Assembly: GCF_030684315.1 (NCBI RefSeq)
Contig: NW_026728269.1
Coordinates: 62,001 to 126,000, forward strand
DNA from: Stegostoma tigrinum
Taxonomy: Eukaryota
Direction of reading: 5' to 3'
Length of the DNA stretch: 64,000 nt
Below the pieces are notes generated by a model. That model searched no databases. It had not been told where the DNA came from and saw nothing but the letters and a program-made list of their open reading frames with translations. Numbering within the stretch: the first letter of the stretch is position 1; the number at the start of each line of letters is the position of its first letter. Positions 1-64,000 of this stretch are shown here, piece by piece. The position numbers were made by a program, and so were the translations under genes.

Positions 1-1040
1 CTGATGGGCGTCCCTCTCCCTATTACAGAGTGTACTGATGGGCGTCCCTCTCCCCGTTACAGAGCGTACTGATGGGTGTCCCTCTCCCTATTACAGAGCA
101 TACTGATGGGTATCCCTCTCCCTCCGTTGCAGAGCGTACTGATGGGCGTCCCTCTCCCTCCGTTACAGAGCGTACTGATGGGCGTCCCTCTCCCTCCGTT
201 ACAGAGCGTACTGATGGGCGTCCCTCTCCCTCCGTTACAGAGCGTACTGATGGGCGTCCCTCTCCCTCCGTTACAGAGCGTACTGATGGGCGTCCCTCTC
301 CCTCCATTACAGAGCGCACTGACGGGCGTCCCTCTCCCTGTTACAGAGTGCACTGACGGGCATCCCTCTCCCCGTTACAGAGCGTACTGATGGGCGACCC
401 TCTCCCCGTTATGGAGTGTACTGATGGGTGTCCTTCTCCCTGTTATAGAGCATACTGATGGGCGTCCCTCTCCCCGTTATGGAGTGTACTGATGGGTGTC
501 CTTCTCCCTGTTATAGAGCGTACTGATGGGCGTCCCTCTCCCTCCGTTACAGAGCGTACTGATGGGCGTCCCTCTCACTCCGTTACAGAGCGCACGGACG
601 GGCGTCCCTCTCCCTGTTAAAGAGCGTACTGATGGGTATCCCTCTCCCTGTTACAGAGCGTACTGATGGGCGACCCTCTCCCCATTACAGAGCGTACTGA
701 CGGGCGTCCCTCTCCCCGTTACAGATCCTACTGATGGGCGTCCCTCTCCCTCCGTTACAGAGCGCACTGATGGGTGTCCCTCTCCCCGTTACAGAGTGTA
801 CTGATGAGTGTCCCTCTCCCCGTTACAGAGCGTACTGATGGGTGACCCTCTCCCCGTTACAGAGCGTACTGATGGGCGTCCCTCTCCCCGTTACAGAGCG
901 TACTGATGGGCGTCCCTCTCCCTGTTACAGAGCGTACCGATGGGTGTCCCTCTCCCTGTTACAGAGCGCACTGATGGGTGTCCTTCTCCCTGTCATGGAG
1001 CGTACGAATGGGTGTACCTCTCCGTCTGTTACAGAGCGTT
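1..1040. repeat. 29-30 bp minisatellite
   Basis: Unit GTTACAGAGCGTACTGATGGGCGTCCCTCTCCC(T)C, ~35 copies, runs off window start. Confidence 0.95.
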
Positions 1041-1097
1041 CTGCTGTGTATATATACCATGATGGGCTGCAAGGATGCCAGTAACTGGTTGCCTTAC

Positions 1098-1202
1098 CTG
1101 ATTGGGATTGTTCTTGTACAAGAAAGTGATGCAGTTCATCACTGTTACATTTTCTTCTAGATCCTCTTTCAAAGGGAGTGACCGCACGAGGACAGGAAAT
1201 AC
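1098..1202 (-). CDS. IPO4: IPO4 exon 28
   Basis: [35 protein letters not shown]; donor GTAAGG. Confidence 0.93.
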
Positions 1203-4200
1203 CTTTTGGGGAAGGGCACAAATAAGTTGCATTAATCCTTCCAGCCTCTCGAGCCGTGGAGCAGTTCTCCTGAGAGGTTTTCCAAGGGTCAGATCACTGT
1301 GATCCCAGCCCAAGCCTGGCCCCTGAACCACGAGCCCCATCAAGATAATTCAGTGTCAAAACCTGACATCTTTCCCCCTGTAAGAAAGGGAGAGGGGGAA
1401 AGAAGGATACAGCAGCTGCTGATGTGTTGGGAGATTTTCACAGCACAGTTTTCACAAGTGCCAAAGGGAGATAACGTTGCTCAGCTCAGTCTCTCCCGAA
1501 GGCACTGCTTTGTGTCAGCAGGCATTGACTCCAGCTCCTCACCTGCAGTCTCACCCACCGTCTGTCAGGTAAGACAGTCAACGTTCCACAGGCAAAGGAC
1601 AGTACCTCGCCATCCCCCGGACTCCACTGAGTGGGTTGCCTGTCCAATTCAGGAAGTAAAGCTCACGTACGTCAAACAGAAACTTCCCCAGAAGGGACTG
1701 AGCAACTTGAGTCAGGTCACAGACCCCACCCGTGCCCACACTGCGACTGAGTGTACAAAGGAAATGCGCAATACCTGTTCCACGGGGACTCCAGCGAGAT
1801 TTGTCATCATCATCCGGGAAACAGCCCCACACACATTGTCCACCACACGCCGATTTTGCTCTCGGGCTATGATAGATGACAGAATGTTCAGAAGGGATGG
1901 GTACTGGCTGGAGACAATGTTAAGGACGGATTGGAGATTGTTTCTCAAACTGCAAGCGTGTTTCCTTCACCTATCAGCACAGCCTTTCAGAGGGAATGCC
2001 AGGAGACTGGAACACAGTTAACAAATAGCAGCTAGCACTAACATTACTGCAGATCAGAGGGACCTCGGTACACATAGCCAGAGATCCACAAAGGTAGCAG
2101 AAGGTGGTGAAGAAGTCATGTTGGGCTGTCTGCTTTTATGAGACAAGGCACTGTATATAACAGCAAGGAAATTACACTGTTTAAAACATTGGTCAGGCCA
2201 CAGCTCGAGCAGTGTGCAGGTCTGCTTAGCACATTACAGGAAGGACATGATTACATTTCAGAGGATGGTGCCTGGGCTGCAGAGTCTGGACTGATAGAAG
2301 ATCAGATGGGCTGGGATCGTTTCTGCTTGGAGCAGGGAAAGTTTGAGAAGGGATGCAATAGGAGTGTGGGAAGATTGTGCGGGCCATGCATTGGTTAGGT
2401 AGGAAGGAGGAGCCAATAACCAGGAGGCATAGATTGAAGGGGAGAGGTAAAAGGCTAGGGGAAGAGTTAAGGAGAGATTTTCTCTTCCATTCAGAGGATG
2501 GTTGGAGTCTGGAACCCACGCCTGAAAGGGCAGCTGACTCAAACATTTGGAATGTCTAAGCAGTTAACATTTAGATATTCACTTGCATTTCCGCAGGCTA
2601 CAGGGTGCTGGAGCAACAGCTGGCATTAGCGGTCAGGTCCTTGTTGACCAGAGCAGGGACAATGTTGTGTGCTGTCCATGAGTCTATAGTCTACAGCTCC
2701 TGCNNNNNNNNNNNNNNNNNNNNNNNNNNNNNNNNNNNNNNNNNNNNNNNNNNNNNNNNNNNNNNNNNNNNNNNNNNNNNNNNNNNNNNNNNNNNNNNNN
2801 NNNNNNNNNNNNNNNNNNNNNNNNNNNNNNNNNNNNNNNNNNNNNNNNNNNNNNNNNNNNNNNNNNNNNNNNNNNAATCCAGGATACTCGAAGATGGCTT
2901 CTTTCCCTTGCTCGGCGAGAACGCCAATGCCAAAGACTGAATTGCTGCGCACCTCATCATCTGTGTCCCGTGCACCAGCCTGCAACATTGGCAGCAGCCG
3001 GGGTACAAACTGTACTGTCGCTGGCCCCATCGCCTGTACCGTTTCAGCAATCGACCCGATGGCAAACGATTTCTCAGCCACTGTGCAGCTAGGTTTCTGC
3101 AACACACATACGACAGATCAAAACCATTCCCGTACAGCCCAAAGGACAGAGGGCAGACATCTCAGAGGAATGCACATCTACCAGAGATTACAGAACCAGG
3201 GAGGGCAAAGGTCATGGAAGGAATCTCGGAAACAAAAAAAGGAAGATTTCAGAACATTGAAGCCACTGAATTCTCCCAATTCCTGCCTTCACTGTGCCAC
3301 CTTGGTCTGCCAGTATCTCTCTCTTCGCCCAGACTGTACTTCTCAGCATGACCCAAGTTTGCCTGTGTCTGTCCCTTCAGCACTCTCTTCAATTCTTCCC
3401 CCTGTTTAAAAACAAACCAGCCTGCTCTGTTCCTCCTAACCCTTCTTCTCCTGCTTCTTGCATGCTGGTTACTTCAAATACAAGCCATTCAGCCCCTCTA
3501 AGCCTGCCTTACCCATTTATGACTGTTGGCTGTGGGGTATTTTGTGACATTTCAACAAGTTACTGACACTGGCCATGGGTTTTCTTGGATAGCAGGAACT
3601 GCAGATGCTGGAGAATCTGAGATAACAAGGTTTGGAGCTGGATGAACTCTGCAGGCCAAGCAGCATCAGAGGAGCAGGAAGGCGGACATTTCAGGCCTAG
3701 GCCCTTCTTCAGGTTTTCTTTAGCCTTTCTGAGCAGCTACCAGCACTAATGTTTGGGGAAGTAGCAGAAACCAGTGCCCTGGTCTGATGTTCATTCCATT
3801 GCGTTGTCACTGCAAACATTGTGAAATTTAATTACCACACCCAAATATTTCACAGCAGAGTACTTGTTTTCAATGTTGGCTTTGAACTGGGTATATGCTG
3901 GAGGGATTGGGGTGGGGAAGTGGGTGAGATAGTAGGGTTTGTTAGTGATGAGCGTGTAGCTGCCTCATTTGTGAATGAACTGTATTGTCAGCAAATAACC
4001 ACTGCCAAATACTAACTCTCGGCCAAGAAGGGAAAAGTGTGGGGAAAGAGAAGAGCAAAAAAAGAGAAAGTGAAAAAGTGCGACTCAAGAAAGATCAGTC
4101 AAGTGAGCGAAGAAGAGTGTGAAAGATCGAGAGCGGGGCAGAGAGCGGGGCAGAGAGCGGGGCAGAGAGCGGGGCAGAGAGCGGGGCAGAGAGCGGGGCA

Positions 4201-7200
4201 GAGAGCGGGGCAGAGAGCGGGGCAGAGAGCGGGGCAGAGAGCGGGGCAGAGAGCGGGGCAGAGAGCGGGGCAGACAGCGGGGCAGACAGCGGGGCAGACA
4301 GCGGGGCAGACAGCGGGGCAGACAGCGGGGCAGACAGCGGGGCAGAGAGCGGGGCAGACAGCGGGGCAGACAGCGGGGCAGACAGCGGGGCAGAGAGCGG
4401 GGCAGACAGCGGGGCAGACAGCGGGGCAGACAGCGGGGCAGACAGCGGGGCAGACAGCGGGGCAGAGAGCGGGGCAGACAGCGGGGCAGAGAGCGGGGCA
4501 GACAGCGGGGCAGACAGCGGGGCAGACAGCGGGGCAGACAGCGGGGCAGACAGCGGGGCAGACAGCGGGGCAGACAGCGGGGCAGACAGCGGGGCAGACA
4601 GCGGGGCAGACAGCGGGGCAGACAGACATGGAAGCATGAAGACTAGCACAGGGCATTGAAAGGATTGCCTGTTACTGCATGGTAAGCCCATTGTAAATGT
4701 ATGCTATCACCTCGTGTTTGGAGCTAGGGCCATTCACGTTCATGATGATCAGGAGACGAAAACTCTGTGCAACTCACAACTGATGGGCCAGAGTAGTCAG
4801 CAACAGAGAGTTTAGTGGTGAACAGGGATGATCAGGTACTGAAATTAATGCTGTCCTTGTACTGTACATGCTAACATCACACCTGGGAGCTCACGAAAAG
4901 GAAACCTCTCTGAGCAATTGGCCAGCTGCCAGAGCCGGACTCTGGGCTTTACTCTTTATGGAACTTCCAAGGTTGTGTCAGGGCGGGCAAGCAGATTGCC
5001 CCAGGGCTCTTTGTGCCACTAAAAGGCGTAACTCGGACACTTTCAGTGCCAATTGGAGAAGCTGGGGAGCGATTAGGATCACTGAGAGTGTCTCATGATG
5101 AGAACCGACTCTGATCAAGCCTTAGCAATGCTAATCATGGAGTGGTCTTCAGCAACAAACAAGTGGTAGGACTCAACACCATCCTCCAAACAGACACTGT
5201 ACCATCCACAGAAATTCACTGAGGCTTCTTAGACAGCAGCTTCCAAACCCACAACAACCATCGCCCAGTAGGAGACAGCCACATTGGAACACCGCCCCTT
5301 GGCACAGTCTCCTCTGATCCAATCACTATCCTGACTTGGAAATATATCGCCATTCCTTCAGGGTCAGAATCATGGAATTCCCTCTACAAGGGACATTGTG
5401 ACTCGAGCTACAGCACATGGACTGCAGCGCTTCAAGAAGGCAGCTCAGTACCCCCACCTTCTCATGGGGCAACTAAGGACGGGGTGATAAATGCAGGGCC
5501 CAGTCCGCAATGCCAATGTTCTGGAACACCTGGAAAAAAGGTAACTAGGGGTTTTACCCCTGCTATTCTGCTCCATGTGTCACTGTCAGCAGTGAGGAGT
5601 ACATTTCGCATTGTCCCTCGGTTTCAAGGCAGGAGACAACCAAATTGACTATAAGTTTCAAACCACGCAGCTGTACATACCGTTTTGCACAGCAACAGGG
5701 GGAGGAAGCCGGCAAAGTACGGGGCAAAGATCTGTCCTCCCACAGCGGCAGCGAGAAGGGGAATGCCCTCCCCTGCATACTCCAGGAGCATGGAGTCGTA
5801 CTCGGCCTGCAAGTGAAGAAAAGACAGGTCAGCCACATGCCTACCAACAGTCAGGAGTCAAGTTATGGGCATTCACACTTCAACTGTGCTCAGGGAAGGC
5901 AATTAACAGTTATAACGGCTGTTGCTTGTGGTGATGGTTAAATAGGTGTTAAAGTGCTAACAAGAGTTAGATTGTTATAAAATACACAAGCCCCAATACC
6001 AACATCGAGGCTGACGATGTTGTCAAGAGACCCTTTTATACAGGGCCTGAGTGGAGAATTTTAAATCCACACCTCCTTATCGAACAGCACAACTGAAGAC
6101 ACATCATCTTGGCAATACCCACAGCAACATCCAAGGAATTCACTTGATTTTGCATCAGTGCCCAAGGGATGCTGATCTGAGCCGCACTTCACAGAAGGGG
6201 TATCAATGAGGGTTTGTAATCAGTGGATGACTGGACAATGATACTGTGGTGGAAGCTGGCAGTATCGGGGGTCAGGGCACCGAGGTTGTGAGCAGTCTCT
6301 GGTTGTAGCCAAGGCCTGGGGTGGAGTCAACGGTGAGAAAACCAGGTCTGTAACTCTGCTCGGAGCCAATGGCGTTGGGTTTGCTGAACGTTCAAGCAGA
6401 GGAATTCCAGTCGTGAAGGTCTGGGAAACGTGGTGACAATTCCATAGCCATGGAAAGGGCAGGGTAGATTTAAGCAGATTGTAGTTGGGGGCAGCAGAGA
6501 GTGTCACGAACGATCATGTGAAAGCTGGTGAGCTCAAACTGTGGGGAGGGTACAGCAGATGGGGGGGGAGGTGGTGGTGGAGGGTGGTGTGCGTAATAGT
6601 TTACAAAGGCAAGCAGAGAAGTCAATATCAGACTTCACTGAGGAAAAGAAACAATGCTGGCAGAAGTGGGTAGGGTGGTGAGTGGTGTCAGAGAACCATC
6701 TTTTTTTCTTTATTCATTGTCGGGATGAGGGTGTCGCTGGCCAGGCAGCATTTATTGCCCAGACGACAGTTCAGAGACAACCACATTGCTGTGGATCTGG
6801 AGTCACGTGTAGGCCAGACCGGGTAAGGATTGCAGTTTTCTTCCTCAAAAGGACATTAGTGAACCAGATGGGTTTCTCCCCCCTCCCCGACAATCGACAA
6901 TGGATTCAAAGTCATCATTCGATTCTTAATTCCAGATATTTTATTGAATTCAAATTCCAACATTTGCCGTGGTGGGATTTGAACCCGGGTCCCCAGGATG
7001 TTACCTGGGTCTCACGATTAACAGTCTAGCAATAATACCACTTGGCTATCGCCTTCCCTTCCAATCTCAGGTATCCTGGGGTTAGGAATGTTCATTAGGT
7101 GGCAAGCAGCAGTTTTGTGGGATCAGAGGGGAGCGTGCAAGAAATGGCAATGTGGACAGGGATGACTAAAAAGAGGGAACACAGCTCTGAATGTAAGCAG

Positions 7201-10200
7201 GCAGAAATAGATGGCACGCAAGGATGAGGAAGGGGTAGGCCAGAGATAGGTGGGCAGATTAAAGCATGACTCTGACCCACAAAAGGAGTGACTGGGACAA
7301 GTGACCAAAGGCATAGGTAATAACAAGGAGACACAGACACAACGAGATAGAGGAGAGAAATTCCAGAACTTGGGAGCTACAGAGGATTCAGAAGGAGATT
7401 AACCAGGATGTTGCTGGGTATGGAAGGCTTAAGTCATCAAGCCCTTCCTTACAGGCTAGGACTTTTCTCACTGGAGAGTGACACGATAGAAGTTTATAAA
7501 GTAATGAAAGGTGCGGATAGAGTTGATATGAATTGTCTTTTCCCTGAGATGGGGGTTTCAAGACTAGGGGACATATTTTTAAGGTGAGAGAAGAGAGATT
7601 TTAAGAAAGACATAACAGGCAAATGTTTCACGCAGAGGGTGATTTGTGTGTGGAATGAACTTCCTGAGGAAGCCGTGGTAGAATTACAATGGTTAAAAAC
7701 CATTTGGATGGCCATATGAACAGGAAAGGTTTGGAGGGATATGAGCCACGAGCAGGCAGGTGGGACTAGTTTACTTTGGGATTATGCTTCGCATGCACTG
7801 GTTGGACCAAAGGGTCTGTTTCCATGCTGTATGACTCTGTGACTCTAGGCTGCAACATGGCAAAGCCCTGTGATGGAACAGTCAGGCAGAGGTCATGAAG
7901 ATGCGAACAAGGGTTTTTGCTCCATCTCAGCTTACATGCAGCTACGTTCAGTGATGTTAAGGAGGAGGAAATGGGTGGCTTGACTGCATGGTCAGAATAT
8001 GACACGACACCAAGTTAACAAACAAACTGGCTTATTCTCCATCTGTCTCCATGCAGAGGAGTGAAATGGATGGTTAGGGGCAGACTTCTGAGCATGGCCC
8101 GAAAGCAATGGCTACAGTCTTCCCATTTTTAACTGGAAGCAATTTCTGTCTCCCCAGTATTGGATGCAGATAGGCAGGACAATAACTTCGAGATTATGGA
8201 AGAGTCGAGGGAGGTGGTGGGCAAGGTAGAGCCGGCCACCGTCAGCGTAGATATGAAAATTAAGGGGGGGCTTTCAGGTATTGCAATGAGAAATGCGAAT
8301 GGGTTAGATCCTTGGGGACATCAGTGGTAACAGTACGACCGCAGGAAAGGATGGCTCATCGCAAGTGACAGAGTTACACAAAAATCTCGCACTGCTCATG
8401 GTGAGGGTGCAAGGAAATGTTTAGAAGGATCTAAAGAAACACCCGGGAGGGGAGAAAACGTCACATTAACAGGTCAGAGCTGAAGTGCCACCACCACTGG
8501 CATCTTAATCATCCTTTCAGTTCCAAAAGCGCATTGTTTGGACTGGGATTTGCAATTCCCTGGCCTCCCTTTCCCCGAACCCCAACCCCCTTAAAGGCAG
8601 ATCCTTTTGTGTTGGTGCTAGACTCGTGTTGTAACAGGTTAAACCTGCTCTTAGGCAAATACCAAGATCTTGCCTGCCTGTTGAAACACAACAGTAGCTA
8701 TGTAAAACATCCAAGAGCCCTCTGCCGTTCCAATTCACTGCAAACAAACAGTCAGGTGTGGGGAAAATACAACGCTCCAGGCTGGATCGACAGCAGCCTG
8801 CCCTTTAATCCTGCGTCTAGCTGCATTTTTACATGGAGCCGCACTTGGTTCCTGCTTCAGACAAGTGAAGTAGCGCTGCTTTGTGTAAAAGTTATTTGCT
8901 TGGGGAACATGGGCCTGACAGAGAGGACACTGTGCCTCGGAGCACTAAGGATCGCCAGCAATCTTGCCTGCTCAACAGGATCTGTGCTCCTACAGTCGGT
9001 TAGTGGACAGACCATTCTACTACTCCTGTTCACCGACATCTGTATCACAGGTATAGCATCAAAACGAACCACGTTCCCTCATCCTTGTGGTGGCTTTTGT
9101 GCATCAGGCAAATCCACTGCACTGCTGTTATATGGAGAACTTTGAGAACCATTGAAGATCGAGGGCAGATTCAAAAAGAGGGGCTCAAAATCATGAAGAG
9201 CTTTGATAAGAGTAAAGTAACGAGAATCTGCTTCCATTACACGTAAGCAGAGAATACAATTTTAAAAGAACCAGCTGAAAGATGAGAACGATTTTTGCTT
9301 GTGCAGAGTTTTGATCTGGAATACATTGTTCAAGGGAGTGGTAGAAGTAAACTTAAAGCCGAATTTCAGAAGAAAACTGGATAAATACAAAAGGGAAATA
9401 TGTAAGTCAGGGAAGGAGAAAGAACAGTGATGGTGGGGGCAGAAACTAGTGATTGGGATCCTCTATCAAAGGCACAGGCAATTGTTTCTGTATCTCACCT
9501 CTTCAGGATCTCCCACAGCAAGCTACTGCCAATGAGAGATTTTCTGAAGTTATGTTTCTAGAGTAGTGCAAGAAATGCAGCCCACAGACGGCAGAGTAAG
9601 ATCGTGAAAATGCAATCAGACAGAGACCACATCATTTGCTTTAGTCATGGTAACTGAGCAGAAAATCTTTTCCGGGTCATTGGGTCAAAGTCCCTTTATT
9701 TGGACACAGGATTATTTACATCCCACCGAGAAACCGACAGTGCATCTGGATGTGAGTTTGCTCGCTGATCTGGAAGGTTAGTTTTCAGACGTTTCGTCAC
9801 CATTCTAGGTAACATCATTAGTGAGCCTCCGGTGAAGCACTGGTGTTATGTCCCGCTTTCTATTTATCTGGTTAGGTTTCCTTGGGTTGGTGATGTCATT
9901 TCCTGTTCTCTTCTTTTTCTCAGAGGATGGTAGATTGGCTCCAAATCAATGTGTTTGTTGATGGAATTCCAGTTGGAAGCCATTCTTCTAGGAATTCTCG
10001 TGCGTGTCTCTGTTTGGCTTGTCCTAGGATGGATGTGTTGTCCCAATCAAAGTGGTGTCCTTCCTCATCTGTATGGAAGGATATGAGTGATAGTGGGTCA
10101 TGTTGTTTTGTGGCTAGTTGATGTTCATGTATCCTGGTGACTAGCTTTCTGCTTGTTTTGGTAGGGGGGAGGGTAGGGGGGAGGGTAGGGGGGAGTTGGG

Positions 10201-13200
10201 GGTTTGCGGGTTATGGGGGGAGGGGGGAGGGGGGAGGGGGGGGAGTGGGGGGTGGGGGTTGTGGGTGGACGGGGGAGTGGGGGGGGTGGGGGGGTGGGGG
10301 GGAGGAGTGGGGGTGTGGGGGGAGGAGGGGGAAGGGGGGGGTGGAGTGGGTGGCAGAGGGGGGAGTGAGGGGAGGGAGTGGGCAGGAGTTGGGGTGTTGA
10401 GGGTGGAGGTGGGTAACGGAGGAGGGGGTTAGGAGGGGTGTAGGAGGGGAAGAAGTGGTAGGAGAGGGGTAGGGAGTAGAAGGGGGGTAGGGGTTAGAAG
10501 GGGGGTAGGCGGTGGGGTTAGAAGGGGGTAGGTGGGTAGGATGGTAGGATGGGGGTAGGGGGTAGGATGGGGGTAGCGGGGGCGTAGGATGGGGGTAGCG
10601 GGGGCATAGCGGGTAGGAAGGGGGGGTGGGGGTAGGAGGGGGGAGTGGGGGGAGTAGGGGGGAGTAGGGGGGAGTAGGGGGGAGTAGGGGGGAGTAGGGG
10701 GGAGTAGGGGGGTAGGGTGGGAGGAGGGGGAGGAGGGGGAGGAGGGGGAGGAGGGGGAGGAGGGGGAGGAGGGGGAGGAGGGGGAGGAGGGGGGGTGGGG
10801 GGGGAGGAGGGGGATGGGGGAGAAGGGGGGTAGGGGGTAGGAGGGGGGGTACGGGGTGGAGGAGGGGTACGGGGTGGATGAGGGTGGGTTTAGGGGGTTG
10901 GGGAGATTGGTGGGTCGGGGTGGTAGACGGGGTGGAGGGGAGGTTAGGGGTTGGAGGGGGTGGAGGGTGAGGGGGGTGGGGGTGTTGAGGGGGTTCGGGG
11001 GAGGGAGGCAGGGGGAGAGAGAGAGAGAAGGAGAAAGGGAGAGGGGATGAGTGGAAAGGAGGGGAGAGAGAGTGAGAGTGAGTGAGGAGTTGGGAGGAGG
11101 GAGAGGGGTGGGGTCTGGGGGGGAAGGTGAGTGGGGGGTGGAGTGGAGGGAGGAGGAGGGTTGAGGGGGAGGGGGAGGGTTGAGGGTTTCTGCTTGTTTG
11201 TCTAGAAAGCTTGCCACCAGGATACATGAACATCAACTAGCCACAAAACGACATGACCCACTATCACTCGTATCCTTACATACAGATGAGGAAGGACACC
11301 ACTTTGATTGGGACAACACATCCATCCTAGGACAAGCCAAACAGAGACACGCACGAGAATTCCTAGAAGCATGGCATTCCAACCGGAACTCCATCAACAA
11401 ACACATTGATTTGGAGCCAATCTACCATCCCCTGGGAAAAAGAACAGGAAATGACATCACCCACCCAAGGAAACCTAAACAGATAAATAGAAAGCGGGAC
11501 ATAACACCAGTGCTTCGTCGGAGGCTCACTGACGATGTTACCTAGAATGGTGACGAAACATCTGAAAACTAACCTTCCAGATCAGCGAGCAAACTCACAT
11601 CCAGAACCTCAACCTGAACTACAAATCTTCTCAAAACTCGCTACCGACAGAGCATGTTTATGCTCTCGGCTGAGAGCACAGCAATGCTTTGGGATTGTTC
11701 TGGAATAGATTCTGCGGGTAGTCTGTGCCCAGATCCCTGGATTGGGATTGTCTGAGGCGCGCACATGCCTGTTTTAGATTGATGTGAAAGACAGTACAGT
11801 TGCAGCGATCACTGATACACGGCGGTGAATGGAAGAGCCTGGCACCGAGCCAGGAAGCCTGGGCTAGCTCCGAATCCAGAGTAATCCATGGCAGGCACCT
11901 GCCTAGCAGTATTATCACCAGATTATTAACCCAGAGACTCGGGTAACATTCCGGGAATCTGGGTTCAAATCCACCACGCCAGATTCAATAACGAAACAAA
12001 ACAATTTTGAAATTAAACATCTTGCCGATTGTTGGGGGAGAAAGCCACGTGGTTCACCTCCATCCTTACCTGGTCTGGCCTACACGTGACTCCTATCGAC
12101 CACAATGTGGCTGGCTCCTCTCCCAACCCCAGGACAAAAATTAAAAACAATTTGAAAATCCTCTCAGGTCCAGCGGCCAGGCAGGCGTCCAGGTTCCTTC
12201 ACAGCAGTAAAGTATCAGGATGGCAATTCACAGAAGCCATTTTCATTCTGTTGTGTTGTAACAGAGCTGAACAGTTGCTCCTTTCAGTCTAGCTGTATCC
12301 ATAAAAGTATGTCTGTACTGTCAGGTAAGTTTATGATGTATTATTTACTGGAACTTGGGTTCAAAATGATAGACCAATGAGATTTTGGTTTTCAGTGCCT
12401 CTTTAAGAAGGGTCAGAAGGTTATTTGGAAGGGCGAGTTAAAGACAGCCTTTCCAAGAAATAATGTGACCAAAGCAAAATCAGTCAACAAGCCACTCAGT
12501 GAGATGAGTGCTGTTTATCGTTGACAAGAAAAGGGGAGGCCAGGCACACAAGCAGGTCAGAATCAGGAAAGATCAACTGCAGCAAAGGGCAGTTTTAACG
12601 CTTGTGGAAATCTTTAGAACTGGGAAGAGATCCTAATGTGCTTTTAGCAGTGTCAAGGTAGTCAGCCGGAGAAAAGTAAGTGGTTTACCCTGCGGGTCTT
12701 GGGAAAAGAGAGTACCAGTGACAGTCACAGCAGCTGAAAGTGCAGGAAATCTCTGAAAGAAAATACTGAGTTCGAAATACACAATGAAAAGATCTTAAAG
12801 TGAATAGCAGAGGGATATTTCACTGGGATAGAATGTCTGCAAAAGGACATTACTTTTTTCTATACCAAGGAAAGATCTTACCAAACTGTCTAGATTTATA
12901 ATTTTTCCCCCTTTTCCTTTCAGATAATAAATATTTGTTCTTCTAAGAAAAGAACACTGACAACCTCATTTGAATATAGTCAGTCAAGCAACTGCCACAG
13001 TAACCAGATTTCAAAAATAAAACCTGTGGTATCAAGCGAGAATATTTAACACCACACAGTTGATGCAAGGGAATGAGAAATGCTAATAGTATCCAGGGTT
13101 ATGAGAGAGTTCAAAGTGTGTGAAATTCAGAGCCGTAAGGTAAGCAACTATAACTCTATAGCAGCACTAAAAAGAGAGGTAGACAGTGTACGGTGAGCAA

Positions 13201-16200
13201 GAGAAAAATATCACAAGAGTGACAGTAACACAAAAATGCAGGAGAAGGAGGGGAGAAAAGCAAAAAGAATTAGAGAAAGACAGGGATCATATGCAAGGAA
13301 TAAAGCAAAGCTGTAATTCCAGTGGATGTCAAATTGTATCACTACATTTATAACCTGAAAACTTCTGACTGCCTTATCTGGATGTGTTTAACTTTCAGTA
13401 CTGGAAAGGTTGAATATTAACGATTGAATATCAATCTCTGAAACCCCATCCATCTTATTGTGTAAGCTTTGATGTGCTAGGTGAGGGGGTTATGGAACCG
13501 AAATGTGGAGACAGAATTAACATACAAATGGTCTCACTGGAAAAGTGGGACAAGCTCAAGGAGCCAAATTGAACAGGGAGCACAGTCTTTAATGTTTAAG
13601 TGGCAGTTGACTGCAAGAGGTGAATTTGCACATAAAGGCCTACAGTTACCAAACACCTAAAAGACCATGTTTTCTGTGTCCTCTTTAGGATACCTCTTCT
13701 TCTGCTGGTTCACAGAGCTGCAACTGGCAAACAGCCAGGAGGTGATTTCACTCCGATTTACTGCTTTTCTCAATGAGACATACAACGCTGTCACTTTCCT
13801 GATCCTGGCTCTGATTGTTGCAGAGACTCACTTCACCACCAGATTCCAGCGGACGGTGCCCCTGGGAAAGCACCAGGTCTCTGCCCAGCCATCTCCTGCC
13901 AGCCACCAGCTAGCCTTGATGAATGGTGTCTACACACTGCTCTGCTGGATCATTGCTGCTTCTTATGGGGCTCGCCATTACCCGGATGCCGCCCGCTCTG
14001 CCCGTCGGTGCCCTGGGGAACACTCCTTCGGCTACCTCCGCTGTCTGCAGGGCTTCTACCTGCCAGATCCTTTCCTCGTGCTTGTTGGGTTAATGGTCAC
14101 GACCAGCTACATCCTGTGTCGGGGGACGTACACAGACAGCTTGGAGGTGCAGCACCAGGTTCCCACATCAGCTCCACCTTCAGGACCTCAAATCTCAGCA
14201 GAGTCATCATGTCCTTATCTAAAGGTTGGCCAAACACAGACAGCATGCCACCCTCAGAGCCCAGCGGCTCAGCCTGGCTACCTTCTTCCTGGGCTGGTTG
14301 CTGCACTAATGCTATTCCCGGATCTCCCGTACTTGGGACTGACGTCGTCCTTCATCAGCTGCTTTGAACACCTTAGCCTGTGCTTCTTTGCACACATTTT
14401 GAAACACTCCCAACATGGTGCAGAAACGGTGCAGCAGCAGTCTGGTCTGTACAGATTGATCCACACGCTCCTGTGCCACTGGAGAGCACGGACAGACACA
14501 GCAAGGAGCTCTCCTTCCCCAGAAGGAATTTCAGAATTTACTGGAGAGATCAAACACTGACTGAGGGGAGCCACTTTGCAGAACACATCTGTTCTGTCTG
14601 TAGGAACCTTCCAGCTGCTCACCATTTTAATCGACCATCTTGCCCCCATGCTAACAGTTGCATCCCGGGTCTGCTACAGTTTTCTAATGACGCTCATTGT
14701 GAGCTGAAGGAACAGCCCCTCAATTTCCTCAGAGACACGATACAGCCTCCTGGACTTGATATTCAGAGCTTTCCACCTTCTCAGCATGACCTACGTTCTC
14801 CCCATCACCACCCACCTCGGCCGTGTCTTGCTCTTTTTCACTCCTCCATTTACACCTATGTGGTATCTCGATCTCTCGTCTACCACCACAGGCACTCCCT
14901 TTTGTCTTTTGCTGTGGGCGCCCTCACAATCTGTCCCCCTCGGTCTGCCTCCCGAACGCTGTCAACAACATTAAAAACTACCACTCTCTGGCCTCCTTTT
15001 AGGTTCTGGCAAAGTCACTGGACTCAACATATTAACTCAGTTTCTCTCTCCACAGAAATGCTAAGTTTTTCCAGCAGTTTAAGACTTTATTTCCAAATTC
15101 CAACATCCGCAGTATTTTGCTTTTCGTTCACAGTTTAGCACCCTGTCTCATGGGATCACGCCTACTAATTTACTAGCCCATCAACGTGTGCGCTTGTATG
15201 CGTTTAAACTGTAATAAACCTGACAGCACTTACTGGCTTAAAGCCTGCTCCTTTTTTATGTCTGATGCTTGAGTTTAAGTTACAGCATGAACCTGACAGC
15301 AAGCTTTGTCAAAATGGGATAGGACGAATTACTAATCTCATAGTGATAGTGTTCCTGGGAAGCAGCAACCAATAACGAGATTGGATTTTACAATTATGAT
15401 TATGAAAGTGAACTGGCCATTCTGGTGAAGAGATCATGGCTATAGAGTAGCAAACACTTAATGGAGTATTTGAGGATGTGCAGAATCGATACATCCCAAC
15501 AAATAAGAGAAATTGTAAGGGATAGGTCGGTTCACTCATAGTTAACTAAAAAAGCTAAAGATAGTATTAAGCTCAAAGAAAAAGAAAAGACATCATTCTG
15601 CACAGATAGACAGCAGGTCAGAGACTGACAGAACATAAAAATAGCAACAAATCACGTATCATAGAAAAGGGCCTTTGGCCCATCGAGTCTGCACCCAAAA
15701 TCAATTCTAAATCTACTTTAATCCTGCTTGGTCCTTAACCTTGAATGTTCCCAAAAATTACTAAAAGATTAATAATGGTAGGAAAAAAATTAGATTAAGG
15801 CCAAAAATATTAAAAACAGGGTATATTTTAAAAACAAAGAGAACACAGTAAGTGGTGGTCACGTAGAAAAGGAGTCAGGGAAACTAGTAATGGAAGATAA
15901 AGAGATGACAGATATTTTGCACCGGTCTTCATGAGAGACAAGTAGCATTCTGGAACTAGCTGTAATTCAGAGTTGAAAAGGAAGGAACTTCAGAACATTA
16001 CAGTTACCTGGGAAGCAGGAGGGTCGGGGCGAGGGTACAGAGGTTCCTTTACATTGGAGAATAACTAATATAATTCTGTTATTGAAAAAGGGACGGAGAA
16101 AGAAAGCAAGAAAGTACAGGCCAGTTCACTTAACATCCAGCATAGGGAAAATGTTAGAGCCTATCTTAAAAATGTTATAACTGGGCTTTCGGATAAATTC

Positions 16201-19200
16201 AAGCCAACATAGGGAGATCATGGAGCCCAGTGAAGAAGTATCTTGTGCTGTAGATAATCTGGTGAACGTATTGTTCTTAGGATTTCCAGCAGGTATTTGA
16301 TAAGGCTATCACATTAAAGTTTACTGAGGAAAATAAAAGCTTATAGTGTAGGCACGGCTAGAAGATTGGTCGTCTTATGGGAAGCAGAGAGTGGGAATAA
16401 GTGTTTGAGAGAGAGATAACAAGGTGTGGAGCGGGATGAACGCAGCAGGCCAAGCAGCATCAGAGGCACTGGAAAGCTGACGTTTCGGGTCAAGACCCTT
16501 CTTCAAAAATGTTTGAGTGTCTTAGTATGTGAATCGCAGAAGGTTAATAAGCAGTTCTAACAATTAACCAGGAGAGCTAATATATTGGCAAAGCTTCCAC
16601 CAGCCACAGTCTGAGAGGTAAGTACATTTTCAACAATCCAAAACAAAGAAAAAGCATAGCAAGCATATCACATTGGAGTAGTGCAGGCAAAGCAGATAAA
16701 TCAACAGCAAGTCATAACATTAAGCGTCAACGAGAGATCGACTGGAATCAGTGGAATTTAAAACTGGAAGCAGTTGACATTTGTTCTGGGAGTTTGTTCA
16801 GTATTTGCAAAATCCAACCGTTCCAAACTCTCTCAGCACACATTCGCTTTCCTCTTACCTCTTGTTCTTCGTCCGATTCGGTTTCCTCGTTTTCTGGATC
16901 TTGGCAAGCTGTCTGCAAGACACAAGGTGCACAGTCAGCCCCAAGCAAAAGCAGTAACGTATAATGACACGGCATCGCAGAGGGGCACTGGGACAAAACG
17001 TGGACTCTGGGCTGTTTAAGGAGATGTGACTAGAAATGCCTGGTCAAACAGATATGTTTCTCAGTCACAGCATTTGTCCGTCACCTTTTTCTGCAGCACG
17101 TTCCGAATGGCTTTGCAGATCTCATCCAGACGCCCTGGCTCCTTCAGTGTGTCCCCTTTGCAGTGTTTCAGCACATTGTTCATGGACTCCAGGATCGTCA
17201 TGACCACAAGGCGATCCTTCTCCTCGTGAATGGTTTTCAAATAGTTTGGAAACACCATGGCTAGCAACTTCTGGAAACCTGGAGGGAACAGAGACACAAG
17301 ATGCATGGACTGGAACAGGGCTGGGCACGGGGATGCAGGGAGGAGGTAAGCATTTCAAAAGGACAACTATTCTCCACTGACTTCTTCATATCTCCCAGTC
17401 ATACACTGCACCAGAACCATACCAGCGAGCAATCAGGTAATCTCTTCCCAACAAAACCAGAAAGCAAAGCAAACTAAACAAAGTAAACCAAGCAACAAAA
17501 ATCTCTGCTGATTCTAACTAATGACCACAGGATGAAAAAGTTAGAATAGACGAATATGGAACTGCTCATAACTAAAGCAGCAGAGACCACTAGTTAGAAC
17601 CGCAGAATCTGGCGCACTGCTAAACTGTCACAGCTAACTGGCCACAATGTCTCAACTTCCAGTCGCTTGTGATAATGTGGTATACCTGCGCACAATGAAG
17701 GAGCTGAAATCTGCCACACAGCCAATCTTCTATGCATGCTAGTACCTTGCTTCTAACATCACGGGCCCTTATCTTACTCAGCAGCCTCCTGTGTAGCACC
17801 TTCTTGAAGCCCAGGTAGATAACATCCATTGGCTCTCCTTGGTCTACCCTGCTCATTACTTCCTCAAAGATTTCCAGCAGATGTATCAGGCATGGCCTCC
17901 GCTTGATGAAACCATGCTGACTTTGCCCTATTTTACCATACACTACCAAATATTCAGCAATGTCATCCTTTACAATGGAGTCCAAAATCTTACCCATGAC
18001 CCAGGTTAGGCTAATCGGCCTGTAATTTTACATCTTTTGCCTTCTTCCCTTTTTAAAACAGGGCTGTCATGTTAACTATTTTCCAGTCCTCTGGGACCCT
18101 CCCTGGCTAGCAATTCCTGAAAGATCACCACAAACGCTTCCACTATCTCTTCAGCTATCTCCTTTAGAACTCTGGGGTGTAGTCCATCTGGTCCTGGTGA
18201 TTTATCCACCTTCAGGCCATTCAGTTTTACTGGCACCATTTCCTTGGTGATGGCCACCGTACTCAGCTCTGGTCCCTGGCTCTCTTGAATTTTTGGGATA
18301 TTGCTCATGTCTTCCATTGTGAACACTGATGCGAAGGAATTATTCAGTTGCTCAGCCATTTCCTTATTCCTACTATCTCTCCGGCTTCATTTTCCAGGGT
18401 CCGATGTCTACTTCTGCCTCTCTTTGCCCTTTATATATCTAAAGAAACTCTTACAGTCTTCATTCATATTATTGGCTAGCTTACCCTCATATTTAATCTT
18501 CTCCCTCCTTGGTCTTTGTAAGCTTCCCAGTCCTCTGGTTTCCCACAGCCCTTCGCCACATTATATGCTTTCTCTTTTGCTTTTATGCTCTCCCTGACTT
18601 CCCGAGTCAGCCATGGCTGCCTCATTCTCCCTGTACCATGCTACTTTTGCCTAGGGATGAATTGTCGCTGCATCTCCTGAATTACTCCCAGAAACACCTG
18701 CCATTGCTGTTCCACTGTCTTTCCTGCTAGGCTCCGCTCCCAGTCAATTCTTCCCAGCTCCTCCCCCATATCTCGCCTTTATTCATCTGTAATACCATTA
18801 GCTCTGAGTCTATCTTCTCCCTCTCAATTTGCAGAGTAAATTCTATCATATTACGGTCACTGCCTCTTAAGTGTTCTTTTACCTTAAACTCCATTATCAA
18901 GTCTGCCTCATTGCACAACACTAAATCCAGTATTGCCTTTCTCTCGTGAGCTCTACTGCAAGCTGCTCCAAAAAGTCATCTCGTAGACATTCCACAAACT
19001 CCTTTTCTTGCAAAGCACTGCCAGCATGATTTTCTCAGTCCACCTGCACATTGAAATCCCCCATGATCACTGTGATTTTGCCTTTCTTACACACCTTTTC
19101 TATCTCCTGGTGTACCTTGCACCCTAGCTTCTGACTACTGTTTGGAAGCCTGTACACAACTCCAATTTATGATTTTTTTTTACTCTTGTGGTTCCTCAAT

Positions 19201-22200
19201 TCTACCCACACAGATTCTACACCATCTGACCCTACTTCATTTCTTCTTATTGATTTAATTTCATTTCTTACTAATACAGCAACTGCACATCCTCACCTCA
19301 CCTGCCTACCTTTTCGATAGGATGTACATCCTTGGATATTCAGTTCCCAATCCTGTTCCCCTTGCAACCACGTTTCTGAAAAGCCCATCACGTCGTACCT
19401 GCCAGTTTCAATCTGTGCCACAAGCTCATTTACCTTATTCCTTATACTGTGTGCATTCAGATATAACACCTTCAGTCCTGTATTAACCGTCCCTCTTCTT
19501 ATTGTCGTTCGTTTATCCAGTGTGCTTGAAGTTGGACTGCTAACCCTTTCCAAACACTCTCTGCTATGCGGCCACATGTATACACAGCATGAATGGTGGA
19601 GCCAAAATGCCATTTGGGCCCTCTAACATTCGATGAGATCACGGCTGATCTGATTGCTATCTTAAGCTCGTTTTGATCACCTTGAGAAGAAATTTTGTTG
19701 TTTTTAAACATGAACAACTCCAGGTTTTATTTGCCTCTGAGAGCACCGTAACAATTTTATGATGCCAAGAGATATGGGCAAGGGAGGGTCACTAGTGTTT
19801 AAGACACGAGCCACCCATGGCCAGAGGGAACACTTTTGAGGAAGTGAAAGCCTTAGTGCCCCTGATGTCTCTTGCCCACCAGTTTCCTTCCTTTACTGCA
19901 CACTGGATTTTGCCAAGTGATTTGAACAATGCTTCTCCTGGGGGATGAGGGCATGCCAGGCAGTGAAGTGGATGGGTGAATACATCCCAGTTGTTCTACA
20001 AGCATGAGCACTTTTGAACAAATCTCGTCCCTTAACTCACGGGACAAGCAGTGACTGAAACAAAAAAGTTGGCCCCTTCCCTTGTGCTGTAACAGGTCTC
20101 CTCAGGACTGAGGGGACTTACAGGCTGCCTGGCAGTGAACATCCCTGCATGCTCGTAGGGAGACAAGGAGGGAAGGAAAGTAGCCTCTGCCAAAAGGTGA
20201 CAGATTGTTACTCTGACGATCACCCACAGATGGCAGGGTGTGACACATCCTAAAGTGCTTCACAGCTCCAAACAGCAGGCCTGGGCACATTGTGGAGGCA
20301 GCAGGGCAATACACCAGAGGCTGATGAGCTGTAACACACACAAGTGTGAACTCATACATTTTAGAAGGCAGAATGTTAGGAGGGGATATAAATTTTAGAG
20401 TTAGAGTTAGTGGGGTAGGGGGCAGCAGTTGGTGGAAAAACAGTGACAGCTGCAAGCATAGGTACACGAGTCTTTGAAAAACAGCAGGGCAAGTTGAGGA
20501 AGCTCTTTAGAAGTCACAAGACAGGGTCCTCAGATTACTGTGTCCAGATGGATGGCATTCCTAAAGTGCAGAGCCAGATGCCTCAGAACCCTGCTAGAGA
20601 AGGGACTTCAGTTATTGTGAAGACTGTTGGGAAGCTGGGAATCTCTCCTCAGAGCTGAGCAACAAGAGGTTCAGTTGGGGTGTTAAAAGTCATGAGGAAT
20701 TTTGACAAATTAGGGAGGGGGAAAGGCTTTTCTCCTGCAATCGGATGACACACAGATTTAAGGATTAAAAAAGGTAAAGCAGCATGAGATGTAACAGGGA
20801 AAATTTGCTTTTTAGGCACCGAGGTGTCTGGAATACACTGCCTGAAAAGGATAGCGAAGTAGACTCAGTGGAGATTACCAAAAGAAATTGGGTAAATGTT
20901 ACCTTTGTGGTTCACACCAAGTGGGTGGCTCCAGCTAGGCCAGCAGTTATTGCCCATCCCTAATTACCCAGAGGGTATTTAAGAGGCAATCACACTGGTG
21001 TGGGTCTGGAGTCCAGAGCCATTTAGGGTGGCAGATTTCTTTGCCTATGGATATTAGCAACTCATTTTTTTTAAAAATAACAAGTGACAGTCTTTTATAA
21101 GTTGATTTTTATCAGATTGAAATGCCAGCATTGGCCTTGGGAGAATTCAAACCCACGTGCCCATGTGGGGTTTTGGATAGTTGGCCTAGTGACATTAACG
21201 GTACAAGTGAATCTTGCTGTTTCGGACTTGGATTGAAGGCAAAATGATTGGCCTCAACTTCCCTGCTTTTCTCCTGGCACAGCCGCTGTAAACTGTTGAA
21301 CTTCATATGCTGGAAGTTGACACAACAGACAGTGTGGCACTCCTTCAGTTATGAGCACCAGGGCTGTTGATTTCATCGATGGAGCTCGGGATCTGTGCTC
21401 ATGGGAATATGAGCCAAGGAAGTCAGAGAGTCCTCCCATTGGCCACGGCAGACACCACTGGAGCAGCAACATCCTGGGAAGCCTGGGGCTCCTGCTACAT
21501 TTTATTGGACATTGGATACGCTCTGTATCATAAATATCTGCATGGCTTGTTTCTGAGAACAAGCGATGATGTGGAATTTAAGGAAACATGTTAAAAAGAA
21601 ATGCAACACAGAGACTAATATGCTTCATTGTGGTAAACATGGAAGTCTCCTGATACTCTGGTTATGTACAGTCTGTAGAACAGAAACAGGCCACTCTGCC
21701 CCTTGTCTCCTGCTTCACACAAATCTCCTTTCATTCCAACTTTATCTCAATCCAACATATCCTTCTATACGTTTCTCCATCAGCGTCCTGAAAACACACA
21801 GAACCCCCACAGTGTGGAGGCAGCCCATTCGAACCATCAAGTCCACAGCGACCTTCTGAAGAACATCCCACCCAGACTCGTCCCTGCATTTCCCACCCTA
21901 ACACGATGGGCAATTTAGCATGGGCAATCCACCTAACATGTACATCTTGGGACTGTGGGAGGAAACTGGAGCATTCAGAGGAAACCCATGTAAACACAGG
22001 GAGAATACGCAAACTGCACACGGACAGTCGCCTGAGGAATCGAATCTGGGTCCTTGGTGCTGTGAAGCAGCACTTCTAGCCACTGAGCTGCCCTATACAT
22101 CCACACTACTCTCAGCCACTCCCGGTAATAGCAAGTTCCACAGCATGGGGGAAAGAACCTCCCATGAATCCCATGTTATAGAATTGGAGAATGAAACACA

Positions 22201-25200
22201 GCAGAAAAGCATTTGGCTCCAGCAATAATGCCAGCTCTTAGAAAGAGGTTCAGTGGGAAGCCCCGAGGTGAAAGTGTTACCTTCCAAGTTTTGGTCTGTT
22301 GGGTTTTCCTGAGCAACTTTGTAAAGGGCACAGCAGAACTGGCCAACTGCTTCATAGGCAGACTTCCTGACATTGACGTGAGGATACTGCAAAAGATATT
22401 AATACATTGAGATTGATCAAAATGAGGAATAAAATCTGCACACGGGGTAGATATAAGGACAGCTTGCATTTCTACAGTGCCTCCCAATACTTCAGCACAT
22501 CCCAAAGCCCTTTAAAGCTAACAGATATCTTTTGTAATGTGATGACGGTCGGCAGTGCTGTTAGAATACAACAGGATGCTGCCTCCTGGGGAATTCTTCA
22601 GCCAGGGACACAGCTTCAAAAATGAGGAGGCTCCCAAATTCAAATGGAGACCAGAAGGGTTCGTGTTAGAGCAGCGCTCCCTCAGCGCTGGCCCGCCGAC
22701 AGCGCGGCGCTCCCTCAGCGCTGGCCCGCCGACAGCGCGGCGCTCCCTCAGCGCTGGCCCATTTGGTTGAGAGGGAGATGGCAGGTGGCAGGCATTTCTA
22801 GAGCGCTTTTGGAAAAAGTTTGTCAGCCTTTGCAAGGTCCTGAATTTGGGCTCGCAAGTGAAGGGTTGGGCTGTGGACTGGGGTTCTTCGTTTTGTCCAA
22901 GCTTTCCACTGAAGTTCCAATCGATCACATAATCAAAACGATTGGTGCCCAATAGCAGCAAAACGAAGCTGCTGTTCTGACGGGCCTTTGTCAGAATTTA
23001 GTGAGGGCACGGGGCAAAAGCTGAAGAACTGCAGTGGCTGTTAGTTACGCGATGCATTCGGAAATCAGATACTCACATCATTAATGCGGAAGATTTCTTG
23101 AAAACACGTTTCCATAAATGGCATGAAGGCAGCCCTAAGATAAACAGAACAAGCATAACACAAAAATATTTTTATGCTAAACTAAGTCTAAACTAGTGTG
23201 ATCAGATCGCCGGCTGGGTCAGCATTTGTTACCTGTCCCTAATTGCCCTTGACAAAGGCAGCGGTGTGCTACCCTCTTCTGCCACTGTAGCCCACGTCAT
23301 GAGGGAGCTGTGCATCCTGTAGATGGTACACACTGCTGCTCCTGAGCGTTGGTGGCGGGGGGAGCGGATGTTTGTGGATGTGGTGCTAATCGAGCAGGAG
23401 GGGGCTGCTTTATCCTTGGATGGTATTGAGCTCCGAGTGTTGTTGGAGATGCCCCCATCCAGGGGCACGTGGGCAGCCACTTAAAACACACCTTTGGAAG
23501 GATTTTTTGGCCTTGGAGAGTATTCATGTCATTTTACAAGAATGACGCCTAGTCTTCAGGGATTACATTATGGGGACAGAGTGTACAAATTGGAAACCAA
23601 CACAGAAATGACTGGAAGCAAAAAACTTGGCAGGTCTGACAGCATCTGTGGAGAGAAAGCAGAGTTCGAAGAAACGAGAATTCTGCTTTCTCTGCACGGA
23701 TTTGCTGAGTTTCCCATCAATTTCTGCTTTTGTTTCTGCTTTCCAGCCATCCGTAGATCTTTGTTTTTTCATAGAAACAGGGCCTCGCTTTCTCTAAAAT
23801 TCAGAAGGTTAAGACTGAAGTTTTCGAAGGTATTAACACGACAAGACAGGGTAAATAAAGATAAACTATTTCCATTGGCTGGAGATTCTAGAAATAGTGT
23901 GTACAGTCTGAGAATTAGAGCCAGACCATTCAGGAGAGATGTTAGGATGCATTTCTACACACAAAGGGTGGTAGAGATACGCAGTTCTTCAAAACACAGT
24001 GGATGCTGGATCAGTTATGTTTAAACCTAAAATAGATAAACTTTTGTTAAGTGAACGTATTAAGGGATACTTGGCCACAGCTAAGCTCTGAAGTCACAAA
24101 GTGGTGGATCAGGCTCAAAGGTTTGAACAGCCCACTCCTGTTGCTTTGCTCACTCTCCTGGCCTGTAGGAGGCGAGTTACTTGCGGCAGGATACCCAGTT
24201 CTGCGACAAGGAAGATGATATCAGAGAACAGACAGGAGCTGATGGCCTTACCCGGTATTGACAGCAATCTCTCCCAAAGCGTCACAGGCATCCTCCTTCT
24301 CATCGAGATAAGCATTCTCCACACTGAAACTGCCCAGAACACAGAGGACAGCAGCAGAGAATTATACTGAAGTTACGGCAAAGAAACGGGCCACACAGCC
24401 CAACCAGTCTATGCTGCATTTCACACTTCACACAGACCTGCTCCCATTCTATTGTCATAAACGTTTTGTCCTTTCTACTTCATACGGTGACCCAGAATGA
24501 TACTGCATTCAACTTTCTAACCAGTCCCTGGGTTTAAAAACAAATCTTCACTTGAATTGAACACACAGAGATATCGGCTTGAATGCAGCACGTTATATGA
24601 TCTTGAGATGACCCAGAGTGCTTGCCAGCCAATTTTCTGATATGTAGTCACAGACACCACAAAGAAAAGGTGCAGCCAATTTGCATAACGTAAGTTCACA
24701 GAGTCAGTACCTGTCTCAATGATAACCAGATAAACTTTTCCCTCATGTCAAAGGTGAGGGATAGAGTGTGGCCAGGACATGGGGAATAACAGAGGGTGCA
24801 AGATGAGGTTTACCAGGATGTGGCCTGGAGTGAATTAGCTATAAGGAGAGTTGGACAAACTTGGATTGTTTTCACTAGAGCGTCAGAGGCTGAGGGGCAA
24901 CCTGATGTACATAACTAAAACCATGAGAGGCGTGGATAGGGTGGGTAATGGGAGCGTTCCTCACAGGGCGGAAATGTCAAATACTTAGGTGTATAGGTTT
25001 AAAAGGGATGGTGGGGAGAAAGTTTAAAGGAGATGCACGAGGAAAGCTTTTTTTATTTTTACACAGAGGGTGGTAGGTGCCTGGAAATCGATGCAAGGGG
25101 GAGGTGATATGATAGCAACATTTAAGAGGCATTTAGACAGAGACATGAACAGGACAAATGGGTTCCATGCTTCATTTGAAAGACTGTGCACCACACACCT

Positions 25201-28200
25201 AACACTGCATTGTAATTTATTAGTAGCTATCTCACAGTCATGGGCCAATGCCAGGTTTTGGTGAATCGGTTCAATTTCTTCTAAATGTGCAATAAATATT
25301 AACACAGATACTGTTCATTTGCCCAACCCCTCAACAGCATATAACAGGTGGGTAATGCCACACTCTCTATTTTACTCAACAGGCAAATTAATGCTTCAAT
25401 CTGGCTATGGACAGTACCTTTTTGTTCTCCCCCACAAAAAGCAGACAACATGTCAAATCTGAGGGACATACTTAGAGAACAAAGTCACATGACTCCACGG
25501 TTCTGAACAAATAAAATTTGGTACACAACGTTAAAACAGTAACACAACCTACAACACATTTACTCCTTATATTCTAACACCCAGAATTAACTGGAGTTAA
25601 ATACTGATTAACAGATGAACTGTAATTGAACACCACACAGAATGGGGTTCAAAAACAGATCTCATGGATTTCTCAGTTAAACCCTCCAATCGTTACTGAG
25701 GCTGGGGGGCATGAAATCATATTAAAACCTTACAAGGGATTCCAATTCGGCTCTTTCAAAGACCTATCTTCAGAACTCACTCAAAAACCATGCCAACTGA
25801 ATGTCTGAAGCCTGCGATGATAGGAATGTTTTTGTTAAGCCTCATCTCCCTGCTCCCAAGCACCCAAGTGAGAAAAGGCAACAACCTTCCCAACTCACTG
25901 TAAACCGTACGGAGTGACCTCTTGAAAACCTTCACTCAGTCTCACCCACCTAAACATTTTCATACTGTCAAATGTGGAGTACGGTCTTACCCAGTACCAA
26001 TGGATTGAAAGGTAATGAATTCCATCTCTCTGTAAGACGTAAATCAAATCAGAGCCCCACTGAAAGTGGAAGCAAGCGATAAACCACGCAGAACTGCACC
26101 CATCACGAGCTGTCTGCAAGCTGAGCCAGGGCTAAAGGACAAGATCCAGCAGTGACACATACCCTGTGATGTCGGCATCATCGTCATCCTCCTCCTCTTC
26201 TGTAATCGTCTCTTCTTCGTCCAGGTCGTCATCCAGAAGCAGGAAGGTTTTGCTGTCATTGTCATAGTGTGCCTGCGGGAAACCAACAGCAGGGTAGCGT
26301 CTAGTGTGGGCACAACTGGCCTGCTTAACATCATGTCCATGGCAGAGAAATCGTGGAGCTGCTGCACTGAGGGCCAAAGGGTTCAGGCCTTTCGGGATTG
26401 GAAAATGAACGCACACTGATTCTCAATCCAGGACAAGTGCGACTCCTTGGGGATGAGCAGCATCAGCAATTCAAATCATGTTGCTTCGACAAAGCGTTGA
26501 GTGGACAACCACTCCTCTCTGGAAATGTCATCACAGAGATGAATCTGTGTTTTACTCGAGGGGTATTAGCAGGCAGGGCAAATTGACACATAAAATGTTA
26601 GGTCAGGCAACCAAATGTTCAGTCATTGGTTGAGGGAGCAAATTCCAGTGCTCAGCAGTGAAGGCAGCTGGAGAGCAACCACCAGTAGCAGAACAACTCA
26701 ATGCAGGGATGCTGACGGAAAAATTTCTGAAATGCAGGCACATGTGGGCAGCAGCTTAACAGGATAGTGTTCATTTCAATACGTGGTGGAGTTTTCGATA
26801 AGCTCAAGCTCACTGGCACAGGGAGGACACAAATCAACGAGTCCCAAGGGAACACAGGGTGAAACGCCAGATTTGGTTATCTCTTACCGTAACCCCTTCT
26901 GTCGATTTGATGGACAGTAGCATCACGGTGGTCATCTTCTCAAGGTGAGGTGCCATGCTTGGACCCATCACCACTGACAGGGCAGCAAAGAGACTGTAGC
27001 TGCAATCAGAAACAAGATGTCGGTCAAGGCCTTGGAGACGGTGCGGGGCAAACTGACGAGAAATGGTGCCAGGGTCAAAGAATCCGGTGACATTGGGAAA
27101 CCGAAGAAACAGCCATCCTCCTTCTACCAAAGGAGATGAAGGAAGAGATTTAGCAGAGGGGGTGCCACTGCGAACAGTGAATATATGAATTGCTGGCAGA
27201 TTGGGAGCCAATACAGGTCAGAAAGCAGAGGGACAATGGACGATAGGGTGCAAGTTAAAATACTGGGCAGCAGAATTTCAGGATGTGCTGACGTTTCCAG
27301 TCAGGAGCGCATTGATTGAAGATAAGGGAAAGACAGGCAAGAGATTCAGCAGATGGTTTGAGTCCAGAACAAAGCTGGGTCCCAGTAAGAGAGTGAGAGG
27401 AGCAGGGAAAACTTAGATCTCAGCATTTGAAAAACGAGGTGGAGGAGTCCAGGAGGAAGTGCACTCTTACAGAATGCAAGAAGGGGAACACAAAACGCTG
27501 TAGTGACAGGATATGCTGTATCGCGGGCTTTGACTGAAGAATGTATGTTACACTGCATGGGAAACAATCGGACATGGACCACTTGGCTACCCAGAGCTCA
27601 CTTCTCTGAACACACAAAGAAGTGAGGCTACTATCCAGAACTTTGCAGCTATGTCCTTCACCACTGCAGAGAAAACTTACGTGCACCTCCGCAAATCAGG
27701 ATCATCTACATGGTCAATAAGGTTCAGACCAAGCTGGCAGCATTCCTCACAAAGCGGGAGAAAGACTTCTTTCCCAATTGTCCGAGCAAGCACGCCTAAT
27801 GTTTCTGTAATTGGCAAAAATGAGCAGCTTGGTCAAACTGGTCTCTCACTTCTACAGCCTTGCTTTCTAAAGTAATTTTAAAAACAAAAATATACAGGCA
27901 ATTATGTAGTCCAATCAGCCGCTGATCTTCACATCGTCAACGTTCGCAGGGCTGCTAGTGCAAATGTCTCTTTACAATGTTTCCCCAACAAACACACCCA
28001 GGAACAGGGACAGCACAGGGGCTGGACACAGAGTAAAGCTCTGTCTACACTGTGCCCCATCAGTCTTTCCCAGGGACAGGGTCAGCATGGAGTAACCCTC
28101 TCTACACACTGTTCCCAAACATTCCCGTGATAGATGAAAAACTCTGTAACGATGAGCATTCCACGCCACCATTAATTCCGAGCAGTTAGATGCCTCATAA

Positions 28201-31200
28201 AAGCACACAGAGAGAGCCCCACCTAGAGTTCATCAGATACTGACAGCGGCATGGATTCATGGCACCTTTCACATACTCCCAACTGCACGGCTAATGCAGT
28301 TTATTCAAAATGCGGTTACTTCGAGATGACCAGAAACGACAAGCACCAGATTATTTCATTTATAAAATGGTTGGGGGACACATTTAAATCCCAGGATACT
28401 GGGAAGGTCTCAACCTTCTGTCTTCAAGATAACACTAGGGATTTTTCTTCCTCCAGCTCAGACCAATCAGACAATCTGAACTCAGGTTAAATGACTAATC
28501 ACAAAAGCTGACATTGTCAACACAATTCTGAGGCAGGGTCACTGGACCTGAAACATTAACTCAGTTTTCTCCTCCACAGATGCTGCCAGGCCTGCTGAAC
28601 TTTTCCAGCAACTTTGTCTTTGTTCCTCAGTTACACCATCCACAGTTCTTTTGGTTTTTATTTTGTCAACATGGCGCTCCCACAGCACTGGCTCTCCAAC
28701 AGTGCCCGCTCCCCCAGCACTGACCCTCTTGATCCACAGCATTTCAACCAACTGTACTCCTTTGGCGCACTTCCTGAAACAGCGTACTGCTCCTTCAGCA
28801 GTGGCAGAGAGCACTGGGGAAGTGGGGCCTGAAATGACGGGTTCTGTTCCCCCAGACTGAGAATGCCCGCCCACGTTAAGAAGGCTTAAATCCATCCTTA
28901 CTGTCGAAGATCTGCACCAACGTTATAAAGAATATGGGGAGGTTCCCACTTTGATGAGCTTTACGTACTGTCCGTCTTCACCCTCCTTTCCTCCACATCC
29001 ACGCCGCGCCAAGAGGGAGGAAAGGCAGACTCACCCAGTGACTGGATCTGAACCTGTCGTAACTCCTCACTCGTATTCACCAAGTATCCCTTTAGTTGAA
29101 CGATCACTGCCTGGAAATACGGCAGCAGTCCCTCCTTGGCAGCACTGGCTGAGGCATTTCAAGGGCAGAGAAGGGGAAGGGAAGAGAGAAAATGGATGGG
29201 TGTTACCTGCCTTGCGGAAAATCTGACAAAACAGCTTTCAAAAATCAGGAAAGGCTTCCAGAGGTGAAACAACTTTTACGTGCTGGGGGATGCTAATCAG
29301 AGGATACAGCTTTAAGCTGCTTGGTTCAAGTCCGGCGGTGATTTTCTTTTGAGGCAGCGAAGGTCTGCGATCTCAAAGAGGGATCGAGTTCCGGAACCAA
29401 GAGGTTATGGTGAAACTGTACAAAACTCTGGTGCGGCCGCACTTGGAGTATTGCGTACAGTTCTGGTCACCGCATTATCAGATGCATGTGGAAGCTTTGG
29501 AAAGGGTGCAGAGGAGATAAGATTTGGATAAGCATATGGACATACATGGAATAGTATAGGTTAGATGGGCTTCAGATCGGTATGACAGGTCGGCACAACA
29601 TTGAGGGCTGAGGGGCCTGTACTGTGCTGTAATGTTCTATGTTCTATGAGGTTTACTAGAATGTTGCCTGGTATGGAGGGAACGTCTTACGAGGAAAGGC
29701 CGAGGGACTTGAGGCTGTTTTCATTAGAGAGAACAAGGTCGACAGGTGACTTAATTGAAACATATAAAATAATCAGAGGGTTAGATAGGGTGGATAGGGA
29801 GAGCCTTTTTCCTAGGATGGTGACGGCGAGCACGACGGGGCATAGCTTTAAATTGAGGGGTGAAAGATATAGGACAGATGTCAGAGGTAGTTTCTTTACT
29901 CAGAGAGTAGTAAGGGAATGGAACGCTTTGCCTGCAACGGTCGTAGATTCGCCAACTTTAGGTACATTTAAGTCGTCATTGGATAAGCATATGGATGTAC
30001 ATGGAATAGTGTAGGTTAGATGGGCTTCAGATCGGTATGACAGGTCGGCACAACATCGAGGGGCGAAGGGCCTGTACTGTGCTGTAATGTTCTATGTTCT
30101 ATACTGCCTGAATGGGAAATGGAGGCAAAACGCGAAACAGATTTAAAAGGGAAGTCAACGCATGGTTTCAGAAAATACTTGCCGGCTCTCTCACAAAGCA
30201 AAATCTGATGGCAGGTGTGTTTGAACATAGTGGCACGCACAAAACCGACTCACCGATAGCGCCGATAGCACTGACGGCCAATTCCTTCTCGCGGTTGCTG
30301 TTGGATGAGCACAGAGCGGTCAACATCCTGTCCATCAGTGTGGGTAAGTACGGTTCAATCTTCTTCCCTGTAAAATATCACCACAGCAAAACACCATCAT
30401 TAAGCGTGCTACACAAATCTCTAGTTAGATCCCACCCACAGCACTGACCGTCCATTACACCCCTGCTCAAACCCCACCCACAGCACTGACCGTCCATTGC
30501 GCCCCTGCTCAGACCCCACCCACAGCACTGACCGTCCATTGCGCCCCTGCTCAGACCCCACCCACAGCACTGACCGTCCATTACGCCCCTGCTCAGACCC
30601 CACCCACAGCACTGACCGTCCATTACGCCCCTGCTCAGACCCCACCCACAGCACTGTCCGTCCATTACGCCCCTGCTCAGACCCCACCCACAGCACTGAC
30701 CGTCCATTACGCCCCTGCTCAGACCCCACCCACAGCACTGACCGTCCATTACGCCCCTGCTCAGACCCCACCCACAGCACTGTCCGTCCATTACGCCCCT
30801 GCTCAGACCCCACCCACAGCACTGACCGTCCATTACGCCCCTGCTCAGACCCCACCCACAGCACTGTCCGTCCATTACGCCCCTGCTCAGACCCCACCCA
30901 CAGCACTGACCGTCCATTACGCCCCTGCTCAGACCACACCCACAGCACTGACCGTCCATTACGCCCCTGCTCAGACCCCACCCACAGCACTGACCGTCCA
31001 TTACGCCCCTGCTCAGACCCCACCCACAGCACTGACCGTCCATTACGCCCCTGCTCAGACCCCACCCACAGCACTGACCGTCCATTACGCCCCTGCTCAG
31101 ACCCCACCCACAGCACTGACCGTCCATTACGCCCCTGCTCAGACCCCACCCACAGCACTGACCGTCCATTACGCCCCTGCTCAGACCCCACCCACAGCAC

Positions 31201-34200
31201 TGACCGTCCATTACGCCCCTGCTCAGACCCCACCCACAGCACTGACCGTCCATTACGCCCCTGCTCAGACCCCACCCACAGCACTGTCCGTCCATTACGC
31301 CCCTGCTCAGACCCCACCCACAGCACTGACCGTCCATTACGCCCCTGCTCAGACCCCACCCACAGCACTGACAGTCCATTACGCCCCTGCTCAGACCCCA
31401 CCCACAGCAGTGACCGTCCATTACGCCCCTGCTCAGACCCCACCCACAGCACTGTCCGTCCATTACGCCCCTGCTCAGACCCCACCCACAGCACTGACCG
31501 TCCATTACGCCCCTGCTCAGACCCGACCCACAGCACTGACCGTCCATTACGCCCCTGCTCAGACCACACCCACAGCACTGACCATCCATTCCACCCCTGC
31601 TCAGAACCCAGCCAGAGCACTGTCTGGCCATAACACCCTTGCTCAGACTCCACCTGAACTGGGCTCAGAACCTCAAGCAGGATCTATACACCTTGGAGAG
31701 AATGCATTGCAAATTCATTGGCGTGATGCTCAGGTTAAGAAAGTGTAGAACTGTAAGAAAAGTTTACACAAGAAACAGTAGGAACAGGGAACAGGCCATT
31801 CAATTCAATCCCAGCTGATCAAACACTTCACTGCCTTCAGAAATCTGCCTGAACCCTCAGAGTAAAATCACTTCTCCTCATCTTCGATCTATGCAGCATC
31901 TCTCTGACTTTTAAATTGTGTCCCATGATTCTAGGCTCTCCCAATCGGAGGAAATATCTTACCTACACCTGTACCTTCTCAGTTTCAGTGAAATCATGTC
32001 TCATTTTTCTCCAAGAGAATACAGGTGCTGTTTGTCCCATCTCTTCACAGCTCATCCCACCATCCGGGGGACGATTCTGGTGAACTGTCGGTGCCACTCC
32101 CTCTACAGTAATATCCTGACTGTAAACTTTAGACTGAGCTACGTGGGGTATTGGTTGGCACTTAACCAACATTGTGCAAATTTGGAATTGTCAGAGCATT
32201 CTTCACTGTCTCCAGTGTGCACATGAAGCTTAACCAATCGTTCACCATATATTCAAGATACAAGTTTAAAGAGTCAGTTCACAGGGGGTAAGGGTTCGAG
32301 GTAAGAACCTGAAGCCAACAACAGGGAAAACAGAACAACCATCTTGCAGATAAAAAACAACAAAAGGGACCAGAACACAACAGAGTCTCAAACAGGAGCT
32401 ATTCATATCAAGCGGTACCTTACCCAGGTTCTCAACAAAATTCTCCAGGGCATAATAAGCCTTTGTGAGATGGCCACCCTTTGAATTGTCGATAGTGCCC
32501 AGGTAGTTCAGGAGAAGTGGCATGATCTCGTCGGAATATTTACTTATATCAGGCTGTGGGGTGGAAGGGAAACAGATGACATGAAGTATTGAATCACGCT
32601 AAGGAAGGCATTACAGCGCGAACGGTAATGGCGCGGCAGGGTGGTAGAAAACATGCCGGGTTGCGCCGTCACAAACAAAGATGATTTCACCAAGTTGCAA
32701 AAGCTGACGGGCAAGCGACAAAGTAACACACAAGGGCTCACATGCACAACGCAACACAATGCAGCAGGGAGGGAGAGTGAGACACCTCGAGCCCCAAAGA
32801 GAACCAATGGAGACACAAAGACAAAAGTTACAGAAGTATAAAACTCTCACTCACCCTCCCTCCCAACTAAAGCAGCTAGTGAGAGAAAAACAGTAAAAGC
32901 AAAATAAAAGTGTAAGAATCATTCTGCAAAGGACTGAGATTCAGCAGAAACTTGTGACAGCTTCGCCTTACCTGCAGAAACTCGGAGAACTGACCAAGGG
33001 CAAACAGGGCTGCATTGCGGACCACCTGGCTCTGGTCGGTCAGGGCCTGACACATGCAGTGCAGCATGGGATGCAGATGTCTGAGAAACAAACGGGTGAG
33101 AACGTCACATTCACATAACAGCTCAGGTGGTCAACAATCGTCATTCAAATCTCTCAACTCTCACGGGTGTTCACGCTGCAGCTTCCCTCCCTGTTACAGC
33201 GCGTACTGATGGGTGTTCACACCACAGTCTCCCTCCCTGTTACAGAACGTACTGATGGGCGTTCACACCGCAGTCTCTCTCTCTCCCTGTTACAGAGCGT
33301 ACTGATGGGTGTTCATACCACAGTCTCTCTCCCTCCCTGTTACAGAGCGTACTGATGGGTGTTCACACCGCAGTCTCTCTCCCTCCCTGTTACAGAGCGT
33401 ACTGATGGGTGTTCATACCACAGTCTCTCTCTCTCTCTCTCCCTGTTACAGAGCGTACTGATGGGTGTTCTCACCGCAGTCTCTCTCCCTCCCTGTTACA
33501 GAGCGTACTGATGGGTGTTCACACCGCAGTCTCTCTCTCTCCCTGTTACAGAGCGTACTGATGGGTGTTCACACCGCAGTCTCTCTCTCTCCCTGTTACA
33601 GAGCGTACTGATGGGTGTTCACACCGCAGTCTCTCTCCCTCCCTGTTACAGAGCGTACTGATGGGTGTTCACACCGCAGTCTCTCTCCCTCCCTGTTACA
33701 GAGCGTACTGATGGGTGTTCACACCGCAGTCTCTCTCTCTCCCTGTTACAGAGCGTACTGATGGGTGTTCTCACCGCAGTCTCTCTCCCTCCCTGTTACA
33801 GAGCGTACTGATGGGTGTTCTCACCGCAGTCTCTCTCCCTGTTACAGAGCGTACTGATGGGTGTTCATACCACAGTCTCTCTCTCTCCCTCCCTGTTACA
33901 GAGCGTACTGATGGGTGTTCACACCGCAGTCTCTCTCCCTGTTACAGAGCGTACTGATGGGTGTTCTCACCGCAGTCTCTCTCTCTCCCTCCCTGTTACA
34001 GAGTGTACTGATGGGTGTTCACACCGCAGTCTCTCTCCCTGTTACAGAGCGTACTGATGGGTGTTCTCACCGCAGTCTCTCTCCCTCCCTGTTACAGAGC
34101 GTACTGATGGGTGTTCACACCACAGTGTGCAGACACATATTTTGGGTTCAGTAACAGTATCAATTTGACAATATTCCTGTTGATCAACTCACTTTTGGCG

Positions 34201-37200
34201 AATATGGTCTGCACAACCCTCTGCCAACACCGCCATGCTCATCAGGCCTGCCTTTCGCTCATACGGATTCTCACTCCTCAGTGCTGGCTCCATCAGTGGT
34301 GTCTACAGCACATACACACACACACACACACACGCAGGAGACACACAGATCAGATGACGGTGACTAGCATTGGGCACACACCCTATTTACAGCAAAGCCC
34401 CATTTGTTTGATGACTGCAGCAACGGCAGAGAGGTGTATGCTCATCACAAATTCCTGCTTCCTTCCGTTATTAAACTTTACCACTACCCTCATCCAATGC
34501 CACCCCCGGGCAAGGATTCGGTGGTATGTGACCCAGGGATTGGCAGAATGAGGAGTTTCTTCCTCTCTCTCACTCCCTCATCCATTGCTGAAAAATCCCT
34601 GCAGCCAATAGTGTTTAGCCTTTGTCAAACACAAAGATAAAGCCATTCCCAAAGTCCTATTTAACGACCTCCCTTTTTAGTATCTTTGAGCATTAAACAG
34701 GAGGTTGCAGAACCAACTTCCACTGCCCAGCCCTGCAGCCTTACTATCGGCTTCCCTTCCAACAGCCACAGTGTTAACTTGGTACTTTTTTTCCAAAGTC
34801 TCTTCCTCAAACAACATTTTTCTTCCATTGAACCTCATTCCACTTGCACATGACACCCAGGTTTCCTGCTCTGCACACTCACAGGGCATCTTTCTATCTG
34901 CCAGCAGACTGCTGCCAAATCTTTGTTACTTCTTACTTTGAAAATGGAAGTCAGTCAGGATAGACACCCTTCCCAGCCCCGCCACCTGACCCAGGAACTC
35001 TCTCCTATGTCACTTGGGATACTGTCAGACTCAGGCATGAGCTTCAAATCCTATATCCTGTGCAGCATTTGGACTGCAATACTGCCCACCTCCTCTCCTC
35101 TGCCTTGCTTACTGACCTTGGTTTCCACCCAGCCTATTTTCTTTACATCCTTCAATCTACTGCGTGTGGGCAATCTCTCTCTGGTTTCATGTTCCCTCCC
35201 CCTTACTCTCGTAGGCAGGTCAGCCATTTGGCCGTCTGGTCTGTGTTCTCTATGCTCAACCAGAACCCTCGGGTAAACACTGCAAACCTTAAATCTCTGA
35301 GCTTTTCTGCACTGTTGCCTACTCTACCAGGAAGTTTGAAGCAAGCAGCCTTCTCTTATCCCTGACCCACTGATCCAGTTTCAGGTTTCAACTCACCAGC
35401 TGGGAAAAAAGTTTCTCTGGAGGCAGGTGGAGAGCCAACATGTCGATCACCTAAGAGAGAGGAGACAGAAGTTTCATGCTGTTAACAACCATTCTAGGCC
35501 ACACAGTGACAACGCTTCATTTTCTCAGAAGCTTGGAGTTGGGATGTTTTGCTTAATACGGGTTGTGGTTTAAAGCAGATACATGACAGATATCAGAGAT
35601 AATGGGAACTGCAGATGCTGGAGAATTCCAAGATAATAAAATGTGAGGCTGGATGAACACAGCAGGCCAAGCAGCATCTCAGGAGCACAAAAGCTGACGT
35701 TTCGGGCCTAGACCCTTCATCAGAGAGGGGGATGGGGAGAGGGGACTGGAATAAATAGGGAGAAAGGGGGAGGCGGACCGAAGACTACATACAGACTAAG
35801 GGGGTGGCCATGGGCACCCGCATGGGCCCCAGCTATGCCTGCCTCTTTGTAGGTTATGTGGAACAGTCCCTCTTCCGCACCTACACAGGCCCCAAACCCC
35901 ACCTCTTCCTCCGTTACATTGATGACTGTATCGACGCCGCCTCTTGCTCCCCAGAGGAGCTCAAACAGTTCATCCACTTCACCAACACCTTCCACCCCAA
36001 CCTTCAGTTCACCTGGGCCATCTCCAGCACATCCCTCTCCTTCCTGGACCCCTCAGTCTCCATCTCAGGCAACCAGCTTGTAACTGATGTCCATTTCAAG
36101 CCCACCGACTCCCACAGCTACCTGGAATACACCTCCTCCCACCCACCCTCCTGCAAAAATTCCATCCCCTATTCCCAATTCCTCCACTTCCGCCGCATCT
36201 GCTCCCACGATAAGACATTCCACTCCCGCACATCCCAGATGTCCAAGTTCTTCAAGGACCGCAACTTTCCCCCCACAGTGATCGAGAACGCCCTTGACCG
36301 CCTCTCCTGTATTTCCCGCAACACATCCCTCACACCCCGCCCCCGCCACAACCGCCCAAAGAGGATCCCCCTCGTTCTCACACACCACCCTACCAACCTC
36401 CGGAAACAACGCATCATCCTCCGACACTTCCGCCATCTACAATCCGACCCCACCACCCAAGACATTTTTCCATCCCCACCCCTGTCTGCTTTCCGGAGAG
36501 ACCACTCTCTCCGTGACTCCCTCGTTCGCTCCACACTGCCCTCCAACCCCACCACATCCGGCACCTTCCCCTGCAACCGCAGGAAATGCTACACTTGCCC
36601 CCACACCTCCTCCCTCACCCCTATCCCAGGCCCCAAGATGACATTCCACATTAAGCAGAGGTTCACCTGCACATCTGCCAATGTGGTATACTGCATCCAC
36701 TGTACCCGGTGTGGCTTCCTCTACATTGGGGAAACCAAGCGGAGGCTTGGAGACCGCTTTGCAGAACACCTCCGCTCAGTTAACAACAAACAACTGCACC
36801 TCCCAGTCGCAAACCATTTCCACTCCTCCTCCCATTCTCTAGATGACATGTCCATCATGGGCCTCCTGCACTGCCACAATGATGCCACCCGAAGGTTGCA
36901 GGAACAGCAACTCATATTCCGCCTGGGAACCCTGCAGCCTAATGGTATCAATGTGGAATTCACCAGTTTCAAAATCTCCCCTTCCCCTACTGCATCCCTA
37001 AACCAGCCTAGTTCGTCCCCTCCCCCCACTGCACCACACAACCAGCCCAACTCTTCCCCCGCACCCACTGCATCCCAAAACCAGTCCGACCTGTCTCTGC
37101 CTCCCTAACCGGTTCTTCCTCTCACCCATCCCTTCCTCCCACCCCAAGCCGCACCCCAAGCTACCTACTAACCTCATCCCACCTCCTTGGCCTGTCCGTC

Positions 37201-40200
37201 TTCCCTGGACTGACCTATCCCCTCCCTACCTCCCCACCTATCTTCTTTACTCTCCATCTTCGGTCCGCCTCCCCCTCTCTCCCTATTTATTCCAGTTCCC
37301 TCTCCCCATCCCCCTCTCTGATGAAGGGTCTAGGCCCGAAACGTCAGCTTTTGTGCTCCTGAGATGCTGCTTGGCCTGCTGTGTTCATCCAGCCTCACAT
37401 TTTATTATCTTACATGACAGATATAGCTGTTTGTATAAACATTAGCTATCGACGCACTTCAAAGTTTGTTTCTTAAAAATACATCTCAGATCAAAAAGAT
37501 TATACGGGTGAGATCATTCACCTCACATTCCACAGGATTTGTCTTAAATATGTTCTAGGGATACTGATCAATGAATACAATATATTCAAACAGCTTCAAC
37601 CAAGCATTGTCCCCCAACAGCGCCCACCCGCCGACAGCGCGGCGCTCCCTCGGCACTGACCCTCCCCCCGCGCGGCGCTCCCTCGGCGCTGACCCTCCCT
37701 CCGCGCTGACCCTCCCCCCGCGCGGCGCTCCCACAGCTAGGCGCTCCCTCAATCCTGTCATTCAGCAATGGTCCTGAACTTTGAATCCGGATGCGTGGAG
37801 TGAGACTCGGACACAAAGGGGAAATTGCGACTGACAGAACAAAGTTAAGCTGAAGGCTGGATTTTTAAATGTTTGGTTGGGCTGCGCTTTGATCAAAGCA
37901 GTCTCACCACCGGATCTATTCAGGCACTTGTGGCTATCACTGAGGACACTCTCTCCTCCCCGGTACCTGTGCTGAGAAGTGCTTTGGAGTCTGAGCCTCC
38001 ACCTCATCCTCAATGTCATCTTCCAGATCCAGATCTTCAGGGTCCATTTCTCCCTCGGGTGGTGGAGCACACATTATGGGGTACAGAACATTCAGGATAC
38101 TAGGGAGCAGCTTCTGTTTCATGATGGCCTGTTGGGGCAAGAGAAAGCAATTACGTGGCCGCAGCTCTCACAAGCACACACTGGGAAGTTGCTGGGAACG
38201 ACCCACAATGGAGTAGTATTTATAACACTGCAAAAGATCCCCAAGGCACTTGTCAACAGTGTTAGCACAAACCGAAAGCCTAAGTGAAAACGGCTAGGAT
38301 CCAAGTGCTAATACAGTGGAGGGAAGTGAGGGCCAGGTGATCGCAACATTCGGACAGCAGGATCATTTTTGCAAAACACTGTGTAAGCATGTCCTGCTGC
38401 ACTGCTCAGGTTAATGTACTTGCATGGCAGGTGAGAAGTCTGACGAGTGCTTCAGAAGTACAGCCTTGATAAACCAGCCCTTTTAAAGAGGCTTGAATAC
38501 AGCTCTAACTAACCTCTACACGCAAGGCTTTAGCCAGTGCTACCACAGCTTTCCAGTGTAATACTTACCTATTTTCTTGCCTGATGGCAACCCAACAAAA
38601 GCAGGCTTGTGAGATGCAGAGACCTGGCAGCACTGCTCTGCGTGGAACCCTCCAAGTGCTTGAGCTTTTTCAGGGTAAACACCTCAACTTTAAGCCAATT
38701 CCAAACATTTTCTCACTGTCCGACACCCCTCACCCAGTCTGGATTTATTGTAGGCTAATTCCCAGTGTAAATTTTAAACAATTCAAATCCCTCTCACCTT
38801 TCCTTTCAGTTTGATTAGAAAGCTGACACACGACAAAGCCTTGACCCTGATGTTGTCTCCCAGGATGGCATTGGCTGCAATCTAAAACAGGGCAAAACAG
38901 GAAAAGCATCTTCAGGATCTCCCATCAGCTCAGCAAAGACAAGTAGTAATACAGCACCTTAAAACATCCCAAGGTACTGCGTGAACCAGCAAAGCATTGA
39001 TACCTAGCCATGCAATAAGAATAGAAGCATTGACAGGCAGAGGGGGAAATCCAGGCCTTATGGCCTAGAAAGCAGTGGGGTATACTTCTGCAGGAGGTTA
39101 GAGAGGAACCTTGGCAGCTTTAACTGGAACCTTTTTTCATTTCTTAAGCTTCTTCAGCGTTGTCATCCCATATTGTTTTTACTTTAGGCGTTAAGACATC
39201 ACGAGCTGAAAAGCTTCTTCAAAGGCAAAAAGCACATTGCTGTTATATGCAAATTAGTCTGTTTCATTACTCCTTCACTTGAAGCCAAAATGAACTGCTT
39301 CTTTTAGAGTGGTTGCCTGGAGGATTTTTGAGGAGATTGTGCTGGATAGCATATATGTGGCAAGCACATAGCTGAATGCTATAAGATCTGGCTTGTACAA
39401 AATTCACATCCACCTACAGATGGGTGAACAAACGTAACTTTAGTTTCTTTATATATAGCCTTGTGAGAGTTACGTTTCTGCAGGCACTCAGGATATTTCA
39501 TCGTTTCACTAGCAGCTTTGATCTGCCGGCACACGCTTTTCATTCCACCATTAACCATAGCTCCAAATGTTGGTCAATTAGCATCTGCATTCTTTACCAT
39601 AAGGATGGAACAATCTGAGCTTCCTCATCACAGTGTTCAGGGCTTGGAAGGTGCTGTTACCGGAATTTAAACTGTTTCTTATTTTGATGGGCAAACAGAC
39701 AGAAGATGGAGCTACAGTACTCTGGCCTCTGAATCAGGTTCAAACTACACTCCATCGACAGTCCTTTTAAAGTTTGGATCAGGCACTGCCTGACTTTTCA
39801 GCTGGACATAAAAGACACTATTTCAAGAAGAACAGATGGACTCTCCCCAGGGCTAATATTTATCTCTTAAATCGACATTATTGATATCTGGTGAGCCACT
39901 GCTGCTTTTCAGACCGTGTTGTGTGTGATTTAGTTAATGCATTTACTACATTACAGCAGTGAGAACACCATAAAATGCAAAATTTCTCAAAGTAAAGCAT
40001 TTTGTGTAATCCTGAGATGCTATATAAATCTTTAGAAGCCAGTACATTGGGGTCTTTCTGGGTGCAGATTTCAAAGACCTTCATGCTGTTGCCTCTAATA
40101 ACATTCCATCAAACCCTCCCAGGACAGGGACAGCACGGGGTTAGATATAGGGTAAAGCTCCTTCGACACAGTCTGAGGAAGGGTACAGCACGGGTTTAGA

Positions 40201-43200
40201 TTCCAACTAAGGCATTTATCACACCGTACCTCAGCCTGAGAACAGTTTTGGCTCAATATTCAAGCCATTCTCAACTGGAAGGGTCACATTTGAAAAAGAA
40301 CAACCAAATGGAGGCTACTGGCATCATCTCACTATAACACGAGGTGAAAGGAGAAGAATTGGGAAAGTGTAGAACGAATAAAGAGAAATTCACAGCTTGT
40401 GCTGGACTGACCTCCAGGCAGAAATGCACAATCTGCGACAGGTATGGCACAATAATAGATACTTCGCTCTCCATCAGCTCATCGAAAACTTCCATCGCCT
40501 CACTGGCTTGATCCTGACAGGAGAATGGGGGAAGCAAAAGGAACAGGAGTCAGATTTCTCAACACAGTGCAACAGTGATGGTCAAACTCCATGAGCATGG
40601 TCTATAATCACTGGCCGGAAAATTACTTGCTGAACCGTTCAAGTCATCATCTGCAACCACCAAATACAAGGGAATACACCAGATATACAGGAAACAAATA
40701 CCTGCTTTGCTAAAACCTTATTACGGATTTTAAAAAGTAACCGACTTTCCTTCAAAGGCACAATCCCCCCAGTCGATAATGAAAAGCAGCTCACCAAATG
40801 GCGCTGGAGGTAGCGATCCAGCTCTAACTGATGCCACCTCATCCCTTCTATCTCTCCATAACCCCATGCATGTTCTTCCTTTTCAAAAACTGATCCAATT
40901 TCCTCTTGACAGCCTCGACGGAGCCTGCCTCGACCACACTCTTGGGCAGTGTACTCCAGGCCCTGACTGCTTGCGTGAAAACATTTCTTCTCCTGTCACC
41001 GCTACTGCTTTTGCCGATCACCTCCGGTCCGTGCCCCTTCAATTCCTGATCCTCCTGCCGACGGGAAGTTTATCCCTCACTCCTCTGTCTAGACCCCTCC
41101 CACATACTCCAATCCAAGCCACTGAACACCCTCATCCTAGAGTCGTTCTCAGTCATCTTTTCCACACTCTCTCGAAATGTTTTCGTCTCTTTCTGAATGT
41201 GCCGGGAGCAGGACTGGACACAATCCTCCAGCTGAGGATGAACCAGTGTTTGATACAATTTCAGGGATACCTCCTTGCTCTTGCACTCTTTGCCCCATTA
41301 ATAAAACAGAGGCGTCTGCACACTTTAATAACTGCTTTCTCGTCCTGCCTTGCCACCGTTGATGATTTAAGCACACATATACCCAGTTCCCTCAGTTCAC
41401 ACAGCCTTTTTTGAGTCGCACACGCAGAGTTACACAGTCTCAATGCTCCTCTTCGCAAAATAAATCACTTCACACTCTCCCGTTGAATCTCACCTGACAC
41501 CGTCTCTCCACCCCACCGACCCGTCAATGTCGCAGGGAACAATTTGCAGCTTCCTGTGCTGCCGGGCTGCTTACCTGATTGTGCTGAATGAGGGTCTGGA
41601 TTGCAATCAACAGCTTTGGGATCATAGGGCGCATCAAATTCTGCATTGGGAACAGAAAAGGGCATCATAGCTCATTGTTAGGGCTAGAAAGGCAAATCAC
41701 CCCACAGCTACAGAGGAACAAGGCCCCTCCCCACCACATCCTATACATTTGGCAAATAAGCAAGAGTCTGCGGGAACAATGATTTCAGATGAAGTGTGTG
41801 TCATTAATGACTAAAGGACAATCTGTGTGGGGATAATGACCGTAAAGAGCATGGGGAGTCAACAGGTTACAAATGGATTAGCCCGACCACCTCTAAATGT
41901 TCCAGATTAAAATTTACCACAACCCTGAATGTCCTCTGAAGCCCTGTTAATTCTCCCTAACAGGCTTCCTTGGATTCAGTGGGAACAGATCTACTCAAAC
42001 ACACGTTGAGAATTTATTTTGGAAGATTATGCTTTGTGGAGACGGTGTAGGAAGAGCCACCCTGCTTTTACGCTCAGTTCCCTTTGAAATAAAAGCTGAA
42101 GCTCCTTTTGCCTTCTTTATGATCCACTGAACTTGGACACCAGCTTTTCGGGATTTAATCGGTAAGGACTCCCCTGATCCCTCTGTGCTGCAGCTTCCCC
42201 CAAGCCACAAGAATTACAGACATCATTTTCAAGCCAGTTACAGATGCACCTTAAAAAGGAAGTGACTGCCACTCCTTAAAGCAAGGAGTTAAAAAGCTTA
42301 AGCCAATTTAAAGCACAGAACTGTTGCTTGACCCATAAAGCCCAAGAGCCAGTTTATTTTCACAGCACTGACCTTGGGCAATTAAGCTACAAACTGGTCT
42401 TATCTGTCCCGCAACTCGAATCATAAAATCTAACAGCAGATCGCCCCGACTGCTTGTTTGTCTGTAAACTGCTGACCTTGTTTCGACAGGAGGCCGGAGG
42501 ACAAATCGTACTTCACAGCAGAGATTCGGGGGGGTGAGATTAGTCACGTGCAACGATCAGAATTAAAAATCAGAATAGGTGGATACCTTGCTTGCGTGAT
42601 CGACACATGTACCTTCACTGAAACTAATGACATAATGTTTGACAAAGGTCACACACTTTGTCTCAGCCACACTAGACTTACCACTTCATCTGTTCCCATG
42701 TAGGACACCACGGCAGTCAGCGTCTGAATGGTGTAGAAGATCACCAGTGGGTTGTCGTGGTCCTCTAGAGTCTGATGGAAGAGACGCATCAATTCGCGAA
42801 AATGTCGCTTGAAAGACTCAGTGCTGATGTCCACAACAGTGCTCAGCAGCAGCATCCCGACCTGATGCCCCGAAGCAAAAGATAAAACGGACCAGTTACT
42901 ACTGCCTGAGGGCTTGCGACCTGACGCCGACCCTTAACCGACGGCATCCGGCTACAACCATTCTCGTGAGAACAAACGCAAGGACATGTCAGGTTAGGAC
43001 CAGATCAGACTGCAAGATGGAGAGGTCGAAGGTCATTAGGTCTATCAAACCTGCTCTGCCATTCAATGGTTGTCCTCGACTCCCACTTCCCTGCCATCTT
43101 CCCCTCGATTTCCCTTCCCGTTAAAAATCTGTCTCAATGACCCAACCTTGACAGCAATCCCCTCCACTACCATGCTCCCGCCGCCCCCTCCAACACAGTA

Positions 43201-45128
43201 AAGACTCATTCCCCCTCAGAAATTCCTTCACATCTGTGTGCAGTGGGCGACCCTGTTATTCTGAGATAATGTCCTTCTGGGTCAGACTCTCCCATACAAG
43301 GGAGAGATAACCTCTCCACACATTCTTCTAACCCCACCCCCTATACCCCCAAGGATCTTGTACATTTCAACTGGGTCCCCTCTCATTCTCCTAAACCTCA
43401 ACAGGTACAGGCCCCAACCCACTCAACCATGCTTCCTCATCAGACAGTCCCTCTGTCCCTGGGATCTCTTCTCTAGACTGCCTCCCCTTAGGTAAGGGGC
43501 CTCAAAACCCTTTGCAGTACTCCAGCTGTGGCGTGACTAGTCCCTTGTACAATTTTAGCAAAAACCTCCTGATAATTTATACTCCATTCCCTTTGCCTTC
43601 CCCACAATGGGCTAGCTTTCTGTAATCCATGCACAAGAACTCCCAAGTCCCCCTGTTCTGCAGTCTTTCCCCATTTAACTAATCTTCAGCTCCTCTATTC
43701 TTCCTGCCAAAGTGCAGAACCTCACATTTCTCCACGTTACATCAGCCAAGTTTCGCCTGTCTCTATCTATCCGAATGCTCGTGTGTCATCCTCACTACCT
43801 GCCTTCACAGACTCCACACCTAAGTTGGAAAAGCACAACTTCTTTCTGGGGTCACTTCTCTTTCGGACATTTGCAAATTAAATCTCGTCGTGGCCGGAAT
43901 GAAAAGGGCAGCGCGTTGCTGGCTAGGCAATCAGATTGATTGATCAGTCTCTGCCTACAGCAGCCTTTACCCACCTGTCTCTCCTCTGGAACACTGCTTT
44001 TCGTCCATTGAGTTATAAACTGAAGCAGTTGCGGCCACTTTTCAGGCGTTTCATGCTTGACGATGATAGCTGCCAGCTGGGCTACAGAGTGCCGTACCTT
44101 GTGTCTGCGAGAGGGGATGACAGGGACATGAAGGCCAGTCAGTTTCGGGTGAAAGTATAAAACATCAAAAGCCACAGCCAGTCAGTTTCCGAGGGTGCAT
44201 GACGGCACGGTCAATGAAAATGGTTCCAGTAGCAGAGACCACCGTGTAGTGAGAAGTCAGCAGCAGCAGCATGGTTACAGAAAGATAGCATTTAAAAGAG
44301 GCCGTTTAGCCTTTCTAACCTGTGCCACCACATCAAATCAAATTTAGTGGTCAGATTAACTCCTGAAAACTAATTGACTTGGTTGCTTAACATCTAATAC
44401 CCTCAACATCTAACAAATCAGAAAAACAGAAATATAGAAACAGTTAACACACCAGCTTAATGATGTCTCTATCAGGGACAGTGAGCAGAGAGGGAAGGGA
44501 CACAGAGACAGAAAGAAGCGCGCGAGAGAGCGCGCGAGAGAGAGCGCGAGAGAGAGCGCGAGAGAGCGCGCGAGAGAGAGCGCGAGAGAGAGCGCGAGAG
44601 AGAGCGCGAGAGAGAGCGCGAGCGAGAGAGCACATTGGAAGGATGGCAGTAAGGTGGCTCAGTGGTTAGCACTGCTGCCTCACAGCTCCAGGGACCTGGG
44701 TTCAATTCCACCCTCGGGTGACCATCTGTGAGGAGTTTACACATTCGCCCCATGTCTGTGTGGGTTTCCTCCGGGTGCTCCAGTTTCCTCCTACAGTCCA
44801 AGAGATATGCAGGCTAGTCAGGACCAGCCATGCTAAATTAGTTCACATGAATGCATGGGTGGAATTCAAAGGTTTGAAACAGCCAGTCTCACTAACAATG
44901 CCAGAAAACTACTATCAGCAATCATTATGCCGTGCACAGGATAACCATTTGTGACATGATGACCGTCATATTCTCAACAGCCATCCAGCATTCCTGCACT
45001 AGCCTTGGTTAATAGATCTCACAGCAATCTGCATTCTTACCACACACATTTCACAGCCCGCATACTTACTCATGTTCCTGCTGCAGAGACTGCAGAACCA
45101 CCGGCTTCAAACTGAACGTACAAGGAGT

Positions 45129-45167
<39 letters not shown>

Positions 45168-48100
45168 AACCCTCTTAGTACAACATAAAAACCTCTTAAA
45201 CATACGCACAACATGCACGAACAGAACACAGATAAATGCTGTCTCAAACGCTCCCAAAACACGGACAGCATTGGGTTAGAAACAGAGTAAAGCTCCCTCT
45301 AGGCTGTGCCGCGGCTCCCGCTCTCCCACCAAACACTCCCAAAACACGGGCAGCAGAGTAAAACTCCCTCTACGCTGTGCCGCAACTCCCGCTCCCCCAT
45401 CAAACACTCCCAAAACAGGGACAGCACGGGGTTAGATACACTGTAAAACTCCCTCTACACTGCGCCAACCCCCCCCCCCCCCGCCATCAAACACTCCCAA
45501 AACACGGACAGCATGGGGTTAGATACAGAGTAAAACTCCCTCTACACTGTGCTGCACACCCTACCCACCAAACAGTCTCAAGACAGGGACGGCACAGGAT
45601 CGGAAACAGAGTAAAAGCTCCCTCAACACTGTTCCCATCAAACACTCTCAGGATATAGACAGCACAAGGTTAGTTCAATCCACAGTTGAACCACTTTAAA
45701 GCTGCCTATACAGTGTCCCCACCACACAAGCTCGCTCTGCACTGATCTTTCAAACGTTCACTGTCAAATCCCCAGGTTGCAGACAGAAAGAAAGCACTGC
45801 ATAAAAGCTTAAAGCTAATCTCACGCCAGGTCTTTATTCTGTGGATACATTTCAAAGGTTCATCGCGTACTTCTCTTTAAGATCCACGGACAGTTTCTTC
45901 CAGTGTTTGGCCACTCGTCTCCTCACGAGCACTGCTGCAAACTGTCGGATCTAAAGGGGATGAGGAAGAAAGAAACAGGAGCATGAATATGTTTTGAGGA
46001 AGAAAGAAATAGGAGCATGAATATGTTTTCACTCAGAGAGACAACATGAAATGAAATGCACCTAGAAACAAGAAGGGCTGAAAGGAACTGAAGTATCTTC
46101 GATGAGAGAGCAAATTGCTGCTGACTGTGGTCTACAGAAGTTAAATGTTCTAGCGCTGTCAGCAAATTCAGAAGCACTTTTACAGTGTAAGAAACACGGC
46201 AGCCAATTCACACACAGCAAGCTGAGCAGTCTTATTGCTAGAGCTCAAACCATCAGGGTCATTTACTAAGACATAGAACCGAAGACACCAGAAACTGGAA
46301 ACAAAAACAAAAGTTGCTGGAGAACCTCGGGAGGTCTGGCAGCACCTGCAGCAAGAAAGCAGAGTTAATGCTTCTGGTCAAGGGGCCCTTTCTCAGTTCT
46401 GTAGAAGGGTCAATAGATTTGAAGTGTTAACTCCAATTTGAATCCCACTCCAACAGACCGGAGTGGAATGTGAACAGAAATTGAATGTTTTAACATCTAA
46501 CCACGCCCCCAAAACCATTGTTGACTGTTGTTAAAATTTCTCCACAGGACCGACGGCCATACTGGGCACAGATGGCCATGTTTGTGGCTGTTGGAGGTTG
46601 ACATCTCAACTTCAACAAATTGTGCCTTTTTTCCAGCAATATTCAAATTCAGTGTAACCAAACAACTTCCTCAGGAGTATATCATGCATTGTCACAAGTA
46701 CTAACAGCCACAGGGTCATGCAGTACCGAAGCAGACCCTTCTGTTCAACCAGGTTTCCCAACTGAACTAGTCCCACCTGCCTATGCTTGGCCCACATCCC
46801 TCCAAACCTTCCCTACTCATGTACCTGTCCAACACCAACTGTACCTACGTCTACCATTCCTCTAGAAGTTTATTCCACAGTCAAACCACTCTCCTTTTTA
46901 AAATCCTTCTCCTTTCACCTTAAAAATATGCCCCTTAGTTTTGAAATTGCCCACTCAAGGGAAAAGACTCTTGTCATGGACCTTATTTGTGCCCCTCAAG
47001 AGTTTGTAAACCTCAATCTACTTCCAGTCTCAGCCTATTCTTATATCTCAAACCCTCCATTCCTGCCAACGTCCTGGTAAATCTTTTCTGAACCCTCCAT
47101 ATGGAACTTTTAACCTTGTCACTTTAACATTTCACCTCTTACTTTATAGCATGTATTGCCCACTACACATTACTAGTTGAAAATAATCACTTTATTCTCC
47201 CTGTTATCAACTGTGTGTATTTTTTTAAACCCCATTCTCCTCCCTTTCCACTTCCTGACAAATAGAGATACACTTCGTTTCCTCTCACTTTCTTTCTCTG
47301 CTGTTGTTATTTTAGAGTCTCTTTGATTACCGAAACCGTTTTTTCCTTATCTATTCTCCCGAACCCGGTCTACACAAGACAAGAAGTTTACCTGAGGGTT
47401 TGGTGAATTTGCGAGGATGTTGCAGAGTGCAGGGACCACTGATGGATCCTTAAAAGCTTCCTTCAACTGAGCTGTGGCCTGTGGGTGGTATAAGAGGTAC
47501 ATAAAGCACAGACATAGCCCAGAGAACCTCCACAAATAATTATCGTTCCATTGACATGCTCCTAAGGCAGGGTGCACCGTGCTTCAAAACAGAATCATTC
47601 AGATAGTAACACAGCAGGAAGATACTTCCGACTTCTACTTCTCAAGTTGCTTCGCCAATTTTTAAATGGCATTTCTCTCCCTGTTTCAGAGTAAGATCTA
47701 CAAATCTCTGTCATGAAATACGTGGCCTTTTTCTAAATCTAGCCCAGTACAATCAGTCACTCTTCAAGTCAGCCCACCTCCCCGAAGGGACAGTCCTCAA
47801 CCCCTTCCCCAGCACTCAGGGACTGCTTCAAACGCACTCTCCCACTCAAGGAGAGTCACCATCTGCCCCTGTTGTAACACCTTCTTTAATGATTGTTAAG
47901 AGATGCCATAGAAACTGAGTTCCCTCATTGGGGCTGTTACACAGGTTCCATCAGGGAGCCCTGGCTGATGGATATAAGCAGGAGGGTCAGAGGTCCTGGT
48001 CACTCTAACAACTGGCTCAGGGGAGGTTGCATCAGTGTCAAGGACTCTCCACATGTAAATGAAGGGTAATTTGGTACTGAGATACTGGTCTCTGTGGAGT

Positions 48101-51100
48101 TACTTCCCACTCTGTGAGTACCACCCCCCAACCTTGCTATTCACCAGGGATTGCCATCAACACCCCAGCCCATCCCCCTTTCCCCGAGGGACTGCCCCCC
48201 CTACACCACCCCTCCCTTCCCCCAAGGACTACCCCCAGCATCACATCCCCCTTTCCCACAGGGACTGCAGCCCTACAAACCCGGCATCCCCAACCCCTTT
48301 CCCCCAGGGACTGCACACACCCCTCAACATCCCCATCCCCATCCCCACACCCTACCCCCACCCCGAGACTGCGCACACCCCTCAACATCCCCACAACCTT
48401 CCCCCCACCGAGACTGCGCCCCCTCAACATCCCCAACCCCTTCCCCCCCCACCGAGACCGCGCACCCCCCCCAACATCCCCACCCCCCCCCCACCGAGAT
48501 CGCGCACACCCCAACATCCCCCCCGAGACTGCGTCCCCCGCAACAGCCCCCCCCGACATCCCCTCTCAACATCCACCCCCCAAGACTACGTACCCCCCCC
48601 AACATTCCCCCCCGGAGACTGCGTCCCAAACATCCCCCCCCCCCCCCCGAGACTACGTCCCCCCCAACATTCCCCACCGAGACTACGTCTCCCGACAACA
48701 TCCCACCCCCCCGAGACTACGTCCCCCCCACAACACCCCCCCCGAGACTACGTCCCCCCAACAACATCCCCCCCCGAGACTACGTCCCCCCCACAACATC
48801 CCCCACCCCCCGAGACTACGTCCCCCCCACAACATCCCCCACCCCCCGAGACTACGTCCCCCCCACAACATCCCCCACCCCCCGAGACTACTTCCCCCCC
48901 ACAACATCCCCCCCCCGAGACTACGTTCCCCCCCCCCAACATCCCCCCCCCCGAGACTACGTTCCCCCCCCCCAACATCCCCCTTCCGAGACTACGTTCC
49001 CCCCCAACATCCCCCCCCGAGACTACGTTCCCCCCCAACATCCCCCCCCCGAGACTACGTTCCCCCCCAAAATCCCCCCCCCCCGAGACTACGTTCCCCC
49101 CCAACATCCCTCCCGAGACTACGTTTCCCCCCCAACATTCCCCCCCGGAGACTACGTCCCGAACATCTCCCCCGAGACTACTTCCCCACCAACATCCCCC
49201 CTCGAGACTACTTCCCCACCAACATCCCCCCACACATTACCCCCCAACATCCCCCAAGACTACGTCCCCCCCAAAATTCCCCCGCCGAGACCGCATCCCG
49301 AACATCCCCCCCGCCGAGACTACATCCCCACCAACATCCCCCCACCCCGAGACTACGTCTCCCCGCAACATCCCCCTCCCGAGGCTACGTTCCCCCGCAA
49401 CATCCCCCCTCCGAGACCACGTCCCCCCCATACGTCCCCCCACACATTACCCCCCAACATCCCCCGAGACTGCGTGCCCCCCAAATCCCCTGCCGAGACT
49501 ACGTACCCCCCCCAAATCCCCTGCCGAGACTATGTACCCCCCCCAACACTGCGTCCCCCCCAACATCCCCCCGCCGAGACTGCGTCCGATCCCCCAAATA
49601 TCTCCCCACCGAGGCCGCGTCCCCCCCCACATTTCCCGCCGAGACTACGTACCCCCACAACATCCCCCCCGAGACTACGTACCCCCCCCCAGCATCCACC
49701 CCGAGACTACGTACCCCCCCAACATCCCCCCCCCCGAGACTACGTACCCCCCCCAACATCCCCCCCCGAGACTACGTACCCCCCCAACATCCCCCCACCG
49801 AGACTACGTACCCCCCCAACATCCCCCCCCCGAGACTACGTCCACCCCAACATCCCCTGCCGAGACTGCGTCTCCCCCAACATCCCCGCCGAGACTGCGT
49901 CTCCCCCAACATCCCCCCCGAGACTGCGTCCGCCCCTTAACATACACCCCCCGAGACTGCGTCCGCCCCCCGGAGACTGCGTCCCCCCCCAAACATCCCC
50001 CGCCGAGACTACGTCTCCCCCCAACATCCCCCCCGAGACTGCGTCCCCCCCAACATCCCCCCCGAGACTGCGTCCCCCCCAACACCCCCCGCCGAGACTA
50101 CGTACCCCCCCAACATCCCCTGCCGAGACTATGTACCCCCCCAACATCCCCCCCGAGACGGCACCCACCCAACATCCCCCGCCGAGACTACGTACCCCCC
50201 CAACATCCCCCGCCGAGACTACGTACCCCACCAACATCCCCCCGCGAGACTACGTACCCCCCCGAGACTACGTCCCCCCGCAACATCTCCCCCCCCCGAG
50301 ACTACGGCCCCCCGCAACATACCCCTCCGAGACTACGTCTCCCCCCCGACATCTCCCCCCGAGACTACGTCCGCCAATCAACATACACCCCCCGAGACTG
50401 CGTCCCCCCCGAACATCCCCCCCGAGACTAGGTCGCCCCGAACATCCCCGCCGAGACTACGTCCCCCCCCGAACATCCCCCCCCCGAGACTGCGTCCACA
50501 CCAACATCCCCCGCCGAGACTACGTCCCCCCCCGAACATCCCCCCCCCGAGACTGCGTCCACACCAACATCCCCCGCCGAGACTATGTACCCCCCCAACA
50601 TCCCCCCCACATTACCCCCCCCGACTACGTCCCCACCCAACATCCCCCCCACATTACCCCCCCCGACTACGTCCCCACCCAACATCCCCCCCACATTACC
50701 CCCCCCGACTACGTCCCCACCCAACATCCCCCCCACATTACCCCCCCCGACTACGTCCCCACCCAACATCCCCCCCACATTACCCCCCCCGACTACGTCC
50801 CCACCCAACATCCCCCCCACATTACCCCCCCGACTACGTCCCCACCCAACATCCCCCCCACATTACCCCCCCGACTACGTCCCCACCCAACATCCCCCCC
50901 ACATTACCCCCCCCCGACTACGTCCCCACCCAACATCCCCCCCACATTACCCCCCCCCGACTACGTCCCCACCCAACATCCCCCCCACATTACCCCCCCC
51001 GACTGCATCCCCACCAAAATCCACCCCCCGAGACCGCGTCCGAACCCCCCAAACATCTTCCCCCCGACCCGAGACCGCGTCCGACCCCCCAACATCTTCC

Positions 51101-52242
51101 CCCCGACCCGAGACCGCGTCCGACCCCCCAAACATCTTCCCCCCGACCCGAGACCGCGTCCGACCCCCCAAACATCTTCCCCCCGACCCGAGACCGCGTC
51201 CGACCCCCCAAACATCTTCCCCCCGACCCGAGACCGCGTCCGACCCCCCCCAACATCTTCCCCCCGACCCGAGACCGCGTCCGACCCCCCCCAACATCTT
51301 CCCCCCGACCCGAGACCGCGTCCGACCCCCCAACATCACCATCACCACCCCCCCAAACCGGGAAACTGCCTCCCCTCCAACCCCCCACCCCCACCCCCAC
51401 CATTCTCCCGGGCCCCGGAACCGCCCGTACCCGAAGGCCACGCCCGTCCCCCGCCCGTACCCGAAGGCCACGCCCGCCCCCCGCCCGTACCCGAAGGCCA
51501 CGCCCGCCCCCCGCCCGTACCCGAAGGCCACGCCCGCCCCCCGCCCGTACCCGAAGGCCACGCCCGCCCCCCGCCCGTACCCGAAGGCCACGCCCGCCCC
51601 CCGCCCGTACCCGAAGGCCACGCCCGCCCCCCGCCCGTACCCGAAGGCCACGCCCGCCCCCCGCCCGTACCCGAAGGCCACGCCCGCCCCCCGCCCGTAC
51701 CCGAAGGCCACCCCCGCCCGTACCCGAAGGCCACGCCCGCCCCCCGCCCGTACCCGAAGGCCACGCCCTCAAGCCTCGCCCCTCTGTCATGTTATGAATG
51801 ATTCTGGAATGACCCAAGGAGACCACATGGGACAGGCGCTGTGCCAGCTACGGCCCCGCCCCCTCCTGTGATTGGCGAGCACCCAGCCCCGCCCTCTCGC
51901 CGCGGCGATTGGCGGCTGACTCGCGGGGTGGCTGCCCCCGCCTGTGATTGGCGGGCACCGAGGCGCGGCCCCACCCCTCGCCGCGACGATTGGCGCCCGA
52001 CACGGGAGAGCCCCGCCCGCGATTGGCGGGCCACGAGGCACGGCACCGCCCCTGTGCCGGTGATTGGCGGTTGCCCCGGGAGGCCACGCGCCGCCGTTTT
52101 GAAAGGCGCTCGCGCTGCCGCCGGCAGTTGGCGGAGTGAGGCCTAGTCTGGGGCGAGCCTCACACGCTTCCCTTACCTGCTGGATCAGCGCCGTGTCCGG
52201 CTCCAGCAAGTTGTTCAGGATCTTCTCCAGGACCTCGGCCAT
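1098..52242 (-). CDS. IPO4: Importin-4 (karyopherin-beta family, HEAT repeats); 28 coding exons in window, 3' end beyond window start
   Basis: 28 exons bounded by GT/AG, all splice phases compatible, 3039 nt = 1013 codons with no stop. N-terminus [31 protein letters not shown]...[12 protein letters not shown]; acidic loops; motifs such as [30 protein letters not shown] and [15 protein letters not shown] match importin-4 as I know it. Confidence 0.95.
1775..1907 (-). CDS. IPO4: IPO4 exon 27
   Basis: [44 protein letters not shown]; phase 2-0. Confidence 0.93.
1908..2887 (-). other. U12-type (minor spliceosome) GT-AG intron 26 of IPO4
   Basis: 5' splice site GTATCCTG; branch point TCCTTAAC (1926-1919) just upstream of the AG; no long polypyrimidine tract. 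Confidence 0.88.
2704..2875. other. Assembly gap
   Basis: Run of N. Confidence 1.
2888..3096 (-). CDS. IPO4: IPO4 exon 26
   Basis: [18 protein letters not shown]...AEQGKEAIF; phase 0-2; donor GTATCCTG (U12-type). Confidence 0.92.
3588..3712 (-). mobile_element. Short Penelope pLTR fragment
   Basis: ggaactgcagatgctggagaatc...ggccaagcagcatc...cccttcttcag, diverged copy of 35600-35724; similar fragments at 16412-16506 and 61037-61085. Confidence 0.7.
4128..4627. repeat. 12-bp tandem repeat
   Basis: (GCGGGGCAGA[G/C]A)n, ~41 copies. Confidence 0.97.
5681..5806 (-). CDS. IPO4: IPO4 exon 25
   Basis: [42 protein letters not shown]. Confidence 0.93.
6700..7055 (-). mobile_element. Deu-SINE-like shark SINE
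   Basis: B box gggttcaaatccc, tggaatttgaattcaat, tggtctggcctacacgtgactccagatccacagcaatgtgg, tail gggcaataaatgctg; related copies at 11915-12115 (+) and 20930-21200 (-). Confidence 0.6.
7380..7842 (+). mobile_element. CR1 LINE 3' fragment
   Basis: accaggatgttgc...tggaatgaacttcctgaggaag...gggtctgtttccatgctgtatgactct; similar remnants at 2050-2600, 23480-24140, 24790-25150, 40830-41460 (-), 43000-43800 (-), 46700-47100 (-). Confidence 0.75.
8909..9050 (+). CDS. Nested GPR160-like multi-pass membrane receptor, coding exon 1
   Basis: Strong Kozak AACATGG; [47 protein letters not shown] (TM1 N, TM2 D); phase-1 donor CAG|GTATAG. Confidence 0.7.
10159..11186. repeat. G-rich low-complexity tract
   Basis: Almost C-free G/A/T sequence with GGGGGAGTAG and GGAGGAGGG subrepeats. 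Confidence 0.9.
11529..11562 (+). ncRNA. Hammerhead ribozyme motif of second Penelope family
   Basis: CUGACGA-U-GUUACC-UAGAAU-GGUGAC-GAAA-CAUC; mirror copy at 9788-9821 (-) has CUAAUGA...GAAACGUC. Confidence 0.65.
13689..14560 (+). CDS. Nested GPR160-like multi-pass membrane receptor, coding exon 2
   Basis: Acceptor tttctgtgtcctctttAG in phase 1; 290 codons to the TGA with several hydrophobic helices ([28 protein letters not shown]; [14 protein letters not shown]; [17 protein letters not shown]; [25 protein letters not shown]). Confidence 0.78.
14537..15130 (+). mobile_element. Old degenerate Penelope-like fragment
   Basis: TGEIKH*...HFAEHICSV...HHFN...GLLQ...LKEQPLNF...QPPGL parallels [19 protein letters not shown]...LQEQQLIF...QPNGI of the intact copies. 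Confidence 0.7.
15300..16400 (+). mobile_element. Old CR1-like LINE fragment
   Basis: Degenerate RT-region sequence (tacaggccagtt..cttaacatc..gggaaaatgttaga; gatttccagcaggtatttgataagg). Confidence 0.55.
16859..16912 (-). CDS. IPO4: IPO4 exon 24
   Basis: [18 protein letters not shown]. Confidence 0.92.
17085..17278 (-). CDS. IPO4: IPO4 exon 23
   Basis: [26 protein letters not shown]...AIRNVLQKK; phase 1-0. Confidence 0.93.
17706..19560 (-). mobile_element. CR1-like LINE ORF2 (APE endonuclease + RT), degenerate
   Basis: [24 protein letters not shown]; [19 protein letters not shown]; [27 protein letters not shown]. Confidence 0.88.
21806..22093 (-). mobile_element. tRNA-derived V-SINE (HE1-like)
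   Basis: A box gctcagtggct, B box ttcgattcc, V-domain gggtttcctc..tgctccagtttcctcccacagtcc, CR1-like tail. Confidence 0.75.
22281..22386 (-). CDS. IPO4: IPO4 exon 22
   Basis: [35 protein letters not shown]; phase 0-1. Confidence 0.93.
23077..23134 (-). CDS. IPO4: IPO4 exon 21
   Basis: [19 protein letters not shown]; phase 2-0; donor GTGAGT. Confidence 0.9.
24252..24329 (-). CDS. IPO4: IPO4 exon 20
   Basis: [25 protein letters not shown]; phase 2-2. Confidence 0.93.
26163..26272 (-). CDS. IPO4: IPO4 exon 19
   Basis: [36 protein letters not shown] (acidic loop); phase 0-2. Confidence 0.92.
26888..26999 (-). CDS. IPO4: IPO4 exon 18
   Basis: [37 protein letters not shown]; phase 2-0. Confidence 0.93.
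27681..27804 (-). CDS. IPO4: IPO4 exon 17
   Basis: [40 protein letters not shown]; phase 1-2. Confidence 0.93.
29035..29148 (-). CDS. IPO4: IPO4 exon 16
   Basis: [37 protein letters not shown]; phase 1-1. Confidence 0.92.
29394..30102 (+). mobile_element. Young CR1 LINE 3' end with an internal copy of its own tail
   Basis: [19 protein letters not shown]..., RFTRMLPGM...GDLIETYKI...[14 protein letters not shown]; ends in (TGTTCTA)n; tail 29979-30102 duplicated at 29524-29647. Confidence 0.9.
30254..30367 (-). CDS. IPO4: IPO4 exon 15
   Basis: [37 protein letters not shown]; phase 1-1. Confidence 0.93.
30431..31655. repeat. 42-bp minisatellite
   Basis: CCCACCCACAGCACTGACCGTCCATTACGCCCCTGCTCAGAC, ~29 near-identical copies. 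Confidence 0.97.
32424..32553 (-). CDS. IPO4: IPO4 exon 14
   Basis: [43 protein letters not shown]; phase 0-1. Confidence 0.93.
32972..33080 (-). CDS. IPO4: IPO4 exon 13
   Basis: [36 protein letters not shown]; phase 2-0. Confidence 0.93.
33165..34126. repeat. ~40-48 bp minisatellite filling IPO4 intron 12
   Basis: CCCTGTTACAGAGCGTACTGATGGGTGTTCACACCGCAGT(CT)n with variable CT tract. Confidence 0.95.
34193..34302 (-). CDS. IPO4: IPO4 exon 12
   Basis: [36 protein letters not shown]; phase 0-2. Confidence 0.93.
35397..35450 (-). CDS. IPO4: IPO4 exon 11
   Basis: [18 protein letters not shown]. Confidence 0.93.
35696..35724 (-). ncRNA. Minimal hammerhead ribozyme (inverted pLTR copy)
   Basis: Reverse complement of the 37318 motif; same sense as IPO4 pre-mRNA. 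Confidence 0.7.
37318..37346 (+). ncRNA. Minimal hammerhead ribozyme in Penelope pLTR
   Basis: CUGAUGA-A-GGGUCUAGGCCC (stem II)-GAAA-CGUC. Confidence 0.75.
37967..38128 (-). CDS. IPO4: IPO4 exon 10
   Basis: [54 protein letters not shown]. Confidence 0.93.
38798..38881 (-). CDS. IPO4: IPO4 exon 9
   Basis: [28 protein letters not shown]; 84 nt. Confidence 0.92.
40412..40513 (-). CDS. IPO4: IPO4 exon 8
   Basis: [34 protein letters not shown]. Confidence 0.93.
41575..41640 (-). CDS. IPO4: IPO4 exon 7
   Basis: [22 protein letters not shown]; 66 nt. Confidence 0.9.
42682..42861 (-). CDS. IPO4: IPO4 exon 6
   Basis: [21 protein letters not shown]...YMGTDEV; 180 nt; phase 0-0. Confidence 0.93.
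43975..44104 (-). CDS. IPO4: IPO4 exon 5
   Basis: [43 protein letters not shown]; phase 2-0. Confidence 0.93.
44517..44631. repeat. 12-bp GA/GC tandem repeat
   Basis: (GCGCGAGAGAGA)n. Confidence 0.9.
44645..44840 (+). mobile_element. tRNA-derived V-SINE (HE1-like), 3'-truncated
   Basis: gtggctcagtggttagcactgctgcctcacagc..gggttcaattcc..gggtttcctccgggtgctccagtttcctcc. Confidence 0.78.
45070..45111 (-). CDS. IPO4: IPO4 exon 4
   Basis: [13 protein letters not shown]; 42 nt; phase 2-2; donor GTAAGT. Confidence 0.9.
   Translation of the reverse strand, partial: FEAGGSAVSAAGT
45250..45672. repeat. Degenerate ~70-bp tandem repeat
   Basis: GGGTTAGATACAGAGTAAAACTCCCTCTACACTG...CATCAAACACTCCCA units; related units at 28000-28130 and 40105-40230. 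Confidence 0.75.
45871..45950 (-). CDS. IPO4: IPO4 exon 3
   Basis: [26 protein letters not shown]; tttag/gtacgc; phase 0-2. Confidence 0.92.
47392..47478 (-). CDS. IPO4: IPO4 exon 2
   Basis: [29 protein letters not shown]; AG/GT; phase 0-0. Confidence 0.93.
47870..48107 (+). mobile_element. Probable solo LTR remnant
   Basis: Begins TGTTGTAAC; TATA-like GATATAAG; degenerate polyA (tgtaaatgaa); end resembles a shark LTR terminus recalled from memory; TSD not evident. Confidence 0.4.
48150..51770. repeat. Compound C-rich minisatellite in IPO4 intron 1
   Basis: CCGAGACTACGT(C)nAACAT(C)n array 48360-50600; ...CACATTA(C)nGACTACGT block 50600-51000; GACCCGAGACCGCGTCCGA block 51030-51330; 30-bp CCGCCCGTACCCGAAGGCCACGCCCGCCCC block 51421-51770. 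Confidence 0.93.
52177..52242 (-). CDS. IPO4: IPO4 exon 1 (coding part)
   Basis: AGGATGG Kozak context; [22 protein letters not shown]; donor GTAAGG. Confidence 0.93.
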
Positions 52243-52760
52243 CCTCCGCGCTGTCACTTCCCCGCTTCCTTCAGAACACTTTTAATTTCCCCCTCACCTC
52301 CCACACGCCGGCAACGTTGCGCTGCTGTGCGGCTGGGGCGGGTGGGGAAAGAAAGGCTTCTCCCACGCGAGCAAGAGGCGCCGCCGCCGTGGGCCGGACC
52401 TCCGCGGCACGGAGCGCCGCCTAGCGACTGGGAGGACCAGGTCAACGCGGGGCCCGTGTTATCGGCGGCTCCGGCCCCGCCCCCCACAATTGTCGGGCGT
52501 GCAACGTTGGCACCGCCCACGGCAACGTGACCACGCCCTCAATTGTTGCAGCCCGTCACACCAGCCACGGCGAGTTAGCACGTGCCCCATGGGGGCGTGG
52601 TCAAGGGATTAGCACCGCCCCTTTACCGTGGGGTGGGATAGGGCTGGAACTGCGCCCAAAGGTTTCGCATTTTAGCCCCGCCCCCTCAGCCGGTGTTCGT
52701 GCCTCCCCCTGCTGGGGTTTGCATTGGAACGGCACGCTGGTGCCGGGAGGAATGCATTAG

Positions 52761-52888
52761 CACCGCCCCCTGGTGTCGGGAGGACTGCTTTAGCACCTCC
52801 CCCTCCCCGAAAATAGCCCGCCACCCAATGTCAGCGCCCTCTGGAGGCGACAAGGGCGAATCAGCCCTTTGTCAGCGCCCTCTGGTGA
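52761..52888 (-). promoter_or_regulatory. Three co-oriented CTCF-like motifs
   Basis: ACACCAGGGGGCGGTG (52776-52761), CCTCCAGAGGGCGCTG (52847-52832), TCACCAGAGGGCGCTG (52888-52873). Confidence 0.65.
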
Positions 52889-53120
52889 TGGGAGGACCGT
52901 GTCAGCGTCTACTGGAGTGTGGTGGTCTGCGTCCGCGCCCCCTCTCGGCAGGAGGACCAAGGCGGCAGCCCACCGGTGCCTCTTTGGAAATCTATGAGAG
53001 AGACCAACCCCCTGTGCTCTCAGAGATAATGGGAACTGCAGATGCTGGAGATTCCAAGATAATAAAATGTGAGGCTGGATGAACACAGCAGGCCAAGCAG
53101 CATCTCAGGAGCACAAAAGC

Positions 53121-53149
53121 TGACGTTTCGGGCCTAGACCCTTCATCAG
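53121..53149 (-). ncRNA. Minimal hammerhead ribozyme (inverted pLTR copy)
   Basis: gacgtttcgggcctagacccttcatcag on + strand. Confidence 0.7.
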
Positions 53150-54444
53150 AGAGGGGGATGGGGAGAGGGAACTGGAATAAATAGGGAGAGAGGGGGAGGC
53201 GGACCGAAGATGGAGAGCAAAGAAGATAGGTGGAGAGAGTGTAGGTGGGGAGGTAGGGAGGGGATAGGTCAGTCCAGGGAAGACGGACAGGTCAAGGAGG
53301 TGGGATGAGGTTAGTAGGTAGCTGGGGGTGCGGCTGGGGGTGGGAGGAAGGGATGGGTGAGAGGAAGAACCGGTTAGGGAGGCAGAGACAGGTTGGACTG
53401 GTTTTGGGATGCAGTGGGTGGGGGGGAAGAGCTGGGCTGGTTGTGTGGTGCAGTGGGGGGAGGGGATGAACTGGGCTGGTTTAGGGATGCAGTGGGGGAA
53501 GGGGAGATTTTGAAACTGGTGAAGTCCACATTGATACCATATGGCTGCAGGGTTCCCAGGCGGAATATGAGTTGCTGTTCCTGCAACCTTCGGGTGGCAT
53601 CATTGTGGCAGTGCAGGAGGCCCATGATGGACATGTCATGCTCCACACTGCCCTCCAACCCCACCACACCCGGCACCTTCCCCTGCAACCGCAGGAAATG
53701 CTACACTTGTCCCCACACCTCCTCCCTCACCCCCATCCCAGGCCCCAAGATGACATTCCACATTAAGCAGAGGTTCACCTGCACATCTGCCAATGTGGTA
53801 TACTGCATCCACTGTACCCGGTGCGGCTTTCTCTACATTGGGGAAACCAAGCGGAGGCTTGGGGACCGCTTTGCAGAACACCTCCGCTCAGTTCGCAACA
53901 AACAACTGCACCTCCCAGTCGCAAACCATTTCCACTCCCCCTCCCATTCTCTTGATGACATGTCCATCATGGGCCTCCTGCACTGCCACAATGATGCCAC
54001 CCGAAGGTTGCAGGAACAGCAACTCATATTCCGCCTGGGAACCCTGCAGCCATATGGTATCAATGTGGACTTCACCAGTTTCAAAATCTCCCCTTCCCCT
54101 ACTGCATCCCTAAACCAGCCCAGTTCATCCCCTCCCCCCACTGCACCACACAACCAGCCCAGCTCTTCCCCCCCACCCACTGCATCCCAAAACCAGTCCA
54201 ACCTGTCTCTGCCTCCCTAACCGGTTCTTCCTCTCACCCATCCCTTCCTCCCACCCCCAGCCGCACCCCCAGCTACCTACTAACCTCATCCCACCTCCTT
54301 GACCTGTCCGTCTTCCCTGGACTGACCTATCCCCTCCCTACCTCCCCACCTACACCCTCTCCACCTATCTTCTTTGCTCTCCATCTTCGGTCCGCCTCCC
54401 CCTCTCTCCCTATTTATTCCAGTTCCCTCCCCCCATCCCCCTCT

Positions 54445-54473
54445 CTGATGAAGGGTCTAGGCCCGAAACGTCA
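54445..54473 (+). ncRNA. Minimal hammerhead ribozyme in Penelope pLTR
   Basis: ctgatgaagggtctaggcccgaaacgtca. Confidence 0.7.
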
Positions 54474-55609
54474 GCTTTTGTGCTCCTGAGATGCTGCTTG
54501 GCCTGCTGTGTTCATCCAGCCTCACATTTTATTCCCCTGTGCTCTCATTTGGCTCTTGTGGACGTTCACGGACCCTGGGCTGTGCCGTCTGAGCTATGTC
54601 TTTGCAGGTGCATAGCTCTGCAGCACTGCTATTTATTATTATTTCTGTGTTGCTTTTTGAACCCTTGTTTTTCCATTCGTGAATTTGAAGTGTGTAGTAC
54701 CGGAGCTGAGTTTCCTTGCAAAGATGCCATCTCCAGTACTCCCTATTATAAGAGGAGAAGGAGGGGCAGAAACTATAAAGATATGTGAACAGGAGGAGCC
54801 TGCTCTCTCATTCAGTGAGATTGTGGCTGACCTGGTCATGTTTGGCCCCCAGTGTGGCAATGTGAGTGGATCAGAATTAATTCCTCTATCCTGCAGCTTT
54901 CCACAGTCTTTCCCCATTTATATAATCTCCAGCCCCTCTGTCCTTCCTGCCAAAGTGCGGAATCCACCCCCTACGTTATATTCCATCTGCTTAGTTTTGG
55001 CGCAATCCTTTCCCCATCGGAGTTGCTGACTGATATTGTCAGTAAATGCGGGTCGAGCACCGATCCCCGCGGTTGTGACCCCTTGTTACAGGAAACCATC
55101 CTGAAAAATGACCCCCATACAGCTCTCTGTATGCGACGGGTTAGCCAATGCTCCCTGCACGGTAATATATGGCCCCCCCCACCAATGCTATGGGCTCCTG
55201 TCCATTCAATCAGACTAATGTGTGAGCACCTTAGCAGACCAATTCTGAAAATCTAAATACATTACATCGACACTTCTTCCTCCCCCCCCCCTTTTATCTA
55301 ACCTCCTGGTTGCCTTTTCTAGGATTGGGCAGGCAGGTGTGTGCCTTGTTGTTGTGCTTGACTGTGTTAGGCCTTTCTAAATGCATTAGCAACGCATAAG
55401 AGGCCAGAAATGTACTGGGGTAGGCTCAAAACTTTGTATCCAGGCCCCTTCTCCTTCTGCTATGCATCCTCCCAACACCCCCCCCCCCCCAAAAAAAACC
55501 CACCAACACTGCCATCGCAGCTGAGCCCTGTTGTCAGAGATCCCTATGGACCAAAGAACGAAAGACTCATTAGGATGGGGGGGGGGGGGGGTGCTGGTTC
55601 GTGTTCTAT

Positions 55610-55615
55610 TTTATT
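55610..55615 (-). terminator. Polyadenylation signal of the Ig-like gene
   Basis: AATAAA about 80 nt downstream of the C-frame stop. Confidence 0.6.
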
Positions 55616-55694
55616 GGATGCACGATGGAAACCGGAACTGTATGTGGCGCTCCCGGCGGGATACGGAGAGACCGGGAACCGTACGCAACTGCGG

Positions 55695-55847
55695 CTACGA
55701 GAGGGGGCAGGACTCCCTGTCGACCACGGCCACCAGAGGCTCCTCGCTGGATTCGTGCTCGAGCTGGCAGGAGAAGCGAGAGTGGGCTTGCCAATCTTTG
55801 GTGGGAATTGTCAGGTAACTGCTCCAGCTGTAGCTGCCTCTGGTGCC
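55695..55847 (-). pseudogene. Second half (E-F-G strands) of an Ig C1 light-chain constant domain
   Basis: GTRGSYSWSSYLTIPTKDWQAHSRFSCQLEHESSEEPLVAVVDRESCPLS* has the YSxSSYL, W, FSCxxxH and near-terminal Cys pattern of CL; CAG acceptor is phase 0; first half of the domain not found. Confidence 0.82.
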
Positions 55848-55849
55848 CT

Positions 55850-56135
55850 GTGGCGCTTGTGGAAGGACAGGGAGAGACCGGGAATGGTGCGCGGCGCTTG
55901 TGGCAGGACAGGGAGAGACCGGGAACTGTATGTGGTGCTCGCGGTGGGATAGGGGGAGACTGGGAACGGTACGCGGTGCTTGTGGTAGGACAGGGGGAGA
56001 CCGGGAACTGTACGCGACGCTCGGGGTAGGATAGGGAGAGACCGGGAATGGTAGGCAGCGCTCGTGGTGGGATAGGGAGAGACCGGGAACTGTATGTGGT
56101 GCTCGCGGTAGGACCGGGAGAGACCGGGAATGGTG
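55850..56135. repeat. 41-bp tandem repeat in the J-C intron
   Basis: GGGAGAGACCGGGAACTGTATGTGGTGCTCGCGGTGGGATA-like unit, ~7 copies; related units at 55630-55690 on the other side of the C exon. Confidence 0.88.
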
Positions 56136-56187
56136 TGCCTCTGGTTGACCAGGAGCTGAACACAGTGCTGGCAGAGTGACTACTCAC

Positions 56188-56541
56188 CGGGTATAAGCAG
56201 ATGGATGCCGTTACCAAGGAAGACCATGTTGTCTTTGACAGTGGCACAGTAGTAGGTGCCAGTGTCTGCCTCAGAGATGCTGCTGATGGTCAGCATGTAG
56301 CTGCTGGTCGCCGAATCCCTGGACGGTAGGTAACGGTCCGTGTAGCCTGTGCCCCGGTTGCCCTGTCCGCTGGTCCAGTGCACCAGTACCCATCGTGGCT
56401 TCTGCCCGGGCCTCAGCTGGTACCAGAACCCGCCATCGTCCGCGATATTCACGTTCGTCACCCAGCAGGTCGAGGTGGCGGTGCCTCCTGCTGGCACCGA
56501 GGCGGACAGGGGCTGACGCAGGACTGGGTTTGAGGTGCTGC
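56188..56541 (-). CDS. Germline-joined VJ exon, Ig light-chain-like (sigma-cart/type I-like V)
   Basis: V-set hallmarks PVLRQP, STC, FWYQ, RGTGYTDRYLPSRDSATSSYMLTISS, DTGTYYC, followed directly by J-like FLGNGIHLLIP; cttccAG acceptor and G|GTGAGT donor (phase 1-1); no RSS between V and J. Confidence 0.9.
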
Positions 56542-57418
56542 CTGGAAGAGAGGAACGTGTCAATGGAGGACGGAGTGGGAAAGAAAGGAGTGTCAGTGGG
56601 GAGGGGTGGTGGTCAGGGATGTGGGGTGGGGGGAGAGATCGCACTGACAGGAGGTTGCAACGGGAAATGGGGGGGGGGGTGCATTTGTATAGCCTCCCGC
56701 AAGCGGCTTGGCAGTGCGCCATCCAGCGTTTCAGTTTAAGGAGACTCAGCTCCCACTCCCTCATCTCCGTGTCCCTCCATTTCCTCATGGCCAGCCCACC
56801 CAAACCCACACATCGCTGGGCACTACAGGACGAGACTGAAGTGCCCGCAGGAAAGCCAGGCAGACACTGGGTAGAACAAAAAAAAATCCAAGCAGACAGT
56901 TGCCCAAGGTTACAGTCAAACCTGGGAGATTGAGCCCTTTCAAGTTTCACAACATCCTTCCTGTAGCAGGGAGACCGGGATTGAGCGCAGTATTCCGGGT
57001 GGCCCGAACCAACGTCCCTGTACAGCCCCAACATGACCCTCCCAGCTCCCTGTACTCAACGCACTGACCCATAAAAGCCAGCGAACCGAACCCCTCCCTC
57101 ACTGCCCTGTCTCCCTGCAACTCCACTTTCAGGGAACTATGTACCCGCTTCCCCCGGGTCTCTGTGTTCAGCAACACCCGCAGGGCCCTCCCATGAAATC
57201 CTGCCCTGATGGACCTTCCCCAAAATCCAGCGTCTCACGTTGGATCTAAATCCATCTGCCCCTCCTTGGCCCCGTCCGATCGAGGCCGTGTTGTGCTCCT
57301 AGGGTAGCCGCCCTCGCTGCCCGCTACGCCCTCCAGTTTCGGTGCCACCCTGGGTTGGAATCCTTTGAAGGCCAGGCTGTGAGCCTTGAGGGGAAGGAGC
57401 CCGCAAACGCCAACTAAC

Positions 57419-57470
57419 CTGCGAGGAAGCAGAGGAAGACAGCCAATGGGTGGACGAGTGTATCTAGCGT
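57419..57470 (-). pseudogene. Leader exon of Ig light-chain-like gene; ACG where ATG is expected
   Basis: (ACG)LDTLVHPLAVFLCFLA-G, donor G|GTTAGT in phase 1. Joins the VJ exon to give a signal peptide ...CFLAGSTS|NPVLRQP. In-frame TAG immediately upstream. Confidence 0.7.
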
Positions 57471-57500
57471 CTATCCTCCTGGGCCCTCCCTTGCTCTGTG

Positions 57501-57558
57501 CTTATATTGGGCCTGGCAGGGCGGTGGCCTTGGTAATGATTCAATGCCTGTTTTGCAT
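57501..57558 (-). promoter_or_regulatory. Ig-type promoter: octamer-like motif and TATA-like box
   Basis: ATGCAAAA (7/8 match to ATGCAAAT, 57558-57551) about 45 nt upstream of AATATAAG (57508-57501), which is about 30 nt upstream of the leader start. Confidence 0.55.
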
Positions 57559-58179
57559 AATATTCAAACCCATCCACTCGGGTGGTGCCGAGAATGTAAA
57601 TGGTAAATGATTGGTCCAGCGGTTCCCTATGGTGGTATCGTCTTCGGTGGAGGAAGTCTGGGCTGAGAAATGTAGGGGCAATGGGAGACTGCTTGGTCAT
57701 CATAGTCTGGGCCCAGCGTTCATCATGGCCCCCTCTCCCCTTGAGAACGTGGCGGTGAGCTGCCTCCTTGAGCCGTTGCAGCCCATGTGCTGTAGGGTGG
57801 GCCCACAACGTCCCTTAGGGAGGGAATTCCAGAGATTCGGACCCGGCTGCACCGAAGGAATGGTGATATGTTCAACATTTCAGTCCCCAACCGGAGGCAA
57901 TCTGACCATCGCCCCCTTGCCGTTCAGTGGTGTTACCATTGCCGAATCCCCCTCCCTTCCCACCCCGAGGGGTCCCCATTGACCAGAAACTGAGCCGGAC
58001 CCAGTCCCACGTAAACACAGGGGGGCTACAGGAGCAGGTCAGAGGCTGGGAATCCTGCAGCGAGTAACTCCCGTCCTGACTAAACCCCCCCGCCCCCCGC
58101 CAATGCCTATCCCACCAAGGGCAGGAGTCTGATGGGGGCAGTTCCAACAACACTCGAGAAACTGGACCCCATTGGTTTT

Positions 58180-59570
58180 GTTTGTTATTTATCTCAAAGA
58201 TTTGGATGAGAATAGAGGAGGGGACAGTTGTAAGTTTGCGGATGGTGGTAGAATGAAGAAGGCTATCTAAGATTACAAAGAGATCTTGATCCATTGGATC
58301 AATGGGCTGAAGATTGCCAGATGGAGTTCAATCTGGCTAACCACGAGGTGGTGCATTTTGGTAAATTAATAGTAGGGCCCTGGGCGGCGCCGTAGGGGAC
58401 GGGGGGCACCAGGCGGCGCCGCAGAGGATGGGAGGGGGGGGTGGCCGGGGCAGCACCGCAGGGGACGGGGTGGGGGCGCTGGGCGGCACTGTAGGGGACG
58501 GGGGTGACCTGGGGGTGCAGGTAGGTGACTGTTTGAAGTCTGTGTCACAGGGAGACGGGGGGGGGGGTGTGGGGGTAAGGAGGTGTTTAACACACTTTCC
58601 CTCCATCGCTCAGACCCTGTGAGTGTGGGAGCTGGGGACGTCACCTTGAGGTTGTACAGGGAAGTTGGTGAGGCCTCTCCTGGAGAACTGTGTCCCGTTC
58701 TGGTCGTTCCCCCCACCCCCCCCCCCCCCCCGTTACAGGAAGGATATGATTAAACTGGAGAGGGATCGGGAGAGATTTACCAGGATGTTGCCGGGAATGG
58801 GAGGGTTTGAGCTACAGGGAGAGGCTGGGACTGTTTTCCCCGGAGCATCAGTGGCCGAGGGGGGGACCTTATAGAGGTTTATAGAATAATGGCTAGGGCA
58901 AATAGACAAGGTCCTTTCCCCAGGGTAGGGGGACCCAAACGAAGAGGGGCATGGAGAAGGGAAAAGGTCTAAAGTGGACATGAGGGATAACTTTTATGGA
59001 CAGGGGGTGGTCCGTGCGTGAAATCAGGCTGGTACACTTGCGATTTTGAAAAGGCATCCCAGTGGGGATGTGAATAGGAAGGGTTTCGAGTGATTGGTGC
59101 CTAATGCTGGCAGATGAGACAGGGTGAGTTTGGGGATGGCATGCACAAGTTGGGCCGAAGGGTTTGCTTCTGTGCTGTGCAGAGAGATGCCAAATTCCCA
59201 CCTGCTTTCCCCAAAGCGTCGGGGGTGACCTTATAGAGGTTTATAAAATAATGCAGGGGATGGACAGGGTGAACGGCAGGTGTATTTTCCCCAGGGGCAC
59301 ACATTTAAGGTGAGAGGAGAGAGATTTAAGGACATAAGAGGTGAGTTTTTTTTTACACAGAGTACGGTCCGCGTGTGGAATGAGCTTCCAGAGGAAGTGG
59401 TGGGTGTGGGCACAGTTACAATGTGTAAAAGACATTTGGATAAGTACATGGATAGGGAAAGGTTTGGAGGGACATGGGTCAGCAGCAGGCAGGTGGGGGC
59501 TAGGTTAGTTTGGGATTGTGGGTCAGCACGGACTGGTTGGGCCGAAGGGTCTGTTTCCGCGCTGCATGAC
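58180..59570 (+). mobile_element. Cluster of diverged CR1 fragments
   Basis: VRPLLENCVPFWS...RFTRMLPGM; [18 protein letters not shown]. Confidence 0.75.
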
Positions 59571-59979
59571 CATCCAGGACACAGCAACCCCACTTCTCTG
59601 TGTGAAATCTGAATTGTTTGGATTTCCTTGTGCACTTAGTTCTGCGTACCACTCCTCAGGGAAATAATCCTGGGAGAGGTGAGAGGCAGGGGCACGAGAC
59701 TAGATTCCAATCAACAGAAACAATCTCCAAGGACGCATCTTGCAGAGGAAGCTGTTGTTCTGTTGAGAATTTGGGAGAAATGCTGTGTTCCCCACCCCCT
59801 GGCCCAGAGGGAGTTGAGAACAGCGACCTGTCTGGGTATTGGTGGGTTCAAGTGATGGGGGCAGATTGACGTGGAGCAAGAGGGGAGCAAACTGAAGTGG
59901 AGCAGGAACTGATTAGTTGGGCAGAATGGCCTCTTTCTGTGCTGTGTGAAAGGTGATTACACAACTTGGTAATAGTGGA

Positions 59980-60480
59980 TCCCCTCTCTCTCCTACTGCT
60001 GACTGTCTTTGTCTGTCCTCTCTCATTCCCTTTGTCTCTTCTCTATCTTGTTCCCCATTCTCTCTCTCTCTCTCTACCCATTCATTCTCCAATCTCTCTC
60101 TCTCTGTTTTGTTGCTGTCTCTCTCCCCCATCTTATTCTCTCTGGTCTCGCCATCTCTTTCTCCGCCACTTGTTTATCTGTTTCTTTGCTGTCTCTCTCT
60201 CTTCTGTTGCTAAATCACCCTCTCGTCCCTTCATCTCCCTTTCCTCTTTCCCTCCAACTCCTTGATCTCCCTCTCTCCTTCTCACTCCCATCTCCCCGTC
60301 CTCTCCATCTCCTCTGTGGCCAAAAATCTGTCCTTGGTCTCTCTCTCTCTCTCTCTTTCGACCTCCTCTCTCCCATTTCTACCTGTCTCGTTCTCTCCCA
60401 ACTCTCTCTCCCCACTCTGTTTCTAAATCACTCTCCCTCTCTGTATCTTTCCCCTCTCTCTCTCCCTTGCTCTCTCAGTG
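59980..60480. repeat. Pyrimidine-rich (TC)n-like low complexity
   Basis: Degenerate CT repeats. Confidence 0.85.
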
Positions 60481-62159
60481 CCTCATTCCATTTTGTCAGG
60501 CCTATGGATCTGATCGCTGGGAAATCTGTGTGGAAGTGTTGGGGGCGGTGACTGAAATTGAGAATATTGCAAGCACATTTTGAGGTGCATTGGAGCCTGG
60601 AATGGCGCACCACTGGGGAAGGAAGTGGGATCTTGCTGTACCAAACAAATTGGGGACAGACATTCAACAGCTGCGATCATTTTATTAATGTCATATGTTT
60701 CTAAGCTTAATCATACGATTGCAGGCCAATGATGCGAGGCTCCTGGGTGAACCCCCAGTCCTTTTCATATTTCCCAGATGCTCTCATCTTCCTTCTTGGG
60801 ACTTCCCCACTCAAGTCCATTCCTTTCCCGACATTAACTAATTGGATGCTTGCAGTCACATGGAAACAGACCCTTCGCTCTGAGCCTTCCCTGTCCACGT
60901 ACGTTTCCAAATGTCTTTTAAACGTTCCTAGCCGTGCCCTTCGGCCCAACCCGTCCATTTTCCCAAACTAAACCGGTGCCCACCAGCCTGCCTGCTCCCG
61001 GCCCATATCGCTGCAAACCTTTCCCATCCCTCTTTTTCTGATGAAGGGTCTCAGCTTTTGTGCTCCTGAGATGCTGCTCGGCCTGCTGTGTTCATCCAGC
61101 CCCACACTTTGCTGGCCTGTACCTATCCTGGTGTCGTTTGAATGTCGTGCCAGCCTCAGCGCTCCCTCTGGCAGCTCACTCCACACACACATGCACCGCC
61201 TCCTGTGTGAAAATACTTTGCCCCCCCCGTGTCCTTTTCAAACCCTTCTCTCATCTTAAAGGTATGCCCCCTCGCCTTGAAAATCCCCCACCCTAGGGTA
61301 AAGACCATTCATCTTCATGATTTTACAAACCAAGATCTATGATTATTGGAAAGATTAAAGATTGATGGAATAATTAAAGGGAGATTCACAAATTAAGTGT
61401 GGCGTGAAATCTTTGGCGTAGAGGCCCTTGAATGTACAGATTCGGTTTTGTCCAATTTGTCAAGGGCACTTTCACGAAATCTTTCCCCAGGCTCTCGAAC
61501 TACTGTCGGCCATGTTCTGCTACTGATGCTATGTGTAGCTGGAAGCAATTTTGCCCTGCTCCATCATGGGCGTCCCATACAGCAGCGAGGGCGCAGCGGG
61601 GATTAACCAGGACGTTGCCTTGGGCTGGAGAAATTTACCGGGATGTTGCCCAGTGGGGCTGGCGAGAGGAGACATGGTTGAGGATGTACCAAAAAAAAGA
61701 TGAGGGACAGAAATCCGGTAGGCAGGAGGGGTCAGTGACAGGTCTGAAGGTAAAGGGGGCAGGAGGTTGACGGGGCTGTGCATCCTCGACGAGCGACACC
61801 GTCTCTTAGCGTGTCACAGACCGGCAGTGTGAAAGGGCAGACTGGGTGGGAGTGTGTGTGTATGGATAGGACGAAGTGATGACAGAAAGGTGGCAGGCTG
61901 AGGAGAACAGCGAGGCCAGCTATTTACAATGTGACCACCAGTAGGTGGGCAGTTACTGTCAGATCCGCCTTTGTGGGTAGCAGGAAACACCTTTGTGCTG
62001 GCTTGCAAACAGAGAGCTTGCAGCTGGTCCTCACCCTCAATGTTACACTAGGTTCACCAACCCGGGGGGCAAACTGTGGGTGACGGATTACGTGTCAGAT
62101 GCTGAAGGGGGCTGTGACCCCTCCTCGGAGAGCGGAACGTCGTTCCCAACGTTGAACAG

Positions 62160-63240
62160 TCTGCCGCACAGCGGGGAAACAGTCCGTGCCAACCCGCTTT
62201 TCCCAAACTAAACCAGTCCCACACCTGCCTGCTCCACATCCTCCTGCACACCTTTCCCATTCACGTACCGACCCGAATGTCTTTTAAATGTTGTACCAGC
62301 CCCCACCACTTCCTCCGGCAGCTCGCTCCACTCTCTGTGTGAACACGTTGCCCCTAAGGTCCCTCTTAAATCTTTCCCCTCTCAGCTTAAACCTGTGTCC
62401 CTCTAGATTGGGACTCCTAATGCCCCTCATTATTTTATAAACCTGTATAAGGTCACCCATCGCCCCCCCCCCCCACCAACGCTCCGGGGAAAACAGTCCC
62501 AACCTCTCCCTAAATCTCAAACCCTCCGTTCCCAGCAACGTCCTGGTAAATCTCTCCCGATCCTTCTCCAGTTTAATCATATCCTTCCTGTAACGGGGGT
62601 GGGGGGGGGAGGACCAGAACGGGACACAGTTCTCCAGGAAAGGCCTCTCCAACGTCCCTGTACAACCTCAACATGACGTCCCCAGCTCCCACACTCACAG
62701 GGTCTGAGTGATGGAGGGAAAGTGTGTTAAACACCTCCCTACCCGCCCTGTCTCCCTGTGACACAGACTTCAAACAGTTACCTATCTGCACCCCCGGGTC
62801 CCTCTGTCCCCTACAGCACCGCCCGGGTCCCCCTGTCCCCTACAAGACCTGGTGCCCTGCCATTAACTGTATTAGTCTCGTCTTTGTTTGTTTTAACAAA
62901 CTGTAACGCCTCGTATTTATTGAAATTAAACTCCATCTGCCCCCCCTCAGCCCCTTGACCCAGTCGATCCAGATCTCTCTGTAATCCTGGACATTCTTCG
63001 CTGTCCACAACGCCACTGATCCTGGCTCCAGCCGCAAACCTCCTGACCGTGCCTCCTCTATTCTCACCCAGATCGTTTGTATCAATGAGAAACAACCCAG
63101 CCCCGACCCCTGAGGCACACAGGCTGGTCACAGGTGCCACTCCGCCCCCCACCCCCCACCCCCGTCTGTCTCCTACCGTCTGGGGCAATTTCTTTATCCC
63201 CTGGGCAAAAGCTTTCCCCAAATCCCACGGGATCTCACTT
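62160..63240 (-). mobile_element. Diverged CR1 fragment
   Basis: PQGSGLG, LQRDLDRLGQ..QMEFN, RPFLENCVPFWS, GDLIQVYKIMRG, VFTQRV. Confidence 0.8.
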
Positions 63241-63696
63241 TACTCACGATTTACCGACTGTCCTTAGAGATGGAAGCGGTTGTCGATGTTGACAACGCTA
63301 CCTGAGGAACTTGATGCAATATCTACTGAAATCTGAAAGGTTACTCGATGTTGATAGTGGGGTGGGGTGCGGCGGGGGGTTCAGTGATGGTAACACCATT
63401 GAATGTCAAGATAGTTAGAGTCTCTCTTATTGGCGATGAGCACAGCCTGACATTTGTCAGAACCGAGCCTGGATATTTCCCTCAGTACACGAGGAGTCGC
63501 GAATGTTAGCAGAACATTGTGTAACTATCTGCGAACATCCCCAGTTCTGACCTTACGCTGGAGGGAAGGTCATTGATAAAGCAGCTGAAGATGGTTGGGG
63601 GCTGAGGACACCAGCCTGAGGGATTCCTGCAGAGATGTCCTGGGGCTGAAACGGTAGAAACGTCCCCAAGGCCAAGAAAAAGTAAAACAGCCATCA

Positions 63697-64000
63697 CCTA
63701 CGTCCGTGACACCACCCACGCCCTCCACCTCCTCCAGGACTTCTAATTCCCTGGCCCCCAACACCTCATCTTCACCATGGACGTCCAGTCCCTATACACC
63801 TGCATTCCACATGCAGATGGCCTCAAGGCCCTCCGCTTCTTCCTGTCCTGCAGGCCCGACCAGTCCCCCTCCACCGACATCCTCATCCGCCTAGCTGAAC
63901 TCGTCCTCACCCTCAACAACTCTTTTGACTCCTCCCACTTCCTACAGACTAAGGGGGTGGCCATGGGCACCCGCATGGGCCCCAGCTATGCCTACCTCTT
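63697..64000 (+). mobile_element. Penelope-like element RT region, runs off window
   Basis: FTMDVQSLYTCIPHADG...[13 protein letters not shown]; last ~60 nt match 35785-35848. Confidence 0.9.

Follow-up and report, generated by a model that had tools for sequence, protein, structure and literature searches.

A protein-coding gene of two exons was identified within a single intron of IPO4, on the opposite strand, in the window (the whole 64,000-nucleotide stretch of the Stegostoma tigrinum genome analyzed here). On balance, and with moderate confidence, we read it as an intact antisense gene of an old single-copy family, whose product is a predicted 7TM protein that is likely derived from G-protein-coupled receptors (GPCRs) of class A, may be a distant GPR160 paralogue, and likely operates without canonical G-protein activation.

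Gene structure and position within IPO4

Joining positions 8909-9050 and 13689-14560 of the plus strand gave 1014 nt, which were translated into 337 stop-free codons followed by a stop. Coding exon 1 (8909..9050, plus strand) runs from Met1 through base 1 of the Gly48 codon and encodes TM1 and most of TM2, with an N-terminus that agrees with RefSeq models. Coding exon 2 (13689..14560, plus strand) extends from the end of TM2 to the stop and encodes TM3-TM7, the ECL2 cysteine pair, and the C-terminal tail. The start codon at 8909 is preceded by A at -3 and followed by G at +4. The exons are separated by a phase-1 GT-AG intron (9051..13688, plus strand; 4,638 bp), which contains fragments of repeats and a low-complexity tract rich in G; its donor (CAG/GTATAG, after 9050) and acceptor (TCTTTAG/G, before 13689) were the sole GT-AG pair among the neighboring positions tried. 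The spliced 337-aa product showed 0 differences from XP_048380778.1 (RefSeq "uncharacterized protein LOC125449153"), and the same junction was crossed by full-length models from 8 shark species. The start, the phase-1 splice sites, and the uninterrupted 337-aa frame given in the preliminary description were reproduced exactly. Its view of the gene as easily missed was incorrect, because RefSeq already holds a letter-for-letter identical model; the gene is annotated.

Reads of four runs over positions 5000-17500 gave contigs that were continuous through the introns, like genomic DNA. These genomic-type contigs spanned both nested exons with no differences, and come from one sample that may be the source of the assembly. 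The two-exon reading frame was confirmed to be intact and the gene to be real. A pyrimidine-rich candidate splice acceptor ending in CAG (8846..8860, plus strand) was present 48 nt upstream of the ATG and points to a possible non-coding upstream exon. In bichir isoforms, the N-terminus switches at the codon aligned with the shark intron site, which suggests that the bichir gene has an intron at the same position. The first AATAAA after the stop, a candidate polyadenylation signal with T-rich sequence downstream, was found at 15213..15218 (plus strand), inside the host intron. A second AATAAA was located at 16332.

The host gene was modeled on the minus strand as 25 GT-AG exons joining to 864 stop-free codons, starting with coding exon 1 at 52177..52242. 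Exon 25 (5681..5806, minus strand) aligned to residues 825-866 of human importin-4 (E 1.6e-16). The whole nested coding region was contained in intron 24 (5807..16858, minus strand), which is flanked by exon 25 and exon 24 (16859..16912, minus strand). As previously described, this intron was the largest, its 11,052 bp exceeding all others among introns 1-24 (runner-up, 5,002 bp). The placement of the gene in IPO4 is likely incidental, and the nested gene would be served by a promoter and a poly(A) site of its own. No relevant paper on IPO4 as a nested-gene host was found in the literature searched.

Family distribution and conservation

A profile search recovered family members from sharks (9 species), two caecilians, bichirs, paddlefish, and gar, together with the teleost si:ch211-193i15.1. 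The uncharacterized fish family invoked in the preliminary description is borne out, with sharks, bony fishes, and caecilians as members and the L-R-F/T-Y motif in the family. Among the 33 family sequences, D43, W134, C155, C166, and L69-R70-F71/F74/T78-Y79 were invariant or nearly so. LOC125449153 (XP_048380778.1), LOC125487518, LOC121270591, and si:ch211-193i15.1 fell into the same family by profile and shared L-R-F-x-x-F-x-x-x-T-Y, T-D, W, and the Cys pair; the RefSeq and si:ch211-193i15.1 entries are labeled with neither a function nor a domain or family. Shark members differed from teleost members in a shorter ECL1 and in their loops, whereas the teleost ICL2 is long and acidic.

Identity to five other sharks was 0.71-0.85 in the helices and 0.25-0.42 in ICL2, ICL3, and the C-tail, a helix-biased pattern that is as expected for purifying selection. 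Residue counts were made on 26 sequences, 7 of the 33 being left out (3 fragments and 4 near-duplicates), and the controls were 28 shark class A receptors, representing the top 7tm_1 scorers only. In 22 of the 26 family sequences, the start Met was located 17-19 residues ahead of position 1.50, and the family is without an extracellular N-terminus. A quick tree of the 26 sequences and 12 of the 28 controls recovered the family as one group, branching roughly by species.

The nested gene was the reciprocal best locus in the shark genome for the bichir member (E 1.3e-13) and the Xiphophorus member (E 0.04), and was not returned when the paddlefish member was the genome query. A genome search with the 337-aa protein gave no second copy. 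Further genome matches to family members were weak (E > 0.3); one of these loci, L004, was rejected, as its matched frame did not form a long ORF. The family search turned up no member from amniotes, frogs, rays, chimaeras, or lampreys; lineage loss is not claimed, because three of the sequences in the query alignment itself were likewise not recovered. No paper on the si:ch211-193i15.1 family was found in the literature searched, although supplementary expression tables might list its genes. On the available sequences, this is an old, single-copy, and unstudied family of jawed vertebrates.

Predicted protein and comparison with class A receptors

The product was predicted to be a seven-helix membrane protein. 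The 337-aa protein exhibited seven hydrophobic peaks (Kyte-Doolittle 19-mer, 1.18-2.03), of which TM1 was weak and TM6 and TM7 abutted. An AlphaFold model based on the 33-sequence alignment (pLDDT 76, pTM 0.71) contained seven core helices and a C-terminal helix, with a long ICL3 and a short TM6 (helix 243-255); an earlier run with 10 sequences reached a pLDDT of 39, and the fold search on it was set aside. The approximately seven hydrophobic segments that had been noted from the DNA agree with both results, and the residues noted with them (R14-x3-N18, F41-T42-D43, W134, and the ECL2 pair C155/C166) were all present. In a VIA-align search with the model, GPCRs made up 42 of the best 50 rows, with an aligned span of about 1-276 and TM1-TM7 in order, and non-GPCRs made up 8; the top match (Z 7.7, rmsd 8.2 Å, 201 aligned) did not exceed what common helical arrangements give. 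Foldseek detected nothing at E <= 0.001 (best 0.1), and no PDB chain matched the family profile at E <= 10.

The GPCR profile match anticipated in the preliminary description was not obtained. No GPCR family in Pfam was matched by the exon pieces, 8 shark proteins, or the 33 members, which gave 12 single chance matches, and hhalign probabilities for the family were 0.4-0.6% against the class A profile and 0.6% against GPR160. Residue anchors were placed by hand; hhalign, unaided, also placed D43 at 2.50 and W134 at 4.50, a placement without significance. Two of 30 control loci, in which the longest frame was not the receptor, were kept in the glocal profile test and dropped from the other tests.

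D2.50, W4.50, and an acidic residue (D/E) at 3.49 were found in 26/26 family sequences, and N1.50, corresponding to N18 in the window protein, was kept in 11/26. R3.50 was present in 0/26 family sequences versus 28/28 controls, the window protein having E93-T94-H95, and Cys3.25 in 0/26 (L in 25, P in 1) versus 28/28. NPxxY ([ND]PxxY) and DRY-like strings were absent from 7/7 members scanned. Conserved prolines after TM6 aligned to P6.50 in the class A hhalign alignment or to the ECL3 of GPR160 in the GPR160 one. In the ESM Atlas, exon 2 was closest to 7tm_1 clusters (0.91); shared-feature counts were 112-150 of 256, true family members typically having 170.

Judging from these motifs, the protein is likely not coupled to G proteins in the canonical way, and the usual G-protein cavity would be unable to form because R3.50 and NPxxY are missing. 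The functional orphan receptor proposed earlier was overstated, the main activation motifs being missing in all 26 family sequences. A highly diverged orphan receptor that is still G-protein-coupled, with substitute micro-switches and a ligand bound via ECL2 or reaching it from the membrane, would be consistent with the seven predicted helices, with fold matches that are mostly GPCRs, with the D2.50, W4.50, and acidic 3.49 residues, and with the long ICL3 and C-terminal helix of the model. Signaling is still possible in receptors whose DRY motif is altered. Against such a receptor stand the missing R3.50, C3.25, and NPxxY, the inconstant N1.50, and the short TM6, and we regard it as rather unlikely. 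Less probable again is a separate origin of the product as a polytopic transporter, chaperone, or enzyme-like membrane protein, in which the likeness to GPCRs would reflect a common helical arrangement. This would agree with the lack of a significant GPCR match by sequence or fold and with the 8 non-GPCR rows, but it fits poorly with the D, acidic, and W anchors at class A spacing, with the GPCR clusters returned by both ESM queries, and with fold matches that run from TM1 to TM7 in order. The view that the open frame is decayed or arose by chance, with antisense transcription affecting IPO4 as its main role if it has one, has nothing direct in its favor besides the antisense orientation and is highly improbable, given an intact frame and a protein that is conserved across jawed vertebrates with a bias to helices.

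Relationship to GPR160

A GPR160-like gene was identified elsewhere in the shark genome, on contig C17. It was intronless (343 codons), was located 119 kb from SEC62 exons, adjoined PHC-type SAM and FCS exons, and matched the class A profile with 92% probability (hhalign). Its PHC neighbor is identified by the SAM and FCS matches, because PF16616 matched only the PHC locus on contig C36. We take the human gene order to be GPR160 between SEC62 and PHC3, and the C17 gene is presumably GPR160 in view of synteny and sequence likeness to the human gene. The nested gene is located on another contig (C282), in IPO4, and has a phase-1 intron in TM2, whereas the C17 gene consists of a single open frame. 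A search of 200 kb next to SEC62 with the family HMM gave no significant match (best E 0.12). The nested gene is not the GPR160 orthologue. That reading, the least tenable of all, could draw on similar length and on the ESM neighborhood of the bichir member, but BLASTP between the nested and C17 proteins was not significant, and, provided that the C17 gene is GPR160, orthology stands refuted.

More distant kinship with GPR160 is only suggested, by language-model neighbors, loop spacing, and two hand-picked residues, and GPR160 was not singled out by four alignment tests. K/R at 1.46 and Y at 3.35 were found in 26/26 family sequences and in GPR160 versus 0/28 controls, these residues having been chosen after looking. 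An anchor spacing of 26/53, that of GPR160, was found in 16/26 family sequences, versus 28-29/49-51 in the controls and 25/50 in the window protein. In the ESM Atlas, the bichir member had GPR160 clusters at ranks 2-3 (0.91). GPR160 ranked 10 of 31 in the glocal profile test (Z 0.99) and 6 of 29 by anchored TM1-4 score (Z 0.95), and matched 10/27 invariant columns (controls, 10-14); the GPR160 tests rest on one GPR160 sequence. The quick tree joins long branches here, a grouping that is possibly false. The GPR160-like label of the preliminary description survives as a lead through the ESM neighbors, spacing, and residues 1.46 and 3.35; direct alignment did not confirm it, and the C17 gene is a separate GPR160-like gene.

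Discussion

Under the favored reading of a class A-derived 7TM protein without canonical activation, TM1 would serve as an N-out signal anchor, and a C155-C166 disulfide within ECL2 would replace the TM3-ECL2 bridge. The protein would serve another membrane protein as partner, modulator, or trafficking aid, or would alternatively be a receptor of the arrestin/scaffold type. A more specific version can be offered only tentatively: the family may be a sister lineage of GPR160, ancient in origin and retained as a single copy from sharks to teleosts and in caecilians, that shed its N-terminus, the TM3-ECL2 disulfide, the DRY arginine, and NPxxY, leaving a "pseudo-receptor" that works without G proteins and regulates a membrane protein partner.

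Neither the gene model, which databases already contain, nor its nesting, a common arrangement, is news. What is new, in the literature searched, is that scattered "uncharacterized" entries can be united in a single conserved family of vertebrates, with predicted 7TM proteins that lack most class A switches. If it is a GPR160 paralogue, it would be a second and more degenerate member of a receptor lineage with a disputed ligand, and would provide a fish model for the role that a protein of GPCR shape has without G proteins. If the sister-lineage proposal is true, the zebrafish-named si:ch211-193i15.1 would be a direct handle on a pseudo-receptor and on the role of the orphan GPR160. GPR160 remains an orphan receptor with a disputed ligand: in one report, the CARTp-GPR160 pairing is described as unsupported in two later studies (PMC13494238), and in another, CARTp gave no response among 12 G proteins (PMC10935005).

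According to a survey of vertebrate host/nested pairs, more than 1/10 of genes host a nested gene, the largest intron is preferred, nested genes are biased to 5' host introns, and, of the pairs that have orthologues, 25-31% are shared by human and mouse as conserved pairs (Montibus et al., 2024; PMC11694760). The present pair is alike in that the nested coding region lies wholly within the largest host intron, antisense (IPO4 introns 1-24 measured), and unlike in that intron 24 is a late one.

In comparison with class A receptors (Pfam 7tm_1), the family has the predicted seven helices in order, D2.50, the acidic 3.49, W4.50, and ECL2 cysteines, but it has no 7tm_1 match, R3.50, C3.25, or NPxxY, almost no N-terminus, and a short TM6. 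With GPR160, it shares the basic 1.46, Tyr3.35, the absence of Arg3.50, and often Tyr4.56, and neither matches Pfam 7tm_1; the 26/53 spacing is common to ray-finned members. In contrast to the family, GPR160 has Cys3.25, Tyr3.51, 37 N-terminal residues ahead of 1.50, and a similarity to class A that can be detected, and its intronless coding region and SEC62-PHC position are not features of the nested gene family.

Gene structure and annotation

The nested gene, which comprises two plus-strand exons (8909-9050 and 13689-14560), is a real gene that has already been annotated automatically and belongs to an unstudied vertebrate family. All of its coordinates in the preliminary description (ATG, donor, acceptor, and join) were borne out: the start codon at 8909 is flanked by A at -3 and G at +4, both splice sites (donor after 9050, acceptor before 13689) are canonical and in phase 1, and translation of the join, as proposed there, gave 337 codons plus a stop. 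Upstream of the ATG, the frame stays open back to 8435 and contains no in-frame Met. The gene had been regarded as easily missed, but its product is identical to an automatically annotated RefSeq model (XP_048380778.1, "uncharacterized protein LOC125449153", Stegostoma tigrinum). A candidate splice acceptor upstream of the ATG (8860, +) suggests a putative non-coding first exon, and a candidate AATAAA 3' of the gene (15213, +) suggests a putative 3' end within the IPO4 intron.

The nested-gene intron contains a very-high-copy repeat in two parts (9760-10150 and 11190-11640; contig depth reaching about 10^6), with a G-rich low-complexity tract between them (10160-11186). The repeat had no match in a Pfam search, and its frame resembles a Penelope-type element.

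Receptor motifs and possible mode of action

In class A receptors, the G-protein cavity takes its shape from R3.50 and NPxxY, and C3.25 holds the second extracellular loop (ECL2) over the ligand pocket. Motifs were counted with fixed anchors in 26 family sequences; the controls were 28 intronless class A receptors encoded in the Stegostoma genome. When the family was compared with these controls by hhalign, D43 aligned with 2.50 and W134 with 4.50, but the match was not significant. All 26 family sequences have D2.50, W4.50, and an acidic residue at 3.49, and N1.50 is present in 11/26. R3.50 and C3.25 were each found in 0/26 family sequences, in contrast to 28/28 controls, and no NPxxY was found in the seven members scanned. 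Position 1.50 lies 18-20 residues from the start in 22/26 family sequences, compared with 37-150 in the controls. The Cys pair reported earlier in ECL2 was recovered as two cysteines nearly invariant across the family. By membership tests the protein is not assignable to class A GPCRs or GPR160, yet it is likely built like a class A GPCR.

R3.50, NPxxY, C3.25, and the N-terminus would have been missing since the shark/bony-fish split; a protein without them would probably lack the usual G-protein switching, and the nested-gene protein is therefore unlikely to switch G proteins in this way. The simplest reading would be a receptor-derived membrane protein with a disulfide internal to ECL2, acting through a partner as a modulator, trafficking aid, or scaffold. 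A receptor still coupling to G proteins is a rather unlikely alternative: of the "functional orphan receptor" first proposed, the intact conserved gene and predicted seven-helix bundle stood, whereas the absence of R3.50, C3.25, and NPxxY makes that label too strong.

Predicted fold

Seven hydropathy peaks (TM1 weak, TM6 and TM7 abutting) and seven core helices in the AlphaFold model agreed with the approximately seven hydrophobic segments noted before. The model (33-sequence input; pLDDT 76, pTM 0.71) had its core helices at residues 3-21, 31-55, 61-100, 118-154, 175-202, 243-255, and 267-289, plus a further helix at 299-320. Foldseek matches of the model were mostly GPCRs, with nothing at E <= 0.001. 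In VIA-align, GPCRs accounted for 42/50 rows, covering residues about 1-276, and the best Z of 7.7 (rmsd 8.2 A) was rated by the tool as possibly a common arrangement. In the ESM Atlas, 7tm_1 clusters were nearest to exon 2. Since the fold matches were GPCR-rich but not significant, and Pfam and PDB sequence searches of the family were blank, descent from GPCRs is only likely; an unrelated polytopic protein is improbable.

Family members and conservation

The family, gathered by stepwise sequence searches outward from the nested-gene protein, included members from nine shark species, two caecilians, two bichirs, paddlefish, gar, and many teleosts. One teleost member is named si:ch211-193i15.1, every member name seen contained "uncharacterized" or "hypothetical", and the literature searched yielded no paper that names the family. 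In a quick tree of 26 members, sharks, caecilians, and ray-finned fishes formed separate groups; bichir and paddlefish branched outside teleosts, and eel was represented by two copies. The bichir and Xiphophorus members matched the nested-gene locus best in the Stegostoma genome, where a search with the nested-gene protein found no second copy. In shark members, conservation in helices was about two- to threefold that in loops; we infer that the gene is probably under selection, and a non-coding by-product is highly improbable for a gene so conserved. Bichir isoforms diverge in their N-termini up to the codon that corresponds to Gly48 of the shark protein, which suggests that an intron position may be common to both.

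Among the teleost members (P0019-P0037 in alignment A6), many carry a long, strongly acidic TM3-TM4 loop with poly-Glu/Asp runs and a Cys cluster (C-C-C-C) at the start of TM2, in which they differ from sharks and caecilians.

Relationship to GPR160

Following SEC62 on another contig, an intronless 343-codon gene was identified (G000:C17:60695076-60696104; L028:8076-9104, +); beyond it, FCS and SAM exons of PHC type lie on the opposite strand. This 343-codon gene gave 92% in hhalign against class A receptors and no Pfam 7tm_1 match; from the gene order in human (SEC62-GPR160-PHC3) and its sequence likeness, we take it to be GPR160. Because it occupies the place between SEC62 and the PHC-type gene, the nested gene was rejected as the GPR160 orthologue, a reading with almost no credibility left.

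Whether the family is a GPR160 paralogue is about evenly balanced. The "GPR160-like" label was favored by GPR160 clusters at ranks 2-3 for the bichir member in the ESM Atlas, by K/R1.46 and Y3.35, common to the family and GPR160 and found in 0/28 controls (positions chosen after looking), by an anchor spacing of 26/53 in 16 members, identical to that of GPR160, and by a tree that placed GPR160 between class A and the family, although this came with a long-branch warning. Against it, hhalign between the family and GPR160 gave 0.6%, BLASTP was not significant, GPR160 ranked 10 of 31 in glocal profile comparison, and it matched 10/27 family invariant columns (controls, 10-14). Also against it, GPR160 ranked 6 of 29 by overall anchored score (first of 29 for TM3 alone). 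GPR160 itself lacks R3.50. The GPR160-CARTp pairing was unsupported in two later studies (PMC13494238), and no response to CARTp was seen among 12 G proteins (PMC10935005).

Host gene and genomic neighborhood

The host is IPO4, of which 25 minus-strand exons with GT-AG borders throughout join to 864 codons without a stop; exon 25 matches residues 825-866 of human importin-4. This exon-by-exon model confirmed the antisense position of the nested gene in the large intron 24 (5807-16858, minus; 11,052 bp), the longest among introns 1-24. Long GC-rich tandem arrays with periods of 12-50 and composite periods occupy several IPO4 introns (1-1043, 4132-4625, 30427-31654, 33165-34126, and 48163-51768).

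Some 4 kb upstream of where IPO4 starts, a single minus-strand exon (56187-56543) with an AG acceptor and phase-1 GT donor encodes an entire Ig V-set domain (Pfam V-set, E 6e-15), the last strand of which is J-like; its PDB matches were antibody variable domains, and the exon may represent either a germline-joined V-J or a V-type receptor gene that does not rearrange. At the right end of the same contig (C282), a RING exon (zf-RING_5; L078:3715-4167, +) resembles CCNB1IP1/HEI10 and another exon (L079:8244-8660, -) resembles TTC5; together with IPO4, these would be reminiscent of the genes found at human 14q11-12.

According to one survey, more than one in ten genes in mouse and human contain nested genes, which sit mostly in the host's largest intron and are slightly more often antisense, and 25-31% of host/nested pairs having orthologues are conserved (PMC11694760). 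Compared with the pairs described there, the nested gene in IPO4 represents an ordinary kind of arrangement.
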